Source: a virus. Taken from it: a stretch of DNA of 64,000 nt. The notes under the pieces were generated by a model. It made no database searches. It worked only from the letters and a program-made list of their open reading frames with translations, and was not told the origin of the DNA. Numbering within the stretch: the stretch's first letter is position 1; every line of letters starts with the position of its first letter. Positions 1-64,000 of this stretch are shown here, piece after piece. The position numbers and the translations under genes are program-made. The stretch is taken from positions 72,573 to 136,572 of the IMG/VR virus record IMGVR_UViG_3300020203_000008. One strand, given 5' to 3'.

Positions 1-528
1 ACCGCTACCGCTGCAACATATAACAGCACGGTTCACCAGGGAGCGACCGTTAAGCCGGGTGCTGTTCGTGGTAAGGACGTATGTGTTTACGTTTCTGATG
101 GTGCAGCCACTCCGACTCTCCTTCGTTGGACTGGTATTCAGACCTTTGAAGCAACTCGATCGGTGAACCTTGAGGCAGATGAGGAACTCTGTAACACCCA
201 CTACGTGTCTTATGACTACGACATAGCTGAGGTTAAGGGAACCATCGGTCTTAAGCCATTCAATTACACCGATCTGTTTGACAAGATCGCACAGGTTTCT
301 AATGTGAGTACCAGTGTTATTGCTGGTCCATATTCTTCGGCTGCCCTTGAGATTCTCGTGAAGATCAAGGATCCGGACACTGGTGTAACCCTGAAGACTA
401 TCGATATCCCGGACGCTAGGTTCACGCTCCCGGCCATTCAGCCTCGGGCTAATACCAAGCTAGAGACTACCTTCAATTGGGAGTCTGACTCTGGAACGAT
501 GTACGTATACAGGGGTGACAAGCCCTGA
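1..528 (+). CDS. Major tail (tube) protein, C-terminal part (5' truncated by window)
   Basis: Frame 1 is open from base 1 to TGA 528; lies directly upstream of tail chaperone and tape measure; beta-rich tube-like sequence. Confidence 0.7.
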   Translation, partial: TATAATYNSTVHQGATVKPGAVRGKDVCVYVSDGAATPTLLRWTGIQTFEATRSVNLEADEELCNTHYVSYDYDIAEVKGTIGLKPFNYTDLFDKIAQVSNVSTSVIAGPYSSAALEILVKIKDPDTGVTLKTIDIPDARFTLPAIQPRANTKLETTFNWESDSGTMYVYRGDKP

Positions 529-606
529 TAATTGATCTACTTCGGTAGATAGCTGGTAGAATAAGTGGGTTCATCCGAATCCGCGTGGACTGTGGACGAG
601 GGAAGG

Positions 607-628
607 TGGGGGGCTTCGGCCCCTCACT
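607..628 (+). terminator. GC-rich cUUCGg hairpin after major tail gene (terminator/attenuator-like)
   Basis: GTGGGGGGC-TTCG-GCCCCTCAC stem-loop; a second ATCTAC-TTCG-GTAGAT hairpin at 535-550; no clear U tract. Confidence 0.45.
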
Positions 629-650
629 CAACCTCATTTAAAGGAGCAAC

Positions 651-1475
651 ATGGCTAAGAGTCGTCAGCTAAGTGACCTATATGTGAGGGGAAAGTCTGT
701 CACCATCGATGATGGCGAAGGTACTCCCGTAGAGGTTTATATTCGTAAGCTTAATCCCATGGAGCACGAGAAGGCTCTCCGTAAGAGTAATGCTGCTCGT
801 GCTCGCGTCATGGCAGCCGTCAAGGACCCGGATGGCGACGAATACCTCCAGGTCCAGGGTGATGTTTATGACATGGTACCAACCCAGATTGTCAACTACC
901 TCGTTGAAGAAGGTCTAGATGACACTCGTCTAGTTGCCGAGGCCGAGGAAGAGAACGAGAAGGAATGGAGTGAGGAGGATTACCTCCAGGGTCTTAGGGA
1001 TTCTTGGAATGATGTCCTGAGTGGACGCTTACAAGAAGATCCTGAGGATGCAGAAGCTCTGAGGGTTCTCAAAGAGCTTGAGCGGTTTACTACGAAGGTG
1101 GATAAGCGGATTGAGAAGGAACGAGAGAATCTCCGTTCCGAGCTAGAGCTTCATTCTATCGAGGCCCTTCGGGAAAAGACCGTCGAGACCTTCCTGAAAA
1201 CCCGAGCAAACCTTCTTTGGCTTTCCGAGTTCCGTCGTGCTCAGCTTTGGCTGGCAGTTCGTCAGGTTAATGATCACAAGGCTTACTACTTCACCTCTCG
1301 TGATGAGGTAGATGAGCTTCCAGAAGAAGTGCTCACAATTCTAGTTCGTTCATATGCTGAACTAGAGGTGGACACTCTTGAGGGAAAAGACTCGGAGGAG
1401 ATCCCGGATTCCTCACCCTCGCCCGAGCAGGGGCCAGTAGCGGAAACGGTAGTCTCCTCTTCCCTCTCGGAGTAA
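651..1475 (+). CDS. Tail assembly chaperone (gpG-like)
   Basis: Strong RBS AAGGAG; acidic helical protein between major tail and tape measure; slippery G GGA AAA at 1382-1388. Confidence 0.8.
   Translation: MAKSRQLSDLYVRGKSVTIDDGEGTPVEVYIRKLNPMEHEKALRKSNAARARVMAAVKDPDGDEYLQVQGDVYDMVPTQIVNYLVEEGLDDTRLVAEAEEENEKEWSEEDYLQGLRDSWNDVLSGRLQEDPEDAEALRVLKELERFTTKVDKRIEKERENLRSELELHSIEALREKTVETFLKTRANLLWLSEFRRAQLWLAVRQVNDHKAYYFTSRDEVDELPEEVLTILVRSYAELEVDTLEGKDSEEIPDSSPSPEQGPVAETVVSSSLSE
1382..1388 (+). other. Programmed -1 ribosomal frameshift site GGGAAAA
   Basis: X XXY YYZ heptamer in correct phase (GAG GGA AAA); -1 frame is open from 1388 through the 1490-1732 ORF. Confidence 0.85.
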
Positions 1476-1732
1476 CAAGTATAGAGGATGTGCCTTGGGA
1501 TTTAATGAAGGCCATTGAGCATGCTTACAGGGTTAATAGTTGGTTTGAACACCTCCTTCCGGAAGAGCAACCCCCGGAGTGGATGTGGCCATACGAGAGC
1601 CAGCTAACTCCATGGTTCGAAGAGGTCGAAAGCAATCGGAAGCAGAAGTATAATGGCGACAGTGGCAGTAGTAGTGGGGGCGACGAAGAAGTTCCTCTAA
1701 TGGACAATGAGTTGGCTCGCGATAGGCGTTAA
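1388..1732 (+). CDS. Tail assembly chaperone frameshift extension (gpGT-like)
   Basis: -1 frame continuous from the slippery site to TAA 1732, 5 nt before tape measure start. Confidence 0.8.
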   Translation, partial: RLGGDPGFLTLARAGASSGNGSLLFPLGVTSIEDVPWDLMKAIEHAYRVNSWFEHLLPEEQPPEWMWPYESQLTPWFEEVESNRKQKYNGDSGSSSGGDEEVPLMDNELARDRR

Positions 1733-1737
1733 GGTGC

Positions 1738-4700
1738 ATGGCTGATAACAATTTCGAATTTGGATTTACGTTCGACTGGTCTCAGCCAGAGCGCTCTACC
1801 GAACAGTTTATCCAAAAGGTCCGACGCGAGCTACAGCGTCTAAATCAGCTCTCTGTCTCGGGTGGTTCTCCGCTTAAGGGGGTTGAGGCTCTAGACTCGT
1901 CTACAAAAAAGCTGCTAGAGAGTGGAAGGCGCGCGAGCAGCTCTGCTACCGGATCTTCTCCTGCGGGTAAGCTGAATGAACAAGAAAAGGCGCGGGCTAG
2001 CGGCTTATCGGCCGAAACCAAAGCTCAGGGTCAGGCTGTTGAGGCGGTCAATGAGCGCCGTAGAGCCATTGATGCTCAAACTCGTCAGGCTGCACTCTTT
2101 ACCAAACAAGACGCAGCAAATCTTCAGCAACTCAAGCGAGTCAGAACCCAGAATGCTCTCACTAGTGAGGGCGCTGTTACTGCCGGTGATAATAAGGCAG
2201 CAGGGGAACTCGTTGCCGCTAAGCGTCGTAGAGCCACAGCAGAACAACAGGCTGCTGAGAATGCAGTAAATCCTGGTGACATTAGGGCTAATGCTGAGCT
2301 AGCTTCTTCTAAGCGTCGTCGTGCTCTGCGTGAGAACCTTGCGGCTGAGCGCACTTATACACCTGCTGAAATCCAGGCAACTGGTGATCTCGTTGCGGCT
2401 AAGCGTCGTCGCGTTACGAAGGAACAACAGGCTGCTGAGGGGGCTATTACTCCACAGGATAGGCAGGCAAGTGCCAATCTAGCGGCCATCAAGCAACGGC
2501 GTGTCGCACAGGAACGTGCGATTACAACTCGTCAGACGGCTAGTGATCAGGAACTTTTACGAGCTAATGCCGAATCTGTTGTCAATTCTCGTTTGCGTTC
2601 GGCTCGTGAGAAGTCGTTTGTTAATGAGGCTGCTCTTGGCAAGGGTCCAAATGCTGGAACTGCTGCTACTGCTGCGAAGCTTGATGCAGAGAATGCAGTA
2701 AATTCGAAGCGAATCCGCGCCCAGCAGCAGGCTCTTGAAGAAAAGGCTATTGCGAGCGGTCCTGGTGGTAGGACCGGGTTCGTAAATGAGCAGGCCGGAG
2801 CACGATCAAGTCAGGCTCTCCTTAATGCACAAATCAGAGCCGAGGCTACGCGTAGGCAGGCAGCTAGTTCTGAATATACTTCGGCGGTTGCTTCCACCGC
2901 CATCTCTCAGCGTCGTCTGAAGGCCAAGGTAGATGAGCAAGTAGCGAAGGCAGTTGTTGGAGATAGCGCGACCCTGCAACGCGAAGCAAATGCTGCTGTA
3001 GCTAAGAAAACTGCTGCAAACATTAAGTCTGCCAAAGTAGCGGAAAAGATTCTTGCTAATCAGTCAGGTGAGCTTGACGAGATTGTTCGTGCCAAGGTCG
3101 CTAATAAGCGACTCACTGCTGCTATTCAAGCTCGTGTTAATGCGGAATTGAAGGCTGCCCAGAACACTAATACGGCACCCGGCTCGGCTCAGGGTGGCGG
3201 AACCTTGTTCCAGCGTCTCCAATCACGCTTTGCTCAGCGAGGTAGTGGGCAGGGGGGGCAGGATCTACGTGCTCCTGAAGAGTTCCAGCGTCTCGGTCAG
3301 TTCGTTGGATCTAAGGCTCTTACTACCGGAGCTTTCGCCTTCTCGGGTGCAGCTCTCTTCGGTGTAGTGAATACAATCCAGGCTGCGGTTGAAGAGGCAA
3401 ACAAGTTCCAGGTGGTTATGGTTTCCGTGGAACAGCAGTTGATTTCCACAGATCAGGCTGGTCAACTACCACAGTTCCGTAAGGCTATTATAGACATCTC
3501 TAATGAGACGGGGGTTGCAGCCTCCGAGGTTGGTTCCGTTGCATTCCAGTTGAGGGGTGCATTCGGAGACACGGCTAAATCAGTCGCGGAGGCTAGCGCA
3601 GCGATTAAGCTCTCTGTCGTTTCTGGTCTATCGGTAGGAGATATTACTGATAGCCTTACCGCTACTGCATTGTCCTACAAGACTTCGATTAATTCGATTG
3701 GTGACTCAGCCCTTGGTATTCAGGAGCGTACCGGTGTGCTCGCTAAGGAGACCATCCGATTTGTGGCCGATATTGCTCCGGTGGCTAAGCAGGTAGGTCT
3801 TAGCCTCAAAGAGATCACGGCTATTGGTGCGGTTGCTCAGCAGCAGAGTGGTCGTGGTGGTGCTGCATTAGCTGAAGCCTTTGGTCGTATCCTTCCGGAG
3901 GTTCAGAAGAGTGGGTCAGCAATCCTTGAGTTGTATAACTCCACGCCTGCTCTGGCTGGACGTGTTGGCCAAATAGGTAATGCTCTGTCTCAAGGTAATA
4001 CGGGGACTGTACTTAAGGCTCTTATTGATGATTATGGCAAGCTTGATAGAACTACACAGAACTATGTCGTTACTCTACTCGGTGGTCGTCGTGAAGCTGC
4101 TTCTCTTATCCCGGTCCTCCGGAATGCCAGTAAAGTAAACCAACTGATTGCCCAATCGTCTACTGATGCAGGTAAGACGCAGGAGTATTTTGCTAGGGTT
4201 CAGAGAACCCTTTCGACTGAGGTTCAGCGCATCACTCGTGAGTTCCAGAACTTCATCGGAACGCTACTGCGTGCGGGCCTTTCGGACATCTTGAGGGATG
4301 TCCTCATCGTGGGAGGGCTTCTTCTCCGTGTTATCGGTGGGCTGGCCCGTACCTTCCAGTCCCTTAATGAGGTTCTTGGTGGCTTCCCGGTAAAGATTCT
4401 CGCCGGAGCGGCAGCAATGGCTTTGCTTCTTAAGAGTGCAAGAGCTTTGGGTGGACTAAACCTTGTTCAGTCTCTCGGTGGATTCTTTGGAATAGGTTCT
4501 CGGGCTGGTGGCCTAGGTGGAGTCCGAGGAATTGCCGGTCGTGTCGGTAACTTCTTTGGAGCTTCTTCTAATGCTGCACAATCTCAGCGTGCTGCTGCTC
4601 AGTCTGCTTCTGCGGCTCGGGGTACCCAGTTCTCTTCGCTGCTCGGACTCAATCAGGGTGGACTTCAACAGGCTCCGTTAGGTGGCCGACTTGGTGGGAT

Positions 4701-7179
4701 AAACCAATTTGTTCGCGGTCAGTCCAACTTCTTCAATCGAAGTAGTGGATTTGCTAACACAGTCGGTGCTGGTCTTGCTTTCGCTGGTGTTAATGTCCTC
4801 TTGGATTCTCGCACTAAGTACCAATCTGAAGCCTTGGACTGGGCGAACCGGATTCGAAGTGCCGATGAAGATGCTGTTGACAAGATTATTGCCAAGTACA
4901 ATAAGCAACAAGCCCCGACAAATACTCTCAAGGACAGTATCAGCGGCAAACTCAATGGACTCCTCCCTGTCGGTGGAGCGCTTCAGGGTCTTGCTGCATT
5001 CCTTACTAACGAGGAGTTCCGGGGTGAAGTAACAACCTTCTTTAGTGGGGGAAAGACCAAGGACGACGTTGTTGAAGATTCTCTCCAGCAAAGACGTGCA
5101 GCCAACAATACCGTTCCTCTCTTAGAAGCATTCAAGAGTGAGTATAAGAAGAGGAATACTGCAAGAATTGTTAAGTTCAAGGAGGTTGTTGATTTTCTAC
5201 AGAGCGGTCAGTTCGGTGAGGGTAAGATTCTTGAGATCTTCAAGGAGCCGGAAGCGGCAGCTAAGCTCACCGGCAAGCAAGCAGCGAAGCAGATTCAAGC
5301 TGTTATAGACTTCTTGGGTGACGGTTCAGATGATGCTGCCAATCAGATCGTTGAAAATTATATCCAGATTCTACAGAGCAACCCGGCTACTCCTAAGAGG
5401 CTCTTGAAGAATGTTGTTGCCGCGCTTCGTGATTCCCAGAAAAAAGCTTCAGATCAAGCTGGACCGACTGGCGCTGATCGCGAGACTCTTGATACATCCA
5501 AGGCTCTTTTTGAGGCTGGAGATAAGCCTCTTAATGAATACATCAAGTCCCTTGATTCTTTTATCTCGGCGCTTAAGACTATAAAAGATCCTAGTGATGA
5601 TCAAAAGAAGGACCTTGCCCAGAAGCAGAAGGAGGCTAGGGACGCCCTAACGACTGCGGCGAAGGAACAGAACGATCTCATCAAGTTTGTGGATGAACTT
5701 CGTGCTGGCGAAGCTCGTCCAATTGACCAGCTAAATGCAGCGAGAGGACTACTAAATAATCCCAATCTTACGGCAGAGGGTCAGGTTGAAGCGGCTAAGG
5801 GAGTTCTCTCTGCCCAGCAGGATGTGTTCCTCCAAGCTGTTACTTCTTCGGGCAAAGGCATCGGTAGCGTTATTGCTGATCTACAGGCCGGATTTAAGCC
5901 TGACGCCAAGGCACTTGCAGTCATTCGGAAGCGAGTAGCTGACCTTAATGCTCGTGGTATCAACGTCAGTGTTGATGATATTGTTGCTGGTCAGGCCAAG
6001 GGTGCCCGTGAGGAAGTAAACAAGCTTCTTGATCTTCAGGGTCGTCAGTCTGCCGTGGCGATTGGACCTAATGCTGTCAACCAGGCAGCCCTGTCTCTGC
6101 GTACCGCTCAGGCGAAGCTTAAGAATGCTGCTCCAGGTACAAGTACAATTGAAGCACAGACGGTTGTCCTTGAAGCCCAGAAGGGCTTGAATGATGCTAT
6201 TAGGACTCAGGCTCGGGCCGTTGAAGATGGTTACCAGGCACTCTCTCGGGCCTCGCTTGGGAATCAGAATCCTATTGCCCAGGCCAGGTTCGATATCGCT
6301 GGCGCTGATATCGCCACCCGTCGCGCCTACGAGGACCAGGATCCAGGTGCCCTAATCCAGGCGCTGGCTACTCGTCGCCAGGCTGGGGTTGCCCTCTTGA
6401 AGGCGCAACAGGACATTGACGACGCTTATAGGGAACTTCTCAAGAGTCAGACGAACGATCCAATTAAGCAGGCTTACTCAGATATTGTTGCAGCCAGTGT
6501 TGCTTTCGACAGAGCTAATGCTCAGAACGACCAGGCCGCTGCCTTCCGGGCCTTGGCCCAAAGGAATGAAGCCATCAAGGCAGGGCTTGCTAGCATTAGT
6601 GACCTGTACTCTTCCATTAATGAGTTTGCTACATCCCTCGCCAACTTTAAGGGCGATGCGGTGTCGGCTGCCGAGATCAGTGTCACTGAGGCTACTAGGA
6701 AGCTCCAGGAAGCCGTCAGTCAGGATGCTGGTCAGGCTTCTATTAATCGGGCTCGGGCGGCCCTACAGGATGCTCAGGGGGGTCTCCGGGATTCCAAGCT
6801 GAACAAGCAGTTGGACGATATCGACTTTGCTTTGGAGCTATCCAAGATCTCTGTTAATCAGGCCATTCAGCAGTTAACTGCTCTCCTCCAGATTCCTAAT
6901 CTAACAGAGGAGCAGACTCGTGGAATTCTGCGTAAGATCAACTCCCTGAAGCAGGGACTGAGCCAGGATCTCCAGTTTAATCTGCCAACTGAATTGAAGT
7001 TGCCTACCCTCTACGAGTCTCGCCGCTTGAACCAGAGCAATGGGGCTTACCAGGATAATCGAGTTATATCTATTCAGTTGTCTCCGAATACTCCGACAGA
7101 TCTTAATGCGGCAGTACAGCAGATTGTGGATGCCGTGAATCAGCCTCCTGTACTCGGATCAAGACCTAGGATTTATTGA
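1738..7179 (+). CDS. Tape measure protein
   Basis: 1813 aa, Ala/Gln-rich helical; TP901-like core at about aa 550-830; hydrophobic Gly-rich segment; follows chaperone. Confidence 0.92.
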   Translation: MADNNFEFGFTFDWSQPERSTEQFIQKVRRELQRLNQLSVSGGSPLKGVEALDSSTKKLLESGRRASSSATGSSPAGKLNEQEKARASGLSAETKAQGQAVEAVNERRRAIDAQTRQAALFTKQDAANLQQLKRVRTQNALTSEGAVTAGDNKAAGELVAAKRRRATAEQQAAENAVNPGDIRANAELASSKRRRALRENLAAERTYTPAEIQATGDLVAAKRRRVTKEQQAAEGAITPQDRQASANLAAIKQRRVAQERAITTRQTASDQELLRANAESVVNSRLRSAREKSFVNEAALGKGPNAGTAATAAKLDAENAVNSKRIRAQQQALEEKAIASGPGGRTGFVNEQAGARSSQALLNAQIRAEATRRQAASSEYTSAVASTAISQRRLKAKVDEQVAKAVVGDSATLQREANAAVAKKTAANIKSAKVAEKILANQSGELDEIVRAKVANKRLTAAIQARVNAELKAAQNTNTAPGSAQGGGTLFQRLQSRFAQRGSGQGGQDLRAPEEFQRLGQFVGSKALTTGAFAFSGAALFGVVNTIQAAVEEANKFQVVMVSVEQQLISTDQAGQLPQFRKAIIDISNETGVAASEVGSVAFQLRGAFGDTAKSVAEASAAIKLSVVSGLSVGDITDSLTATALSYKTSINSIGDSALGIQERTGVLAKETIRFVADIAPVAKQVGLSLKEITAIGAVAQQQSGRGGAALAEAFGRILPEVQKSGSAILELYNSTPALAGRVGQIGNALSQGNTGTVLKALIDDYGKLDRTTQNYVVTLLGGRREAASLIPVLRNASKVNQLIAQSSTDAGKTQEYFARVQRTLSTEVQRITREFQNFIGTLLRAGLSDILRDVLIVGGLLLRVIGGLARTFQSLNEVLGGFPVKILAGAAAMALLLKSARALGGLNLVQSLGGFFGIGSRAGGLGGVRGIAGRVGNFFGASSNAAQSQRAAAQSASAARGTQFSSLLGLNQGGLQQAPLGGRLGGINQFVRGQSNFFNRSSGFANTVGAGLAFAGVNVLLDSRTKYQSEALDWANRIRSADEDAVDKIIAKYNKQQAPTNTLKDSISGKLNGLLPVGGALQGLAAFLTNEEFRGEVTTFFSGGKTKDDVVEDSLQQRRAANNTVPLLEAFKSEYKKRNTARIVKFKEVVDFLQSGQFGEGKILEIFKEPEAAAKLTGKQAAKQIQAVIDFLGDGSDDAANQIVENYIQILQSNPATPKRLLKNVVAALRDSQKKASDQAGPTGADRETLDTSKALFEAGDKPLNEYIKSLDSFISALKTIKDPSDDQKKDLAQKQKEARDALTTAAKEQNDLIKFVDELRAGEARPIDQLNAARGLLNNPNLTAEGQVEAAKGVLSAQQDVFLQAVTSSGKGIGSVIADLQAGFKPDAKALAVIRKRVADLNARGINVSVDDIVAGQAKGAREEVNKLLDLQGRQSAVAIGPNAVNQAALSLRTAQAKLKNAAPGTSTIEAQTVVLEAQKGLNDAIRTQARAVEDGYQALSRASLGNQNPIAQARFDIAGADIATRRAYEDQDPGALIQALATRRQAGVALLKAQQDIDDAYRELLKSQTNDPIKQAYSDIVAASVAFDRANAQNDQAAAFRALAQRNEAIKAGLASISDLYSSINEFATSLANFKGDAVSAAEISVTEATRKLQEAVSQDAGQASINRARAALQDAQGGLRDSKLNKQLDDIDFALELSKISVNQAIQQLTALLQIPNLTEEQTRGILRKINSLKQGLSQDLQFNLPTELKLPTLYESRRLNQSNGAYQDNRVISIQLSPNTPTDLNAAVQQIVDAVNQPPVLGSRPRIY

Positions 7180-7180
7180 C

Positions 7181-7582
7181 ATGGCTGCTGTAGTAAGGTG
7201 GAAGTTCGATGATCTCACGACGTTGGCTACTTATACGTTCGAGATAAACCCTGCTTCGGGTGGATCTCCCTCTTTCGAAAAGAACCTCGTTTATGAGAAT
7301 ACTCTTGCTCCTAATGGTCATGCTCTGATTTATGAAGGCCAAGATCCGGTACGTGAACTGACCTGGGAGGGAGTTATTCTCACTCAGACTCATTATCAGA
7401 CCTATGTTGATTGGTGGGACAAGCGACATCAGATCAAATTGACAGACGATCTGGGTAGACAGTACGTCATTTATATTAAGAGTTTTCAGCCCAAGAGAGA
7501 GAGAGCTGTGCATTATCCTTGGAAGCACAGCTATACTGTCACTGCTGTTATTCTTGATTGGCTCAGTGAGCCTACGATATGA
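7181..7582 (+). CDS. Distal tail / minor tail protein
   Basis: 133 aa immediately after TMP; Dit-like beta pattern (TFEINP, LTWEG, LTDDLGR). Confidence 0.65.
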   Translation: MAAVVRWKFDDLTTLATYTFEINPASGGSPSFEKNLVYENTLAPNGHALIYEGQDPVRELTWEGVILTQTHYQTYVDWWDKRHQIKLTDDLGRQYVIYIKSFQPKRERAVHYPWKHSYTVTAVILDWLSEPTI

Positions 7583-7588
7583 GGATCA

Positions 7589-10201
7589 ATGCGTTTAGTA
7601 CCGACTGATTTTTGGAGGCTTTGGTCACAAGGTGGGCCTTTCATCGGTGATGCTGGGGCTCCTCATGCCCGTGTCACCGTGGAACCTAGCTATAGGCTTC
7701 GGGAATCGGCTACTACTGCTGTTGGTAGTTTTGCTAGGGGTCCTATCCGTTGGTTTCAACGTCAAGATAATAGTCAAACTGAGTTTGAGGTTCCTAATAT
7801 TCAGAGTATCCAAACTGAACGCAGTTTGGATGCTGATGCTGCATCATGTAACATTACATTGAAGAACCAGTGGATGAGAATTAATACCGACGCCATCTCT
7901 CCTGATGACGGAGAGTTGGGACAACCCGGTTATTTTACCTTCTCGCGTGGTGAATCTCCCGATGCTCAAGCTCGATGGGGTCATGAGACCATTGGAGACA
8001 CTACCTTATGGTATGAGACTGCATATCCTGATAGTTCATGGACTATAGGTCATGTTATTGGGAGTTCTGCGGTTAACTCTCCACCGAATTGGCCGGATGC
8101 CATTACCTCTATCATCTGGGATTCAAGAGGTACGGCTATTGCTGCCCCGCCAGGACAACTGTTTTGGCGATACCATTTTACATTGGCTTCGCCTAAGACT
8201 GTGCGGTTTTATGCCGCAGTTGATGATTACATGAAGCTGTATGTTGATGGAGAATTGAAAGTCAGTGAAATTGAAGGTCATAATGTAGTGACGGGTGGAG
8301 GCGGTTTGAGTATATCAACAGTTGTTGATATGTCTTTGGCTGCTGGAAGTCATTGTATTGCTATCCAGGGAGTTAACCATAATCAATATCCTGATTATGG
8401 TAATCCAGGTGCCCTTCTATTCGTTATGTATGAACGCATAGGGACTACCTTGGGTCCACGTATGTTCGGTACTGATGATGTAGCGAATTGGAAACTTCTA
8501 CCTTATCAGGCAACCGAACCTCCTCCTGTTATCTCTGGTTGGAATGAGATCCTCGTTCCAAATGCTTTGATTCGCACATATCAAGGCTATGGTGGAAAAG
8601 ATAAATCAATAGCCCAAGCATTAACTGATGGAAATATCATTCTTACAGGTGTTTGGCTGGTAGATTCTGTTAGGATCAATGCATCGGATAACTCGATAAC
8701 CCTTGCTTGCAGGGATATGGCAAAGCTGCTTATCGAGCAACAGGTTTATCCACCGTTAGTGCCGCTAATCTATTATCCTCTTCGTTATGCGCGCTATATT
8801 CTTGGGGCCGAATTCACACCCGACAATGCTCCGCAGTTCTATGATCTTAAAGTAAAGCTGAAGAGCAGCAATTATATACAGGCTAGTTCTGATGCTATAG
8901 CGGGACCTAATGGTCCGATTCATGGGCATGTTCCTTATGATTCTGATACGTCAAGGTTTGGGTCTCCCGGTTATGAGGGTGGTCGGGGTATAGATCCTAA
9001 TAAGTATTGGCTTTCAGAGGGTTATTCCAGTGCCAATCCTGCTACTGGTCCGTGGTTTGAGGTGCTGTGCAGGGAGGATATAGATGCTGTTTATGTCCGT
9101 CCTTGGGCTGGAAATTATCAATGTTTTGTATCGGTATTTGAAGTTGATGCTACTAGCTTCACAGATATTGGTGCCGGAATGGTTGACGGGATACCCTATG
9201 TGGCGCAGTTTGGGACTCCTTGGGAGACCCAAGCCTGGTATCGTTTAGGTCGAGTATATCGGCCTAATGTTATTAGATTTACTTTTAAGAATCTAGTACC
9301 AAGTCCCTGGGATGCACCAAATAATTACCGTGTAGGTATCCGTGGATTTGCCGTTGCCCTTTCTGATGATGCTATTGCAAATTCCAAGCGTGATGGAAAC
9401 TACAAAGACTATTCTGATATCGTTAAGGACTTGTTGTTGTGGGGAGGATTTTGGTTCTATAATCCAGTTCTTGCTAACAATGAAAGACCTCCCGTATATG
9501 GAAGTATCGAATCTACGGGAGCTTGGGCTGATGATGTTATTCCAGAGGATAACTTTGATAAACGTCCATTGATTGATGGCATCAATTTTTTCAAGGAAAT
9601 TGTCGGTTATGTCTTTAATGTAGATGAGACGGGTGCTGCCAATTTTCGTTCACCAAACTGGTGGTCTTTGGGTAATTTCTTTGAGGATGGAACTCGTACC
9701 AATTTTATGCCGGAGATTGACGAACGGCTTCAGTTGACGAATTATACGATTGAAGTATCGGACAAAGCGGCACGTTCCGAGATAATCATTGGTACTGCCG
9801 ATCCAACGGCAGGTTTTCAGGATACGATTACCTCGCGCTATGTACCCCCTAATCAGGATCTCCTCAAGGGCATGGTCCGTCCAGCCATGTGGAACAATGG
9901 GGTATTCACCAACAAGGCTGAGCAGGAAATTATGGCTCGACTGATTGCCCTGCATTCCTGGTTTGCTCAGCGCCAAGGATCTGTTACTTGTGTGGCTAAT
10001 CCAGCCATACAAATTGATGATCAGGTGAGGATATATGAGCGTCAGACTGGCGAGACTTACGTACATTATGTGCGGGGTATAAGCACCCAGTTCGACGTTG
10101 AACAGGGTAACTACACGATGACGCTTACGACGAACTGGTTGGGTGAACGAGATAACTGGGCTATTCAGCTAAGCGATTCAGCAACGACTTTTGGAGATTA
10201 A
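7589..10201 (+). CDS. Minor tail / baseplate hub protein with inserted carbohydrate-binding (PA14-like) domain
   Basis: Hub-like N- and C-termini (NPAIQIDDQVRI, YVRGIST); internal VDDYMKLYVDG...LAAGSHCIAI segment typical of PA14/galactose-binding folds. Confidence 0.7.
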   Translation: MRLVPTDFWRLWSQGGPFIGDAGAPHARVTVEPSYRLRESATTAVGSFARGPIRWFQRQDNSQTEFEVPNIQSIQTERSLDADAASCNITLKNQWMRINTDAISPDDGELGQPGYFTFSRGESPDAQARWGHETIGDTTLWYETAYPDSSWTIGHVIGSSAVNSPPNWPDAITSIIWDSRGTAIAAPPGQLFWRYHFTLASPKTVRFYAAVDDYMKLYVDGELKVSEIEGHNVVTGGGGLSISTVVDMSLAAGSHCIAIQGVNHNQYPDYGNPGALLFVMYERIGTTLGPRMFGTDDVANWKLLPYQATEPPPVISGWNEILVPNALIRTYQGYGGKDKSIAQALTDGNIILTGVWLVDSVRINASDNSITLACRDMAKLLIEQQVYPPLVPLIYYPLRYARYILGAEFTPDNAPQFYDLKVKLKSSNYIQASSDAIAGPNGPIHGHVPYDSDTSRFGSPGYEGGRGIDPNKYWLSEGYSSANPATGPWFEVLCREDIDAVYVRPWAGNYQCFVSVFEVDATSFTDIGAGMVDGIPYVAQFGTPWETQAWYRLGRVYRPNVIRFTFKNLVPSPWDAPNNYRVGIRGFAVALSDDAIANSKRDGNYKDYSDIVKDLLLWGGFWFYNPVLANNERPPVYGSIESTGAWADDVIPEDNFDKRPLIDGINFFKEIVGYVFNVDETGAANFRSPNWWSLGNFFEDGTRTNFMPEIDERLQLTNYTIEVSDKAARSEIIIGTADPTAGFQDTITSRYVPPNQDLLKGMVRPAMWNNGVFTNKAEQEIMARLIALHSWFAQRQGSVTCVANPAIQIDDQVRIYERQTGETYVHYVRGISTQFDVEQGNYTMTLTTNWLGERDNWAIQLSDSATTFGD

Positions 10202-10202
10202 T

Positions 10203-10346
10203 ATGGCACACGAACAGAGACCAGTATTTATTGTTGACGATATCCTACGTGGTTATCTTATGCGTTGTGAGTCAAAGTCTGTTACCGTAGCGCGTTTGGA
10301 TGGGATCTTGAACCGCGTTGCGAAGGGAACAGTGGTAGCAGGCTAA
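10203..10346 (+). CDS. Small hypothetical protein (47 aa)
   Basis: Not in ORF track; ATG 10203 with GGAG RBS; TAATG coupling to the next gene fills the gap exactly. Confidence 0.6.
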   Translation: MAHEQRPVFIVDDILRGYLMRCESKSVTVARLDGILNRVAKGTVVAG

Positions 10347-10783
10347 TGGTAGATGTCAATGTTCCCAGACTTGGGAGAATGCTGAAAGGTCAGCAAGAGG
10401 ACAGGCGAGGCGAGATAGGGCGAGGCGCTGCTTTTCATGCTGGTAGGCATGAGCTTGAGGGCTTCATAGAGACGACCGGAGCAGGTGAAGTTCTGGTAGA
10501 TGTTCATTTCCCAGTTCGATTCATGGAGAAGCCGAACATGACATTTGGGGGCGAACTCACTCCAAATCAGGGAGCTGTTCTTGGCAATTTCCCCACCGTG
10601 AGTGTAGTAGTTGTGACGTGGGATCGTGAGGACCAGGTTGGTGGCTTTTACTACAATGGATGTTCATTGGGTATTGTAACCAGTGGGCCAACGGATATGA
10701 GAATGTTCGTTCACTGGAAGGCTTCAGGGAAAGCTTTCGTTAATCCGGTAAAACATGGCGGAACTTTGGGCGAGGCTATCTAA
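10346..10783 (+). CDS. Minor tail protein (putative)
   Basis: Beta-rich 145 aa in tail operon; translationally coupled. Confidence 0.55.
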   Translation: MVDVNVPRLGRMLKGQQEDRRGEIGRGAAFHAGRHELEGFIETTGAGEVLVDVHFPVRFMEKPNMTFGGELTPNQGAVLGNFPTVSVVVVTWDREDQVGGFYYNGCSLGIVTSGPTDMRMFVHWKASGKAFVNPVKHGGTLGEAI

Positions 10784-10854
10784 TTCTTGATTAGATGGTT
10801 GTAAGGGTCGATCTAAAATCAGGGCTCTAGTAAAGGGAATTAGGGGAATAAGTA

Positions 10855-12246
10855 ATGGCAGGCAACACATCACATTATCGTCTACAGAAACTAGCCCAGA
10901 GCGATTCATTCGACCTGAACGGTTATAAGTTCACTAATGCTGACCGGGATCAAATTGATAGGCTTCTCTATCAAGGAGCCGAAGGCCATCGACACACCGG
11001 TACTTCTACCAGTACGGCTACTCCGTCCACTGGGCCGTCAGCTACCGTATCAACTACTGGGGGCACGCTCAGTTCTGGGCTAACTATCTACTACAAATAT
11101 GCCCTTGTAGATATTTATGGAAATGAGACTGCTGCCTCTCCTGAAACAGTTGTCTCAACTATTGCTTCTCTGTTGCAACCTTCTTCTCCGACGATGACTA
11201 CTCAGACCACTGGTGGTACGCATCTACCGGGCAACTATTTTTACGTTCTGAGTGCCTTCACTGGAGCAAACACCAGTGAAACTAAAGCCCTCTCCCCGGC
11301 ATATATTACAGTGCCCGTTGGAACGAGTACGAACAAGGTTGTTCTAACTCTTCCAACTTTGCCATCCGGAGCTTCGGGATTCAATATATACAGGAAGGGA
11401 CCAGGAGATCTCTCTTACTTTTTCCTGGCGTCCCTGAATATAGGCGCTACTCCAGCTACAACCTATACTGATAACAATTCGGTCACAGAAGATTGCAACA
11501 GATCGTTGCCGACAAGCAACACAACTAATAATACCAACAAGGTTAGGATATCCTATCCTGGTACAACACCTACTATTCCGGCTGGCTATACCTGGAAAAT
11601 ATATCGAAGCTTTTCTAATGGTATCTGGGATAACACAACTCTCCATTGGGTTGTAGAAGAGACGAGTGTAGGATCCGGCATTATCGTCACTTATTACGAT
11701 GATGTTGGAAACTCGACATCGGGCGGTAGACCGCAGGATGCGACCATTTCGGTCGGGCAGCCAACTAAGATTCTACTAACCAATTCTACTGAAGTTCAGG
11801 GTTCCCTGCCGATGGGGAATGTAGCTGGCTTCCCGTTCGAAGTTACGTTTGCGTTTAGTGGTACTCTATCGGTCCAAACGGGTAAGTCGATTTGGATTTG
11901 TGAGTTTCCTAACTTTCAGGTTTTGACAGCTCGTGCTGTTCTGGGTTTGGGATCTACTCCTGCTTCTGCATCTGTGATTGTCGATGTTAATAAGATCAGT
12001 TTCGGGGCTACTCCGACCGCAGTAACCATGTTCGCTAATCAGGCATCTCGTCCGAGGGTTTTGGTGGGAGCGACTCGTGGTGCTACTGCTGCTCCTGATA
12101 GTCGATTTCTTCTAGTCGCTGGAGACGGAATCACCTGCGACGTGGACCAAGTAGGCGGCGGAGCTACACCTACTGATAATAACCTGACTATCCATATTTA
12201 TGGATTCGCATATGGATTCCCAACGACTAGTTGGGTTAACTCCTAA
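10855..12246 (+). CDS. Minor tail / fibre protein with Fn3-like repeats
   Basis: Thr/Ser/Gly-rich; repeated YYKYALVD-GNET-ASP / YFYVLSAF-SET-LSP and FNIYR / WKIYR modules. Confidence 0.7.
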   Translation: MAGNTSHYRLQKLAQSDSFDLNGYKFTNADRDQIDRLLYQGAEGHRHTGTSTSTATPSTGPSATVSTTGGTLSSGLTIYYKYALVDIYGNETAASPETVVSTIASLLQPSSPTMTTQTTGGTHLPGNYFYVLSAFTGANTSETKALSPAYITVPVGTSTNKVVLTLPTLPSGASGFNIYRKGPGDLSYFFLASLNIGATPATTYTDNNSVTEDCNRSLPTSNTTNNTNKVRISYPGTTPTIPAGYTWKIYRSFSNGIWDNTTLHWVVEETSVGSGIIVTYYDDVGNSTSGGRPQDATISVGQPTKILLTNSTEVQGSLPMGNVAGFPFEVTFAFSGTLSVQTGKSIWICEFPNFQVLTARAVLGLGSTPASASVIVDVNKISFGATPTAVTMFANQASRPRVLVGATRGATAAPDSRFLLVAGDGITCDVDQVGGGATPTDNNLTIHIYGFAYGFPTTSWVNS

Positions 12247-12257
12247 CGTAGGGGATT

Positions 12258-13283
12258 ATGGAAGTTAGAATTGTTCGTCCTAAAGTTCCTCAGGTACGCG
12301 TGCGGCAGGGTCCTTTCTCTACAAGTCCCCGTTCAGCGGTGACTTTGTTGAGTGAAGCGGTTCAATCTCCTGAGTTAGCTCATGTTTGGAAGATAGATCG
12401 ACTGGTTGTTAGCCTCCTAGATCCTGACAATGCTCTTGAGGTTAGCTCCCAAGAAATCAAGAGTGATAGTCGTGGTTCATTTTTCTTGTCTGCTTTCACG
12501 ACTAGCATGCGTATCTATAGGATGCCTGAGAGAGGCCCGACCTTACTCAATGATCCATTGCCGGATCCAGTAGGTAATCTGACTGGATACTTCACGATAG
12601 ATAAAGCAAATAATCTTCTCTATGCTACGGCTGGCACACAAGCTTTGACATCTGCTTCCATTTGGGAGTGCGATCTATCTACGGACACCTGGAGATTGAT
12701 TAGTGGAAGTATCTCTACGAGTGGATATGTGGAGGGATCCGATCCTAGATATTCTCAGCTTGGAGGGATTGTCAAAGCTGGTAATTTTTTGTATGTGGCA
12801 GATCAAGCTGGCAGGGTGATCCGTCGCGTCTCTTTAGCCGGACAGTCAACCATACACTATGGAGATATCCTCACGCCTCGTGGGTTTACTTATTTAGGTT
12901 ATGCTTATGATAATGTGTTTGCATCTAATGATGTAAACCTCATTAGAATTAATACAGATCTATCTGAAACTACTATTCCAATCTATGATACTGAGGATCC
13001 CATCCTCCTAAACTATAAGTACCAACTCATCTGGACGAATCCGGCTCCCGATTCAGCCGATTTTGGGTGGCCCTATAATGATTATGCTCCTACCGTGAAT
13101 GGTTTTGGCGTAGCTCAAGATCAGCTTCTTGTGACGGTACGTATGAGCTTCCCTAGTTATCCTAATTCTGTAGGAACCCTGGTACTTCAAAAATCTTTTG
13201 GCGCACCTGCTCGTGGTATGGATACAGCCAGTGATGGTACTCTTTATCTGGTCATGTCTCAGATTCCTGTCGATATCGCCTAA
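12258..13283 (+). CDS. Virion-associated beta-propeller (NHL-like) protein
   Basis: LYVAD-G-VIRRV and GMDTASDGTLYL NHL-like motifs; located in tail cluster. Confidence 0.55.
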   Translation: MEVRIVRPKVPQVRVRQGPFSTSPRSAVTLLSEAVQSPELAHVWKIDRLVVSLLDPDNALEVSSQEIKSDSRGSFFLSAFTTSMRIYRMPERGPTLLNDPLPDPVGNLTGYFTIDKANNLLYATAGTQALTSASIWECDLSTDTWRLISGSISTSGYVEGSDPRYSQLGGIVKAGNFLYVADQAGRVIRRVSLAGQSTIHYGDILTPRGFTYLGYAYDNVFASNDVNLIRINTDLSETTIPIYDTEDPILLNYKYQLIWTNPAPDSADFGWPYNDYAPTVNGFGVAQDQLLVTVRMSFPSYPNSVGTLVLQKSFGAPARGMDTASDGTLYLVMSQIPVDIA

Positions 13284-13300
13284 CTTTATAAGGAATCATT

Positions 13301-13633
13301 ATGGATCGATACTTTGATGCAAGTAATCAACCACTACCTGGGCCTACTAGGCTGGTTACTATCTCTGAGGCTAATGAAGTGCAATATTTCGTAGGACAGG
13401 GTTCTATCCCGGCGTATGACGGCATTGATCCAGTCCTGTTTTTTCCTATCCCCATAAACACTCCATATCCTCCTAATAATTTGGTACTCCCCATAGATCA
13501 GCCACCCACGCACACTAATGGGTCTAGCTTGGCAAGATTTCAGACTGATGTAACTGTAGGGTTGCAAGCTAGAGGTATTGTTTCCGTTCAGCGACAGCAA
13601 ATTAGAGTTCACAAAGTAGAAAGCGGAGTCTAG
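13301..13633 (+). CDS. Hypothetical tail-region protein
   Basis: AAGGA RBS, 110 aa, operon context. Confidence 0.5.
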   Translation: MDRYFDASNQPLPGPTRLVTISEANEVQYFVGQGSIPAYDGIDPVLFFPIPINTPYPPNNLVLPIDQPPTHTNGSSLARFQTDVTVGLQARGIVSVQRQQIRVHKVESGV

Positions 13634-13635
13634 AG

Positions 13636-14160
13636 ATGGCTGACTGGGATCCATTTATCGCATCAAACGCTCCGACCATCTGTCCTACGAGTGCTGAGTC
13701 AACTGGTGCTCAGGCCATATGTGATGGCAACATTCTTAGTAGTATTTGGGCAGTTGCCAACACGGCTGTCTACATTCCGTTTGTTGTCTACCAGTCATTT
13801 ATGGTTGTGAAGTTGAGTGTCTGGAATGGAACAGTTGTTGCCGGTAACTTTGACTTGGGTGTGTATGATGATCAGAAGAACAGGCTGGTTTCTTCTGGTT
13901 CTACGGCTCAGGCTGGTACATCTGTTATTCAGACAGTAGATGTCACCGATGTATTGCTATTGCCTGGTCAGTATTATATGGCGTGTGTTGCTAATGGGAT
14001 TAGCGGTCGATACTTTAAGTACACATCTGTTGCTTCTGTCCAGGGGTCATGGGGAGTTCTGAGTCAGACCTCTGCGTTCCCGCTGCCTACTACGGCTAAT
14101 TGGGTACGTAACACGATGGAGGCTCCAATAATGATGGTTCACCAAAGGACGACAAACTAA
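13636..14160 (+). CDS. Minor structural protein (paralog of the next gene)
   Basis: Shares W-AN-YIPF, NGT-VAGN-D-G-Y, RLVS-GSTAQ-G, L-PG-YYMA with 14160-14687. Confidence 0.65.
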   Translation: MADWDPFIASNAPTICPTSAESTGAQAICDGNILSSIWAVANTAVYIPFVVYQSFMVVKLSVWNGTVVAGNFDLGVYDDQKNRLVSSGSTAQAGTSVIQTVDVTDVLLLPGQYYMACVANGISGRYFKYTSVASVQGSWGVLSQTSAFPLPTTANWVRNTMEAPIMMVHQRTTN

Positions 14161-14687
14161 TGAGTGACTGGCCAACTATCTTTTCTCACAACAGCACGAT
14201 CAATTCTTCTTCACAGGAAGTGCCGATAGCCTTTGTGTTCGGTAGCGCTTCTAGTGCCTGGCCATCGGCTAACCGAGGTATCTTTGTGCCGTTTAATCTT
14301 CGCGCTCCTTTTCTTGTGCAGAGATTATTCTGGCTCAATGGAACCTCGGTCGCAGGTAATGTTGATTGTGGTATTTATATGACTACGAATCCGGGTAATT
14401 GCACAAGGCTGGTGAGCACAGGAAGTACGGCTCAGTCGGGAGGGACAGCCATCCAGGCTGTCAATATTACTCCTCTTTTGCTACAGCCAGGTGGCTATTA
14501 CATGGCTCTATCAGTTTCTACTACTTCGGCAACCATTAGGACAAGAGGATCTAACGTGGTGGCTTGCCAGGCTGCTGGGATCGTACAAGCACCGTCCATG
14601 GTGCCACTGACCACGAATCCAACGCTGGAAGCTCCGGTCTCCAATTATCTGCCATTGTTTGGCCTAACCTCAGCATTAGTGATTTAA
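14160..14687 (+). CDS. Minor structural protein (paralog of the previous gene)
   Basis: Collinear motifs with 13636-14160; TAATG coupling. Confidence 0.65.
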   Translation: MSDWPTIFSHNSTINSSSQEVPIAFVFGSASSAWPSANRGIFVPFNLRAPFLVQRLFWLNGTSVAGNVDCGIYMTTNPGNCTRLVSTGSTAQSGGTAIQAVNITPLLLQPGGYYMALSVSTTSATIRTRGSNVVACQAAGIVQAPSMVPLTTNPTLEAPVSNYLPLFGLTSALVI

Positions 14688-14706
14688 GGATTAGAAGGAT
14701 TAGAAT

Positions 14707-15063
14707 ATGGCTGTAACTGCATCTGCTTCAGGAACTCAGACCGCAGAAGTGACGACAGAACATCAGTTGGCAGATACTTATGTCGCTGGAACTTATACGT
14801 TCCATGTTGATACGGTTAACCTGGCGGCGGGAGATGTTGTTGAGCTGAGAATTTACCAAATGATCTTGAACGGTGGAACCGCTAGGGTCATCTACTCAAC
14901 CAGATATGCAGGCGCTCAGCCTACCGACGATCTCATTAAGGTTAGCGTACCTGTTAGTAGCGAGCTAGGTTCTGCCTCGCCAAGCGTAGCGCTGCGATTC
15001 AGCTTGAAGCAGACTTTCGGGACTTCCAGGAACTTTCCTTGGAAGGTACTTAAGTACGCCTGA
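14707..15063 (+). CDS. Minor structural protein
   Basis: Beta-rich 118 aa with RBS; tail cluster. Confidence 0.55.
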   Translation: MAVTASASGTQTAEVTTEHQLADTYVAGTYTFHVDTVNLAAGDVVELRIYQMILNGGTARVIYSTRYAGAQPTDDLIKVSVPVSSELGSASPSVALRFSLKQTFGTSRNFPWKVLKYA

Positions 15064-16655
15064 TGGCATCTGCGTCGACCCGCCATATTGAAGTTCTCTT
15101 ACCTACTATAGCCGGATTGGTTAATCCAACTGTAGTAATAGCTACAAGCGCGGTTGGTTCTCCAGCGATTCAGACTAGTTCCACGGTTGTTGTCTCCACT
15201 GTTACTGCTGTTGCGGCGGTGGGGGTTGCTACAGTAGAGACTGGTACTCCAGCTACAGTTAATGCAACGGCGGTGAGTGCTGTTGCTGCGGTTGGAACGG
15301 TAACTATCACGACATCAGCCCTTGTGACTGCCGTTGTGGTGTCTCGTTCTGTGGCGGTAGGTGTACCTACAATCTCCACTATTACTTCTTCTCCAGTAAA
15401 TGTTGCTTGCGGGGTGTTCAGTAAATCCACATCCGCTGCTCCAGTGTCGCAATCTGTTACGCTTGGGTTTCAGCCCAAAGCGGTATTTCTGTGGTCTGAT
15501 AGTACGACCGTTGATGACACTCTAGCCACTAATGGCATGTTCACGGTGGGTATTACATCCTCTGTTACAGACTCTATCGCCGTGTGTAATTATGCACCTA
15601 ATGGGAGCAACTCGATCAACCGGCATAAGACACATGGAGATAGCAAGCTTATTGTTTTCAGGACAACAACAATTCTAGCAGAAGCCAGCCTGACATCTTT
15701 TAATGTAGATGGATTCACTATGTCGTGGACCACCAATAATGCCACGGCATACCGGATTAACTATATAGCCTTTGGCGGCGATGACGTTACTGCCCAGATG
15801 GTGAAATGGTATCCCACCGACAATATCGAGCAGTTCTCTGTTACTGGGGTGGGCTTCCAGCCTGATGCACTTCTTAATGTCAACAGTTATGTCAACTTTG
15901 ATGGAGGATCTCTTCCCCGCACTGTCACGGGAATCAACTTCGGGATTGGGGCAGCTTCGCCTTCAGGGCAATTTACCACTTACATGGGGGAGACGACGGG
16001 CTTCGGGGGCAACGAGGTTTCTTATTCTAGGTTCATTGATGATGGTTTCGTAAGCTTCAATGGATTTTTGGGGGGAACAGAGAGTTGTAGAATTGCCCTT
16101 GTCTCAATGGATGTAGACGGATTTACGGTGAATGCTACGAAAGTGGGCACCGGAGCCATTGAATTATACGCATTAGCGTTAAAATTTGATTCTGGGTCTA
16201 TAGAAGTAGGAAACTTCCAGAAATCCACATCCTCTGCTCCAGCTACACAGAATTTGTCTAGCGTGGTCATCTCTCCAGATTCTATGTTCTTTGTTGGGGA
16301 TAAAGTTACGACGCCAGATACCGATGTAGCTAACGCTCATCTCTATGTGGGTTCAGGGGATGATGCTGCTCAAGTGAGTACTGCTTGGGGGGCCAGGAAT
16401 GGGACGAATCCATCTGAAGTTAAGTCGATCAGTGGGGGCACTAAAGCTATTACTGTTAATGATGGCACTAATATGGGTGTCGCTGATGCTAAAGCTTCGC
16501 TATCTCTAGCGTCAGCGATTCCGGTTCTCACTTGGGACCCCAACTCATCTAATGCCGTTAATATGGGTTATATGGCATTCCAGTTCGGCGTGGAGTCTGG
16601 TGGCGGTGGGGGATCTGGCAATGCTGTCTTGACTCCTGGCTTCATTCCACTCTGA
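15063..16655 (+). CDS. Tail fibre / receptor-binding-like protein
   Basis: N-terminal V/A/T repeats (AVG-PT); repeated GFQPKA/GFQPDA and S-DVDGFT modules. Confidence 0.6.
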   Translation: MASASTRHIEVLLPTIAGLVNPTVVIATSAVGSPAIQTSSTVVVSTVTAVAAVGVATVETGTPATVNATAVSAVAAVGTVTITTSALVTAVVVSRSVAVGVPTISTITSSPVNVACGVFSKSTSAAPVSQSVTLGFQPKAVFLWSDSTTVDDTLATNGMFTVGITSSVTDSIAVCNYAPNGSNSINRHKTHGDSKLIVFRTTTILAEASLTSFNVDGFTMSWTTNNATAYRINYIAFGGDDVTAQMVKWYPTDNIEQFSVTGVGFQPDALLNVNSYVNFDGGSLPRTVTGINFGIGAASPSGQFTTYMGETTGFGGNEVSYSRFIDDGFVSFNGFLGGTESCRIALVSMDVDGFTVNATKVGTGAIELYALALKFDSGSIEVGNFQKSTSSAPATQNLSSVVISPDSMFFVGDKVTTPDTDVANAHLYVGSGDDAAQVSTAWGARNGTNPSEVKSISGGTKAITVNDGTNMGVADAKASLSLASAIPVLTWDPNSSNAVNMGYMAFQFGVESGGGGGSGNAVLTPGFIPL

Positions 16656-16689
16656 TTTATGTCGATATGTTCGTGACCTAAGGAGTCAC

Positions 16690-16875
16690 ATGGGACAGAT
16701 CCGTAAGCAGAGAAAAGTCGAGAAAAAGGTTGAGTCTGTAGCGGAACCGGTCGAAGCCAAGGACAGTACTGCCCTTAAAGCTGAAATGGATGCACTCCTA
16801 GATGAGATTGATTCAGTCCTAGAGGAAAATGCAGCGGAGTTTGTTAAAGGCTACATTCAAAAAGGGGGGGAATGA
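16690..16875 (+). CDS. pup: Prokaryotic ubiquitin-like protein Pup (C-terminal GGE)
   Basis: C-terminus DALLDEIDSVLEENAAEFVKGYIQKGGE matches the Pup signature (LLDEID-VLEENA--FV--YVQKGG[Q/E]); 61 aa; AAGGAG RBS. Confidence 0.92.
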   Translation: MGQIRKQRKVEKKVESVAEPVEAKDSTALKAEMDALLDEIDSVLEENAAEFVKGYIQKGGE

Positions 16876-17087
16876 ACGAAGAAGACGAGCTACTTCGCAA
16901 GCTGGACGAAGAAATGCAGGATCGCAAGGTCATCTCCCTCATCCTCCGAGAGGGGCAGCCGGTGGAGGTCGAAAATGGAGGGCTTCCAGCCGATACTGTA
17001 TTAGCAACACTATTTAAGGCTCTACTTTTCCTGGTCTTGGATGATTATATGGATGAAGACGAAATCCTTTACGAGGAAGAAGACTAG
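16872..17087 (+). CDS. Small acidic hypothetical protein
   Basis: ATGA overlap with pup stop; very acidic termini. Confidence 0.6.
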   Translation: MNEEDELLRKLDEEMQDRKVISLILREGQPVEVENGGLPADTVLATLFKALLFLVLDDYMDEDEILYEEED

Positions 17088-17101
17088 GGAAGAAGAGAGC
17101 G

Positions 17102-17290
17102 GTGAACAAAATCGCCATCCAGAGGGCTAATGGGATTACCAGAATTGGGATTCTCTGTGAAGGTCATACCTCCGATGCGATTGGAATTCTCGTTAAAGCG
17201 GGTAAGGAATACCGGATACGAGAGTACGACGGGCCTCAAATCTGTGAAGCCTGTGGACAAACAGACTATCTCCATGTGGAGGAGGGTTAA
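17102..17290 (+). CDS. Small putative Zn-binding protein
   Basis: C-x2-H and C-x2-C motifs; coupled to the holin gene. Confidence 0.5.
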   Translation: MNKIAIQRANGITRIGILCEGHTSDAIGILVKAGKEYRIREYDGPQICEACGQTDYLHVEEG

Positions 17291-17631
17291 TGAATTCGAT
17301 TGTAAAGCTTGATGTTGGTTTCTTGGCCATCGTTGCGGGTACGTTCATTCCGATCGTGGTCGCATTGGTAACCAAGTGGAAGACATCTTCAGGAGTCAAG
17401 GCTGTCGTTAATGGTTTACTAGCCGCTGTAGCCGGTGCTGTCGCTGTCGCTACCCAGGCTAATGGAGTCGTTAACGTCAGGAATACGGTAGGGGCTATTG
17501 CTCTAGCGTGGTTGACTTCTGTTGCCACCTACTATGGCCTTTGGAAGCCAACTGGAATTGCTAATGCAGTTGGTGAGAAGACCCAGAACGTGGGTATTGG
17601 TTCGAATCAATCCGGTATTCCGGGGGCATAA
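17290..17631 (+). CDS. Holin (actinophage-type)
   Basis: Three hydrophobic helices; P-VALVTK ... ATYYGLWKPTG motif typical of actinophage holins. Confidence 0.75.
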   Translation: MNSIVKLDVGFLAIVAGTFIPIVVALVTKWKTSSGVKAVVNGLLAAVAGAVAVATQANGVVNVRNTVGAIALAWLTSVATYYGLWKPTGIANAVGEKTQNVGIGSNQSGIPGA

Positions 17632-17633
17632 TT

Positions 17634-17900
17634 GTGGACCGGCTAAAGTCGGGCACGGCAGGATGGGTCCTTCTCACCGCATTAGTGTTGAGTTGGGACT
17701 ACGGAGTAGGTATGCGGGCGGGGGGAGAAACTCTCTCTTCCAGTTTTGCTAGAGCCACTCGCCATCCCCGTGCCCGATGGCCGGTTATATCTATGTGGGT
17801 TATCATAACGGCTCATTTGTTTGAACGGTTGCCAGAGATGGTTGATCCATTTCATCATATGGCAAAAGTAGTCAGCACGCGGGGGGCGGGGCGTGAGTGA
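17634..17900 (+). CDS. Membrane protein
   Basis: Two hydrophobic segments; GETLS...HL...DPF pattern seen in actinophage lysis-region proteins. Confidence 0.6.
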   Translation: MDRLKSGTAGWVLLTALVLSWDYGVGMRAGGETLSSSFARATRHPRARWPVISMWVIITAHLFERLPEMVDPFHHMAKVVSTRGAGRE

Positions 17901-18106
17901 ACAAATTTCGAACACCCCGGAATATACATTGGCCGAGGTTGACCAGGGATGGGATTATCTTCATCCTGGGCGTCCTCATGATCGGTTCGCAGACGGTTCA
18001 CTCCCTCTCAGGGGAGTCGGCGGACGCACAGATCGTGACGGGTGGGATCGCACTGATCCTCGCTCCAGGGATTCTGCACGCAGGCTCGAAGAAGCGGGAC
18101 GAGTGA
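17897..18106 (+). CDS. Small two-TM membrane protein
   Basis: GTGA overlap; two hydrophobic helices; basic tail. Confidence 0.55.
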   Translation: MNKFRTPRNIHWPRLTRDGIIFILGVLMIGSQTVHSLSGESADAQIVTGGIALILAPGILHAGSKKRDE

Positions 18107-18231
18107 GGACCGAGGTGGGCGGTCCCGCTCTAGTCAAGGTCGTCAAGAGATTCCGTATCGAGATCATCTACGTCATTGTTGCGGGGACAATCGTTGCCTG
18201 CACTCCCCTGATCCAGCGGGTAGTCGGATGA
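18103..18231 (+). CDS. Small single-TM protein
   Basis: GTGA overlap with previous stop and ATGA with next start; IIYVIVAGTIVAC helix. Confidence 0.45.
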   Translation: MRTEVGGPALVKVVKRFRIEIIYVIVAGTIVACTPLIQRVVG

Positions 18232-18572
18232 GTCTGAGCCTGATCAAGAAGTTGACCCCTTACTTCTTTGTGGTGGTCGTCTCGATCGGCCTCATCGGTC
18301 AGATCCAGTTCAACGCCGACCGGAACGCGAGGGAGATACGAGATCGTATTCAATCAAAGTGCATCTCCATCCAGTCGAACTGGGACACGATTACCCGCAT
18401 CCTCCTGACCGGACCCGACGACCCGCTTGTGATCCCGCCCGAGGTTGCGCCGGAAGTGCCCGAGTCGACGGTCGTGCTCATCGAGGAGATCCTCACCCAG
18501 GCAAACGACCGGGCCAACGCCCAGAAGCGCGAATCGCAGGAGAAGCTCGGACCACGACCGGGGTGCCCATGA
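18228..18572 (+). CDS. Membrane-anchored protein (lysis cassette)
   Basis: N-terminal TM, two Cys (one near C-terminus), helical body. Confidence 0.55.
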   Translation: MSLSLIKKLTPYFFVVVVSIGLIGQIQFNADRNAREIRDRIQSKCISIQSNWDTITRILLTGPDDPLVIPPEVAPEVPESTVVLIEEILTQANDRANAQKRESQEKLGPRPGCP

Positions 18573-18752
18573 CCGTTCTCGAATTTATCTTAAACTCAAA
18601 TTAACAAACCAGTGAGAGCAATTAGCGAAAATTTTCCTGGTGCCGTCAAGCAAATCAAGAAAATCTGAGCAGAAATCCTTGCAACGGTACGGCTAGAGGC
18701 GTAGAACCTCACTACCGCCTGAGGGCGGGATAACCGAACGTATTAGTCGGGA

Positions 18753-19025
18753 GTGTTCGTGGGGCAGCCTTCTACGCTTGATGCTAGGTCTTTGACGCTT
18801 GCAGACGCGATCAGATACCTGAGGGAGAAGCGGGGCTTCAGTGCCCGATCTCTCAGCCTTAAGGCTGGAGTGAGTCCCTCCTATGTTGGGAAGCTGGAAT
18901 CAGGCGAGATTGAACCTTCTGTGAGAGTGTTCGCAAGAATCGCTTTGGTTCTCGGTATGTCCCAACCGGAGATCTTTTTCTGTGTCGTGCAGGAAGGGCT
19001 CCGCGACCTCCCGACTAATGCTTGA
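18753..19025 (+). CDS. XRE-family HTH transcriptional regulator
   Basis: IRYLREKRGFSARSLSLKAGVSPSYVGKLESGEIEPS HTH_3 signature. Confidence 0.88.
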   Translation: MFVGQPSTLDARSLTLADAIRYLREKRGFSARSLSLKAGVSPSYVGKLESGEIEPSVRVFARIALVLGMSQPEIFFCVVQEGLRDLPTNA

Positions 19026-19050
19026 TACTGTCCCACCCTCATGTTATTGT
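19022..19050 (+). promoter_or_regulatory. SigA-type promoter for the replication operon
   Basis: TTGATA-N17-TATTGT with extended -10 TG, 23 nt upstream of the 19074 ATG. Confidence 0.55.
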
Positions 19051-19073
19051 TCTAAGATATTAGGCCGGAGGGC

Positions 19074-19925
19074 ATGCAAGTGATGGATATGCTGGGGCGC
19101 ATTAGTGCCTCAAAAATGAGTACCTTCATGACCTGTCCTTTGCAGGCTAAATTCCAGTACCTGGACAAGCTTCCGAGGAAGCAGCATGCTTCGGCATCGT
19201 TCGGTACCTGTGTCCATCATGCTTTGGATTTCTATAATAATACCGGGGACCTTAATAGGTCCGTAAACGAATTCCTCGATGTTTGGGAGAATCCCGAGAA
19301 ACTAGGGGTGACTCCAGAGACCTGGCCTAAGGGTGGGACCTACGGCGGGATGCGTCAGCGTGGAATTGAGATGCTTCGTGGTTACCACGACGGTCTGAAG
19401 TGGGACACCAGAGAAGTCCTTGCCACTGAACACAAGTTTCTGGTCCCGCTGGGAGAGTTTGAAGTCACCGGATTCGTAGACCTCCTTGAGCTACGCAAGA
19501 ATAAGCGTGGCAAGTCTGAGATCCGAGTCGTTGATTATAAAACGAATAAGAAGCAACCATTCCTGAATTCGTTGCATCTTAATATTCAGTTCACCACCTA
19601 TGCTTATGCAGCCGAGCAACCTGAGTTTTGGTTAGGTAACGGTCCCGATTTTCCAGCCATGGAGAACGGGGCCTACTACTGGGAGATGTATAAGGACCTG
19701 CCGCGTCGTCCTATCTGGTATCAGCTAGAAACCCAGAAGGAGATGGACGCCGGGCTCCGAGACGACCAGGATTACATGCGTCTTTACCGGGTCTGCAAAG
19801 AGATGGCGAAGGCCGTGAAGTACGACGTGTTCATCCCTCAGATTAGTGGGGACTCCTGCGTGTTCTGTCCCTACACCGAGCCTTGTGGCATCCCGATTCC
19901 AGTTCCAGAGGAGGAAGATGAATAA
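19074..19925 (+). CDS. Cas4/RecB-like PD-(D/E)XK exonuclease
   Basis: SASK-TF-TCP, FGTCVH, GFVD...VVDYKT, QFTTY and C-terminal C-x2-C-x5-C. Confidence 0.88.
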   Translation: MQVMDMLGRISASKMSTFMTCPLQAKFQYLDKLPRKQHASASFGTCVHHALDFYNNTGDLNRSVNEFLDVWENPEKLGVTPETWPKGGTYGGMRQRGIEMLRGYHDGLKWDTREVLATEHKFLVPLGEFEVTGFVDLLELRKNKRGKSEIRVVDYKTNKKQPFLNSLHLNIQFTTYAYAAEQPEFWLGNGPDFPAMENGAYYWEMYKDLPRRPIWYQLETQKEMDAGLRDDQDYMRLYRVCKEMAKAVKYDVFIPQISGDSCVFCPYTEPCGIPIPVPEEEDE

Positions 19926-20133
19926 TAATCTGCCCAATTTCATGAGGACAGAGCATGCCCTTAATGAGAGGGGTACTCGTGCTGATGTGAAAATTGCTGT
20001 TTGCTCATCGTGTGGAACGTATGGGCTTGTTGACACGGAGAACATTAAATGTGCTTGTGAACATAATCATCCACTAGCTCAGCGAGACTACGGTTGTCGT
20101 CTCGGATACTGCAAAAGGAATGGTAGTAAATGA
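19918..20133 (+). CDS. Small Cys-rich hypothetical protein
   Basis: ATG 19918; CxxC, CxC and CxxxxC; ATGA overlap with next gene. Confidence 0.5.
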   Translation: MNNNLPNFMRTEHALNERGTRADVKIAVCSSCGTYGLVDTENIKCACEHNHPLAQRDYGCRLGYCKRNGSK

Positions 20134-21113
20134 CACTTAAGACGAAGTGGACCGGCTCCTCCGAGTACGGCCGATACATTAAGATGCTGCTTGTTGGTGA
20201 TCCCGGTTCCGGGAAGACCCTTACTAGCTCTACCTTCCCCGGCGTTTACATCGCGTCGGCTGAAGGTGGTCTGATGTCGATTCACGAGAAGAACCTGCCT
20301 CATGCTGAGATCACTACGAGCGAGGATCTTTTCGAACTAAAGAACATCCTCACCAAGTCTTCTGATGTCCGTAAGTCTGAGCTTGGGGTGGATCCGCAGA
20401 CTGTAGTGATCGACACCATCGATGAGGTCCAGGGAATTCTCATTCGTGAGCGGATTGAGTCCGAAAAGTTGAGTGCCATGCGGATCCAGGATTTCGGTTG
20501 GCTTAATGAGCAGATGCAAAGCATTATCCGTGGGTTCCGTAACCTTGACCTTAATGTGGTATTTACCTGTCACGTCAAGGAAACTCGCGATGATGAGCTG
20601 GGACGCATTGTATACAAGCCCGGTTTACAAGGCGCGATCGGAGACAAGATTGCTGGCTTCGTAGACATCTCCGGCATCTTGCAAGGTAAGACACTTACGA
20701 AGATTGTGGGCAACGAGACCAAGCAAATTATCCAGCGAACGTTCAAGACTTTCCCGGACCCGCAGTACCCTTGGTTGAAGGATAGAAGCGGCAAACTCCC
20801 CGGCGATTTCTCGATTAATTTCGTGGATGACTATGCTAGGATGCACAAGCTAATCTACGGAGATTCACCGATTGTGGATAACCCCGCTCTGTCTCCGATA
20901 GAAGTGATTGGTGTGATTGGAGAGCCGGAGAAAGTGGAGCCGGAAGTAAAAGAACCTGAGCCCGAAGAGGTCGAACAGGCCACTGATGGCAAGTACGAAT
21001 GCTATAACTGTGGTGCTAATTTCGATGATGAAGACCAGGCTGAACTAAGCAAGATCAGACTTCGCAAGCTGGCATGTGCTACTTGCTACGCCGAACTTAA
21101 GAGGAAGAAGTAA
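20130..21113 (+). CDS. AAA_24 / Sak4-like ATPase (recombinase) with C-terminal Zn ribbon
   Basis: GDPGSGKT Walker A, VVIDT Walker B, VVFTCH, LKDRSG; sits between exonuclease and SSB. Confidence 0.85.
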   Translation: MTLKTKWTGSSEYGRYIKMLLVGDPGSGKTLTSSTFPGVYIASAEGGLMSIHEKNLPHAEITTSEDLFELKNILTKSSDVRKSELGVDPQTVVIDTIDEVQGILIRERIESEKLSAMRIQDFGWLNEQMQSIIRGFRNLDLNVVFTCHVKETRDDELGRIVYKPGLQGAIGDKIAGFVDISGILQGKTLTKIVGNETKQIIQRTFKTFPDPQYPWLKDRSGKLPGDFSINFVDDYARMHKLIYGDSPIVDNPALSPIEVIGVIGEPEKVEPEVKEPEPEEVEQATDGKYECYNCGANFDDEDQAELSKIRLRKLACATCYAELKRKK

Positions 21114-21115
21114 AA

Positions 21116-21619
21116 ATGACAATTCCCGTTGATGATGGTTTTACTCTGGTTGAAACTGTTCCCCCTGAGGAGGGTGAGAAGAAGGAATTCGATATCATCC
21201 CAGACGACACCATTTTGGGTGCAGTCGTTGTTAAGTCTGAGAAGGCCGTTAAGCCCTACAAGGATGACGACGGTAATCCTATAATTAAGGTTGAGTTCTC
21301 ATTCAAGGTTACGGACGAGGGCGAGTACCGCAACCGTCGCGTCTGGGGCGAGACGCCAACTACCTTCACGACGCATCCGGATTGCAAGCTTCGGGCATGG
21401 GTCCAGGAAGCTTTGGCTGTTGCTGAGCTACCGAAGGATTTCACTTTCAACCTTGCCGACCTTAATGACCAGCCGGTACGTGTGGTTGTAGGTGTGCGTT
21501 CTTGGACAGATAAGAGCACCGGCAATTTGCAGGAACGCAACTACGTCAAGGACGTGATTCGCGATCGCGACCATGCTGAGGCTGTTGCGTCTGCTGTGCC
21601 CGAGGAAGAGCCCTTCTAA
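21116..21619 (+). CDS. Single-stranded DNA-binding protein (putative)
   Basis: OB-like beta pattern; acidic C-terminal EEEPF; follows Sak4-like gene. Confidence 0.7.
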   Translation: MTIPVDDGFTLVETVPPEEGEKKEFDIIPDDTILGAVVVKSEKAVKPYKDDDGNPIIKVEFSFKVTDEGEYRNRRVWGETPTTFTTHPDCKLRAWVQEALAVAELPKDFTFNLADLNDQPVRVVVGVRSWTDKSTGNLQERNYVKDVIRDRDHAEAVASAVPEEEPF

Positions 21620-21621
21620 TC

Positions 21622-22107
21622 ATGGGCACGACAATTGAGCAGGTAATGGAGATAGCCTTAGAAGTGGCTACCCAGAGTCCTGATCCCTCAACGCAGAACG
21701 GTGCTGTCATCATCTCGGAAAAGCGGGGTGTGATGGTCCATGACTGCAACCGTTTCCCGGATGGTGTCCAATACTCAGATGAACGTTGGGAACGCCCAGC
21801 GAAATATGAGTATGTGGAACATGCGGAACGCGGATCTGTGTTTAAGGCAGCCAGATTAGGTATTCCAACAAATAATGCAGTGATGGTTGCGGTATGGGCT
21901 GCCTGCTCAGACTGTGCCAGGGCTATTGTACAGTCGGGCATTAAGACACTTGTCCGGGGTCCTAACGGTGGGGCAGCCCATTGGGATGGTTCAATTTCCA
22001 TTGGTGACACCATCCTATTGGAGGGCGGAGTCAACATCGTGGACTTGGATCTCTCGGATTTCAAAATCCCCACCCTGAGAAGGAATGGGGAGGTGTGGAT
22101 CCCATGA
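21622..22107 (+). CDS. dCMP deaminase
   Basis: S-DPSTQNGAVI, HAE and C-x2-C zinc motifs. Confidence 0.9.
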   Translation: MGTTIEQVMEIALEVATQSPDPSTQNGAVIISEKRGVMVHDCNRFPDGVQYSDERWERPAKYEYVEHAERGSVFKAARLGIPTNNAVMVAVWAACSDCARAIVQSGIKTLVRGPNGGAAHWDGSISIGDTILLEGGVNIVDLDLSDFKIPTLRRNGEVWIP

Positions 22108-22310
22108 TTCATGCAGTTCATCTTAATGACGATCAGACAAATTACCTTCATGCCGATGACTTCTACTGCGAGTATGGACTGATTACTTTCGTCCGATATG
22201 AAACCGAACCTATCGATTTTCAGACAGTAGCCTCATGGCCAGTAGATCTAGTGGAATGGATAGCGGTAGACCCTGATGGCAGAGGACGTATTAGCCTATC
22301 TACACTCTAA
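22104..22310 (+). CDS. Hypothetical protein
   Basis: ATGA overlap; GGAGG RBS. Confidence 0.5.
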   Translation: MIHAVHLNDDQTNYLHADDFYCEYGLITFVRYETEPIDFQTVASWPVDLVEWIAVDPDGRGRISLSTL

Positions 22311-24204
22311 AGGTGTCGAAACTAAGCAAGCTACTGGTCCTAATGTTCATACAGCTTGCTGGTATTGCGGCGAGAGCCCAGGTAAGCGAGGTCGTTTATA
22401 TATCAATGTAGATCCTAATGCGGAACCTCCAGGTTTGTTCACCTGTTTTCTGTGTGGTCGTCGTGGGGGCCTGAATGCCATCAAAAAGCATTTCGGGGAT
22501 CCCATTACCGACTCTAAGGTCGAACGGTTCTCAGAGGTCCACAGGGTCCGTCAGGCAGCGGCTGTTTATTACCACGCGAATCTCGCTGAGCACCCTGAGA
22601 TAGTCCAATATTTACAGACTGATCGTGGTCTTACCGAAGAGACCATTAAGAAGCATCAATTAGGGTATGCAGACGGCGGACTACTTGAATTCCTGTTAGA
22701 GAAGAAGTACGACCTGGACGACATCAAGGGCACCGCGCTGGTTCAGGAACGTAACGGGAAACTTGTGGACTTCCTGGACGACGCCATCACGATTCCGTAC
22801 ATCGCGTCGGGGTCGGTGGTGAATATCCGTGGTCGAAAGATGTCCGGTGAGACCAAATACCTAACTCCACCGAAGTCAACGACCAGGCTGTTTAACACTG
22901 ACGCGCTGTTCCAGGCAGACCAAATCGTCGTTACCGAAGGGGAGTTCGATGCCCTGCTTCTGGAGCAGATGGGGTACGCCGCGGTCGGTTGTCCGGGAGC
23001 GAATGTCTGGCAGGACTCGTTCACCCAGTACACGGCCTCCGCTAAGCGGGTTTACATAGTTTTTGACAACGACTCGTCAGGTCGAGCTGGGCTGGAAAAA
23101 ATCCAGGAGCAGATCGGCCATCGGGCTAGGGGAACTACTGTTCCTCCGCTTCACGGTCCAGAGGACCACAACGACATTAGTGATTGGATCCTTCAGCAAG
23201 GCCACACGCAACAGGACTTTGAGAATCTGCTGGCCCGTACTTCAGGTGGGTTGCTGCTGACGGTAGATGATGCGATCCGTGAGTTCTCCGAGCTTCAGGG
23301 TCGAGAAGGAATCAAGTTTGGGCACGAGCTTCTTGATGTGATGATCAAGCCGGGGTTGCTGCCATCGCAGGTAATGGTGATTTTGGCGAAGACTGGCACG
23401 GGAAAAACTTTGCACCTTTTAAATACGTTCCAGTCCATGGCTATGGAGAAGCCTGACATCAAAATTTTGTTCTGTTCGTTGGAGCAGACTCGTGGAGACT
23501 GGTTCGAGCGAGCACGAAGGATTCATGGGTTTCATAACCTCGATTTGGCACCGGACTTCGAGAAGCCTGGAGATCAGTTCTACGAGCGGCTTCATGGGGC
23601 CACCTTGGATTTCTGGCGGAACAACCTCCTCATGGTGGATAAGAACAGAATGACCGAAGAGGATCTTGTGTCCTGCATCGAGGAGTATGAGGAGTACATG
23701 GGTGCCCGCCCAGATGTGGTGGCAATCGATTACCTCGGATACTGGGCGAGTTCCTTCAAGGGGAAAGACAAGTACGAGAAAGTCACAGATGCGGTGATGG
23801 CTCTTAAGGCTGTCGCTAAGGAATACCAGGTTCCGATCATTGCCCCGCATCAGGTGAACCGTGGGGCTGACTTTGGGTCAGAGTTTCAAGCTGACTCAGC
23901 TAGAGATTCGGGTGCCGTTGAAGAGACTGGTGACTTTGTGTTTGGTCTCTGGTCTCCTGATTCCCAGAAAGGTAAGAAGACAGAGGAACGCACGGGTCGT
24001 GTCCATCTTAAGATCCTGAAGTCACGACATGGTGGCAAGGGAACAGAGATTGAGTACCAATTTGCTCCCTTAACGCTTGCAATGGTGCCGATCACGAGCA
24101 TGGCCCATCGAGAAGCCCGCCATGAGTTGGAGTATCAACTGCGGAAAGACTCATGGGAGCAGGCGCTGTGGCGGCACAAGACAGGAATGCGAACCTCGCC
24201 TTGA
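22276..24204 (+). CDS. DNA primase-helicase fusion (Zn finger, TOPRIM, DnaB-like)
   Basis: CWYC...CFLC zinc finger; TEGEFDA and FDND TOPRIM; AKTGTGKT, IDYL, QVNR, KSRHG helicase motifs. Confidence 0.93.
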   Translation: MAEDVLAYLHSKGVETKQATGPNVHTACWYCGESPGKRGRLYINVDPNAEPPGLFTCFLCGRRGGLNAIKKHFGDPITDSKVERFSEVHRVRQAAAVYYHANLAEHPEIVQYLQTDRGLTEETIKKHQLGYADGGLLEFLLEKKYDLDDIKGTALVQERNGKLVDFLDDAITIPYIASGSVVNIRGRKMSGETKYLTPPKSTTRLFNTDALFQADQIVVTEGEFDALLLEQMGYAAVGCPGANVWQDSFTQYTASAKRVYIVFDNDSSGRAGLEKIQEQIGHRARGTTVPPLHGPEDHNDISDWILQQGHTQQDFENLLARTSGGLLLTVDDAIREFSELQGREGIKFGHELLDVMIKPGLLPSQVMVILAKTGTGKTLHLLNTFQSMAMEKPDIKILFCSLEQTRGDWFERARRIHGFHNLDLAPDFEKPGDQFYERLHGATLDFWRNNLLMVDKNRMTEEDLVSCIEEYEEYMGARPDVVAIDYLGYWASSFKGKDKYEKVTDAVMALKAVAKEYQVPIIAPHQVNRGADFGSEFQADSARDSGAVEETGDFVFGLWSPDSQKGKKTEERTGRVHLKILKSRHGGKGTEIEYQFAPLTLAMVPITSMAHREARHELEYQLRKDSWEQALWRHKTGMRTSP

Positions 24205-24349
24205 GGCGTACTAACAAAAGATACGGTCATTCAATTTTCCCGGTCATATCAGGAGTTTCGAGAAGCGTAGGGAAACAAAATGGAGATTCAAAGATAACTG
24301 TGTAGGTCCTCGAAGCCGATGTTAACCATTACCTTCTAGTGAGGCAATC

Positions 24350-24949
24350 ATGAAAGACGTTCTTGCGGCAACGGCATGGACGAGCAATGCCGACCTGATA
24401 GCCGACTGTGCTCGACTGAACTATCTCCAGAAAGATTGGGTCACCCTCGATCCAACTTACGGCAAGGGAAATTGGTGGACTGTGTGGCGACCGGACACTC
24501 TTATCGAGCACGACATTAAGATTGATGGAGTGGATTTTCGGAACCTGCCCTATGGGGATGGGCACTTCGATGCGGTGGCTTTTGATCCGCCATTCGTTTC
24601 GGTGGGTGGTCGTTCCACTACTGGGATACCGAAAATGCATCAAGCCTATGGAATGGATAGAGCCCCTATCTCTCCGAAGGGTGTGCAGAAGCTCATAAAC
24701 CTTGGGCTAGGTGAGGCTCACAGGGTTGTGAAGCCTAAAGGAATTGTGCTCTGTAAAGTCCAGGATTATATTTCATCAGGCAAGCTATGGCTTGGTACGC
24801 ATTACACGTTGTCCACGGCATTAGAATTGTCGTTTGAACCAATCGATCGGTTGGAGTATATCTCCGGCGTTCGTCCGCAACCTTCAGGGAGAAGGCAGGT
24901 TCATGCAAGAAGGAATCTATCGACTCTGTTTGTCCTAAGGAAGAAGTGA
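24350..24949 (+). CDS. DNA methyltransferase (amino-MTase)
   Basis: DPTYGKG SAM-binding motif and FDPPF catalytic motif. Confidence 0.8.
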   Translation: MKDVLAATAWTSNADLIADCARLNYLQKDWVTLDPTYGKGNWWTVWRPDTLIEHDIKIDGVDFRNLPYGDGHFDAVAFDPPFVSVGGRSTTGIPKMHQAYGMDRAPISPKGVQKLINLGLGEAHRVVKPKGIVLCKVQDYISSGKLWLGTHYTLSTALELSFEPIDRLEYISGVRPQPSGRRQVHARRNLSTLFVLRKK

Positions 24950-25387
24950 ATGGGATTCGTAGACACGCTAAATGCAGCCGAGGTAGATACCCCTGAGGCT
25001 TTTGCGAGGTATGTTCAAGAGACAACTGGGACTCCTTATCCCAGAGGAAAAGATATAGCAATCCTCAAGAGGGAGTTGAAGGACTTCTTCAAGCAATATC
25101 CGCACCTTAATTACATGACACTGGTTCGCACGGTGGACTGGTGTCGATCAAAGAAGCGCAGATTTGCTCACGTCTATCAGGTTGTTGGTCAGTACCGATA
25201 TGCCTGGCAGGCTGGTGCTATTCCAGAGTTTGCTGACCGTCCTAATGGTGATGAAATTCTTAATGGTCAGATTGAGAAAGCACTTGAGATAGAGCGTGAT
25301 CCTGATTGGCGTTTCCGTCTGATCGGAGCCGAGGGGGATAAGGCGCGGCGGGAGGTGTTCTTGGCGTGGCAGATCAAGGTGTCGTAA
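24950..25387 (+). CDS. Hypothetical protein
   Basis: 145-aa ORF abutting the MTase gene. Confidence 0.65.
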   Translation: MGFVDTLNAAEVDTPEAFARYVQETTGTPYPRGKDIAILKRELKDFFKQYPHLNYMTLVRTVDWCRSKKRRFAHVYQVVGQYRYAWQAGAIPEFADRPNGDEILNGQIEKALEIERDPDWRFRLIGAEGDKARREVFLAWQIKVS

Positions 25388-25539
25388 TCAAATTTCCGTT
25401 GGAGATTCAGGTGAAGTCTTGCCTTAATTGTCAGAACGTATTAATGGGTGTCCGTGGGCTGTTTTGCTGGGAGTTACGCGAAGAGATCGTGGACGACGAG
25501 ATAGCGGACCAGTGCGATTGGTATGAAAATGATTCTTAA
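25366..25539 (+). CDS. Small 4-Cys protein (57 aa)
   Basis: Not in ORF track; GTG with GGAGG RBS; CxxC...C...C. Confidence 0.5.
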   Translation: MADQGVVIKFPLEIQVKSCLNCQNVLMGVRGLFCWELREEIVDDEIADQCDWYENDS

Positions 25540-25613
25540 TTTTATTTGTCGGCTCTTCGGATGGAAGCACGTCACTCGTGCCCTTAACGAAGCATTCAGT
25601 TTAAAGGAAGACA

Positions 25614-27554
25614 GTGTTTCTACGTCAGACGTTTCTAGATGAATTCAAAGACAAGGAAGTCAATTGGGGATTTTCTTCGGGGCCTAATTCCCTGGGGGAA
25701 GTCACGTACCGTCGTACCTACAGTCGTGACGGTGAACAGTGGTGGGAGACGGTCCAACGTGTAGTTGAGGGCGTCTACTCGATCATTGGCGATCATTGTG
25801 AACGCTACTCCCTTCCTTTGGATCGGGAACTTGCGACAGAAGACGCAGAGACAATGTACCGCCTGATTTTTGACTTCAAGTTTCTGCCTCCGGGCCGGGG
25901 CCTCTGGATGATGGGGACTGATTACGTTCGAACAAGAGGCGGGGCTGCACTCAACAACTGCGCGTTTGTGAGCACAGAGAAGATCGACGTGGAGTTCGAT
26001 CGGCCGTTCCGATTCCTCATGGACATGAGCATGCTTGGTGCTGGTGTTGGTTTTGATACTCGTGGCGCTGGGAAGCTGGTGTGGTGTCCTTCAAACGGTA
26101 ACGTAATCGATGTTCAGGTGGAGGATTCGAGGGAAGGCTGGGTGGACTCGTTGAGTTCGCTATTGAAGTGGGCGTGGGGTGCTGGTGCTCAGCCGGTCTT
26201 CGATTACTCGCTGATCCGACCCAGAGGAACGAAGATTAAGGGATTCGGAGGAGTCTCCGAGGGCCCAGATCCGCTGATCAAGCTGCATCAATCTCTGTTC
26301 AAAATGATCCGAGACCGTGATGGAGAGAAGGTAACGAGCCGAGACATCACCGACATCTTCAACTTGATCGGTGTCTGTGTTGTATCAGGGAATGTCCGTC
26401 GTTCGGCTGAAATTGCGTTTGGTGAGCCGGGTGACGAGGAGTTCTTGAACCTCAAGAACTACGACCTTAATCCTGAGCGTGCCGAGTTTGGGTGGTCCTC
26501 CAACAACAGTGTGTTCGCTGAGGTTGGCATGGATTATCATGTCTTCACCGACAGGATCGTGAGCAACGGTGAACCTGGATTTGCTTGGCTCTCGAACATG
26601 CAAGCCTACGGAAGGATGGTTGATCCACCGAACAACAAGGACTGGAGAGTTCGTGGAGGTAATCCATGTTTGGAGCAGTCACTCGAACCATACGAGATGT
26701 GCTGCTTGGTGGAGACCTTCCCTTACCATCACGAAACAGTCGAGGAATATCAGCGCACACTAAAGTATGCCTACATCTACGCTAAGGCTGTGACGTTGTT
26801 GGCTACGCATTGGGAGCAGACCAATGCGGTGATGCTGAGGAACCGTCGAATCGGTACTTCGATGAGTGGCATCACCCAGTTCCTCGCTTACCGCGGGGAG
26901 AAGGAATTGGTTAAATGGTGTGAGTTAGGTTACGAGACAGTTCAACACTATGACCGTGTGTATTCCGAATGGCTTTGCATCAGAGAATCAGTTAAGACAA
27001 CGAGTGTTAAGCCATCCGGTACGGTGAGCCTGCTTGCTGGAGCAACACCGGGTTGCCACTTCCCCACCTTCCGTTACTACCTGCGAAGGATCCGATTCTC
27101 CGACACGCATCCGGATGTTGAAGCTTTCCGGGAAGCAGGTTATAATGTTGAGGTTGCTGTTAATGAACCGAACACTGTTGTTGTCGAATTCCCCGTTGAG
27201 GGCGATAGCAGAGTTAAGACTGAACGGCAGGTATCCTTGGCAGAAAAGATGAGGATTGCTACACTTCTTCAGAAGCACTGGGCTGACAATCAAGTATCAT
27301 GTACAGCCACGTTCGATCCTGAGAGGGAAGGCCATCTAATACCTGATCTGCTAATGGCATACGATTCTCGTCTCAAGGGAATCTCATTCCTACCCCTTTA
27401 TGAGGCTGGAGCTTTCCCTCAAATGCCATATGAGTCGATCACCCCGAAGCAATACGAGAAGCTAACGAAGGATCTGAAACCAATTGTCTGGCCGCAAGAG
27501 AGTGCTCATGACACCGAAGACAGATTCTGCGACGGCCCAACGTGCTCACTTTAG
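25614..27554 (+). CDS. nrdJ: Class II (B12-dependent) ribonucleotide reductase, monomeric RTPR type
   Basis: PPGRGLW, LNNC, GNVRRSA, NPCLEQ, TSVKPSGTVS and C-terminal CDGPTC redox pair. Confidence 0.93.
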   Translation: MFLRQTFLDEFKDKEVNWGFSSGPNSLGEVTYRRTYSRDGEQWWETVQRVVEGVYSIIGDHCERYSLPLDRELATEDAETMYRLIFDFKFLPPGRGLWMMGTDYVRTRGGAALNNCAFVSTEKIDVEFDRPFRFLMDMSMLGAGVGFDTRGAGKLVWCPSNGNVIDVQVEDSREGWVDSLSSLLKWAWGAGAQPVFDYSLIRPRGTKIKGFGGVSEGPDPLIKLHQSLFKMIRDRDGEKVTSRDITDIFNLIGVCVVSGNVRRSAEIAFGEPGDEEFLNLKNYDLNPERAEFGWSSNNSVFAEVGMDYHVFTDRIVSNGEPGFAWLSNMQAYGRMVDPPNNKDWRVRGGNPCLEQSLEPYEMCCLVETFPYHHETVEEYQRTLKYAYIYAKAVTLLATHWEQTNAVMLRNRRIGTSMSGITQFLAYRGEKELVKWCELGYETVQHYDRVYSEWLCIRESVKTTSVKPSGTVSLLAGATPGCHFPTFRYYLRRIRFSDTHPDVEAFREAGYNVEVAVNEPNTVVVEFPVEGDSRVKTERQVSLAEKMRIATLLQKHWADNQVSCTATFDPEREGHLIPDLLMAYDSRLKGISFLPLYEAGAFPQMPYESITPKQYEKLTKDLKPIVWPQESAHDTEDRFCDGPTCSL

Positions 27555-27891
27555 AAAAAGCGACACGCTCGAATACGAGGGCGTAACTTACTCGAAGGGT
27601 GACACCATTGAGATTACGGGCCTAGGGAAGATGTCTTTCCGTGACCACACCGTCAATGAGAAGACTGAATCTGAATGGGTGTCCGTCTTCCAGCATAACC
27701 ACGGGTCGAGGTCTTTCCATCTCGACAGAATCAAGACTTCGAAGAAGAAGACACCAACACGGGCCGCCAGCTCAAACAGCCAAACAGAAGTTTTGTGCTT
27801 AGAACACAAGACATACGGTGCGATTAGGAAGCCGCGTACGGATTGTGTCCGCTGCTGGGCTGCCTACGAGAACAGGAAAGTGGCCAAATGA
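27508..27891 (+). CDS. Hypothetical protein with C-terminal Cys/His cluster
   Basis: C-x2-H...C-x2-C; start uncertain. Confidence 0.55.
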   Translation: MTPKTDSATAQRAHFRKSDTLEYEGVTYSKGDTIEITGLGKMSFRDHTVNEKTESEWVSVFQHNHGSRSFHLDRIKTSKKKTPTRAASSNSQTEVLCLEHKTYGAIRKPRTDCVRCWAAYENRKVAK

Positions 27892-27906
27892 GCAGAAAGA
27901 TGGACA

Positions 27907-28533
27907 TTGAGACAATTTGATGGTGAAACAGTCGAGGAGTACACGGCTCGTTTCAGTGGGACGTTCGATATCGAGCCAGTAGATGGCGAAACGATCCATC
28001 GCGATGATGAAATTATGGTGGTGGTGATCGCACGAACCAAAGAGCTTGGCGTCAAGGACACTAGAAGTGGTAATACTCGACTTCAATTTGTGTTCAGTCC
28101 TAATGAGGTCAGACTCGTGTCTAAGCCGGAACTTCAGAGGACTCTGCTTCATCAACTGGGTTTCAAGGAGGAGCAGGGATTCCCTGCCATGGATGATCCA
28201 GAATTTGGGGATAAGTTACGAACGATGCTTGATGAGGGCGAACTAGGACAAGCTGGACCGCGCAGCACCGCGCCTGATAGCTCAATCGAAGTTGACGATC
28301 TGGAGGTGAGGAAGTTGCAGGAGGTGTGGTTGGCACATCGGCCGTCAACAACCGTTGATGAAGCCGAGCAGCTCATCGAGGACGAGGCGTTCCGTGCTCG
28401 TGTCGAGGAGTCTCACGCTCAGCCAGCGGAAATCGACACTTCCGATCTTCAGCCTATAGAAGGAACTCCAGTTACGGTACCTTCAGGTCCCCGAAAAGAC
28501 CAGGTTCTCGCACGATTTCTGAATGAGGCATGA
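27907..28533 (+). CDS. Hypothetical protein
   Basis: 208-aa acidic ORF in operon. Confidence 0.6.
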   Translation: MRQFDGETVEEYTARFSGTFDIEPVDGETIHRDDEIMVVVIARTKELGVKDTRSGNTRLQFVFSPNEVRLVSKPELQRTLLHQLGFKEEQGFPAMDDPEFGDKLRTMLDEGELGQAGPRSTAPDSSIEVDDLEVRKLQEVWLAHRPSTTVDEAEQLIEDEAFRARVEESHAQPAEIDTSDLQPIEGTPVTVPSGPRKDQVLARFLNEA

Positions 28534-28784
28534 TGATTCCAGATGGGACGCAAGACGTAGAGATTTTGAGCATCGGATTTCGCGATGACTTTGTTGAGAT
28601 CACCTTCGCTGAAGCACGAGACCAGAATCAGAACACAAGTTTGATTAAGGTCTTGAACTTCGCTAAAGGTTCAGTCGGCCCCGAAGTGGATGAGATGCTC
28701 TCAGACATCGTAGATATCGTAGACATCGTGCTCGACAAGCTTCGCAATATCCCCGAGCGCATTTCTGGTAGGAGAACAAATTGA
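28530..28784 (+). CDS. Hypothetical protein
   Basis: Coupled overlaps on both sides. Confidence 0.6.
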   Translation: MMIPDGTQDVEILSIGFRDDFVEITFAEARDQNQNTSLIKVLNFAKGSVGPEVDEMLSDIVDIVDIVLDKLRNIPERISGRRTN

Positions 28785-29653
28785 GATTCTATCTGAGTGG
28801 TCCCATGCGTGGGATCAAGGAGCATAATTTCCCGGCCTTCGATAAGGCCGCAGCTTCGCTAAGAAACTCAGGTCATGACATTCTAGATCCGGCTGCTTCC
28901 TTTCCTGGACAGCCAAACCCTGGACGTGCGGCATGTATGCGTCATGACATAATGCTAATTCTGGGAGTAGACGGAATCATCGTCCTCCCGGAGTGGCAGG
29001 CAAGTCCGGGAGCCAGGATGGAAGTAGCTGAGGCATGGGCCATCGACATCCCTGTTTACTCGTACCAGACGTGGCTTAATACCGGCAACTTTGTGGAAAT
29101 CCCCCAATGTGTGGTGACTATCCCACGGGAAGATCAGTATTACCGCAAACTGTCGTTGGTCGGGCTCTCTGGGTTTGCTGAGGCAGGAAAAGATGAGGTA
29201 GCCCAGATCCTCCGGAAGTATGGCTGGACCCGAGTTGCGTTTGCTGACCCCCTTAAAAAGGTTGCCACGGATATGGGTTGGTCAGGTAAGAAAGATGACA
29301 CAGGACGACGACTCCTCCAAAGATTAGGGATCGCAGCCAGGGAGTACCTGGATCCTGATGTCTGGGTGGTGGCTGGAGAAAGACTGATTGAGTCTGCCCG
29401 AGGCCCGGTAGTGATCACCGATGTTCGTTTCCCAAACGAGTTGTTCATGGTTCGCCGTCGTGGGGGAATCATGATTAGGATAACCAGGCCAGGGAAAAGT
29501 GCAGTCAATGAACACGTCTCTGAGCGTGCTGTAACCCATGAGGACTGCGACTACTCCATCATAAATGATGGTTCACTTGAGGATCTTGAACGGAAAGTCA
29601 TTCACCTCTTCGAGCGAAGAGGTCTGCCTATTTTGGAAGAGGTAAGCGTATGA
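28781..29653 (+). CDS. DUF4406 (deoxyribosyltransferase-like) fused to dNMP kinase
   Basis: N-terminal YLSGPMRG-NFPAF...W--S-GA--E; C-terminal GLSGFAEAGKD, FADPLK, R-LLQ-LG, ITDVRFPNE, HVSE. Confidence 0.85.
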   Translation: MRFYLSGPMRGIKEHNFPAFDKAAASLRNSGHDILDPAASFPGQPNPGRAACMRHDIMLILGVDGIIVLPEWQASPGARMEVAEAWAIDIPVYSYQTWLNTGNFVEIPQCVVTIPREDQYYRKLSLVGLSGFAEAGKDEVAQILRKYGWTRVAFADPLKKVATDMGWSGKKDDTGRRLLQRLGIAAREYLDPDVWVVAGERLIESARGPVVITDVRFPNELFMVRRRGGIMIRITRPGKSAVNEHVSERAVTHEDCDYSIINDGSLEDLERKVIHLFERRGLPILEEVSV

Positions 29654-29683
29654 CGAGAAAGGTGATTTAGAAAGCTATGGGTT

Positions 29684-30172
29684 ATGAGTAAGCGAAGATG
29701 CACAGCTTGTAGGGACTATTTTGACAGAGATCGGATGTACCGTCAGGGCGTCTCGGGAGTTTGTTCCCCGGAATGCCTAAGGGCTCTACAGGATAAAGCG
29801 AGAGCCAAACGCAAGCGTCGGCAGCTTCACAAGGAGCGCCGTGTACGCTACGGTCGTCGTCTACCAGGAGCTACAAGGGACCGTGTAAGGAAGCGTGACG
29901 GAAACATCTGTAGGGTCTGCCAGAAGAACACGAATGCCATGCAAATCCATCATATTGTTTATCGCAGCCAAGGTGGTTCTGATGCTGTCCATAATCTAAT
30001 CACGCTTTGCGCTGTGCATCATGCCTTGATGCACTCATCAAAGGTGAAGTGGCAGCCGGTCTGTCTAGCTGTAATTTGGATATGCTATGTCGAGAACAGG
30101 TATGTGACTGTTCCTGAGGCTCTAAAAATATGCCATAAATTAGGATTAGTTGAGCGAGAAGCTCGGGCTTAA
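29684..30172 (+). CDS. HNH endonuclease with N-terminal Zn motif (NinG/Rap-like layout)
   Basis: RD-CRVC, IHHIVYRSQGG, NLITLC-HH-H; N-terminal CxxC...CSPEC. Confidence 0.85.
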   Translation: MSKRRCTACRDYFDRDRMYRQGVSGVCSPECLRALQDKARAKRKRRQLHKERRVRYGRRLPGATRDRVRKRDGNICRVCQKNTNAMQIHHIVYRSQGGSDAVHNLITLCAVHHALMHSSKVKWQPVCLAVIWICYVENRYVTVPEALKICHKLGLVEREARA

Positions 30173-30313
30173 TCGGAAACCTTTTCCCCGGCCGTTTCCG
30201 CACGGAAAAATTCCGTGGGTGCGACTACCAAAAATTTTTTGGGGTTTCGGATACGTTCAGGTTTTACGTGTCTTCGATGTCGGCCTTGATGACGATGACA
30301 CCTGGTGGGCTGG

Positions 30314-30538
30314 TTATCGGTGCCACCCGTCGTTGTCGATCTGGTCGGGCTGGTGGATCAGAACGTCGCATCCCCGCAACGCCTCTTCCCGTTTCGTGAG
30401 TCCTTCGCATGGCCCCTTGTCAGTGACCATCCCCCATGCACCCCATGCCACTAGGGCGATAATGGCGATCCACGTCAGGAGTCGCCGAACGGTGATGGGC
30501 TGGTCCATCATTTTTTCTTTCCCGGTTTGAAACCCCAT
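30314..30538 (-). CDS. Small membrane protein
   Basis: One TM helix and two Cys; last gene of the minus arm. Confidence 0.5.
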   Translation of the reverse strand: MGFQTGKEKMMDQPITVRRLLTWIAIIALVAWGAWGMVTDKGPCEGLTKREEALRGCDVLIHQPDQIDNDGWHR

Positions 30539-30641
30539 TCATGAGCGGAGGTTCTGTGTTTACGGCGACGTTCGAACTGAATACCTGTTGCTGTTCCGCA
30601 TCCGAAGAGTACGATTCCTGAAACAACAAACTCTAGTAGAC

Positions 30642-30902
30642 TCAATCGTTAGTTCCTATTTCGATACCCCATTCAGGAGGATTTGGCAAGGTTGGGTACG
30701 GTTCTGACCACCACCAACCATCCCAATCTGCTGCTATAGCAGTGTCAGTGTGAACGTATTGATCTACTGCCGGATAACCGCATCGATCTGAGGTTGGGTA
30801 GCGACCTTCAAGGTCTGGGCATTCTTTCTGCCAGTGACCTCGGGCAAAGTGCTGCCACTCAGCAGAAATTACAATTGCTTGAGCGATCGTGTCATTGTTC
30901 AC
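30642..30902 (-). CDS. Hypothetical protein
   Basis: Trp-rich 86 aa; GGAG RBS. Confidence 0.5.
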   Translation of the reverse strand: MNNDTIAQAIVISAEWQHFARGHWQKECPDLEGRYPTSDRCGYPAVDQYVHTDTAIAADWDGWWWSEPYPTLPNPPEWGIEIGTND

Positions 30903-30947
30903 TACGGTCTCCGCTCGAACTCGTAAGAGGATGCCACCATGGGCATA

Positions 30948-31223
30948 TCAGAACTTCAGGTAGATGACTTCAATACCGAGGGCGTCCAACAGCAACGCCC
31001 TGGCGATGGTGTCGAGGTCGTTGTTCAACGTAGCTTGGGCGTCGAGCACTTCCTCAATCTCGGTCTGCACACGGGTCAGGTGCTCGGATTCGATTACCAC
31101 CTTGTCCCGAGTGATTGCCACCTTGTCCCGAGCCTTGCCAAGAGCAGCATATAGACGCGTCTGTTCCGTCTTTAGCAGCTTGGCCTGCTCCACAATCTCG
31201 TTCTGCTTGGCTGTAAGCGCCAT
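30948..31223 (-). CDS. Coiled-coil hypothetical protein
   Basis: Heptad pattern; coupled to csrA. Confidence 0.6.
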   Translation of the reverse strand: MALTAKQNEIVEQAKLLKTEQTRLYAALGKARDKVAITRDKVVIESEHLTRVQTEIEEVLDAQATLNNDLDTIARALLLDALGIEVIYLKF

Positions 31224-31438
31224 TATCGCTTCTCCAATTTGACGGTAAAATCCGTTCTTCGCTTTCGTTCTGTGACTTCGTGGCGATCCACCAGGATTTT
31301 ACGTGGAGCGCGAATACAAATTCTGGCTTGACCTTCGCTGATCTCTGCTACTTCAACTTCGATGATCCCGCCAGCGATGTCGATGATCTGACCTACTCTG
31401 CGAGTGAGGACGAGCGTCGTGATGTCGTCTTCGGTCAT
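31223..31438 (-). CDS. csrA: CsrA/RsmA-family translational regulator
   Basis: LVLTRRVGQ-I-I...I-V-V...Q-RI-I-AP--I-V-R-EV CsrA signature. Confidence 0.85.
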   Translation of the reverse strand: MTEDDITTLVLTRRVGQIIDIAGGIIEVEVAEISEGQARICIRAPRKILVDRHEVTERKRRTDFTVKLEKR

Positions 31439-31803
31439 TAAGGCGTCAACCTAACCCTAGAGGGACGCTTACGCTTCAGGCTCGGATCTTGATACTCAAC
31501 CTCGATCCGACCATGCCTTGCAAGACCACGAACACCAATCGCAACCAACATACGTTGGCCGGTCTGGATCGTCGTGTTCTTGTCGCCGTAGTGACGGTCC
31601 TGTTGAGGACGACCCTGACGGTCATAATGCTGTTGGCGATTCTTCTCGGCCTTGCGCCAAGCAACCCCAGGAGGAACGAGCGGCATGCATTCACTCACGA
31701 TCTCATCGAAGTTGTGCCACTCACCATCCTGAAGGATATCCAGGACCTTCAAGGTCCAAGGGTTAGCTGTTTTCCTAACAGCAGTTTTCTTCTCATTGCT
31801 CAT
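31438..31803 (-). CDS. Putative winged-helix DNA-binding protein
   Basis: VLDILQDGEWH---EI motif; basic. Confidence 0.5.
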   Translation of the reverse strand: MSNEKKTAVRKTANPWTLKVLDILQDGEWHNFDEIVSECMPLVPPGVAWRKAEKNRQQHYDRQGRPQQDRHYGDKNTTIQTGQRMLVAIGVRGLARHGRIEVEYQDPSLKRKRPSRVRLTP

Positions 31804-31825
31804 CCGTAAACCTACTTTCTAGATC

Positions 31826-31873
31826 AAAAAAAGAGAGGGAGGGAAGCCCCACCACAGCGACTTCCCTCCCTCA
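31826..31873 (-). terminator. Rho-independent terminator after ParB-like gene
   Basis: GAGGGAGGGAAG...CTTCCCTCCCTC 12-bp stem followed by a U-rich tract on the minus strand. Confidence 0.75.
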
Positions 31874-31893
31874 TTTCCCATGTCCAGGGAAAA

Positions 31894-32892
31894 CTAGTCA
31901 GCCAATGCCAGTTCAGCTTCGGTCAAAGTCTGCTTGGCCTGCTTCACCTTAGCGAGAAGCTCTTCGCGCTCTTCAGCGTCCAACCCGTTTAGCGCATCCT
32001 TGATCTTCGCTTTCAGGATGTAGCCGATGTGAGCAGAGAACAAAGTGCGGGGGCTTGCTCCAGGGTGGGTCTTCTTGCCCTTACCCTGAGCGGCAAGCTT
32101 CGCTACTTTCTGGGCACGCTTCTCTTCCAGAGCCTTACGGTGAGCCTTCTCGGACTGACTCAGATGCTTCTTCAGGAAGCCCAACTGCTCCGCCTCGGAG
32201 GAAAAGGTGATGGTGTCGTTGATCAGATCCTTCATCTGTGCGACCGTGAAGTTAAACTTCGATGCAAGCTGCACAGCCTGAGCGAATACCGAATCCAGGG
32301 TAAGACGACGGTGGAGCATGACCCGACCAGTGCGCTGTTCGATCCGGGACCACGAGGGGAGTACCCCATGCTTACGGGCACGCTCATGACCGCGGTAATC
32401 CTGAAGAGCCTCACTGACCCGCTTCTCCGGGAGACGCAGGAACTGTGCGACCTGAGAGACCGTCCAGTTCTGCGAAAGGAGATTCACCGCGTGGTGATCC
32501 CGGTCTTCTTCGGTGGGCGAGAAGCCCGTCATCACGTTGTTGAACTCGTAGGTAAGAGCGTTACGTAGTTCAGGAGTGGGGACGATGCAGATGTATGCGT
32601 CGATCTGCTTGCGTCCTGCCTTTTCTGATGCAGCCCAACGGTGGTTACCGTCCATGGTAACGAAGGAGTCAGGGCCGGTTTTGTCGAGGAACACTACGAT
32701 GGCGGGAAATTCATCCCCATTGATTAGGCATTCCTTGTACTGCATGACCTTGTCGTGGCTCAGGGGAGCAGAGACTCGTGCCTGATTGGCCAGGCTCTTA
32801 GCCCGGTTGATCTGGGAGAGTGCGACGGAGCCGTACTCCCAGTCGATCTCAGGATGGTCTCCAAGAAGTCGTTCGATGGTGGCGCTTTTCAT
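31894..32892 (-). CDS. ParB/Srx N-terminal domain protein
   Basis: NQAR, FPAIVV, MDGNHRWAA, followed by an HTH-like segment. Confidence 0.75.
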   Translation of the reverse strand: MKSATIERLLGDHPEIDWEYGSVALSQINRAKSLANQARVSAPLSHDKVMQYKECLINGDEFPAIVVFLDKTGPDSFVTMDGNHRWAASEKAGRKQIDAYICIVPTPELRNALTYEFNNVMTGFSPTEEDRDHHAVNLLSQNWTVSQVAQFLRLPEKRVSEALQDYRGHERARKHGVLPSWSRIEQRTGRVMLHRRLTLDSVFAQAVQLASKFNFTVAQMKDLINDTITFSSEAEQLGFLKKHLSQSEKAHRKALEEKRAQKVAKLAAQGKGKKTHPGASPRTLFSAHIGYILKAKIKDALNGLDAEEREELLAKVKQAKQTLTEAELALAD

Positions 32893-32948
32893 TGGTCAAC
32901 TTTCGTTCGGTGAATGGTGAGTAACATACTATCGGGATGGCGGGACAG

Positions 32949-33416
32949 TCAAGCAAGATTTTTGGCAATCTCAACGAGCCCATCCTTGGCCTCTTGGATG
33001 GCAGCAGCCGACAGGTGGGACTTGCTGATCTCAACGTTGGCTCCAATGGCAGCAAACCGTTCTACAATTTCCAAAGCAGACTTCTCTGAGATGGCCCGGT
33101 TCAGTAGCTGTGGCGCAGGGTCAAGACCACCTGTCCGTTCAACAAGAGTTTTTGCTTCCTTCAAACCCAGGGAAGTGACCTGCCGTACTTCCTTGATGCA
33201 GGCGATTATTTTCTGGCCCCGATCGGTCAAGTAAACATCGTAAGGGCTTTCAAGGTCGTCCATGATGGTTGGCGTGACTCCGCTAGCCTTTTCAAGTGCG
33301 CTTACGAGATCGTTTCCTGTGAGGACAAGAAGAGTAATTATTTCTATGCCCGCAACTAGCCCCCCTTTGCTTTCTCTTTTTGCTTTCTCCCAGGCTTCAA
33401 CTTCTGGAATCATCAT
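32949..33416 (-). CDS. Ribosomal protein bL12 (L7/L12) C-terminal domain protein
   Basis: DVYL---GQKII-CIKEVRQVTSLGLKEAKTLVE...GANVEI matches bL12 CTD; non-ribosomal N-terminus and extra C-terminal helix. Confidence 0.8.
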   Translation of the reverse strand: MMIPEVEAWEKAKRESKGGLVAGIEIITLLVLTGNDLVSALEKASGVTPTIMDDLESPYDVYLTDRGQKIIACIKEVRQVTSLGLKEAKTLVERTGGLDPAPQLLNRAISEKSALEIVERFAAIGANVEISKSHLSAAAIQEAKDGLVEIAKNLA

Positions 33417-33527
33417 CTCCTCCGTGCAGCCATCTCGATGAAAGAGAGAACTACTACTAGACGATGAACAATCCGTTCACGCACCGGAGGACGAGTGCGC
33501 GCCCTAGCAAGAAGAACTTCAATTTCT

Positions 33528-34034
33528 TTAACTGTTGGATCCGACGACGGACCAGAGTTCTTCGTCCGCTTCGGTTGGGTCATACTCATTCGTTACGATC
33601 TCCTGATGTCTTCGTATGGCATCCTTCAGTCGTACATTCTCTGCGATAACGGAGTTACGTTCTTCCCTTATCATGTCCGGATAGACTGAACCAAACAGAC
33701 TGCTCCTCGCATCCTTGGCCTGTCGCAGCCTCTCATCTACTCCGTTGCGGAACCTAAGAGCGCCAGCCTTCCACTTATGGAACTCAGAGCGTTCCTTGGT
33801 GAACGCAGAGTCACTCATTTCACCGTGGTTCTTGGTTAAATCTGATTTCTTTGCGGCGATCTGGCTCTCTACGTTGGACTTCATGTGACTCAAGGTGCTG
33901 TAGAGTCTTGGACTCAGTTCGGGTTTACGTAGGAGTGAGGCTGTTTCGGTGTCCAATTGACCGCGTACCTCACGATCTACGATCTTATGGAATTCGTCTA
34001 AAGGTAGGTTGAGTAGGTAGTCAACGGTAGGCAT
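33528..34034 (-). CDS. Helical hypothetical protein
   Basis: 168 aa; C-terminal L--AI--H...ADEELW. Confidence 0.65.
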   Translation of the reverse strand: MPTVDYLLNLPLDEFHKIVDREVRGQLDTETASLLRKPELSPRLYSTLSHMKSNVESQIAAKKSDLTKNHGEMSDSAFTKERSEFHKWKAGALRFRNGVDERLRQAKDARSSLFGSVYPDMIREERNSVIAENVRLKDAIRRHQEIVTNEYDPTEADEELWSVVGSNS

Positions 34035-34042
34035 TCTTATCC

Positions 34043-34948
34043 TTATTTACGTTCGGCTTTGAGCTTGTTTAGCCCAGCTTGGGTGATCGATCGACCGCTT
34101 TCAGTGTACTCGATCAGATCGAACTTAAACAGGAGCCTCTCTAGGTCCCTGACGGTCGGGTCGGGGATCTGGAGAACACTCTGAATGGGCTTCAGTCCTG
34201 CGGTGCTGCCAAGCTTTACGAGTGCTCGCAGATACTTGTAGTGCATGGCCGAGAGCCCGATCTCGTCTACCCGGCAAAGGATCATCACTTCTTCTGCGAT
34301 TGGGATTCGGTTCAGACTGTGCTGAAGATCTCTGGCTGCAAGAACAAACTGACGTGCGTTCCTGGGGATTCCTCCCGTTGCCTTGCCAAGCTTCTGGGAC
34401 ACCTCGATCGAGAACTCTAGCTTAATCTTGATTGCCATGCCCGCAACGATCAGTCCCATCTCTTCGTTCGTGTACTCCTCGAACACGGGCTTTGTCGGGA
34501 AACGATCGAACAGCGGTGCGATCACCTTGTCGGGCTCGGTCGTAGCACCAATGACTGTGATTAGATTAGTGGAGTGCTTTCGTCCCCGCCGATCTTGGAT
34601 GTATCCAGACTCCAGTAGGGGAAGGAGGCTCTCTTGTTCCTTCTTGGATCCCCGGTGGATCTCATCCAGAAGCAGGACGGTGGGTTCCCACTCGTTGTCT
34701 ACTTCCTGGATCATGCTAATCATCGTTCGTTCATCCACCGGCATGGTCAGGCTGATGAATTCGTATCCAAGTTCCTTCGCAATGATTGTGGCGAGCGAAG
34801 TTTTACCAAACCCAGGCGGGCCGGTAAGTAGAATATGGTCGAGCATATGACCCTGCGCCACAGCAGAGGCAATATGGATACTCAGTCGATCCTTCAGCAT
34901 GGTCTGACCAACAAAGTCTTTCCATGTGTCAACTCGAACCTGATCCAT
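34043..34948 (-). CDS. ruvB: RuvB-like Holliday junction branch-migration ATPase
   Basis: DFVGQ, LDHILLTGPPGFGKTSLA-IIA-E, DEIHR, IGATT, PL-DRF, G-PR-A and C-terminal winged helix. Confidence 0.88.
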   Translation of the reverse strand: MDQVRVDTWKDFVGQTMLKDRLSIHIASAVAQGHMLDHILLTGPPGFGKTSLATIIAKELGYEFISLTMPVDERTMISMIQEVDNEWEPTVLLLDEIHRGSKKEQESLLPLLESGYIQDRRGRKHSTNLITVIGATTEPDKVIAPLFDRFPTKPVFEEYTNEEMGLIVAGMAIKIKLEFSIEVSQKLGKATGGIPRNARQFVLAARDLQHSLNRIPIAEEVMILCRVDEIGLSAMHYKYLRALVKLGSTAGLKPIQSVLQIPDPTVRDLERLLFKFDLIEYTESGRSITQAGLNKLKAERK

Positions 34949-35058
34949 TACACCTCTCTTTCGTTAAGCGTAAGATTTGTATTCGTCGTGGAAGCTAGCT
35001 TGGATCTCGGTCGAGAGCATGGAATGAGTGCCATCGGTGGGTGATTCCATCTCCAAGT

Positions 35059-35484
35059 TTAAAACCCTGATTGATTGGCACTGACTCTCACCTTGTACCG
35101 GAAGAGACTGGACTGGATTTCCATGCCCATAGTTGCGGAGATCCAAAGACCGCCCTCAATGGTCATGAGGACACTATAGGGTTCGTCATCCGCGTTCAGT
35201 ACGGGAACCTGCATCGTGCTGTTAATGGCACTGACACGCTTCGTGTCGTCCACGAAAAGGACGCCATCATTCGTATCTTCCGGCATCCTTCCTGAATTGT
35301 CAGCTACAGCATATCGAAGCGTTGACTTCTCCCGAAAGATCTTATGTCCATCGGGGATCTGGTGTACGAACTCCCATCGTTGAGTGTTGATTGGTTCAGT
35401 TACCAGCAAGGGGATCTCCTGGAATCGTCGGGTCGAGAGGCGGAAAAGGGAACTCGGCGGCTTCCTGAGCGTCAAGCTCCTCAT
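35059..35484 (-). CDS. Hypothetical protein (start uncertain)
   Basis: AVADNSG--P--T-DGVL motif; fills gap in operon. Confidence 0.5.
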   Translation of the reverse strand: MRSLTLRKPPSSLFRLSTRRFQEIPLLVTEPINTQRWEFVHQIPDGHKIFREKSTLRYAVADNSGRMPEDTNDGVLFVDDTKRVSAINSTMQVPVLNADDEPYSVLMTIEGGLWISATMGMEIQSSLFRYKVRVSANQSGF

Positions 35485-35719
35485 CTGTCAGAGCTACGGC
35501 CGAATGGATTTCACTGAAGTTCACAAAACTGTATTCACCTTCAGAATTAGCGTTTACCTTCACTGTTTCTGAAAGCTCAAGTGCTGAAGCACTCAGAACA
35601 CCGGCATCCACTGCCTTGATGTATCCGAAGGCTGTTACCTGTGCATCGACGTTAGTGGGGGCTTCAACCTCCAAGACGATACGGGAAACGCGCTGGAACT
35701 CAACGTTAAACTTGCTCAT
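35396..35719 (-). CDS. Hypothetical protein
   Basis: AAGGAG RBS; VEA---DA motif. Confidence 0.55.
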   Translation of the reverse strand: MSKFNVEFQRVSRIVLEVEAPTNVDAQVTAFGYIKAVDAGVLSASALELSETVKVNANSEGEYSFVNFSEIHSAVALTDEELDAQEAAEFPFPPLDPTIPGDPLAGN

Positions 35720-36065
35720 CCCACTCCTTCATTTTCTTCTCAAGGGTTTTGATCTGTTCTTTAGCTCGCTTAACATAGTCGATTACGACATCACGACGGA
35801 AAGCATTCTTCTTGTCAGTGTAAAGCTCTTCGAGCCTACGACTCCAAGGGGAAAGCTCCAACATCAGGTTGCCGTGCGAACCGTACAAACGGAACACGTC
35901 CGCATGTTCGGTACGCATCACATCGACGACGTTGGCATGGCAGCCTACACCAAATTCTCCGCCACGATGCATGTGTTGATTGATACCTTCAACAAAATCT
36001 TCGGGATGCTTCTTAAGCTGGTCCAAACCATCATTGAGAATCAGAATGGCTGTGTTATATCCCAT
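35706..36065 (-). CDS. Hypothetical protein
   Basis: GGAGG RBS; MGYNT-I-I-ND-L...HAD motif. Confidence 0.65.
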   Translation of the reverse strand: MGYNTAILILNDGLDQLKKHPEDFVEGINQHMHRGGEFGVGCHANVVDVMRTEHADVFRLYGSHGNLMLELSPWSRRLEELYTDKKNAFRRDVVIDYVKRAKEQIKTLEKKMKEWDEQV

Positions 36066-36669
36066 CTTTTGCCTCCTCTATTTCTAAAAGACCACGAGCC
36101 CTGTTAAGGCGAACAGTGAGACGCTCCAACACGTCACGTTTACGATTGACTTCTGTGAGGTCTGGACCTGATTCTGTATAGTCTGGATCTATATTTGCGT
36201 TACTCACCAAGATCCAATGGATTGCATCATCCAAAACTTCAAGGTCATCGACATAAAGTTTCATTCTGGTGCTCGGTTTGATCTTAGGCTTCGGTAGTGC
36301 AGGGTAAAGCTTCTCAGCTACAACACAGTCAATGCATGCACACTGACGCTTACCATTGAAGCTGATGCTCTGGCACCAACCCTTCTTCTTGAAATGCATA
36401 TTGTCATGTGGGACACCGTAGAACCCTACGCACCAATCACACCAATGTTCCCTGATAGGAGGAGCCTTGTCGCCGCGCTCCTTCCAATAGTGGAGAGGGA
36501 AGCCACGACTCTTCATCTTCTGACGACGCTTACGCTCCTTGGCAATAGCGACATCAAGCTGGTGCTCACTCAAAGGAAGCCCACCCTGCTCCGTCGCGGG
36601 CCGACTGGCGATCTTTTGCTTGCTGGGCTTTGGTCTTGCGATATCTAACGGGCTTCTTGATATCGGCAT
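36055..36669 (-). CDS. Cys/His-rich hypothetical protein
   Basis: CDWC-G-YGVPH...C...CACIDC. Confidence 0.6.
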   Translation of the reverse strand: MPISRSPLDIARPKPSKQKIASRPATEQGGLPLSEHQLDVAIAKERKRRQKMKSRGFPLHYWKERGDKAPPIREHWCDWCVGFYGVPHDNMHFKKKGWCQSISFNGKRQCACIDCVVAEKLYPALPKPKIKPSTRMKLYVDDLEVLDDAIHWILVSNANIDPDYTESGPDLTEVNRKRDVLERLTVRLNRARGLLEIEEAKDGI

Positions 36670-36705
36670 CTTTCACTGCCTTTTTCTTAGGCTTCGGTTT
36701 AGTCA

Positions 36706-37410
36706 TCAGAAACAGATACTTCCAAGTTGTAAAGAATTCTCTTGGTCAACGAACCTCATAAAGACCTCAAAATAGTTGTCTCCATCATGAGGCCAAAGAG
36801 GGTGTTGAAAGCACATACGAGGACGCTCTTCCCGAGGAAGACCTGCCCAACCCTCACATGCCCAATCATAACGATCTATGTTGGAGGCTTCTTCCATGGT
36901 CAACACACGGCGTCCATGTTCTCGGGCAGCCAACTCTTCAAATGCCTCATGGACACCTAGTTCCACCATGGCAACAATAATTGTCTGATTAGGAGTTAGG
37001 GAACCATGCTTTGAGGAATGGTAGTGAAACTCAACTTGCCATCCAACTTGGGTCAAACCCACACTACGGGGTTGAACTGTATCTCGTCTAGAGACTTCTA
37101 CGGATGGTCCGCAACTCCAGGTTGATTTGTAGTCCTGTTTGTAGACTGGACCTTTGTGGATACCTACTCTTTTACAGAGTAAGGCAGTTTCATATCGTTC
37201 TTCTACAACAGCGTAGCCGTTAAATTCCTTAGCTCGGATAGGGTCACCCATCAGGCTAATCCTATTGCCACCGTTAATCTCAATTCCGATGGATCGGATC
37301 TGCTTGATGCCCTTGGCACCGAAAAGCTGCTTGACGGGATCAACGCAACGTCGTGCAATGAAGTTACGTTGCGTGGGCTTCAGAGCCTTGGGAATCTTAA
37401 TCTTAGGCAT
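36706..37410 (-). CDS. Hypothetical protein
   Basis: 234 aa; AAGGAG RBS. Confidence 0.65.
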   Translation of the reverse strand: MPKIKIPKALKPTQRNFIARRCVDPVKQLFGAKGIKQIRSIGIEINGGNRISLMGDPIRAKEFNGYAVVEERYETALLCKRVGIHKGPVYKQDYKSTWSCGPSVEVSRRDTVQPRSVGLTQVGWQVEFHYHSSKHGSLTPNQTIIVAMVELGVHEAFEELAAREHGRRVLTMEEASNIDRYDWACEGWAGLPREERPRMCFQHPLWPHDGDNYFEVFMRFVDQENSLQLGSICF

Positions 37411-37458
37411 CGTTCTCCTTAGCGGGTAGGGTCCCTCATCGGTTCGGCTCCTTGGTTG

Positions 37459-37788
37459 TCATCTCGTTCCCCTCGGGCCAGCGGAAGGACGTTCCATCCA
37501 TGCCTGGGTGTCGTCGTCGGAGGGACTGGTAGCAGCCAGGGCCGCGCGAGCGGGGTCTCGAATGAGGAGCGCCAGACGAATAATCTCGTGGACGCTCGGC
37601 GGCTCATCTACGACGGTGAGGCGTTCGGCCCACATCCGCATGCCGTGAGCACGAATCGCCGCCGTTTCGAGTGCGTCTCGGAGACGGTCGCGTTCAGCTT
37701 CCGCTGACTCAGCGCGCTCACGCAACGGCCGTTCCCACTCCTCGCGAACCTTCGCCATCATCACCTCGGTCGGATTGAAGTCGCTCAT
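37459..37788 (-). CDS. Hypothetical protein (GC-rich)
   Basis: RAE-AEAERDRLRDAL coiled coil. Confidence 0.5.
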   Translation of the reverse strand: MSDFNPTEVMMAKVREEWERPLRERAESAEAERDRLRDALETAAIRAHGMRMWAERLTVVDEPPSVHEIIRLALLIRDPARAALAATSPSDDDTQAWMERPSAGPRGTR

Positions 37789-37999
37789 GATGCTCCCTTC
37801 TCGGCTCGCACGATGCGGTGGCCGATTTTGGCGTACTGCACGAGTATGTAGGCTTCTTGGAGGCGTGCCTGGTGGTAGCTGTCCACTGTGTCCTTGAAGA
37901 CGGTGGGTACGCCGTTGTCATCGGTCACGATGGTACGCACGTGGTAGCGCGCCTCGGCGTCATCTTTACGCGGAAGACTGGTGAGTTTCACCGCCACGG

Positions 38000-38287
38000 T
38001 CACATCAACCCCCGATGCTTCATCTCCAAAAGGCAACCATGATAAACAGCATGGAGATCCTTACCGGTGTCCGTCTTCGGATTCATAAGCTCACCACGTT
38101 TGTAAAGCTCCCGCTTTGCCTCATTGAACTTCTGCGAAAGCTCAAAGTCACTCAAACTGGAGACTGTGACTGCACCAAGCTTCTCAATGTCAGACGTATC
38201 GAGGTTCAGATCGTCAGTCATCTGAGCAAAGATGCGTTTCATGTTGTCGTTGTCTTCATGGTTATCGCCCGGCTCAATAATTGCCAT
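38000..38287 (-). CDS. Hypothetical protein
   Basis: AGGAGG RBS; 95 aa. Confidence 0.6.
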   Translation of the reverse strand: MAIIEPGDNHEDNDNMKRIFAQMTDDLNLDTSDIEKLGAVTVSSLSDFELSQKFNEAKRELYKRGELMNPKTDTGKDLHAVYHGCLLEMKHRGLM

Positions 38288-38345
38288 TTATGTACCTCCT
38301 ATTTCAGAAAAATTATTCTGGTAATTTCAAAGCTTTTAGGTTTTA

Positions 38346-38780
38346 TTAGTAGTTCGGGAAGTCAATAAACATATCGGCAAGACCCTGATCCTTCAGGGTC
38401 TCAATCACGAGGTTCTGAAGGTCAGTGTAATTTTGGTCGCACCGTTCAAAGGCCATTACCGCAATCTTGAGCTTAACTTCCCACATCTTGAGGAAGTTAT
38501 CGAAATCTTCGGCCTTAGGGTATCCGGCAAAGATCTGAGGACAGATGAAAATGTTCAATCCGCCCTCTTCTCTGGGGATGGGCCACATGACGCCTTGTCG
38601 GGAAATTAAACCCGGATCTAGCTTCTCAAGTAGATTGTCGGCCCGAAGCATATCAATAAACTTATTCCACTGACTGTTAGGTTCCACGAACTTGATATGG
38701 ACGGTTGGGGCAATAAGCTGATCGGCCATGTAATGCCTTACGAAATCGACGCGTTCAACGTCCGTGAACTCGTTCGTCAT
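38346..38780 (-). CDS. Hypothetical protein
   Basis: ATGA overlap; 144 aa. Confidence 0.6.
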   Translation of the reverse strand: MTNEFTDVERVDFVRHYMADQLIAPTVHIKFVEPNSQWNKFIDMLRADNLLEKLDPGLISRQGVMWPIPREEGGLNIFICPQIFAGYPKAEDFDNFLKMWEVKLKIAVMAFERCDQNYTDLQNLVIETLKDQGLADMFIDFPNY

Positions 38781-39043
38781 CCACCTAGCTCCTTCACAGC
38801 CTTAAGGAGGTTCTCTCTAGCTTTGTCTTCGGTTGCATTAGCCAGAGCCCGCTCCAAACGCCTGTTCTCTTCTCTCGTGGAATCCAGAGCTTTCTGCATT
38901 TCTAGATTGGCAGCAATTAGAGCATTGACTCGACGGGCCATCGCAGCTTCTCTGGGTCCGTACAAGCCTGCTTCGCGGTCTATTTCCAGTTGGCTAGCTT
39001 CGCGTTCTATTTCCAGTTGGCTAGGTTCGTAGTTCTCATCCAT
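38777..39043 (-). CDS. Coiled-coil protein with C-terminal AxxxLxxxVKEL helix
   Basis: Likely start MDENYEP; internal 27-bp duplication. Confidence 0.55.
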   Translation of the reverse strand: MDENYEPSQLEIEREASQLEIDREAGLYGPREAAMARRVNALIAANLEMQKALDSTREENRRLERALANATEDKARENLLKAVKELGG

Positions 39044-39428
39044 TCCAGGACCATACTTTCTTCTTACCGACATTTGGGATATCAGCAACCTCTTTGGAGA
39101 GAGACAATGCGACATTCTCAGTTTGAGTTTTCGCCCATCCGGCATACTCTTCGACTTTAGCTTCGTACTCTTCTCCGTCCCGGATCTCATCCCAGAATTG
39201 GAGCCAAATATCCCACGGGTTAGGAAGCTTGTAGCCTTCTAGCTCTCTCGGGTTAATCTCGATTTTTATGACACGCTGACCCATGAGGACATCGATCATG
39301 CCCTCTGCCCAGCCACAAGGTGGACAGAGAAACCAGCCCCTAACCCATTCACCAGACCCGCGAGCTAGAGCAACTCTCGGCCACACAATCAGGGTCTCAC
39401 AGGCTGTGCAGTAATCGATCTTGCTCAT
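39036..39428 (-). CDS. Zn-finger hypothetical protein
   Basis: CTAC...CPPC. Confidence 0.55.
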   Translation of the reverse strand: MSKIDYCTACETLIVWPRVALARGSGEWVRGWFLCPPCGWAEGMIDVLMGQRVIKIEINPRELEGYKLPNPWDIWLQFWDEIRDGEEYEAKVEEYAGWAKTQTENVALSLSKEVADIPNVGKKKVWSWNG

Positions 39429-39431
39429 GGG

Positions 39432-40385
39432 CTAAAACTTCACGCTCGTCTTGAGGCCAACAATCGCCGTCTCGAACAAGCTCATACGAGACTTCGCCTC
39501 ACCGAGACCAGTCTCCAAAAGCTCCTCGTACTCCACAGTGCGGGCAGTCAAACGCTGGTAATCAGTCACCAGCTTGGCATACCGATCAGATGAGATCTGC
39601 TTACCGGTGCGTTGGATCTCAGTGATCTCAGCCATGATCTCATCCACCGCATCACAAGTCTCAGCCTCAAAAGCCTTACGGACCATCTGACGCTGCTTCT
39701 TGTCATCGATCAGCGGCAAGGAGTGGAACGTAGATTCCGTACCGGGGAGAGCGTTCACGAACGTCTCCAGAGATTCCATCTTGACAGCCTGATCTTCGGT
39801 GATGAAATATACTGCTCCACCTTCACGGACCAGAGTCGCGCCGAAGTCCAGGACACGCTTTCGGATGAACTCTCGGATGGCATAGGCGTTCAGGGAATCC
39901 TTCCAAGCTGCAAACTCGGAACGAATCTCTTCGGTAATTTCATCAACCTTGAGGTTGCCATTCACGTTGTCAGGGAGATCCTTAACAACAATTGCTGTCG
40001 TGTTCTTGTGAAATTCGATATCCCGGAGCTGAACATAATCCAGCTTCCGACCCTTACGATCAACGGTCTGACGCACAATACGTCGGCAGATAACGTTCTC
40101 GCCACGACCACCGAAGTCTTCAACAAGGTAGTTCTCGAAGACATTCACGTTGCTAGTCGGGATCTTCTTACGTGCTGCGTTCGAAGCAACTCGGCGGAAA
40201 ACGTCGAAGTCTTTCGGGTAGGGCGGGATCGTGGACGAAAGACCTACGGTATTCAGTCCGTTCACAACGTCTGCGTGAGACACCTTAAGGGTTTGGGAGA
40301 CGGTGTACCAACAAAGCCGACCGAGCAGTACGCTCTTGTCGGCCAGGTTGACTCGCTTTACATGCTCTTGCAAAATATCAGTCAA
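39432..40385 (-). CDS. DUF3150/DUF6744-like protein
   Basis: LG-L-WY-V, D-FRR, R-GG-VYF and helical C-terminus; family recalled as a neighbour of MoxR/VWA genes. Confidence 0.6.
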   Translation of the reverse strand: MTDILQEHVKRVNLADKSVLLGRLCWYTVSQTLKVSHADVVNGLNTVGLSSTIPPYPKDFDVFRRVASNAARKKIPTSNVNVFENYLVEDFGGRGENVICRRIVRQTVDRKGRKLDYVQLRDIEFHKNTTAIVVKDLPDNVNGNLKVDEITEEIRSEFAAWKDSLNAYAIREFIRKRVLDFGATLVREGGAVYFITEDQAVKMESLETFVNALPGTESTFHSLPLIDDKKQRQMVRKAFEAETCDAVDEIMAEITEIQRTGKQISSDRYAKLVTDYQRLTARTVEYEELLETGLGEAKSRMSLFETAIVGLKTSVKF

Positions 40386-40411
40386 TGCATTCCTCCTACG
40401 TTAAGTTGCAT

Positions 40412-40618
40412 TTACAGAACTACGGGATCTTCAAGACCCTCGGTGGTCAGATCACTTGCCGTGTTGTCCAAACCAGCTTCGGCCTTGTCGGCTTCAAGCA
40501 CGTTCCAGAGATCCAAAAGGATGTCCAAAACTTGCGTTCGGGTGTAGATCGAACGGCCTTCCTGCTCCCGGTTCTCCCGGAGCTTCTCCTCAAGCAGACC
40601 TCGGTACTTATCAAACAT
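40412..40618 (-). CDS. Hypothetical protein
   Basis: Likely start MFDKY; V-D-LLDL motif. Confidence 0.5.
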   Translation of the reverse strand: MFDKYRGLLEEKLRENREQEGRSIYTRTQVLDILLDLWNVLEADKAEAGLDNTASDLTTEGLEDPVVL

Positions 40619-40955
40619 CGATTTGCTCCCCCGTGTCAAGAGCCGCAGCGATCTGCTGAAGCCTTCTTTCGGCGTCATCCATCTGAGCCCGCGAAACGGG
40701 CTTAAAGATTTCAACCATAGTTTTCACTTCGTTAATCCTCACATCGAAGATCCTCATTTCCGAGCCGCGACGATGCCTGTATTCTTCAGTCAACATGAAC
40801 TGGTATCGGGCTGGTGGATGGGCGTCGTTGTCATGTATCCCACAATAGATCACATGAGCGCCTTGAAGTGCGTCTTTCAGGTATTGGGCAGCCTCCCAAT
40901 TGCGGGTATCAATCAGATATTCTTGGCCAGGCCAAAGACGATCTTCAACTCCCAT
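40611..40955 (-). CDS. Hypothetical protein (paralog of next gene)
   Basis: G--Y-IDT--W...L-G-HV shared with 40945-41271; C-terminal tag helix. Confidence 0.6.
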   Translation of the reverse strand: MGVEDRLWPGQEYLIDTRNWEAAQYLKDALQGAHVIYCGIHDNDAHPPARYQFMLTEEYRHRRGSEMRIFDVRINEVKTMVEIFKPVSRAQMDDAERRLQQIAAALDTGEQIDV

Positions 40956-41271
40956 GAGCCAACTCCTTAGCTACCCTCAGCAATCCCTCAGTGGCAGCCT
41001 CAAGATCTTCAATCGTTGGGACACGGGCCAAAGTTAGTCCCTTGCTGTTGATGGTAAAGGTTTGTGAGTACCAGTAATCTTCGAAACCTTCTGCTAAATG
41101 CACGGCCACATGCGGTAATATTTCGCTGCGGTTAGGTGAAGGACTTATGGAATCTACGACGACGTGAACACCGTTTAGCTTGTCTATACCGGAGGAGTCT
41201 ACGCGCCAGGCTGTGGTGTCAATAACATACGTCTCGCCGATAATGACACTATAGGGAGTTGAAGATCTCAC
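40945..41271 (-). CDS. Hypothetical protein (paralog of previous gene)
   Basis: GETYVIDTTAW...LNGVHV; ends AATEGLLRVAKELA. Confidence 0.6.
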   Translation of the reverse strand: MRSSTPYSVIIGETYVIDTTAWRVDSSGIDKLNGVHVVVDSISPSPNRSEILPHVAVHLAEGFEDYWYSQTFTINSKGLTLARVPTIEDLEAATEGLLRVAKELAHGS

Positions 41272-42838
41272 GGACCGATTCCCCTGAAGTCAACGACTTA
41301 ATAGTCGCGACCTGCTGATCGCAAATCGTCCACATAGGTTCATCTCTAGCGGATCCACCAATGTTCACTCCCCAGACCTGGAAACCAAGCCGGTCCTGTT
41401 CCTTCTTGAACTCCGTGAGCCACTGATCATCCACACTGCACATACCATCAGTAGCGAACACGATGTCGGCCTTAACTGCACCAAACCGTTCGTGCTGCTC
41501 CTGAAGGATTGTCAGAGCATGAGTGAGGGGAGTCCGGAAATCGGTTCCCCCACCGAAGAAGAATTCAGCGAAGTCGAGCACCTTGTCGGCGTCGATGTTC
41601 TGTGAATCCCTAAAGTCGTCAATCCTGATTTGGTGCGGACTGCCGAACTGGATTGCATAGAACTCTCGCTTCTGCTTCCTCGCAATGTGCAGCAAGCACA
41701 GACCAAGAGCCTTGGTCCATATTTCAGGCTCACCACTCATCGAACCAGAACCATCGTGGCAGAAAACAATGCCGCCCTTAGCGACCTTCTCATAACCGCG
41801 CATCTTGTACTGAAGCAGGTTCCGATCCATGTACTGCTTGAAGAACTTCATCCTCCGTAGAGGGTGCATAAGCTGTCCAAGCTCAGACGGCAGGACACGA
41901 CGCAGGTTATTGCCCTGCTCCACGTCATACACTTCTTCCGGCGTGTAGTTCACCTTGCGCCGGTTCTCGGTGAAGGCCAAACGCTTCATAGGACCAAACA
42001 GTTCAGCGATCTTCTTAAACTTCGGGCTATTCAACTTCCGTGCAAGTTCCATACGCTCATTGGCGGGCAGACGGTGAAGTTGACCCGGCTCCAAACCCCA
42101 AGCCTGAGCCATGTTCTCCTGGGCTTCCATGTCCTCATTGGCCTGCTTCATGGCCTGCTTCATAGCGCCACGGATCTCGGGACCCGCACCGTTCAAAGCA
42201 TCCTTAAGCTCCTGGCCCTTCTCCTGCATCTGCTGCTGGAGAGCTTCCATACGCTCCTGAAGCTGCTTAGCCTTCTCCTGGTAATCCTGAGGCTCCGAAT
42301 CTTCGGGGTTGTTCTCAGTCCAATCCTTGAACATCTCCTCAAGGTCGCGCTGCTCCTGCTGAGCCTGAGCCATCTGCGCCATAAGCTCCTGAAGTTCCTG
42401 AGCAAGTTTCTGCTCCCCTTCGAGCTTGTCGTAAAGCGTTTCTATGTCAGGCTCAATGGTGTTGAATGCCAGAGCCGCACCAATGTCGTCGCCCTGAGTC
42501 CACATACGCAATTCTCTGTAGTCAGGGAGATCTACTGCTTCCTGCATAACCTTGCGGTTAACGAGGTTTTGAGGACGCACCTTGTTCTCGTCCAACAGGT
42601 CAGGATCAACCTTCCAAAGAGACAGGTAAAGATCCTGGGTTACTGGATAGGCAAGATCGCCAGCCTTGGAGTCGGCCAGCTTGTCTCGCATAGCCCGATA
42701 TTCCTTCATCTCCTCTAGGAGACGTTGGTGATCTTGCCGGTCGTAACGGTCGCTATCAATCGTAAATGGTGAAAGGTCGTTAGGGTTTGGGCTCTTCTTG
42801 CCCTTACCCATCCAATCTTTGAGAAAATCCTTAGCCAT
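41249..42838 (-). CDS. VWA-domain protein (ViaA/CoxE-like)
   Basis: MIDAS DGSGSM, GGGTDF, ATDG; N-terminal coiled coil; R-LPSEL. Confidence 0.88.
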   Translation of the reverse strand: MAKDFLKDWMGKGKKSPNPNDLSPFTIDSDRYDRQDHQRLLEEMKEYRAMRDKLADSKAGDLAYPVTQDLYLSLWKVDPDLLDENKVRPQNLVNRKVMQEAVDLPDYRELRMWTQGDDIGAALAFNTIEPDIETLYDKLEGEQKLAQELQELMAQMAQAQQEQRDLEEMFKDWTENNPEDSEPQDYQEKAKQLQERMEALQQQMQEKGQELKDALNGAGPEIRGAMKQAMKQANEDMEAQENMAQAWGLEPGQLHRLPANERMELARKLNSPKFKKIAELFGPMKRLAFTENRRKVNYTPEEVYDVEQGNNLRRVLPSELGQLMHPLRRMKFFKQYMDRNLLQYKMRGYEKVAKGGIVFCHDGSGSMSGEPEIWTKALGLCLLHIARKQKREFYAIQFGSPHQIRIDDFRDSQNIDADKVLDFAEFFFGGGTDFRTPLTHALTILQEQHERFGAVKADIVFATDGMCSVDDQWLTEFKKEQDRLGFQVWGVNIGGSARDEPMWTICDQQVATIKSLTSGESVREIFNSL

Positions 42839-43016
42839 GAGTTAGCCTTACTTCCGTGATTCTGTTACGCTGGATTGCAAGTTTGCTTTCAACAAAAACG
42901 TAATCCTTGTCCCAGCCAGTTACGGTCCAAGCACAGTTATCGTCATCATCATCAATGATGACTTGATCTCCTTTTTCAATCTCAATTTCTCTGGTAGCTT
43001 TTATCTTAAGGCTCAT
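42831..43016 (-). CDS. Small SH3-like hypothetical protein
   Basis: IEKGDQVII beta-barrel pattern. Confidence 0.5.
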   Translation of the reverse strand: MSLKIKATREIEIEKGDQVIIDDDDDNCAWTVTGWDKDYVFVESKLAIQRNRITEVRLTHG

Positions 43017-43481
43017 TTAAATCCCCAATACCTTCCTGGTAAAGATCGGCTTAATCAATTCCTCTAGCCCCTTAAAAGCATCACCTTGGATGCCGATATT
43101 CGTTCCTCCGTAGCTCAGGTGGTTGGGAACACCAAGTGTAACAAGCATCTCACTCAGTCTAACGCCTGTTGCCTTGTGTTCCTCCATCCGCTCTTGCCTA
43201 ATCGTTTGTGCAATCTGATGCTTCTTGATATTGAAAGCTTCTTCAGATTCGCGCTTAGCAGATTCATCGGCATAGTCTTTCCACCAACCAACGATAGACC
43301 GACCATGGATCTTGTAGTCCATCCCAGTGAGAGTTGTGGAGTTAAGGTAAACAACCATTGGGTGACCCGTCTTGTCCCCAACGCGCTTAACTACACCTTT
43401 TACTGGGTGGAGCAAACCCAAGTTAAACTTCTTGGAGACGATGGCAACTTCGGCTCCAGGGTAAAGATCGTCAGCGTTCAT
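43017..43481 (-). CDS. Hypothetical protein
   Basis: AGGAG RBS; 154 aa. Confidence 0.6.
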   Translation of the reverse strand: MNADDLYPGAEVAIVSKKFNLGLLHPVKGVVKRVGDKTGHPMVVYLNSTTLTGMDYKIHGRSIVGWWKDYADESAKRESEEAFNIKKHQIAQTIRQERMEEHKATGVRLSEMLVTLGVPNHLSYGGTNIGIQGDAFKGLEELIKPIFTRKVLGI

Positions 43482-43538
43482 CTGTCTCCTTCCGGGAGGG
43501 CTTGGGAGAGGGACGTTCCCCCTCCCAACAAAGCTGCA

Positions 43539-44726
43539 CTAGAGAGAGACTTCAGTGTCGATATTGAAGATCTCTTTGAGCAGCCGCTTCGTGACACTCA
43601 ACAGCCGGGTACGAACTTCCTCGACCTTGGCAGACTTACGCTTAGAAGACTCCACCTGCTTAGACAGCTTGTGGAGATCATCCTTAGCCTTGTCAACCTT
43701 GTTGTGAAGCTCCACACCCTTCTTGTTCTTCAACTGCGGATCAACCGACTTGTCAGCAAGAACCTTGTCAAGCTCACTTGACAGCTTCTCAACAGTTTCA
43801 AGCAGGCTCATAGCTTCCTTGTCGAGCGGATTTGCAAGCTCCAGAAGGAGACGCTCAACCTTAGGCTGCTCTTCCTTAGAAGTCCACAGGACGTGAGCCA
43901 AGGGACGCATGTGCTCGATATCCGCAACCGTCTGACCGTCCAGATATGCGGCAGCCCTGATAATCTTCAGGCACTCCACAAAGCGTCGGTCGGTCGGCTC
44001 GATACCATCGGTGCGGAGATCCGCCCGGACAGTCTGGAGGGCATCCAGAACGTCTCCAGGGACCTCAACAGCCAGACTGGCCTGGTGAGCTTCCTGAATC
44101 TCATCCCAAGTGATGAGCTTGTCGGTCGGTCCAGAAGCACTGATCTTGAGCATCTGGATAAAGTTCCCAGGCTCCTGAATGCGCTTCGTGATCAGCCGGA
44201 ACTGCACTCGGTCATAGATGGCGTTCAGTTCCTCACCATCGGGAAGCTCGTTAGAAGCACAGAACATGGTGTGAAGGGGCAGGTCATGCACCTGACCATC
44301 GTTCCGGAACTTCCGTTCGTTCAATGCCCAAAGAAGCGTGTTCAGAATAGCCGAGTTGGCCTTCCAAATCTCGTCCAAGAACCAGACGTGAGCCTCAGGG
44401 GCAAAGCCCTTAGTGACGAATGCGAAACGATCCTCTTCCAGGCCCTTAAGGCTGACAGGACCGTTGATCTCTTCCGGAGTGGAAGTACGGGTCATGAGCG
44501 TGTCGAAGAAGTTGTAATCTCCGCCGATCATTTCCATCATCTTCACAATGGACCGCGACTTGGCCACACCAGGCTCACCGAGCTGGAAGTGGTGAGTCCC
44601 GGAAACCAAAGCGAGAACCTGAGTCTCGATGATGTCGTTACGCTCGATCAGGTGGGTCCGGAGACCATCCTTCAGAGTCTCGAACTTCTCCGGCAAAGTC
44701 GGAGTAGTGGTGGTGGTGTCTGACAT
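43539..44726 (-). CDS. MoxR-family AAA+ ATPase (RavA-like)
   Basis: GEPGVAKS, FLDEIWKANSAILNTLL-LNER, ASNELP, YDR, DRR. Confidence 0.9.
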   Translation of the reverse strand: MSDTTTTTPTLPEKFETLKDGLRTHLIERNDIIETQVLALVSGTHHFQLGEPGVAKSRSIVKMMEMIGGDYNFFDTLMTRTSTPEEINGPVSLKGLEEDRFAFVTKGFAPEAHVWFLDEIWKANSAILNTLLWALNERKFRNDGQVHDLPLHTMFCASNELPDGEELNAIYDRVQFRLITKRIQEPGNFIQMLKISASGPTDKLITWDEIQEAHQASLAVEVPGDVLDALQTVRADLRTDGIEPTDRRFVECLKIIRAAAYLDGQTVADIEHMRPLAHVLWTSKEEQPKVERLLLELANPLDKEAMSLLETVEKLSSELDKVLADKSVDPQLKNKKGVELHNKVDKAKDDLHKLSKQVESSKRKSAKVEEVRTRLLSVTKRLLKEIFNIDTEVSL

Positions 44727-44748
44727 TATTACCTTTCTGTACGGTTAT

Positions 44749-45570
44749 TTACTGGACTGGGATAGAAGGTAGAACTGTCTTGCAACCAAACTTTAGCTGA
44801 TCAATTGTGCAATCTGTCGGGTTTTTATCTGGCCTTGGCCGCATAAAAACGGGCTGGTAAAGTCTCGGCTCATGCCGATTGTTGCAATAGAGGTAACGTA
44901 CTTCTATAACGTCACCTTCTACGAGCTTTGTCAGGTTCTTTTCTGTTACAGCTACTGAACCGACATCTGTGAGAATCCCATTGTCGTCATAAACGCTGAC
45001 GGCAACGGAACGCTTACCTTCTCTGCCGACCTCCGTGATGATGCAGTCAACAGTCTCAACAAGCTTGGCCTTAAGCGAGAAGTTAGAACGCTTGCCGCAG
45101 GTATACGGTGCATCCAACTTCTTGATCATGAGGCCCTCAGCATTGTTATCTACAACCCAGCGGGCCAACCTAATCTTGTCTACCGCAGTAGTGCAAGATG
45201 GCACTAGCTTAATCCGTTGGGTTCGGGCTGATAGAACTGAGATTACAGGTACGAGACTTTCACGTCGGAGCTTGAACGCGGTCTCCGGTGTGATTCCTGG
45301 TGCAAGTGGTAGGTCGAAGACCCAGAATACACCGCCGACGACTTCGCCGTCAAGAACCCAATCTCCGTTGATTCCGGAGAGTAGGTCGGCGATCTCTCGG
45401 TCAACACGAGTTTCGTTGCGCCGACCGCAACCGAACACCTTGCCGTCCTTTACTCCGATGGCAAGACGCTCACCGTCGAGCTTCTGCTCGAATGCCCACT
45501 CGGAACTGTGAGCATATTCCTCAATGTCCCCAAAAGGGACACTGTTCGCAAGCTGAACCTCAAACTTCAA
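44749..45570 (-). CDS. ATP-dependent DNA ligase
   Basis: EQKLDGER motif I, LDGE, VFD, EGLMIK, K-K; C-terminal OB fold with R-DK. Confidence 0.88.
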   Translation of the reverse strand: MKFEVQLANSVPFGDIEEYAHSSEWAFEQKLDGERLAIGVKDGKVFGCGRRNETRVDREIADLLSGINGDWVLDGEVVGGVFWVFDLPLAPGITPETAFKLRRESLVPVISVLSARTQRIKLVPSCTTAVDKIRLARWVVDNNAEGLMIKKLDAPYTCGKRSNFSLKAKLVETVDCIITEVGREGKRSVAVSVYDDNGILTDVGSVAVTEKNLTKLVEGDVIEVRYLYCNNRHEPRLYQPVFMRPRPDKNPTDCTIDQLKFGCKTVLPSIPVQ

Positions 45571-45917
45571 CCGTAACGCTCCTTGATCCTTGCAGCTTCA
45601 GTCGCGTAGCTCATAACAAGCTTCAGAGAAGAACCTTGAGTTGTGACGAGAGACCCCTTAGGAAATCGGCCTGCTCCATCAAGCATTCTTACGACGATCT
45701 TAGTACGCTTCTTTGTGACGATCTCGGCATGCATGCCGCGAATATACTTAGGAGATATAGTGTTTGAAAACATGACGACATCTCCAGTCTCAAGGTCATT
45801 CTGGAACTTCTGTCCAAGCTTCTTACGTCTATCCATGATTGTCTCAAAAAGCTCGTCAAGATTTTCGTCAAGGTTACCAAGATAGATAGCGCCAATTATT
45901 TGTGAGAGATCTGCCAT
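45567..45917 (-). CDS. Hypothetical protein with SH3-like domain
   Basis: G-LD--L...GD-V-F...PKY--G; paralog of 46068-46547. Confidence 0.6.
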   Translation of the reverse strand: MADLSQIIGAIYLGNLDENLDELFETIMDRRKKLGQKFQNDLETGDVVMFSNTISPKYIRGMHAEIVTKKRTKIVVRMLDGAGRFPKGSLVTTQGSSLKLVMSYATEAARIKERYG

Positions 45918-46087
45918 TACGGCTCCTTATACGATTCGATTTCTTCTTGCTCAAAAGCCTCTTGCAGAACTTGGATTAGCTCACCAAGTTTACGATCGAT
46001 GATGACACCCCAAATCTTATTGGGTCCACCAAGCTCTACGGTGCCGACTAGACCACCGTCGTTTAGCTCAACTTTGATTCTGGGCAT
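45917..46087 (-). CDS. Small hypothetical protein (56 aa)
   Basis: Not in ORF track; fills gap; TAATG coupling to 45917 start. Confidence 0.45.
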   Translation of the reverse strand: MPRIKVELNDGGLVGTVELGGPNKIWGVIIDRKLGELIQVLQEAFEQEEIESYKEP

Positions 46088-46547
46088 AACGATCCTTGAT
46101 CTCTTGTACTTCGGCTTCTACCTCGCCATCTACGATGGGTACAAGCTGGCTTGAGTTTATGTAAATCGTTTCATCTAGATCAAATCGTGACTTATATTGC
46201 TGCTTTGTACCGTCATAATCGGTGTACCATGGACCGTGACGTACATTGTGTTCAAGGTGTTCGACCCGAACCGTATAAGTTCTTCGATTGCCATAGTCTC
46301 GGACTGTCTCAATTCTTACAAGTGCTCCATCGAAGAACTTAGGCAAATATCCGTTCGGATCGCGTTTCACCTTAACCAGATCATCGATATGAAAGAGGAA
46401 AATCTGACTATCGATACGGTCACTCGACTTCTCTCGGATTCGCTTACTGAAAAGGTTCCGAATAACCCGGAGATCATCGTCCAAAGCGCCCTGATCGAGC
46501 AGGGAAACAACCGCTTTCGCTTCCTGCGAGCTAAGTCTCCTAGCCAT
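46068..46547 (-). CDS. Hypothetical protein (paralog of 45567-45917)
   Basis: Likely start MARRLSS with AAGGAG RBS; G-LDDDL...PKF-DG...IKDRY. Confidence 0.6.
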   Translation of the reverse strand: MARRLSSQEAKAVVSLLDQGALDDDLRVIRNLFSKRIREKSSDRIDSQIFLFHIDDLVKVKRDPNGYLPKFFDGALVRIETVRDYGNRRTYTVRVEHLEHNVRHGPWYTDYDGTKQQYKSRFDLDETIYINSSQLVPIVDGEVEAEVQEIKDRYAQNQS

Positions 46548-46926
46548 CTGAAAGCTCCTTAGCTGTAGCCTGCAAAGCAGCGATGGTCTTAATGCGTTCG
46601 AATTCCTCGGCGTCATGCTGCTTCTCACGTTTTTCCTGCTGGATGGCAGCGATATTGCTACGCTCGTATTCGCCAATAGCAATATCAAGGTGCTTACAAC
46701 GGCCATACTGCTCATGACCCCTGATAAGAACCTTAAGGTCATGCTTCTTGTTCTTATTGCGAGTCATGGCATAACCCTGACAGGTGCAGTCAGCTTCAAA
46801 CTCTCGGGCCGAGGGGAGGCTGCTGTAAATAGGCGTGAGATCCACCTTGTAGATCTTGTCGTACTGAGTGTCTGATGGCACTCGGAACATGAATTCTGTG
46901 ACTTGTTCAACTTGGTGCATGTTCAC
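46540..46926 (-). CDS. SWIM zinc-finger protein
   Basis: V-S---D--Y-V...CTC...CKH; AGGAGG RBS. Confidence 0.75.
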   Translation of the reverse strand: MNMHQVEQVTEFMFRVPSDTQYDKIYKVDLTPIYSSLPSAREFEADCTCQGYAMTRNKNKKHDLKVLIRGHEQYGRCKHLDIAIGEYERSNIAAIQQEKREKQHDAEEFERIKTIAALQATAKELSDG

Positions 46927-46929
46927 CTC

Positions 46930-47451
46930 CTAAGAGATCGGGAGTGGCAAAACCACGGAATCTGTTGCAGATGTTGCAAGCTGATGCTTCTCAAAGCCAG
47001 CCTCTAGAAGCCGGGACTTGACCAGAAAGTCATTCGGTAGGATCCCGTAAACCTCTTGCTCTAGGGTACGTTCGATTGCCCAACTATGATTTATGGGCAC
47101 ACCGAAATAGAATGCTTTGGTGTCGTAATCCCAAGTGGGATCGTAAGCATTGCCTTGGCGATCAATAACCCAGGCATGCTGAATAGGGATAGCAAGATCT
47201 TCGCTGATCCCCCATCCCTCACAGTAGGTATAACGGCTGCTATCGACAAGAAGGGCATTCATGAAACAGAGCTTCTTCTCGCCGCGCTCAAGATCTGTCT
47301 CGCCTAGAGGACGACCTTGGAAGCCGTAACCGTAGTGAAGGACGAGAGCTTCGTAGCTCTTGAATTGCAGGTTATCTCGTCCGTTCATGCCTTCTTGGAA
47401 GGAGGCTATGACTTCAAGATAGCGTTTCAGTTCCTGAATCATCGTCGTCAA
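46930..47451 (-). CDS. Putative papain/transglutaminase-like fold protein
   Basis: CFMNA...HAWVID...DPTW gives a Cys-His-Asp order; TTG start with GGAGG RBS. Confidence 0.55.
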   Translation of the reverse strand: MTTMIQELKRYLEVIASFQEGMNGRDNLQFKSYEALVLHYGYGFQGRPLGETDLERGEKKLCFMNALLVDSSRYTYCEGWGISEDLAIPIQHAWVIDRQGNAYDPTWDYDTKAFYFGVPINHSWAIERTLEQEVYGILPNDFLVKSRLLEAGFEKHQLATSATDSVVLPLPIS

Positions 47452-47767
47452 GACCGATGCCCTCCTTGCCAACAAGATCCTCAAGGGTCTTCTTGAGTTT
47501 CTCGCCAGCGTTAGCGATCTTCTCGTCGTCGCGTTCCACTTGATCCATACGGGCGATCATCTCAAACTCCTCATCGATCTTGCGCTGTTCGGGATTTGAG
47601 AATGCCTTAGCGGGATCCAGAATGAACATGGCTTGTGCCATGTGTGGCCCACCCTTCTCGGCGGGAATGGCAGCAAAGCCTGCAACTTCAAGGCCAAGCT
47701 CTTGTGCAACCTTGTTCAGGTTTTCTCGCAAAACCGCTAGGGCGTCCATCGGATTGTCAGACATCAT
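47414..47767 (-). CDS. Hypothetical protein
   Basis: 117-aa acidic ORF in operon. Confidence 0.6.
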   Translation of the reverse strand: MMSDNPMDALAVLRENLNKVAQELGLEVAGFAAIPAEKGGPHMAQAMFILDPAKAFSNPEQRKIDEEFEMIARMDQVERDDEKIANAGEKLKKTLEDLVGKEGIGLDDDDSGTETLS

Positions 47768-48035
47768 TAGCCCCCTTCGCTTCTTTGACGAAACCGAAAA
47801 GTTCCTTCAGCAGCTTGGCAGAAATACGTTTAAATTCGGCCTTCTGTTCGTCTGTCATGATGTTTGTCCATTGCAGGCCAATCTCTAGACCCGCCTTTTC
47901 AATCTTCTTGGAGTAGACCAAAAGCTTCGTCAAATCCTGGTCAATCATCTGAAGTTTCTGGGTGATCTCAGATTGCATCTTAATCTTGAGTTCCATGTCA
48001 TCTTCGGTCAGGATTTTCTCGTCGCCATCCGTCAT
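47757..48035 (-). CDS. Hypothetical protein
   Basis: Coupled to Ku stop. Confidence 0.55.
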   Translation of the reverse strand: MTDGDEKILTEDDMELKIKMQSEITQKLQMIDQDLTKLLVYSKKIEKAGLEIGLQWTNIMTDEQKAEFKRISAKLLKELFGFVKEAKGANDV

Positions 48036-48871
48036 TAGCTAGCCTTCTTTGCCGCTAGGGCAGCCAAAAGAACTGCCTCAAGGTCGTCATCAGACTTGGT
48101 AGCTGAGACTTCAGCCACAGGCTGATCTGAAGGTGCTCCACCAGTAGTCACCCAAGACACCAGATCGCTCAGACGCTTTCTGGAGCCCTTACGGTAGTCC
48201 TCCGGCTGGAACTCTGTCACTGACTGTTCCAGGAGGCTCTTAGCTGTCTCCAGAAGCGAGTTCTTAACTTCGATTTGCTGATCCTCAAAGGACTTGAGGT
48301 CCTCAGGCCAGACCAGTTCCTGCAAGACAAGCTGATCGTTCAGGCCAAGCGTGACCTGGATGAGCTTGTCGTTCTTCCGCAGGTTCATCATTCCGATAAA
48401 CACCAGTTCAGGATCTTGCTTCAGGATGTTCACCAGAACCGGGTAGAGCTTCCCACCATTGGCGGGACGAAACACGTAGGACGTGCCACTCTGGAAAGTG
48501 GAGTCCCGAACGTCGCTCAGACGGTGGACGTTAAGCTCAAGCACGTTTGCCTCAAGCTCAGAGCCCTTAGCAAGCTCAACCTGCTCCTTAGTGAGCGGAA
48601 TGATCTCGCCGTCGTCGTTCTCCTTACCCTTGGCAAGATCACCCATAGTGTGATCACTGTGCCCAGATTCCATGCAGCGGTAGAACTGCTTAACGGTACC
48701 GGGATAGCCACCGTCATTCAGAGCTACACACTCGGGACAGAGTGAAACAAACTTCTCTTCTGAACCGGCACCAGTCACCTTAGCTGAAACAAGGTCACCA
48801 GTGACTTCCATGATGCCGAGAACAAGCGCCACACCCTTCTGGTATGCGCGATCCTTAACTGCTTTAGCCAT
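48035..48871 (-). CDS. ku: Ku-like DNA end-binding protein
   Basis: Q-Y-C...L-KG-E-DG--I-LT-E, Y-L--IL, L-WP-D, F-PE-Y, DDL-A-L pattern of prokaryotic/phage Ku. Confidence 0.75.
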   Translation of the reverse strand: MAKAVKDRAYQKGVALVLGIMEVTGDLVSAKVTGAGSEEKFVSLCPECVALNDGGYPGTVKQFYRCMESGHSDHTMGDLAKGKENDDGEIIPLTKEQVELAKGSELEANVLELNVHRLSDVRDSTFQSGTSYVFRPANGGKLYPVLVNILKQDPELVFIGMMNLRKNDKLIQVTLGLNDQLVLQELVWPEDLKSFEDQQIEVKNSLLETAKSLLEQSVTEFQPEDYRKGSRKRLSDLVSWVTTGGAPSDQPVAEVSATKSDDDLEAVLLAALAAKKAS

Positions 48872-49045
48872 GCTCTTGGAACCTCCTAAACATATTGAGA
48901 TCGATTTTTACGGTTTCAGGCGGTGAGACCACCTGCATAACACAAGTCACGGTACGGGTACCATGTTCTGAACATGGATAAAGACCACCGATGGTGACCT
49001 CTAGGTAATCTGAATCAAATTTACAGTCGCAATCTAGACGGACTT

Positions 49046-49300
49046 TCATAACGATCTCGTTTCCAAGATTGCCCACTGTTGAGGCGTAAGAAATACTTTC
49101 TCGTCCTTAGCAACAATAGAAAGTGTTGCTCCTTCGATATCCCAGTCAACAGCAATGTCGGAGATATCAAGTTCTTTGCCGTTCACTGAGACAATAAGTG
49201 CGTAAAGGTTGCCGGAACGAACAGAAGGATCACTGAGCGCACCCTGAAGAACCTCAGCCGCTTCTTGTGGCGTAAAAGTCTCATCCAACTCAAAGCTCAT
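49046..49300 (-). CDS. Hypothetical protein
   Basis: GGAGG RBS; 84 aa. Confidence 0.5.
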   Translation of the reverse strand: MSFELDETFTPQEAAEVLQGALSDPSVRSGNLYALIVSVNGKELDISDIAVDWDIEGATLSIVAKDEKVFLTPQQWAILETRSL

Positions 49301-49588
49301 TTAAATCCTCCATCTTCATCTAACCATGTAGATCCATTTCGAATCAGCCATGAACAAGTAGCGAGATGATATCGACGGTCTTCTAGCTTGTAAAGAGTGT
49401 TGCGGCGCTGTGCTAACGGAATAAGAGCGGCAGGGACTAAAGTGCTCCTACCTTGCAGGCGCTTCGGGGGAACTCTCACAATGGAACTCCATCGTTCACC
49501 TTTGGGGTCTTAGCTATAATCACCCAGAACAAAATCTGATATGGGATGAGCGTGACTATGAGATATAGCCAAATCTCGTCCATGGGAC

Positions 49589-49801
49589 TCACAATTGAAC
49601 TCCATGTGCTCGCAGCCACTTTTCAATCTGCTTAATACGTCGCATATCACCAGAGGTAAGAGCCGAAGTGAGAAACTCACCCGTTTTCGGGTCAGACCAT
49701 CTCAAATGGTTTCCTCGCGTGATGGTGACTTCAATGCCACCCTTGCGTGCCTTCCTGGCAAGCTTCTCAACGTCCTTGTTTGCACCTAGCTTTTGACTCA
49801 C
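49589..49801 (-). CDS. HicA-like protein
   Basis: Basic 70 aa; helix-G--V--TRGNH-R-beta-helix layout. Confidence 0.55.
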   Translation of the reverse strand: MSQKLGANKDVEKLARKARKGGIEVTITRGNHLRWSDPKTGEFLTSALTSGDMRRIKQIEKWLRAHGVQL

Positions 49802-50283
49802 TTGATCAACTCCTTAAACATTCGTTTCAGAGCCGAAATGGCCCCGTTAACCTCATCTGGCGTAGCAGTCAGATAAGGATAAAGCATATCCTCGACGGTA
49901 CTTCGAATGTCACCGTGCATGCCACTAAGATCATCAGCGGACCAGGCGTAGCCCCCCCACGACAACAAGATAGCTGAGTTGCACGACAACAAGATAGCTG
50001 AGTTGCCGGGCAGGTAGAAATCAACTTGAGTGCTATCAACTGTTACCCATGTGTCACACTTTGTGCAGGTCAGTTTCTCGATGCAGATAAAGAATACCAA
50101 ATAGTTACTGATATCACCATAAGTGCCGAGGTAGTCTACAAAGGAGAGTTCCTTGCCTTCCTGACTGAAAAAGGGACTTTCGGCGTACTTCTCTTCAGTG
50201 TCCCATTGAGATAGGTAGTCTTCGGTCATTGAGTAGTCGTAGTCTTCTCCAATAACTACTCTGAGGTTATCAAAATAGGTCAT
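49798..50283 (-). CDS. Hypothetical protein with internal 8-aa duplication and C-terminal tag helix
   Basis: GGAGG RBS; NSAILLSC-NSAILLSW; ends AISALKRMFKELIK. Confidence 0.6.
   Translation of the reverse strand: MTYFDNLRVVIGEDYDYSMTEDYLSQWDTEEKYAESPFFSQEGKELSFVDYLGTYGDISNYLVFFICIEKLTCTKCDTWVTVDSTQVDFYLPGNSAILLSCNSAILLSWGGYAWSADDLSGMHGDIRSTVEDMLYPYLTATPDEVNGAISALKRMFKELIK
49958..50005. repeat. Perfect 24-bp tandem duplication
   Basis: CACGACAACAAGATAGCTGAGTTG x2. Confidence 0.95.
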
Positions 50284-50290
50284 CGTCCTC

Positions 50291-50821
50291 CTATACGGTA
50301 ATAGCCTTAGGCTCAGGCAGAAGCTCAGCTACCGTAGGGATACGCTCCAAGAAGGACTTAGCTGCATCAGATTGCAATGCATCAATTGAGATTTCCTTCT
50401 GAAGATCCACACTCTGTCGATCAACGGCAATGACAGCACGGGCATAGTCGTTGGACAGTTTGGCCTCAAGACGCTGAAGGTCCTCACGGACACTTCGCTT
50501 GATAACGGTCACTTGGGTTACGTTATCGTGACGAATGCCGGAGCCGAAGGTAATGAAATAACCCATTTCCTCATACTCAGCACCCAAGGCTCGTGCAGCC
50601 ATCACTTCCTTCTTGGCCTTCAAAAGATGCTTCTGAAGGTCCTTCTGGATGGTCTTAATCTGCGTGTCGCTGTCATTCTGGTAAGCCTGGGTGAGAGACA
50701 AAGCAAGCTCATCCCTCCGGACCTTAAGCTCTGCCTTGAGGATTTCAAAGTCGCGCTTAATGATGCTACGAAGCTCGCGTCGTTCAGTAGGGCTCATAAC
50801 CCCAGGTTCAGTCTTTGCCAT
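50291..50821 (-). CDS. Helical hypothetical protein
   Basis: ERRELR--I...L-S--AK-FL--IPTV-EL; GGAGG RBS. Confidence 0.65.
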   Translation of the reverse strand: MAKTEPGVMSPTERRELRSIIKRDFEILKAELKVRRDELALSLTQAYQNDSDTQIKTIQKDLQKHLLKAKKEVMAARALGAEYEEMGYFITFGSGIRHDNVTQVTVIKRSVREDLQRLEAKLSNDYARAVIAVDRQSVDLQKEISIDALQSDAAKSFLERIPTVAELLPEPKAITV

Positions 50822-50853
50822 AATAACCTCCAATTAGATAGTAAAAATCACTC

Positions 50854-50907
50854 CGGGGGGAACGGACGCTGGGAAGCGTATGAGGGCGGACCTAATCCGT
50901 TCCCCCC
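50854..50907. promoter_or_regulatory. Intergenic 12-bp stem-loop
   Basis: GGGGGGAACGGA...TCCGTTCCCCCC. Confidence 0.55.
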
Positions 50908-50917
50908 AAAGTGAAAC

Positions 50918-51118
50918 TTAGACCTCTGCTCTCACCAGGAAAACATCGGAAAGCGGGTTACGCACGATTTGACTGATCGCGCCTTGCGTGAGCGAGTAAC
51001 GCTTCGCAACGGTCGTTTGCGGCTTACCCTGCTCGATTACCAGCTTCTTGATCCGAGCATTACGCTTAGCGATCTTCTCGGAGCGAGCCGGGTTACGGGG
51101 CATTGTAACGGACATCAT
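50918..51118 (-). CDS. Small HTH DNA-binding protein
   Basis: RN-RI...G-PQ--VAKRY-LTQGAISQIV. Confidence 0.7.
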   Translation of the reverse strand: MMSVTMPRNPARSEKIAKRNARIKKLVIEQGKPQTTVAKRYSLTQGAISQIVRNPLSDVFLVRAEV

Positions 51119-51400
51119 TCACCTCCTTGAATTACGGTAAAGTTCGATTGTTTTCTTGTAGGTCTCAACGATTTCTTTGTAACCCTCAATGGTTTCTTTG
51201 TAGCTCTCGATAATTCGGTCGGTGAAGAACTCATAAAAGCAAACCATCCCCCACGCGATTCCAGTGTAAAACCATGGGATGATGGCACCACCGAGGATTG
51301 TGTTGATGGCTGCTAGAGAAAGAAACCAAATAGCGAGCCAGAAGGTGAAATACCCATAAAGGGGCTTTAACTTCTTTTTAGATCCCATAGTTTTCTCCAT
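51119..51400 (-). CDS. Two-TM membrane protein
   Basis: Two hydrophobic helices, then (I/V)E-YK heptad repeats. Confidence 0.6.
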   Translation of the reverse strand: MEKTMGSKKKLKPLYGYFTFWLAIWFLSLAAINTILGGAIIPWFYTGIAWGMVCFYEFFTDRIIESYKETIEGYKEIVETYKKTIELYRNSRR

Positions 51401-51614
51401 TATTGAGATTTCCAAAGTCCTGGTAGAACCTCCCTGCTCGAATCTCGGCGATGCGGGCCAGCACGTCAGCGTCACCAGGGACGCGTCGTGGGTCGGCGAA
51501 GCCGGTGGCGTTGCAGAGCGGGCATACCGTGGTGGCGGTCTGGTCAACCGGGTCACCCCAGATGACGCCGTCGCCGTTGCACTCGGGGCACGGGAGCGGT
51601 GCTTTGACGAACAT
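51378..51614 (-). CDS. DnaJ-type Zn-finger small protein
   Basis: CPECNGDG and CPLCNATG. Confidence 0.6.
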   Translation of the reverse strand: MFVKAPLPCPECNGDGVIWGDPVDQTATTVCPLCNATGFADPRRVPGDADVLARIAEIRAGRFYQDFGNLNNGENYGI

Positions 51615-51638
51615 CAGGTCTCCTGTTCCTCCACTTCT

Positions 51639-51833
51639 TCAGGATGCATCAGGAACCTCGACCTCAGCCGAGATAGGGATGGAGAGGGTAGTGGGTGACA
51701 TCTGGCAGTTATCCATTTCAATCGTCCACTCATAGAAGTCACCCTCCCAACCGGGAGCAAGCTCTCCAACTTCCTCGCACAACAGATCAAAAAGCGTCTC
51801 GCTCATGACCTGAAGAACTTCCTTTTTAGCCAT
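51639..51833 (-). CDS. Hypothetical protein
   Basis: Acidic 64 aa; coupled. Confidence 0.5.
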   Translation of the reverse strand: MAKKEVLQVMSETLFDLLCEEVGELAPGWEGDFYEWTIEMDNCQMSPTTLSIPISAEVEVPDAS

Positions 51834-52204
51834 TAATCCTTCTCTTTCTCGTGATTTACCATGATTCTTTCAATTGTAAGATCCGTTGGGTTAAGTCGAA
51901 GTATGTCAATGCTATCGGCGTCCTCATCAGCATCTGCCCACCACTCTTTTGCCTGCTTAATGGCTTCCTCTTCAGTGGCAAAAACTACGTATGATGGAGC
52001 TTCATAGCCGCCAGTCCAGGCGACGATAAAGACTAGCTCTCCAATTTTTTCGGGTTCGTTCCAGTATTCGTCGTTGATCACGATTTCTAGTGCGTCTTGC
52101 GTTTTTGCTGCCCAGGTTTGGAGAGCGGACGGAAGATCGAAGTACTTCTCTTCGATGGCGTCTGCTGCTGATCGCAGCACCGCTAGGAACTGTTCCTCTG
52201 TCAT
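51833..52204 (-). CDS. Hypothetical protein
   Basis: VFATEEEA motif; acidic. Confidence 0.6.
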   Translation of the reverse strand: MTEEQFLAVLRSAADAIEEKYFDLPSALQTWAAKTQDALEIVINDEYWNEPEKIGELVFIVAWTGGYEAPSYVVFATEEEAIKQAKEWWADADEDADSIDILRLNPTDLTIERIMVNHEKEKD

Positions 52205-52352
52205 TCGTGATCCTCTTGGACGATTGTGATATCGAACTGAGCGATAGGGACACCCATAGCCTCAGCCGACTCAAGCACAAAGTCCGACGCGCCATTCTCA
52301 CTAGAGAATGAATACGGGATCTTAAAACGATGATGCGTTACGACCCATTGCT

Positions 52353-52598
52353 TCATAGATTACCTCTATCACTAGAAATTTTGGCACCTTCAATAGCTTT
52401 TCGTTCTAGAACTTTAGCCCTACCATTCCAAATGGTATCACCAGCCTTAAAGGACTGAGCGCAACCCTGTTGGGCTGCACAATAGATCGTTTCAAACTCG
52501 TATGTGCAGTTAGTGCCGGGGATGGTATCCCGGATTACAAAAAGGTGTGTGGCCTCGATTTTCTGGCATTTTTGGCATTTCTTGTCAGTTGTTTTCAT
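52353..52598 (-). CDS. Cys-rich hypothetical protein
   Basis: CQKC...C...C. Confidence 0.5.
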   Translation of the reverse strand: MKTTDKKCQKCQKIEATHLFVIRDTIPGTNCTYEFETIYCAAQQGCAQSFKAGDTIWNGRAKVLERKAIEGAKISSDRGNL

Positions 52599-52923
52599 TT
52601 AGATATTCCTCAAAACGTACATCTGTCTCGCCCATAGCTAAAACACGGTCGGCATCAGAAAGAACAACATATTCCCATGGAGATACGATAATTTCTCGTT
52701 TCTGCATGATATGTTCGGTGTCTGTATAGCATTCAATGCTAGAGGCGCGATAAACGCCTCCAGGGTTACCTCGGGCTACATAAGCGCGGCATTTAATACC
52801 CGCACTATCCTGATAGCCAATTTCTTCTCTCGCCTCTTCTTCGGTGGTAAAGTTTACGCGATCCCACCAATCTATACGGCCGTCAGCGTACTTTCGACCG
52901 ACTCGCCATTGCGTTTCGTTCAA
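52585..52923 (-). CDS. Hypothetical protein
   Basis: FTTEEEA motif; GGAAGG RBS. Confidence 0.55.
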   Translation of the reverse strand: MNETQWRVGRKYADGRIDWWDRVNFTTEEEAREEIGYQDSAGIKCRAYVARGNPGGVYRASSIECYTDTEHIMQKREIIVSPWEYVVLSDADRVLAMGETDVRFEEYLNENN

Positions 52924-53039
52924 CGCATACCTTCCTTTATAAACTTGCCCACAATCAGGGTCAGGAAAGTAACGCCCAGTAGAATTACTGCGATAATGAC
53001 TGTCCAGTTCATAAGCCCTCGCGAAGCTAGATGGATGGG

Positions 53040-53381
53040 TTAGTCTTCATAGTCTTCAATGTCTGAGATGTAGTCATCAAGGTCGGCTTGACTCTCAAAA
53101 TCTGAGGAGTGGCTGCCGCAGTCGTGTGGAGCATCAAAAAGGCAACCGCAAGAGAGACGCTCTGAGGCTGCCGCTTGATCGAGCACAGAAAGCTCTGTGC
53201 CCTTGTCGTAGAGGATCTGAGTAAAGATCCCAGAGCCGATCTGAAAGTTTCCCTTAACGATGATTTCGTCGTTGTAGGGATAGTCTCGGGAGTTGAGAAC
53301 GGTGTCCTCGACGGTTCCGAGTTCTTCGATCACGTCTCCGGGCTCTAGGTCTTCAACTGCTGTGAGAATATAATCGCTCAT
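53040..53381 (-). CDS. Hypothetical protein
   Basis: VEDLEPGDVI N-terminus; CGC...HDC. Confidence 0.55.
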   Translation of the reverse strand: MSDYILTAVEDLEPGDVIEELGTVEDTVLNSRDYPYNDEIIVKGNFQIGSGIFTQILYDKGTELSVLDQAAASERLSCGCLFDAPHDCGSHSSDFESQADLDDYISDIEDYED

Positions 53382-54033
53382 CTTAAACCCCCTTGGGCTT
53401 CGTTGTCACTTCTCGAAGGGCAGTCTCAGCCAGATCGGCTCGGAGCTTCTCTGCCTTCAGCTCTTTCTCAAGCCGGGCAATCGTCAGCTCACGTTCCTCA
53501 ATCTTGGTTAAGAGGATTCTTTCTGCTCGGGCCAGCCTCTGTTGAAGGTGAAGGCGGTCCTCCCAAAGGTCCATTATGAGTTAACCGCCTTGGTAACGGC
53601 AGTCTCAATATTACCGATGGCATCCCAAAGGAGCTTGTGCTCATCTTCGGTCTTTCGTCCTTCTGCCTTGTCAGCGGAGGACATAATCAAACGGTCGGAA
53701 AGAGCTTGGAGAATAAGCCTGCCGTCTGACCGCTTAACCTTAATGGTAATTGGGTCGTCGTTACGCCACATTAGCGTCCTCGTTTGACGCTACGAGCGGG
53801 CTTCAGTGGGGTGGGGTTGACCTTCCAGTGTCCGAATAGGAAGGCGTGGGTAGAGTTCCAGAACGTGCGAGTAATCATGTTGCTCCTTCAGTAATATGCA
53901 TTCTCATGTCAGGCTCCCTTTGCCTTTTCCAGGCAATCGAAAGAACAGAAGGTTCCGAGTTTGTTAATGATTACGCTCAGACCGCCTTCACCCTCCAACG
54001 AGGTATTACACTGAGCGCACTTCTCTGTCTTCT

Positions 54034-54273
54034 TCATGCTGAAACACCGTGATAGAGGCGACGAGAATCGTCATGGAAAACGGGCTCGTTGTTCTCAAAA
54101 GTAATCCCGGTACCGGGGAGATACGAGAAGCCCCGATAGGCGTCAGCCTTATGCAACAGTTGCTCCACAATAAAGGCAACCGAATGACGATGCTCTACCA
54201 TCTCATCGGTGCTGTTGGCAAGAGCATTATTCGCCACTTCCAACAGTTCAGTAATCTTGATTGTCTTTCTCAC
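54034..54273 (-). CDS. Hypothetical protein
   Basis: E-LLH----Y-GF-Y...D-SRR-Y motif. Confidence 0.6.
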   Translation of the reverse strand: MRKTIKITELLEVANNALANSTDEMVEHRHSVAFIVEQLLHKADAYRGFSYLPGTGITFENNEPVFHDDSRRLYHGVSA

Positions 54274-54703
54274 TTGTTGTTCATCTCCTTAAGTTTTTCG
54301 CCATAACGGATATGAGCGTCTTTGATAGCCGAAGTGAATTCTTCTGCAATAAGAACGCGGTACTCATCACGGTGAATAGCTATACAATCCTCACAAGTCA
54401 GAGGGTTATCCTGGTCGCTTGTCCAGCTATAGTCACCGCACTTAAAGAACGCAATCAACTTCACTCAACCTTCTCCTTCTCGGGTCGACGGCCGGTTCCG
54501 TCGCATCGACCTTCGTGGTAGCGGAGGCAGCGGAAGCAGCGGAAGATCTCGGTGGGCACGCCGTTGTTGTCGGGCACGTTGATCCCTAGCTTGTTCGGAT
54601 GGAACTTCATGTTCGGCTCCTCGGGCGGGTAGGGGACGGTGGCCGGGTCGTCACGCACGAAAATGCCAAGCGTTGTCTGATACCCGCAATACGCGCAACG
54701 GGC

Positions 54704-55048
54704 TCACTCGTGTTCCAACTCCTTCGCGTTCTTCAACAGCTTACGCTTAGCCTTAGCGATTTCTCGTGGAGTGAGGGGAAGCTCACGGATGATATGGAAC
54801 TCAGAAAGCTTCCGCATAAAGACCTTTACGGAGACTCGCTTGTGAATGTTTCCTCCGTCAATTATGTTGAGGTGCTTACTTGTGGTCGGTCCCCAATCGT
54901 TCTCGCAGACCCACAAGGATCGTCCACCTTCTTCATCGTAGTAGTGGAATGCAATAGGCGTGCGATAGGAGAACCAGATTGTCAGGTCTCCGAAATCGAC
55001 GCTAACGAAGTTAGGTCGCTCATTGGGGTGGTATGCGCTAGGATCCAT
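54704..55048 (-). CDS. Hypothetical protein with C-terminal tag helix
   Basis: WFSY-TPIAF...N-WGPTT-KHLN-ID; ends AKRKLLKNAKELEHE. Confidence 0.65.
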   Translation of the reverse strand: MDPSAYHPNERPNFVSVDFGDLTIWFSYRTPIAFHYYDEEGGRSLWVCENDWGPTTSKHLNIIDGGNIHKRVSVKVFMRKLSEFHIIRELPLTPREIAKAKRKLLKNAKELEHE

Positions 55049-55308
55049 TAGTAAGTGCCCCTACAGCGGCACCTTCAAGAACATAGGCGAGCGTATCGTT
55101 GAAAAAGAATCGTAGCGAAGGAACGGAAACGTTAGCCTCAAAGTCAAGGTGAACGTTAAGTCCGCCATCAGTGGCGCGATCCAAGCTAATCTCAATTCCT
55201 TCTTCGGTAACCAGTTTATTCGTCATTCGACTCCTTTAAAGTCAGTCGTTAAGTTTGTTTAGTGTTTCATTCATAGGAGAACCAAACTACGATTCCCACG
55301 CAAGAATT

Positions 55309-55533
55309 TTAGTAGTCGTCGTCCCAGTGTTCGCCTGCAAAGGCCGGATCGAAGTCAGCGGGAGCATTGTATGGGTAGCGTTGATTAATCTCGTCTTCTC
55401 TATCGAGACGGATACCCCAATGATGATCGCACCGAGGGAAACTAGCTCCTGTGCCACTTAGGGACATACGGTATTTGATGGTGCCCTTACAGGTACCATC
55501 GTGATCGTCCATGCATTCCAGTTCTTCAGTCAT
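55309..55533 (-). CDS. Small Cys/His protein
   Basis: C...C-G...SGTG--FPRC--H...FDP--AGE-W; start overlaps previous stop. Confidence 0.6.
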   Translation of the reverse strand: MTEELECMDDHDGTCKGTIKYRMSLSGTGASFPRCDHHWGIRLDREDEINQRYPYNAPADFDPAFAGEHWDDDY

Positions 55534-55675
55534 CGAGATCGTACCCATCGAACCATCCGTCTCCGTGGGTATCACTACGGGAGCAATGTGCTTGTGCTTG
55601 CTCCAAAGTCAGTCCTCGGAGCACGACTTCGTTGTCACCGTTGAAGTAAAATCGGGTGATGCGGTAACTATCCAT
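55526..55675 (-). CDS. Small hypothetical protein (49 aa)
   Basis: Not in ORF track; GAAAGG RBS; GLTLEQAQAHC...WFDGY. Confidence 0.6.
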   Translation of the reverse strand: MDSYRITRFYFNGDNEVVLRGLTLEQAQAHCSRSDTHGDGWFDGYDLDD

Positions 55676-55740
55676 AGGTCTAATCCTTTCCTTGGAAATA
55701 GGAATGTGCCAGAGTCTGCGAGCGTTGATTATCTGGCTTC

Positions 55741-55862
55741 CCTTTCACCTACATACCCGTGAATTCGTCCAGCTTGGAACGGCTTCTCTGCCGTGGGACT
55801 TATAACGAGGTTGTAGCTCCGGGATAGAAAGATGTCCGTCACGAGTAGAGCTAGGCAAAAGG
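55741..55862 (-). ncRNA. Structured RNA element (long closing stem plus multiloop)
   Basis: CCTTTTGCCTA/TAGGTGAAAGG and TACTCGTGA/TCACGGGTA pair with G-U only on minus strand; inner hairpins. Confidence 0.5.
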
Positions 55863-55863
55863 A

Positions 55864-55967
55864 TTGGTTCGGCGCTCTGCCATTAAGCTAGCTACATCTA
55901 CCCGCTGACGATGTATAACATCCGTCAGATAGAATCGTGTGGGTTCGAACCACAACCTCCGAACCAA
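55864..55967 (-). ncRNA. Circularly permuted tRNA-like RNA (YrlA-like topology)
   Basis: Terminal stem TTGGTTCGG/CCGAACCAA; T-arm TGTGG-TTCGAAC-CCACA; closed acceptor-like hairpin; D-arm TA-GCTT-AATGGCA-GAGC. Confidence 0.7.
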
Positions 55968-55970
55968 AGT

Positions 55971-56013
55971 GGGCTAAGTCTGAATCGAACAGACCATAAT
56001 GCACCAGCAGCCC
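55971..56013 (-). ncRNA. Mini tRNA-like element (acceptor stem plus T-arm)
   Basis: GGGCTG/TAGCCC stem stacked on GTCTG-TTCGATT-CAGAC; no anticodon arm. Confidence 0.55.
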
Positions 56014-56020
56014 TACTTAC

Positions 56021-64000: not shown

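Follow-up and report, generated by a model that had tools for sequence, protein, structure and literature searches.

A Pup gene encoded without Pup enzymes between the tail genes and a holin-like gene of a phage

So far, work on pupylation has treated it as belonging to cells alone, those of Actinobacteria and a few other phyla. In the canonical Pup-proteasome locus, arc-dop-pup-prcBA-pafA, the pup gene adjoins dop/pafA and usually arc and prcBA as well. In this study, we asked why a phage should carry a pup gene by itself, among its late genes. The DNA analysed (hereafter the window) makes up the right-hand 64 kb of a virus record 136,572 bp long (CheckV 96% complete; GC 50.7%), and the gene in question lies at 16690..16875 on its plus strand.

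The pup gene and its neighbours

The pup ORF encodes 61 amino acids, is preceded by a Shine-Dalgarno-like AAGGAG (16680..16685, plus strand; read from the sequence) 4 nt 5′ of its ATG, and ends in ...FVKGYIQKGGE followed by a TGA stop. An earlier note on this DNA had described it as a Pup-like ORF with a ribosome-binding site and a terminal GGE, and had proposed a search with Pup-family models. Such a search bore the description out: PF05639 (Pfam Pup) covered residues 3-61 with 69.9 bits against a cut-off of 27 (E = 3.5e-19), TIGR03687 (NCBIfam) gave 62.5 bits against a curated cut-off of 41.45, and in a six-frame search across the full genome Pup scored 69.5 bits. Residues 34-61 are identical at 23 of 28 positions to 7OY3_B, the Pup peptide crystallised with the depupylase Dop, while residues 28-61 align with Mtb Pup in 3M9D (the Mpa coiled coil) and with the PafA-Pup fusion 4BJR; the Pup in 7PX9 aligns too. 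All 10 invariant columns in an alignment of 30 viral and environmental Pups are retained. The window Pup shares with cellular Pup (PF05639/TIGR03687) its length, a K/Q/E-rich N-terminal part, the terminal Glu and the conserved core LLDEID..VLEENA..FV..Y.QKGG. The N-terminal part, 27-30 residues ahead of this core, is K/Q/E/V-rich in composition and presumably disordered. Judged by its sequence, the ORF is a true, full-length, canonical Pup whose C-terminal half is predicted to carry the helices bound by Mpa, PafA and Dop, with all sequence features needed for Mpa threading and PafA ligation.

Upstream of pup is a run of tail genes. The tape-measure gene (1738..7179, plus strand; phrog_991 'tail length tape measure protein', E = 8.7e-6), which has a homologue in the distantly related phage G002 described below, marks the tail module on this side of the locus. 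The run includes a tail protein gene (7589..10201, plus strand), and its last member encodes a 530-aa virion/fibre-like protein with an A/V/T-rich repeat N-terminus (15063..16655, plus strand), whose stop lies 34 nt before pup. No family in Pfam or PHROG matched the 530-aa ORF, and its closest ESM-Atlas clusters are viral (feature score 0.91, TM 0.66-0.69); that it is a fibre is something we infer from gene position. The earlier placement of pup between tail-fibre and holin genes therefore stands as regards the tail run and the holin-like match, 'tail fibre' being a positional reading.

Downstream, a 71-aa strongly acidic ORF (16872..17087, plus strand) is coupled to pup as had been noted, its start codon and the stop codon of pup sharing the letters ATGA. 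Its family is small and has no name: HMMER against 1.84 billion representatives found five relatives of 72-85 aa (E 3e-8 to 1.6e-4; 35-44% identity in the alignment), all from Logan assemblies, with none in IMG/VR or in two JGI metagenome scans and no family match in Pfam or PHROG. Three long repetitive proteins that matched in the same HMMER search look compositional, with no convincing family, and were set aside. Exactly this acidic protein is recorded for 8 contigs, which reach 136,667 bp in length. A predicted complex of Pup with the acidic protein scored 0.01 against a mark of 0.32, a value that decides neither way.

The next ORF encodes a 62-aa putative zinc ribbon (17102..17290, plus strand; GTG start). 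The earlier note had called it Zn-binding; its motifs, C19-x2-H22 and C48-x2-C51, are indeed there, and metal binding is a suggestion drawn from this Cys/His pattern. The 62-aa ORF is weakly similar to a 61-aa Cys-rich ORF of G002 (BLASTP E = 0.001, 27% identity, Cys ligands aligned), and a word-index search gave no relatives besides it. The G002 ORF occupies the corresponding position. For the acidic and zinc-ribbon ORFs together, word-index searches returned self-matches only and tblastn found no match in any of the 121 other loci compared. The two are not conserved Pup partners. In 5 of 28 loci, the start of a small ORF with two C-x2-[CH] motifs follows pup at a distance of less than 800 nt, and with all frames counted such ORFs make up 5 of the 103 small ORFs near pup versus 10 of 818 elsewhere. 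This association (5/28 loci) was too weak to keep a zinc-ribbon ORF as a candidate Pup partner. By eye, one of the five ORFs is endonuclease-like.

The start of a gene for a 113-aa holin-like membrane protein with hydrophobic segments (17290..17631, plus strand; phrog_8269 'holin', E = 7e-10) overlaps the stop of the 62-aa ORF by 1 nt and is followed by a gene for an 88-aa DUF7427 protein (17634..17900, plus strand; PF24202, 45.7 bits against a cut-off of 27), the start and stop codons of these genes overlapping or abutting. Searches of the phage genome with PF01510 and PF01471 gave no endolysin match. After the DUF7427 gene come two small ORFs and then a replication module with a PD-(D/E)XK exonuclease (19074..19925, plus strand; PF12705, 103.6 bits; phrog_69 and phrog_1218), an AAA_24 protein and a primase-helicase. 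The pup gene thus sits in an unbroken same-strand run from the tail genes to the holin-like gene. Scans for promoter and terminator consensus sequences found no more sites than in shuffled sequence, and none from the fibre-like to the holin-like gene; because the scans did not exceed shuffled sequence, it is the gene arrangement that suggests co-transcription of pup with the late genes.

Pup enzymes, host and integrity of the locus

Cellular pup genes have company: as a positive control, each of five cellular genomes with Pup (5/5) had two PF03136 (Pup_ligase) genes close to pup. The phage Pup, in contrast, stands alone. In the full 136,572-bp genome there were 0 matches to PF03136 (PafA/Dop) and 0 to PF00227 (proteasome subunits), and no ARC/Mpa was found, the sole PF00004 (AAA) match (34043-34948, minus strand) being a RuvB homologue (RuvB_N 97 bits; PDB 1IXS, E = 4.6e-29). 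The earlier observation that pafA, dop, arc/mpa and prcAB are missing from the window can thus be extended to the entire genome. The phage pup lies outside the canonical Pup-proteasome gene locus and is encoded alone.

The phage genome contains a WhiB gene (48.7 bits against a cut-off of 23.6), and the host is therefore probably an actinobacterium. The window Pup query matched only 196 of 401 sampled Actinomycetota genomes. A Nitrospirota host, suggested by the mostly Nitrospirales matches of a pattern scan of species genomes, was rejected: the phage WhiB argues against it, and in a quick tree of few columns the Nitrospirota Pups form a separate clade (support 99) without the window Pup.

The earlier note had also raised the prospect that the contig is a host-phage chimera at this locus. 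The GC content of pup is 0.46, and that of its neighbours 0.48-0.50. Eleven sequencing runs contain the stretch or part of it, ten labelled microbial mat (2018) and one soil (2023), with no RNA run listed among them. Over 16565-17848, a contig of run X5 shows 0 differences from the window, contigs of runs X10 and X8 cover 16468-16804 and 16701-17020, respectively, and run X9, from another study and another year, covers 16795-17006 with one difference, at 16895, which (read by hand) is synonymous, changing the third position of a Leu codon in the acidic ORF. Contigs from other runs thus bridge the pup junctions, and the contig is not chimeric there.

Retention in a distant relative and Pups of other viruses

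G002 is a 163,481-bp IMG/VR phage with terminal repeats (CheckV 100%, GC 60%) and a WhiB gene of its own (70.6 bits). When the 230 greedily called ORFs of the window phage were compared with G002 by tblastn (threshold E <= 1e-5), 59 matched, with a median identity of 46%, and the matches run collinearly through the packaging, head, tail, replication and minus-strand early regions. In both phages, pup occupies the same slot, after the tail genes and before the exonuclease, a synteny anchor that is 55-58% identical between them. The two Pups are 64.2% identical, the second highest value among the 59 common genes, where all identities are best-segment values and the Pup segment is just 53 aa. In G002, Gly-rich fibre-like genes are followed by Pup (GGQ), a 45-aa ORF that overlaps the pup stop, a membrane ORF, the 61-aa Cys-rich ORF, a 255-aa ORF, an Amidase_2/PG_binding_1 endolysin (1.6 kb downstream of pup), an ORF of 141 aa that has a hydrophobic N-terminus but no Pfam match, and the exonuclease. 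The two phages have neither the fibre genes nor the acidic ORF in common. In this distant relative, pup has been kept in its slot under evident constraint, and this persistence in one slot despite divergence is the best reason to think that Pup is needed by the phage.

The survey of phage genomes that the earlier note had proposed revealed Pup in 35 IMG/VR records and one cultured phage. A pattern scan of IMG/VR with a Pup alignment (2.9 million contigs) gave 163 pattern matches, 35 of which encode a Pup relative. PF03136 (Pup_ligase) is present in 0 of these 35 records and WhiB in 7, most of the records being fragments. The neighbours of viral pups (137 ORFs, hand-trimmed from 227 within 3.5 kb) are mostly portal proteins, large terminases, HNH endonucleases, exonucleases and endolysins, and no proteasome or ligase family is among the 25 families listed of 56. 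Many of the IMG/VR pups lie just upstream of terminase and portal genes. Among GenBank phages (50,697 records, four Pup queries), two records contain Pup, MT835496 and Streptomyces phage Dagobah; megablast of the window locus against GenBank phages gave no match. MT835496 was set aside as a phage Pup: its pup has an AAA domain and two Pup_ligase genes for neighbours, which identifies the locus as bacterial DNA with the cellular dop-pup-pafA arrangement. Dagobah is the only cultured phage with Pup among the 50,697 records.

The Dagobah gene HUN42_00036 (QMP84414.1; MT711977.1), annotated 'ubiquitin-like protein Pup', is likewise a phage-borne orphan whose product ends in GGE, and it adjoins a lysis gene (an endolysin), much as the window pup is near the holin-like gene. 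Its product differs in being 78 aa long with an insertion and ending in VGGE, an end unlike that of the host's own Pup; it is 60% identical to the window Pup over residues 28-61, and the 47-kb Dagobah genome is unrelated by DNA to the window phage. The terms ubiquitin, Pup, pupylation and proteasome are all absent from the Dagobah paper (PMC7650747).

These comparisons do not support reading the Lys-rich N-terminus or the terminal GGE as a trait of phage Pups. The N-termini of the closest environmental Pups are equally K/Q/E-rich. Once identical proteins were merged, the 35 viral records gave 26 non-redundant Pups, of which 11 end in GGE, 13 in GGQ and 2 otherwise, and database Pups are similarly mixed (53 GGE and 64 GGQ in the best 120 matches). 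GGE is no commoner in viral Pups than in other Pups; with Gln as the last residue in half of the viral Pups, phage Pups as a class are not 'ligation-ready'.

What a phage-encoded Pup may do

A review (PMC3511204) describes free Pup as disordered. Its C-terminal half and Mpa together form a coiled coil, and the N-terminus is threaded into the Mpa/ATPase pore; Dop deamidates a terminal Gln, and PafA joins the terminal Glu of Pup to lysine. In the same account, a Glu-ending Pup bypasses deamidation, which agrees with the earlier statement that the GGE form is ligation-ready without Dop. Given that the window Pup has every sequence feature needed and that the phage encodes none of the enzymes, use of the phage Pup by host PafA is the simplest reading, to which we would give a probability of roughly 0.55. 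Pup would be produced along with the late genes, host PafA would activate the Glu-ending protein directly, without deamidation by Dop, and the phage Pup would be ligated to lysines of infected-cell proteins, which the host ARC/Mpa ATPase would then process, together with the proteasome where the host has one. The presence of PafA, ARC and a proteasome is assumed for a host that is placed to phylum only. The phage-supplied tag would raise or redirect host pupylation flux, and its purpose may be to recover amino acids from degraded host or early phage proteins, or to eliminate defence proteins. A host-takeover gene would not usually be placed in a late operon, a position that a protective or structural role explains at least as well.

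Protection is the theme of a second explanation, which we regard as possible but a good deal less probable: free phage Pup may be a decoy or inhibitor that fills the ARC/Mpa coiled coils or the PafA/Dop grooves, so that pupylation-dependent degradation is blocked and new virion proteins are protected late in infection. The position of pup among late genes, its good ribosome-binding site and the conserved Mpa-binding helix are all consistent with this, as is the low Lys content of the tail/fibre proteins (1.5-2.6% K versus 6-8% in replication proteins, a comparison without a control); Pup-GGE has also been described as itself a proteasome substrate (PMC3769308), so that free Pup could compete. 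However, GGE and both enzyme-binding helices are fully canonical, all of which an inhibitor would not require, PafA would consume a ligatable Pup, and no sequence feature distinguishes the phage Pup from cellular ones.

Host PafA might instead use the phage Pup for programmed tagging of the phage's own proteins, either as a structural or timing mark on virion or lysis proteins or for clearing early proteins at the late switch, but we consider this unlikely. It would fit the occurrence of Pup beside lysis or structural genes in several lineages (the holin-like gene of the window, the endolysin of G002, the Dagobah endolysin directly upstream of pup, and the terminase/portal genes that many IMG/VR pups just precede), although accessory ('moron') genes may simply be tolerated at such places next to late genes. 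A further point in its favour is that several unrelated ORFs on the minus strand of the phage end in a common Lys-bearing ...[AVF]KEL plus 2-4 residues; PafA is not, to our knowledge, known to require a motif of this kind, and conjugates of phage proteins are so far hypothetical.

Slightly less probable still is that pup is a passenger, a host gene captured by chance and without a role for the phage. The gene is small and easily captured, and a quick maximum-likelihood tree of 151 Pups (67 columns; five viral rows with truncated start calls omitted) scatters the viral Pups among cellular and environmental ones. The viral label requires 13 changes for 23 viral rows, at least three of them forced by well-supported branches. 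Pup was acquired by phages more than once. The tree is poorly resolved: the group that holds the window Pup has low support and is separate from the Nitrospirota clade, whose support is good; it comprises 27 environmental Pups and 6 viral ones, namely the window Pup and those of loci L002, L009 (the G002 locus), L016, L019 and L034. Its best matches in a collection of 5.8 billion proteins are 64-70% identical and unnamed, and among the 401 sampled Actinomycetota genomes the best reaches 57% identity (residues 6-61). At such distances, the phage pup is not a recent copy of any sampled cellular pup. Against a mere passenger also stand the slot shared by two phages whose median identity is 46%, with pup as their second-best conserved common gene, the match of pup to the phage in composition, the distance of the closest sampled cellular Pups (only about 57-64% identical over most of their length) and the recurrence of Pup in 35 viral records. 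An assembly chimera or host contamination, of which GenBank MT835496 ('UNVERIFIED: Bacteriophage sp.') with its cellular Pup locus is an example, is practically excluded here by the phage genes abutting pup on either side on one strand, the junctions bridged by contigs of other runs, the same arrangement in the terminally repeated G002 and a genome without any Dop or PafA.

Use of the phage Pup by host PafA, our preferred reading, has a likeness in eukaryotic viruses. Baculovirus v-ubi is a copy of a host tag carried without conjugating enzymes and dependent on those of the host. Baculoviridae encode this viral ubiquitin, and its retention has been taken to imply a function of its own (bioRxiv 10.1101/756791). 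In both cases the virus has the tag alone; the likeness is one of analogy only, as v-ubi is a beta-grasp ubiquitin and Pup is disordered, with other chemistry and a host of another domain. In bacterial anti-phage systems of the Bil type, a ubiquitin-like tag is conjugated during infection, reportedly to the central tail fibre of the phage (bioRxiv 10.1101/2023.09.04.556158), but there the host encodes the tag together with E1, E2 and a deubiquitinase that act against the phage, whereas here the phage encodes the tag alone, and the Bil-type tag is unrelated to the Pup family. A far bolder proposal, which we put forward as a long shot, is that late, ligation-ready Pup and host PafA make up a developmental switch in which early phage proteins, several of which end in a common Lys-bearing C-terminal helix (...[AVF]KEL), are pupylated and then cleared by the host ARC-proteasome once late genes are on, and that the orphan viral Pups, in at least three separately supported groups, are the prokaryotic counterpart of virus-encoded ubiquitin.

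A virus with only the tag would imply that phages exploit or disturb pupylation, as ubiquitin-carrying eukaryotic viruses do with ubiquitin, and would open a new layer of phage-host conflict involving control of host proteolysis, amino-acid recycling, and escape from or use of pupylation. This can be tested directly, Dagobah being cultured and its host, S. coelicolor, genetically tractable. The window Pup is also a natural variant that may serve PafA-based proximity-tagging tools. Our literature search found no paper on a phage-encoded Pup, though supplementary gene tables could still list some. Database annotators have already labelled phage Pup genes as such, in the Dagobah record and in JGI names.

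Pup loci in viral and bacterial DNA

In many IMG/VR loci, Pup was located at most about 1.5 kb upstream of a pair of ORFs that match large terminase and portal genes in size (L010, L013, L016, L018, L027, L033, L035, L037, L039 and L042), and in such loci the small ORF downstream of Pup was often translationally coupled to it. Positions 41133-46216 of the GenBank record MT835496.1 (L131; titled 'UNVERIFIED: Bacteriophage sp.') correspond to a cellular AAA-dop-pup-pafA locus, in which a 63-aa Pup lies between two genes of the Pup_ligase family (576 and 490 bits). The record is thus of bacterial origin over this stretch at least.

The ORFs flanking pup

The acidic ORF downstream of pup (window 16872-17087) represents a small unnamed family with five relatives of 72-85 aa from Logan assemblies, characterised by an acidic tail and the conserved core ...TK[IV]IS[IV]V...LPE..VIATLFKALLF..D. 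Directly 3' of the holin-like ORF farther downstream lies a gene for a DUF7427 protein (window 17634-17900; 45.7 bits). The whole phage genome gave no match for an endolysin with an Amidase_2 or PG_binding_1 domain. Upstream of pup, the N-terminus of the 530-aa ORF (window 15063-15400) is a repeat of the same kind as that of a 367-aa A/V/T/P-rich repeat protein encoded outside the window (G000:C1:42581-43684, in coordinates of the whole phage record), which contains no lysine and only 0.8% arginine.

Other genes of the phage

A full-length RuvB homologue is encoded on the minus strand at window 34043-34948 (RuvB_N, 97 bits; RuvB_C, 44 bits; E 4.6e-29 against PDB 1IXS), and it is also present, with 49% identity, in G002, a distantly related phage that carries Pup in the same syntenic slot. 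Small minus-strand ORFs without other kinship (window 38777-39190, 40945-41271, 46540-46926, 49798-50283 and 54704-55048) have in common the C-terminal motif L..[AVF]KEL followed by 2-4 residues. In the greedy gene set, three such ORFs were observed versus 0.21 expected from shuffling, and only one of 2000 shuffles reached three. That this motif might be tied to Pup is pure speculation. Outside the window, at G000:C1:47099-56429, several ORFs resemble, as judged by eye, glycosyltransferases and a nucleotide-sugar dehydrogenase.
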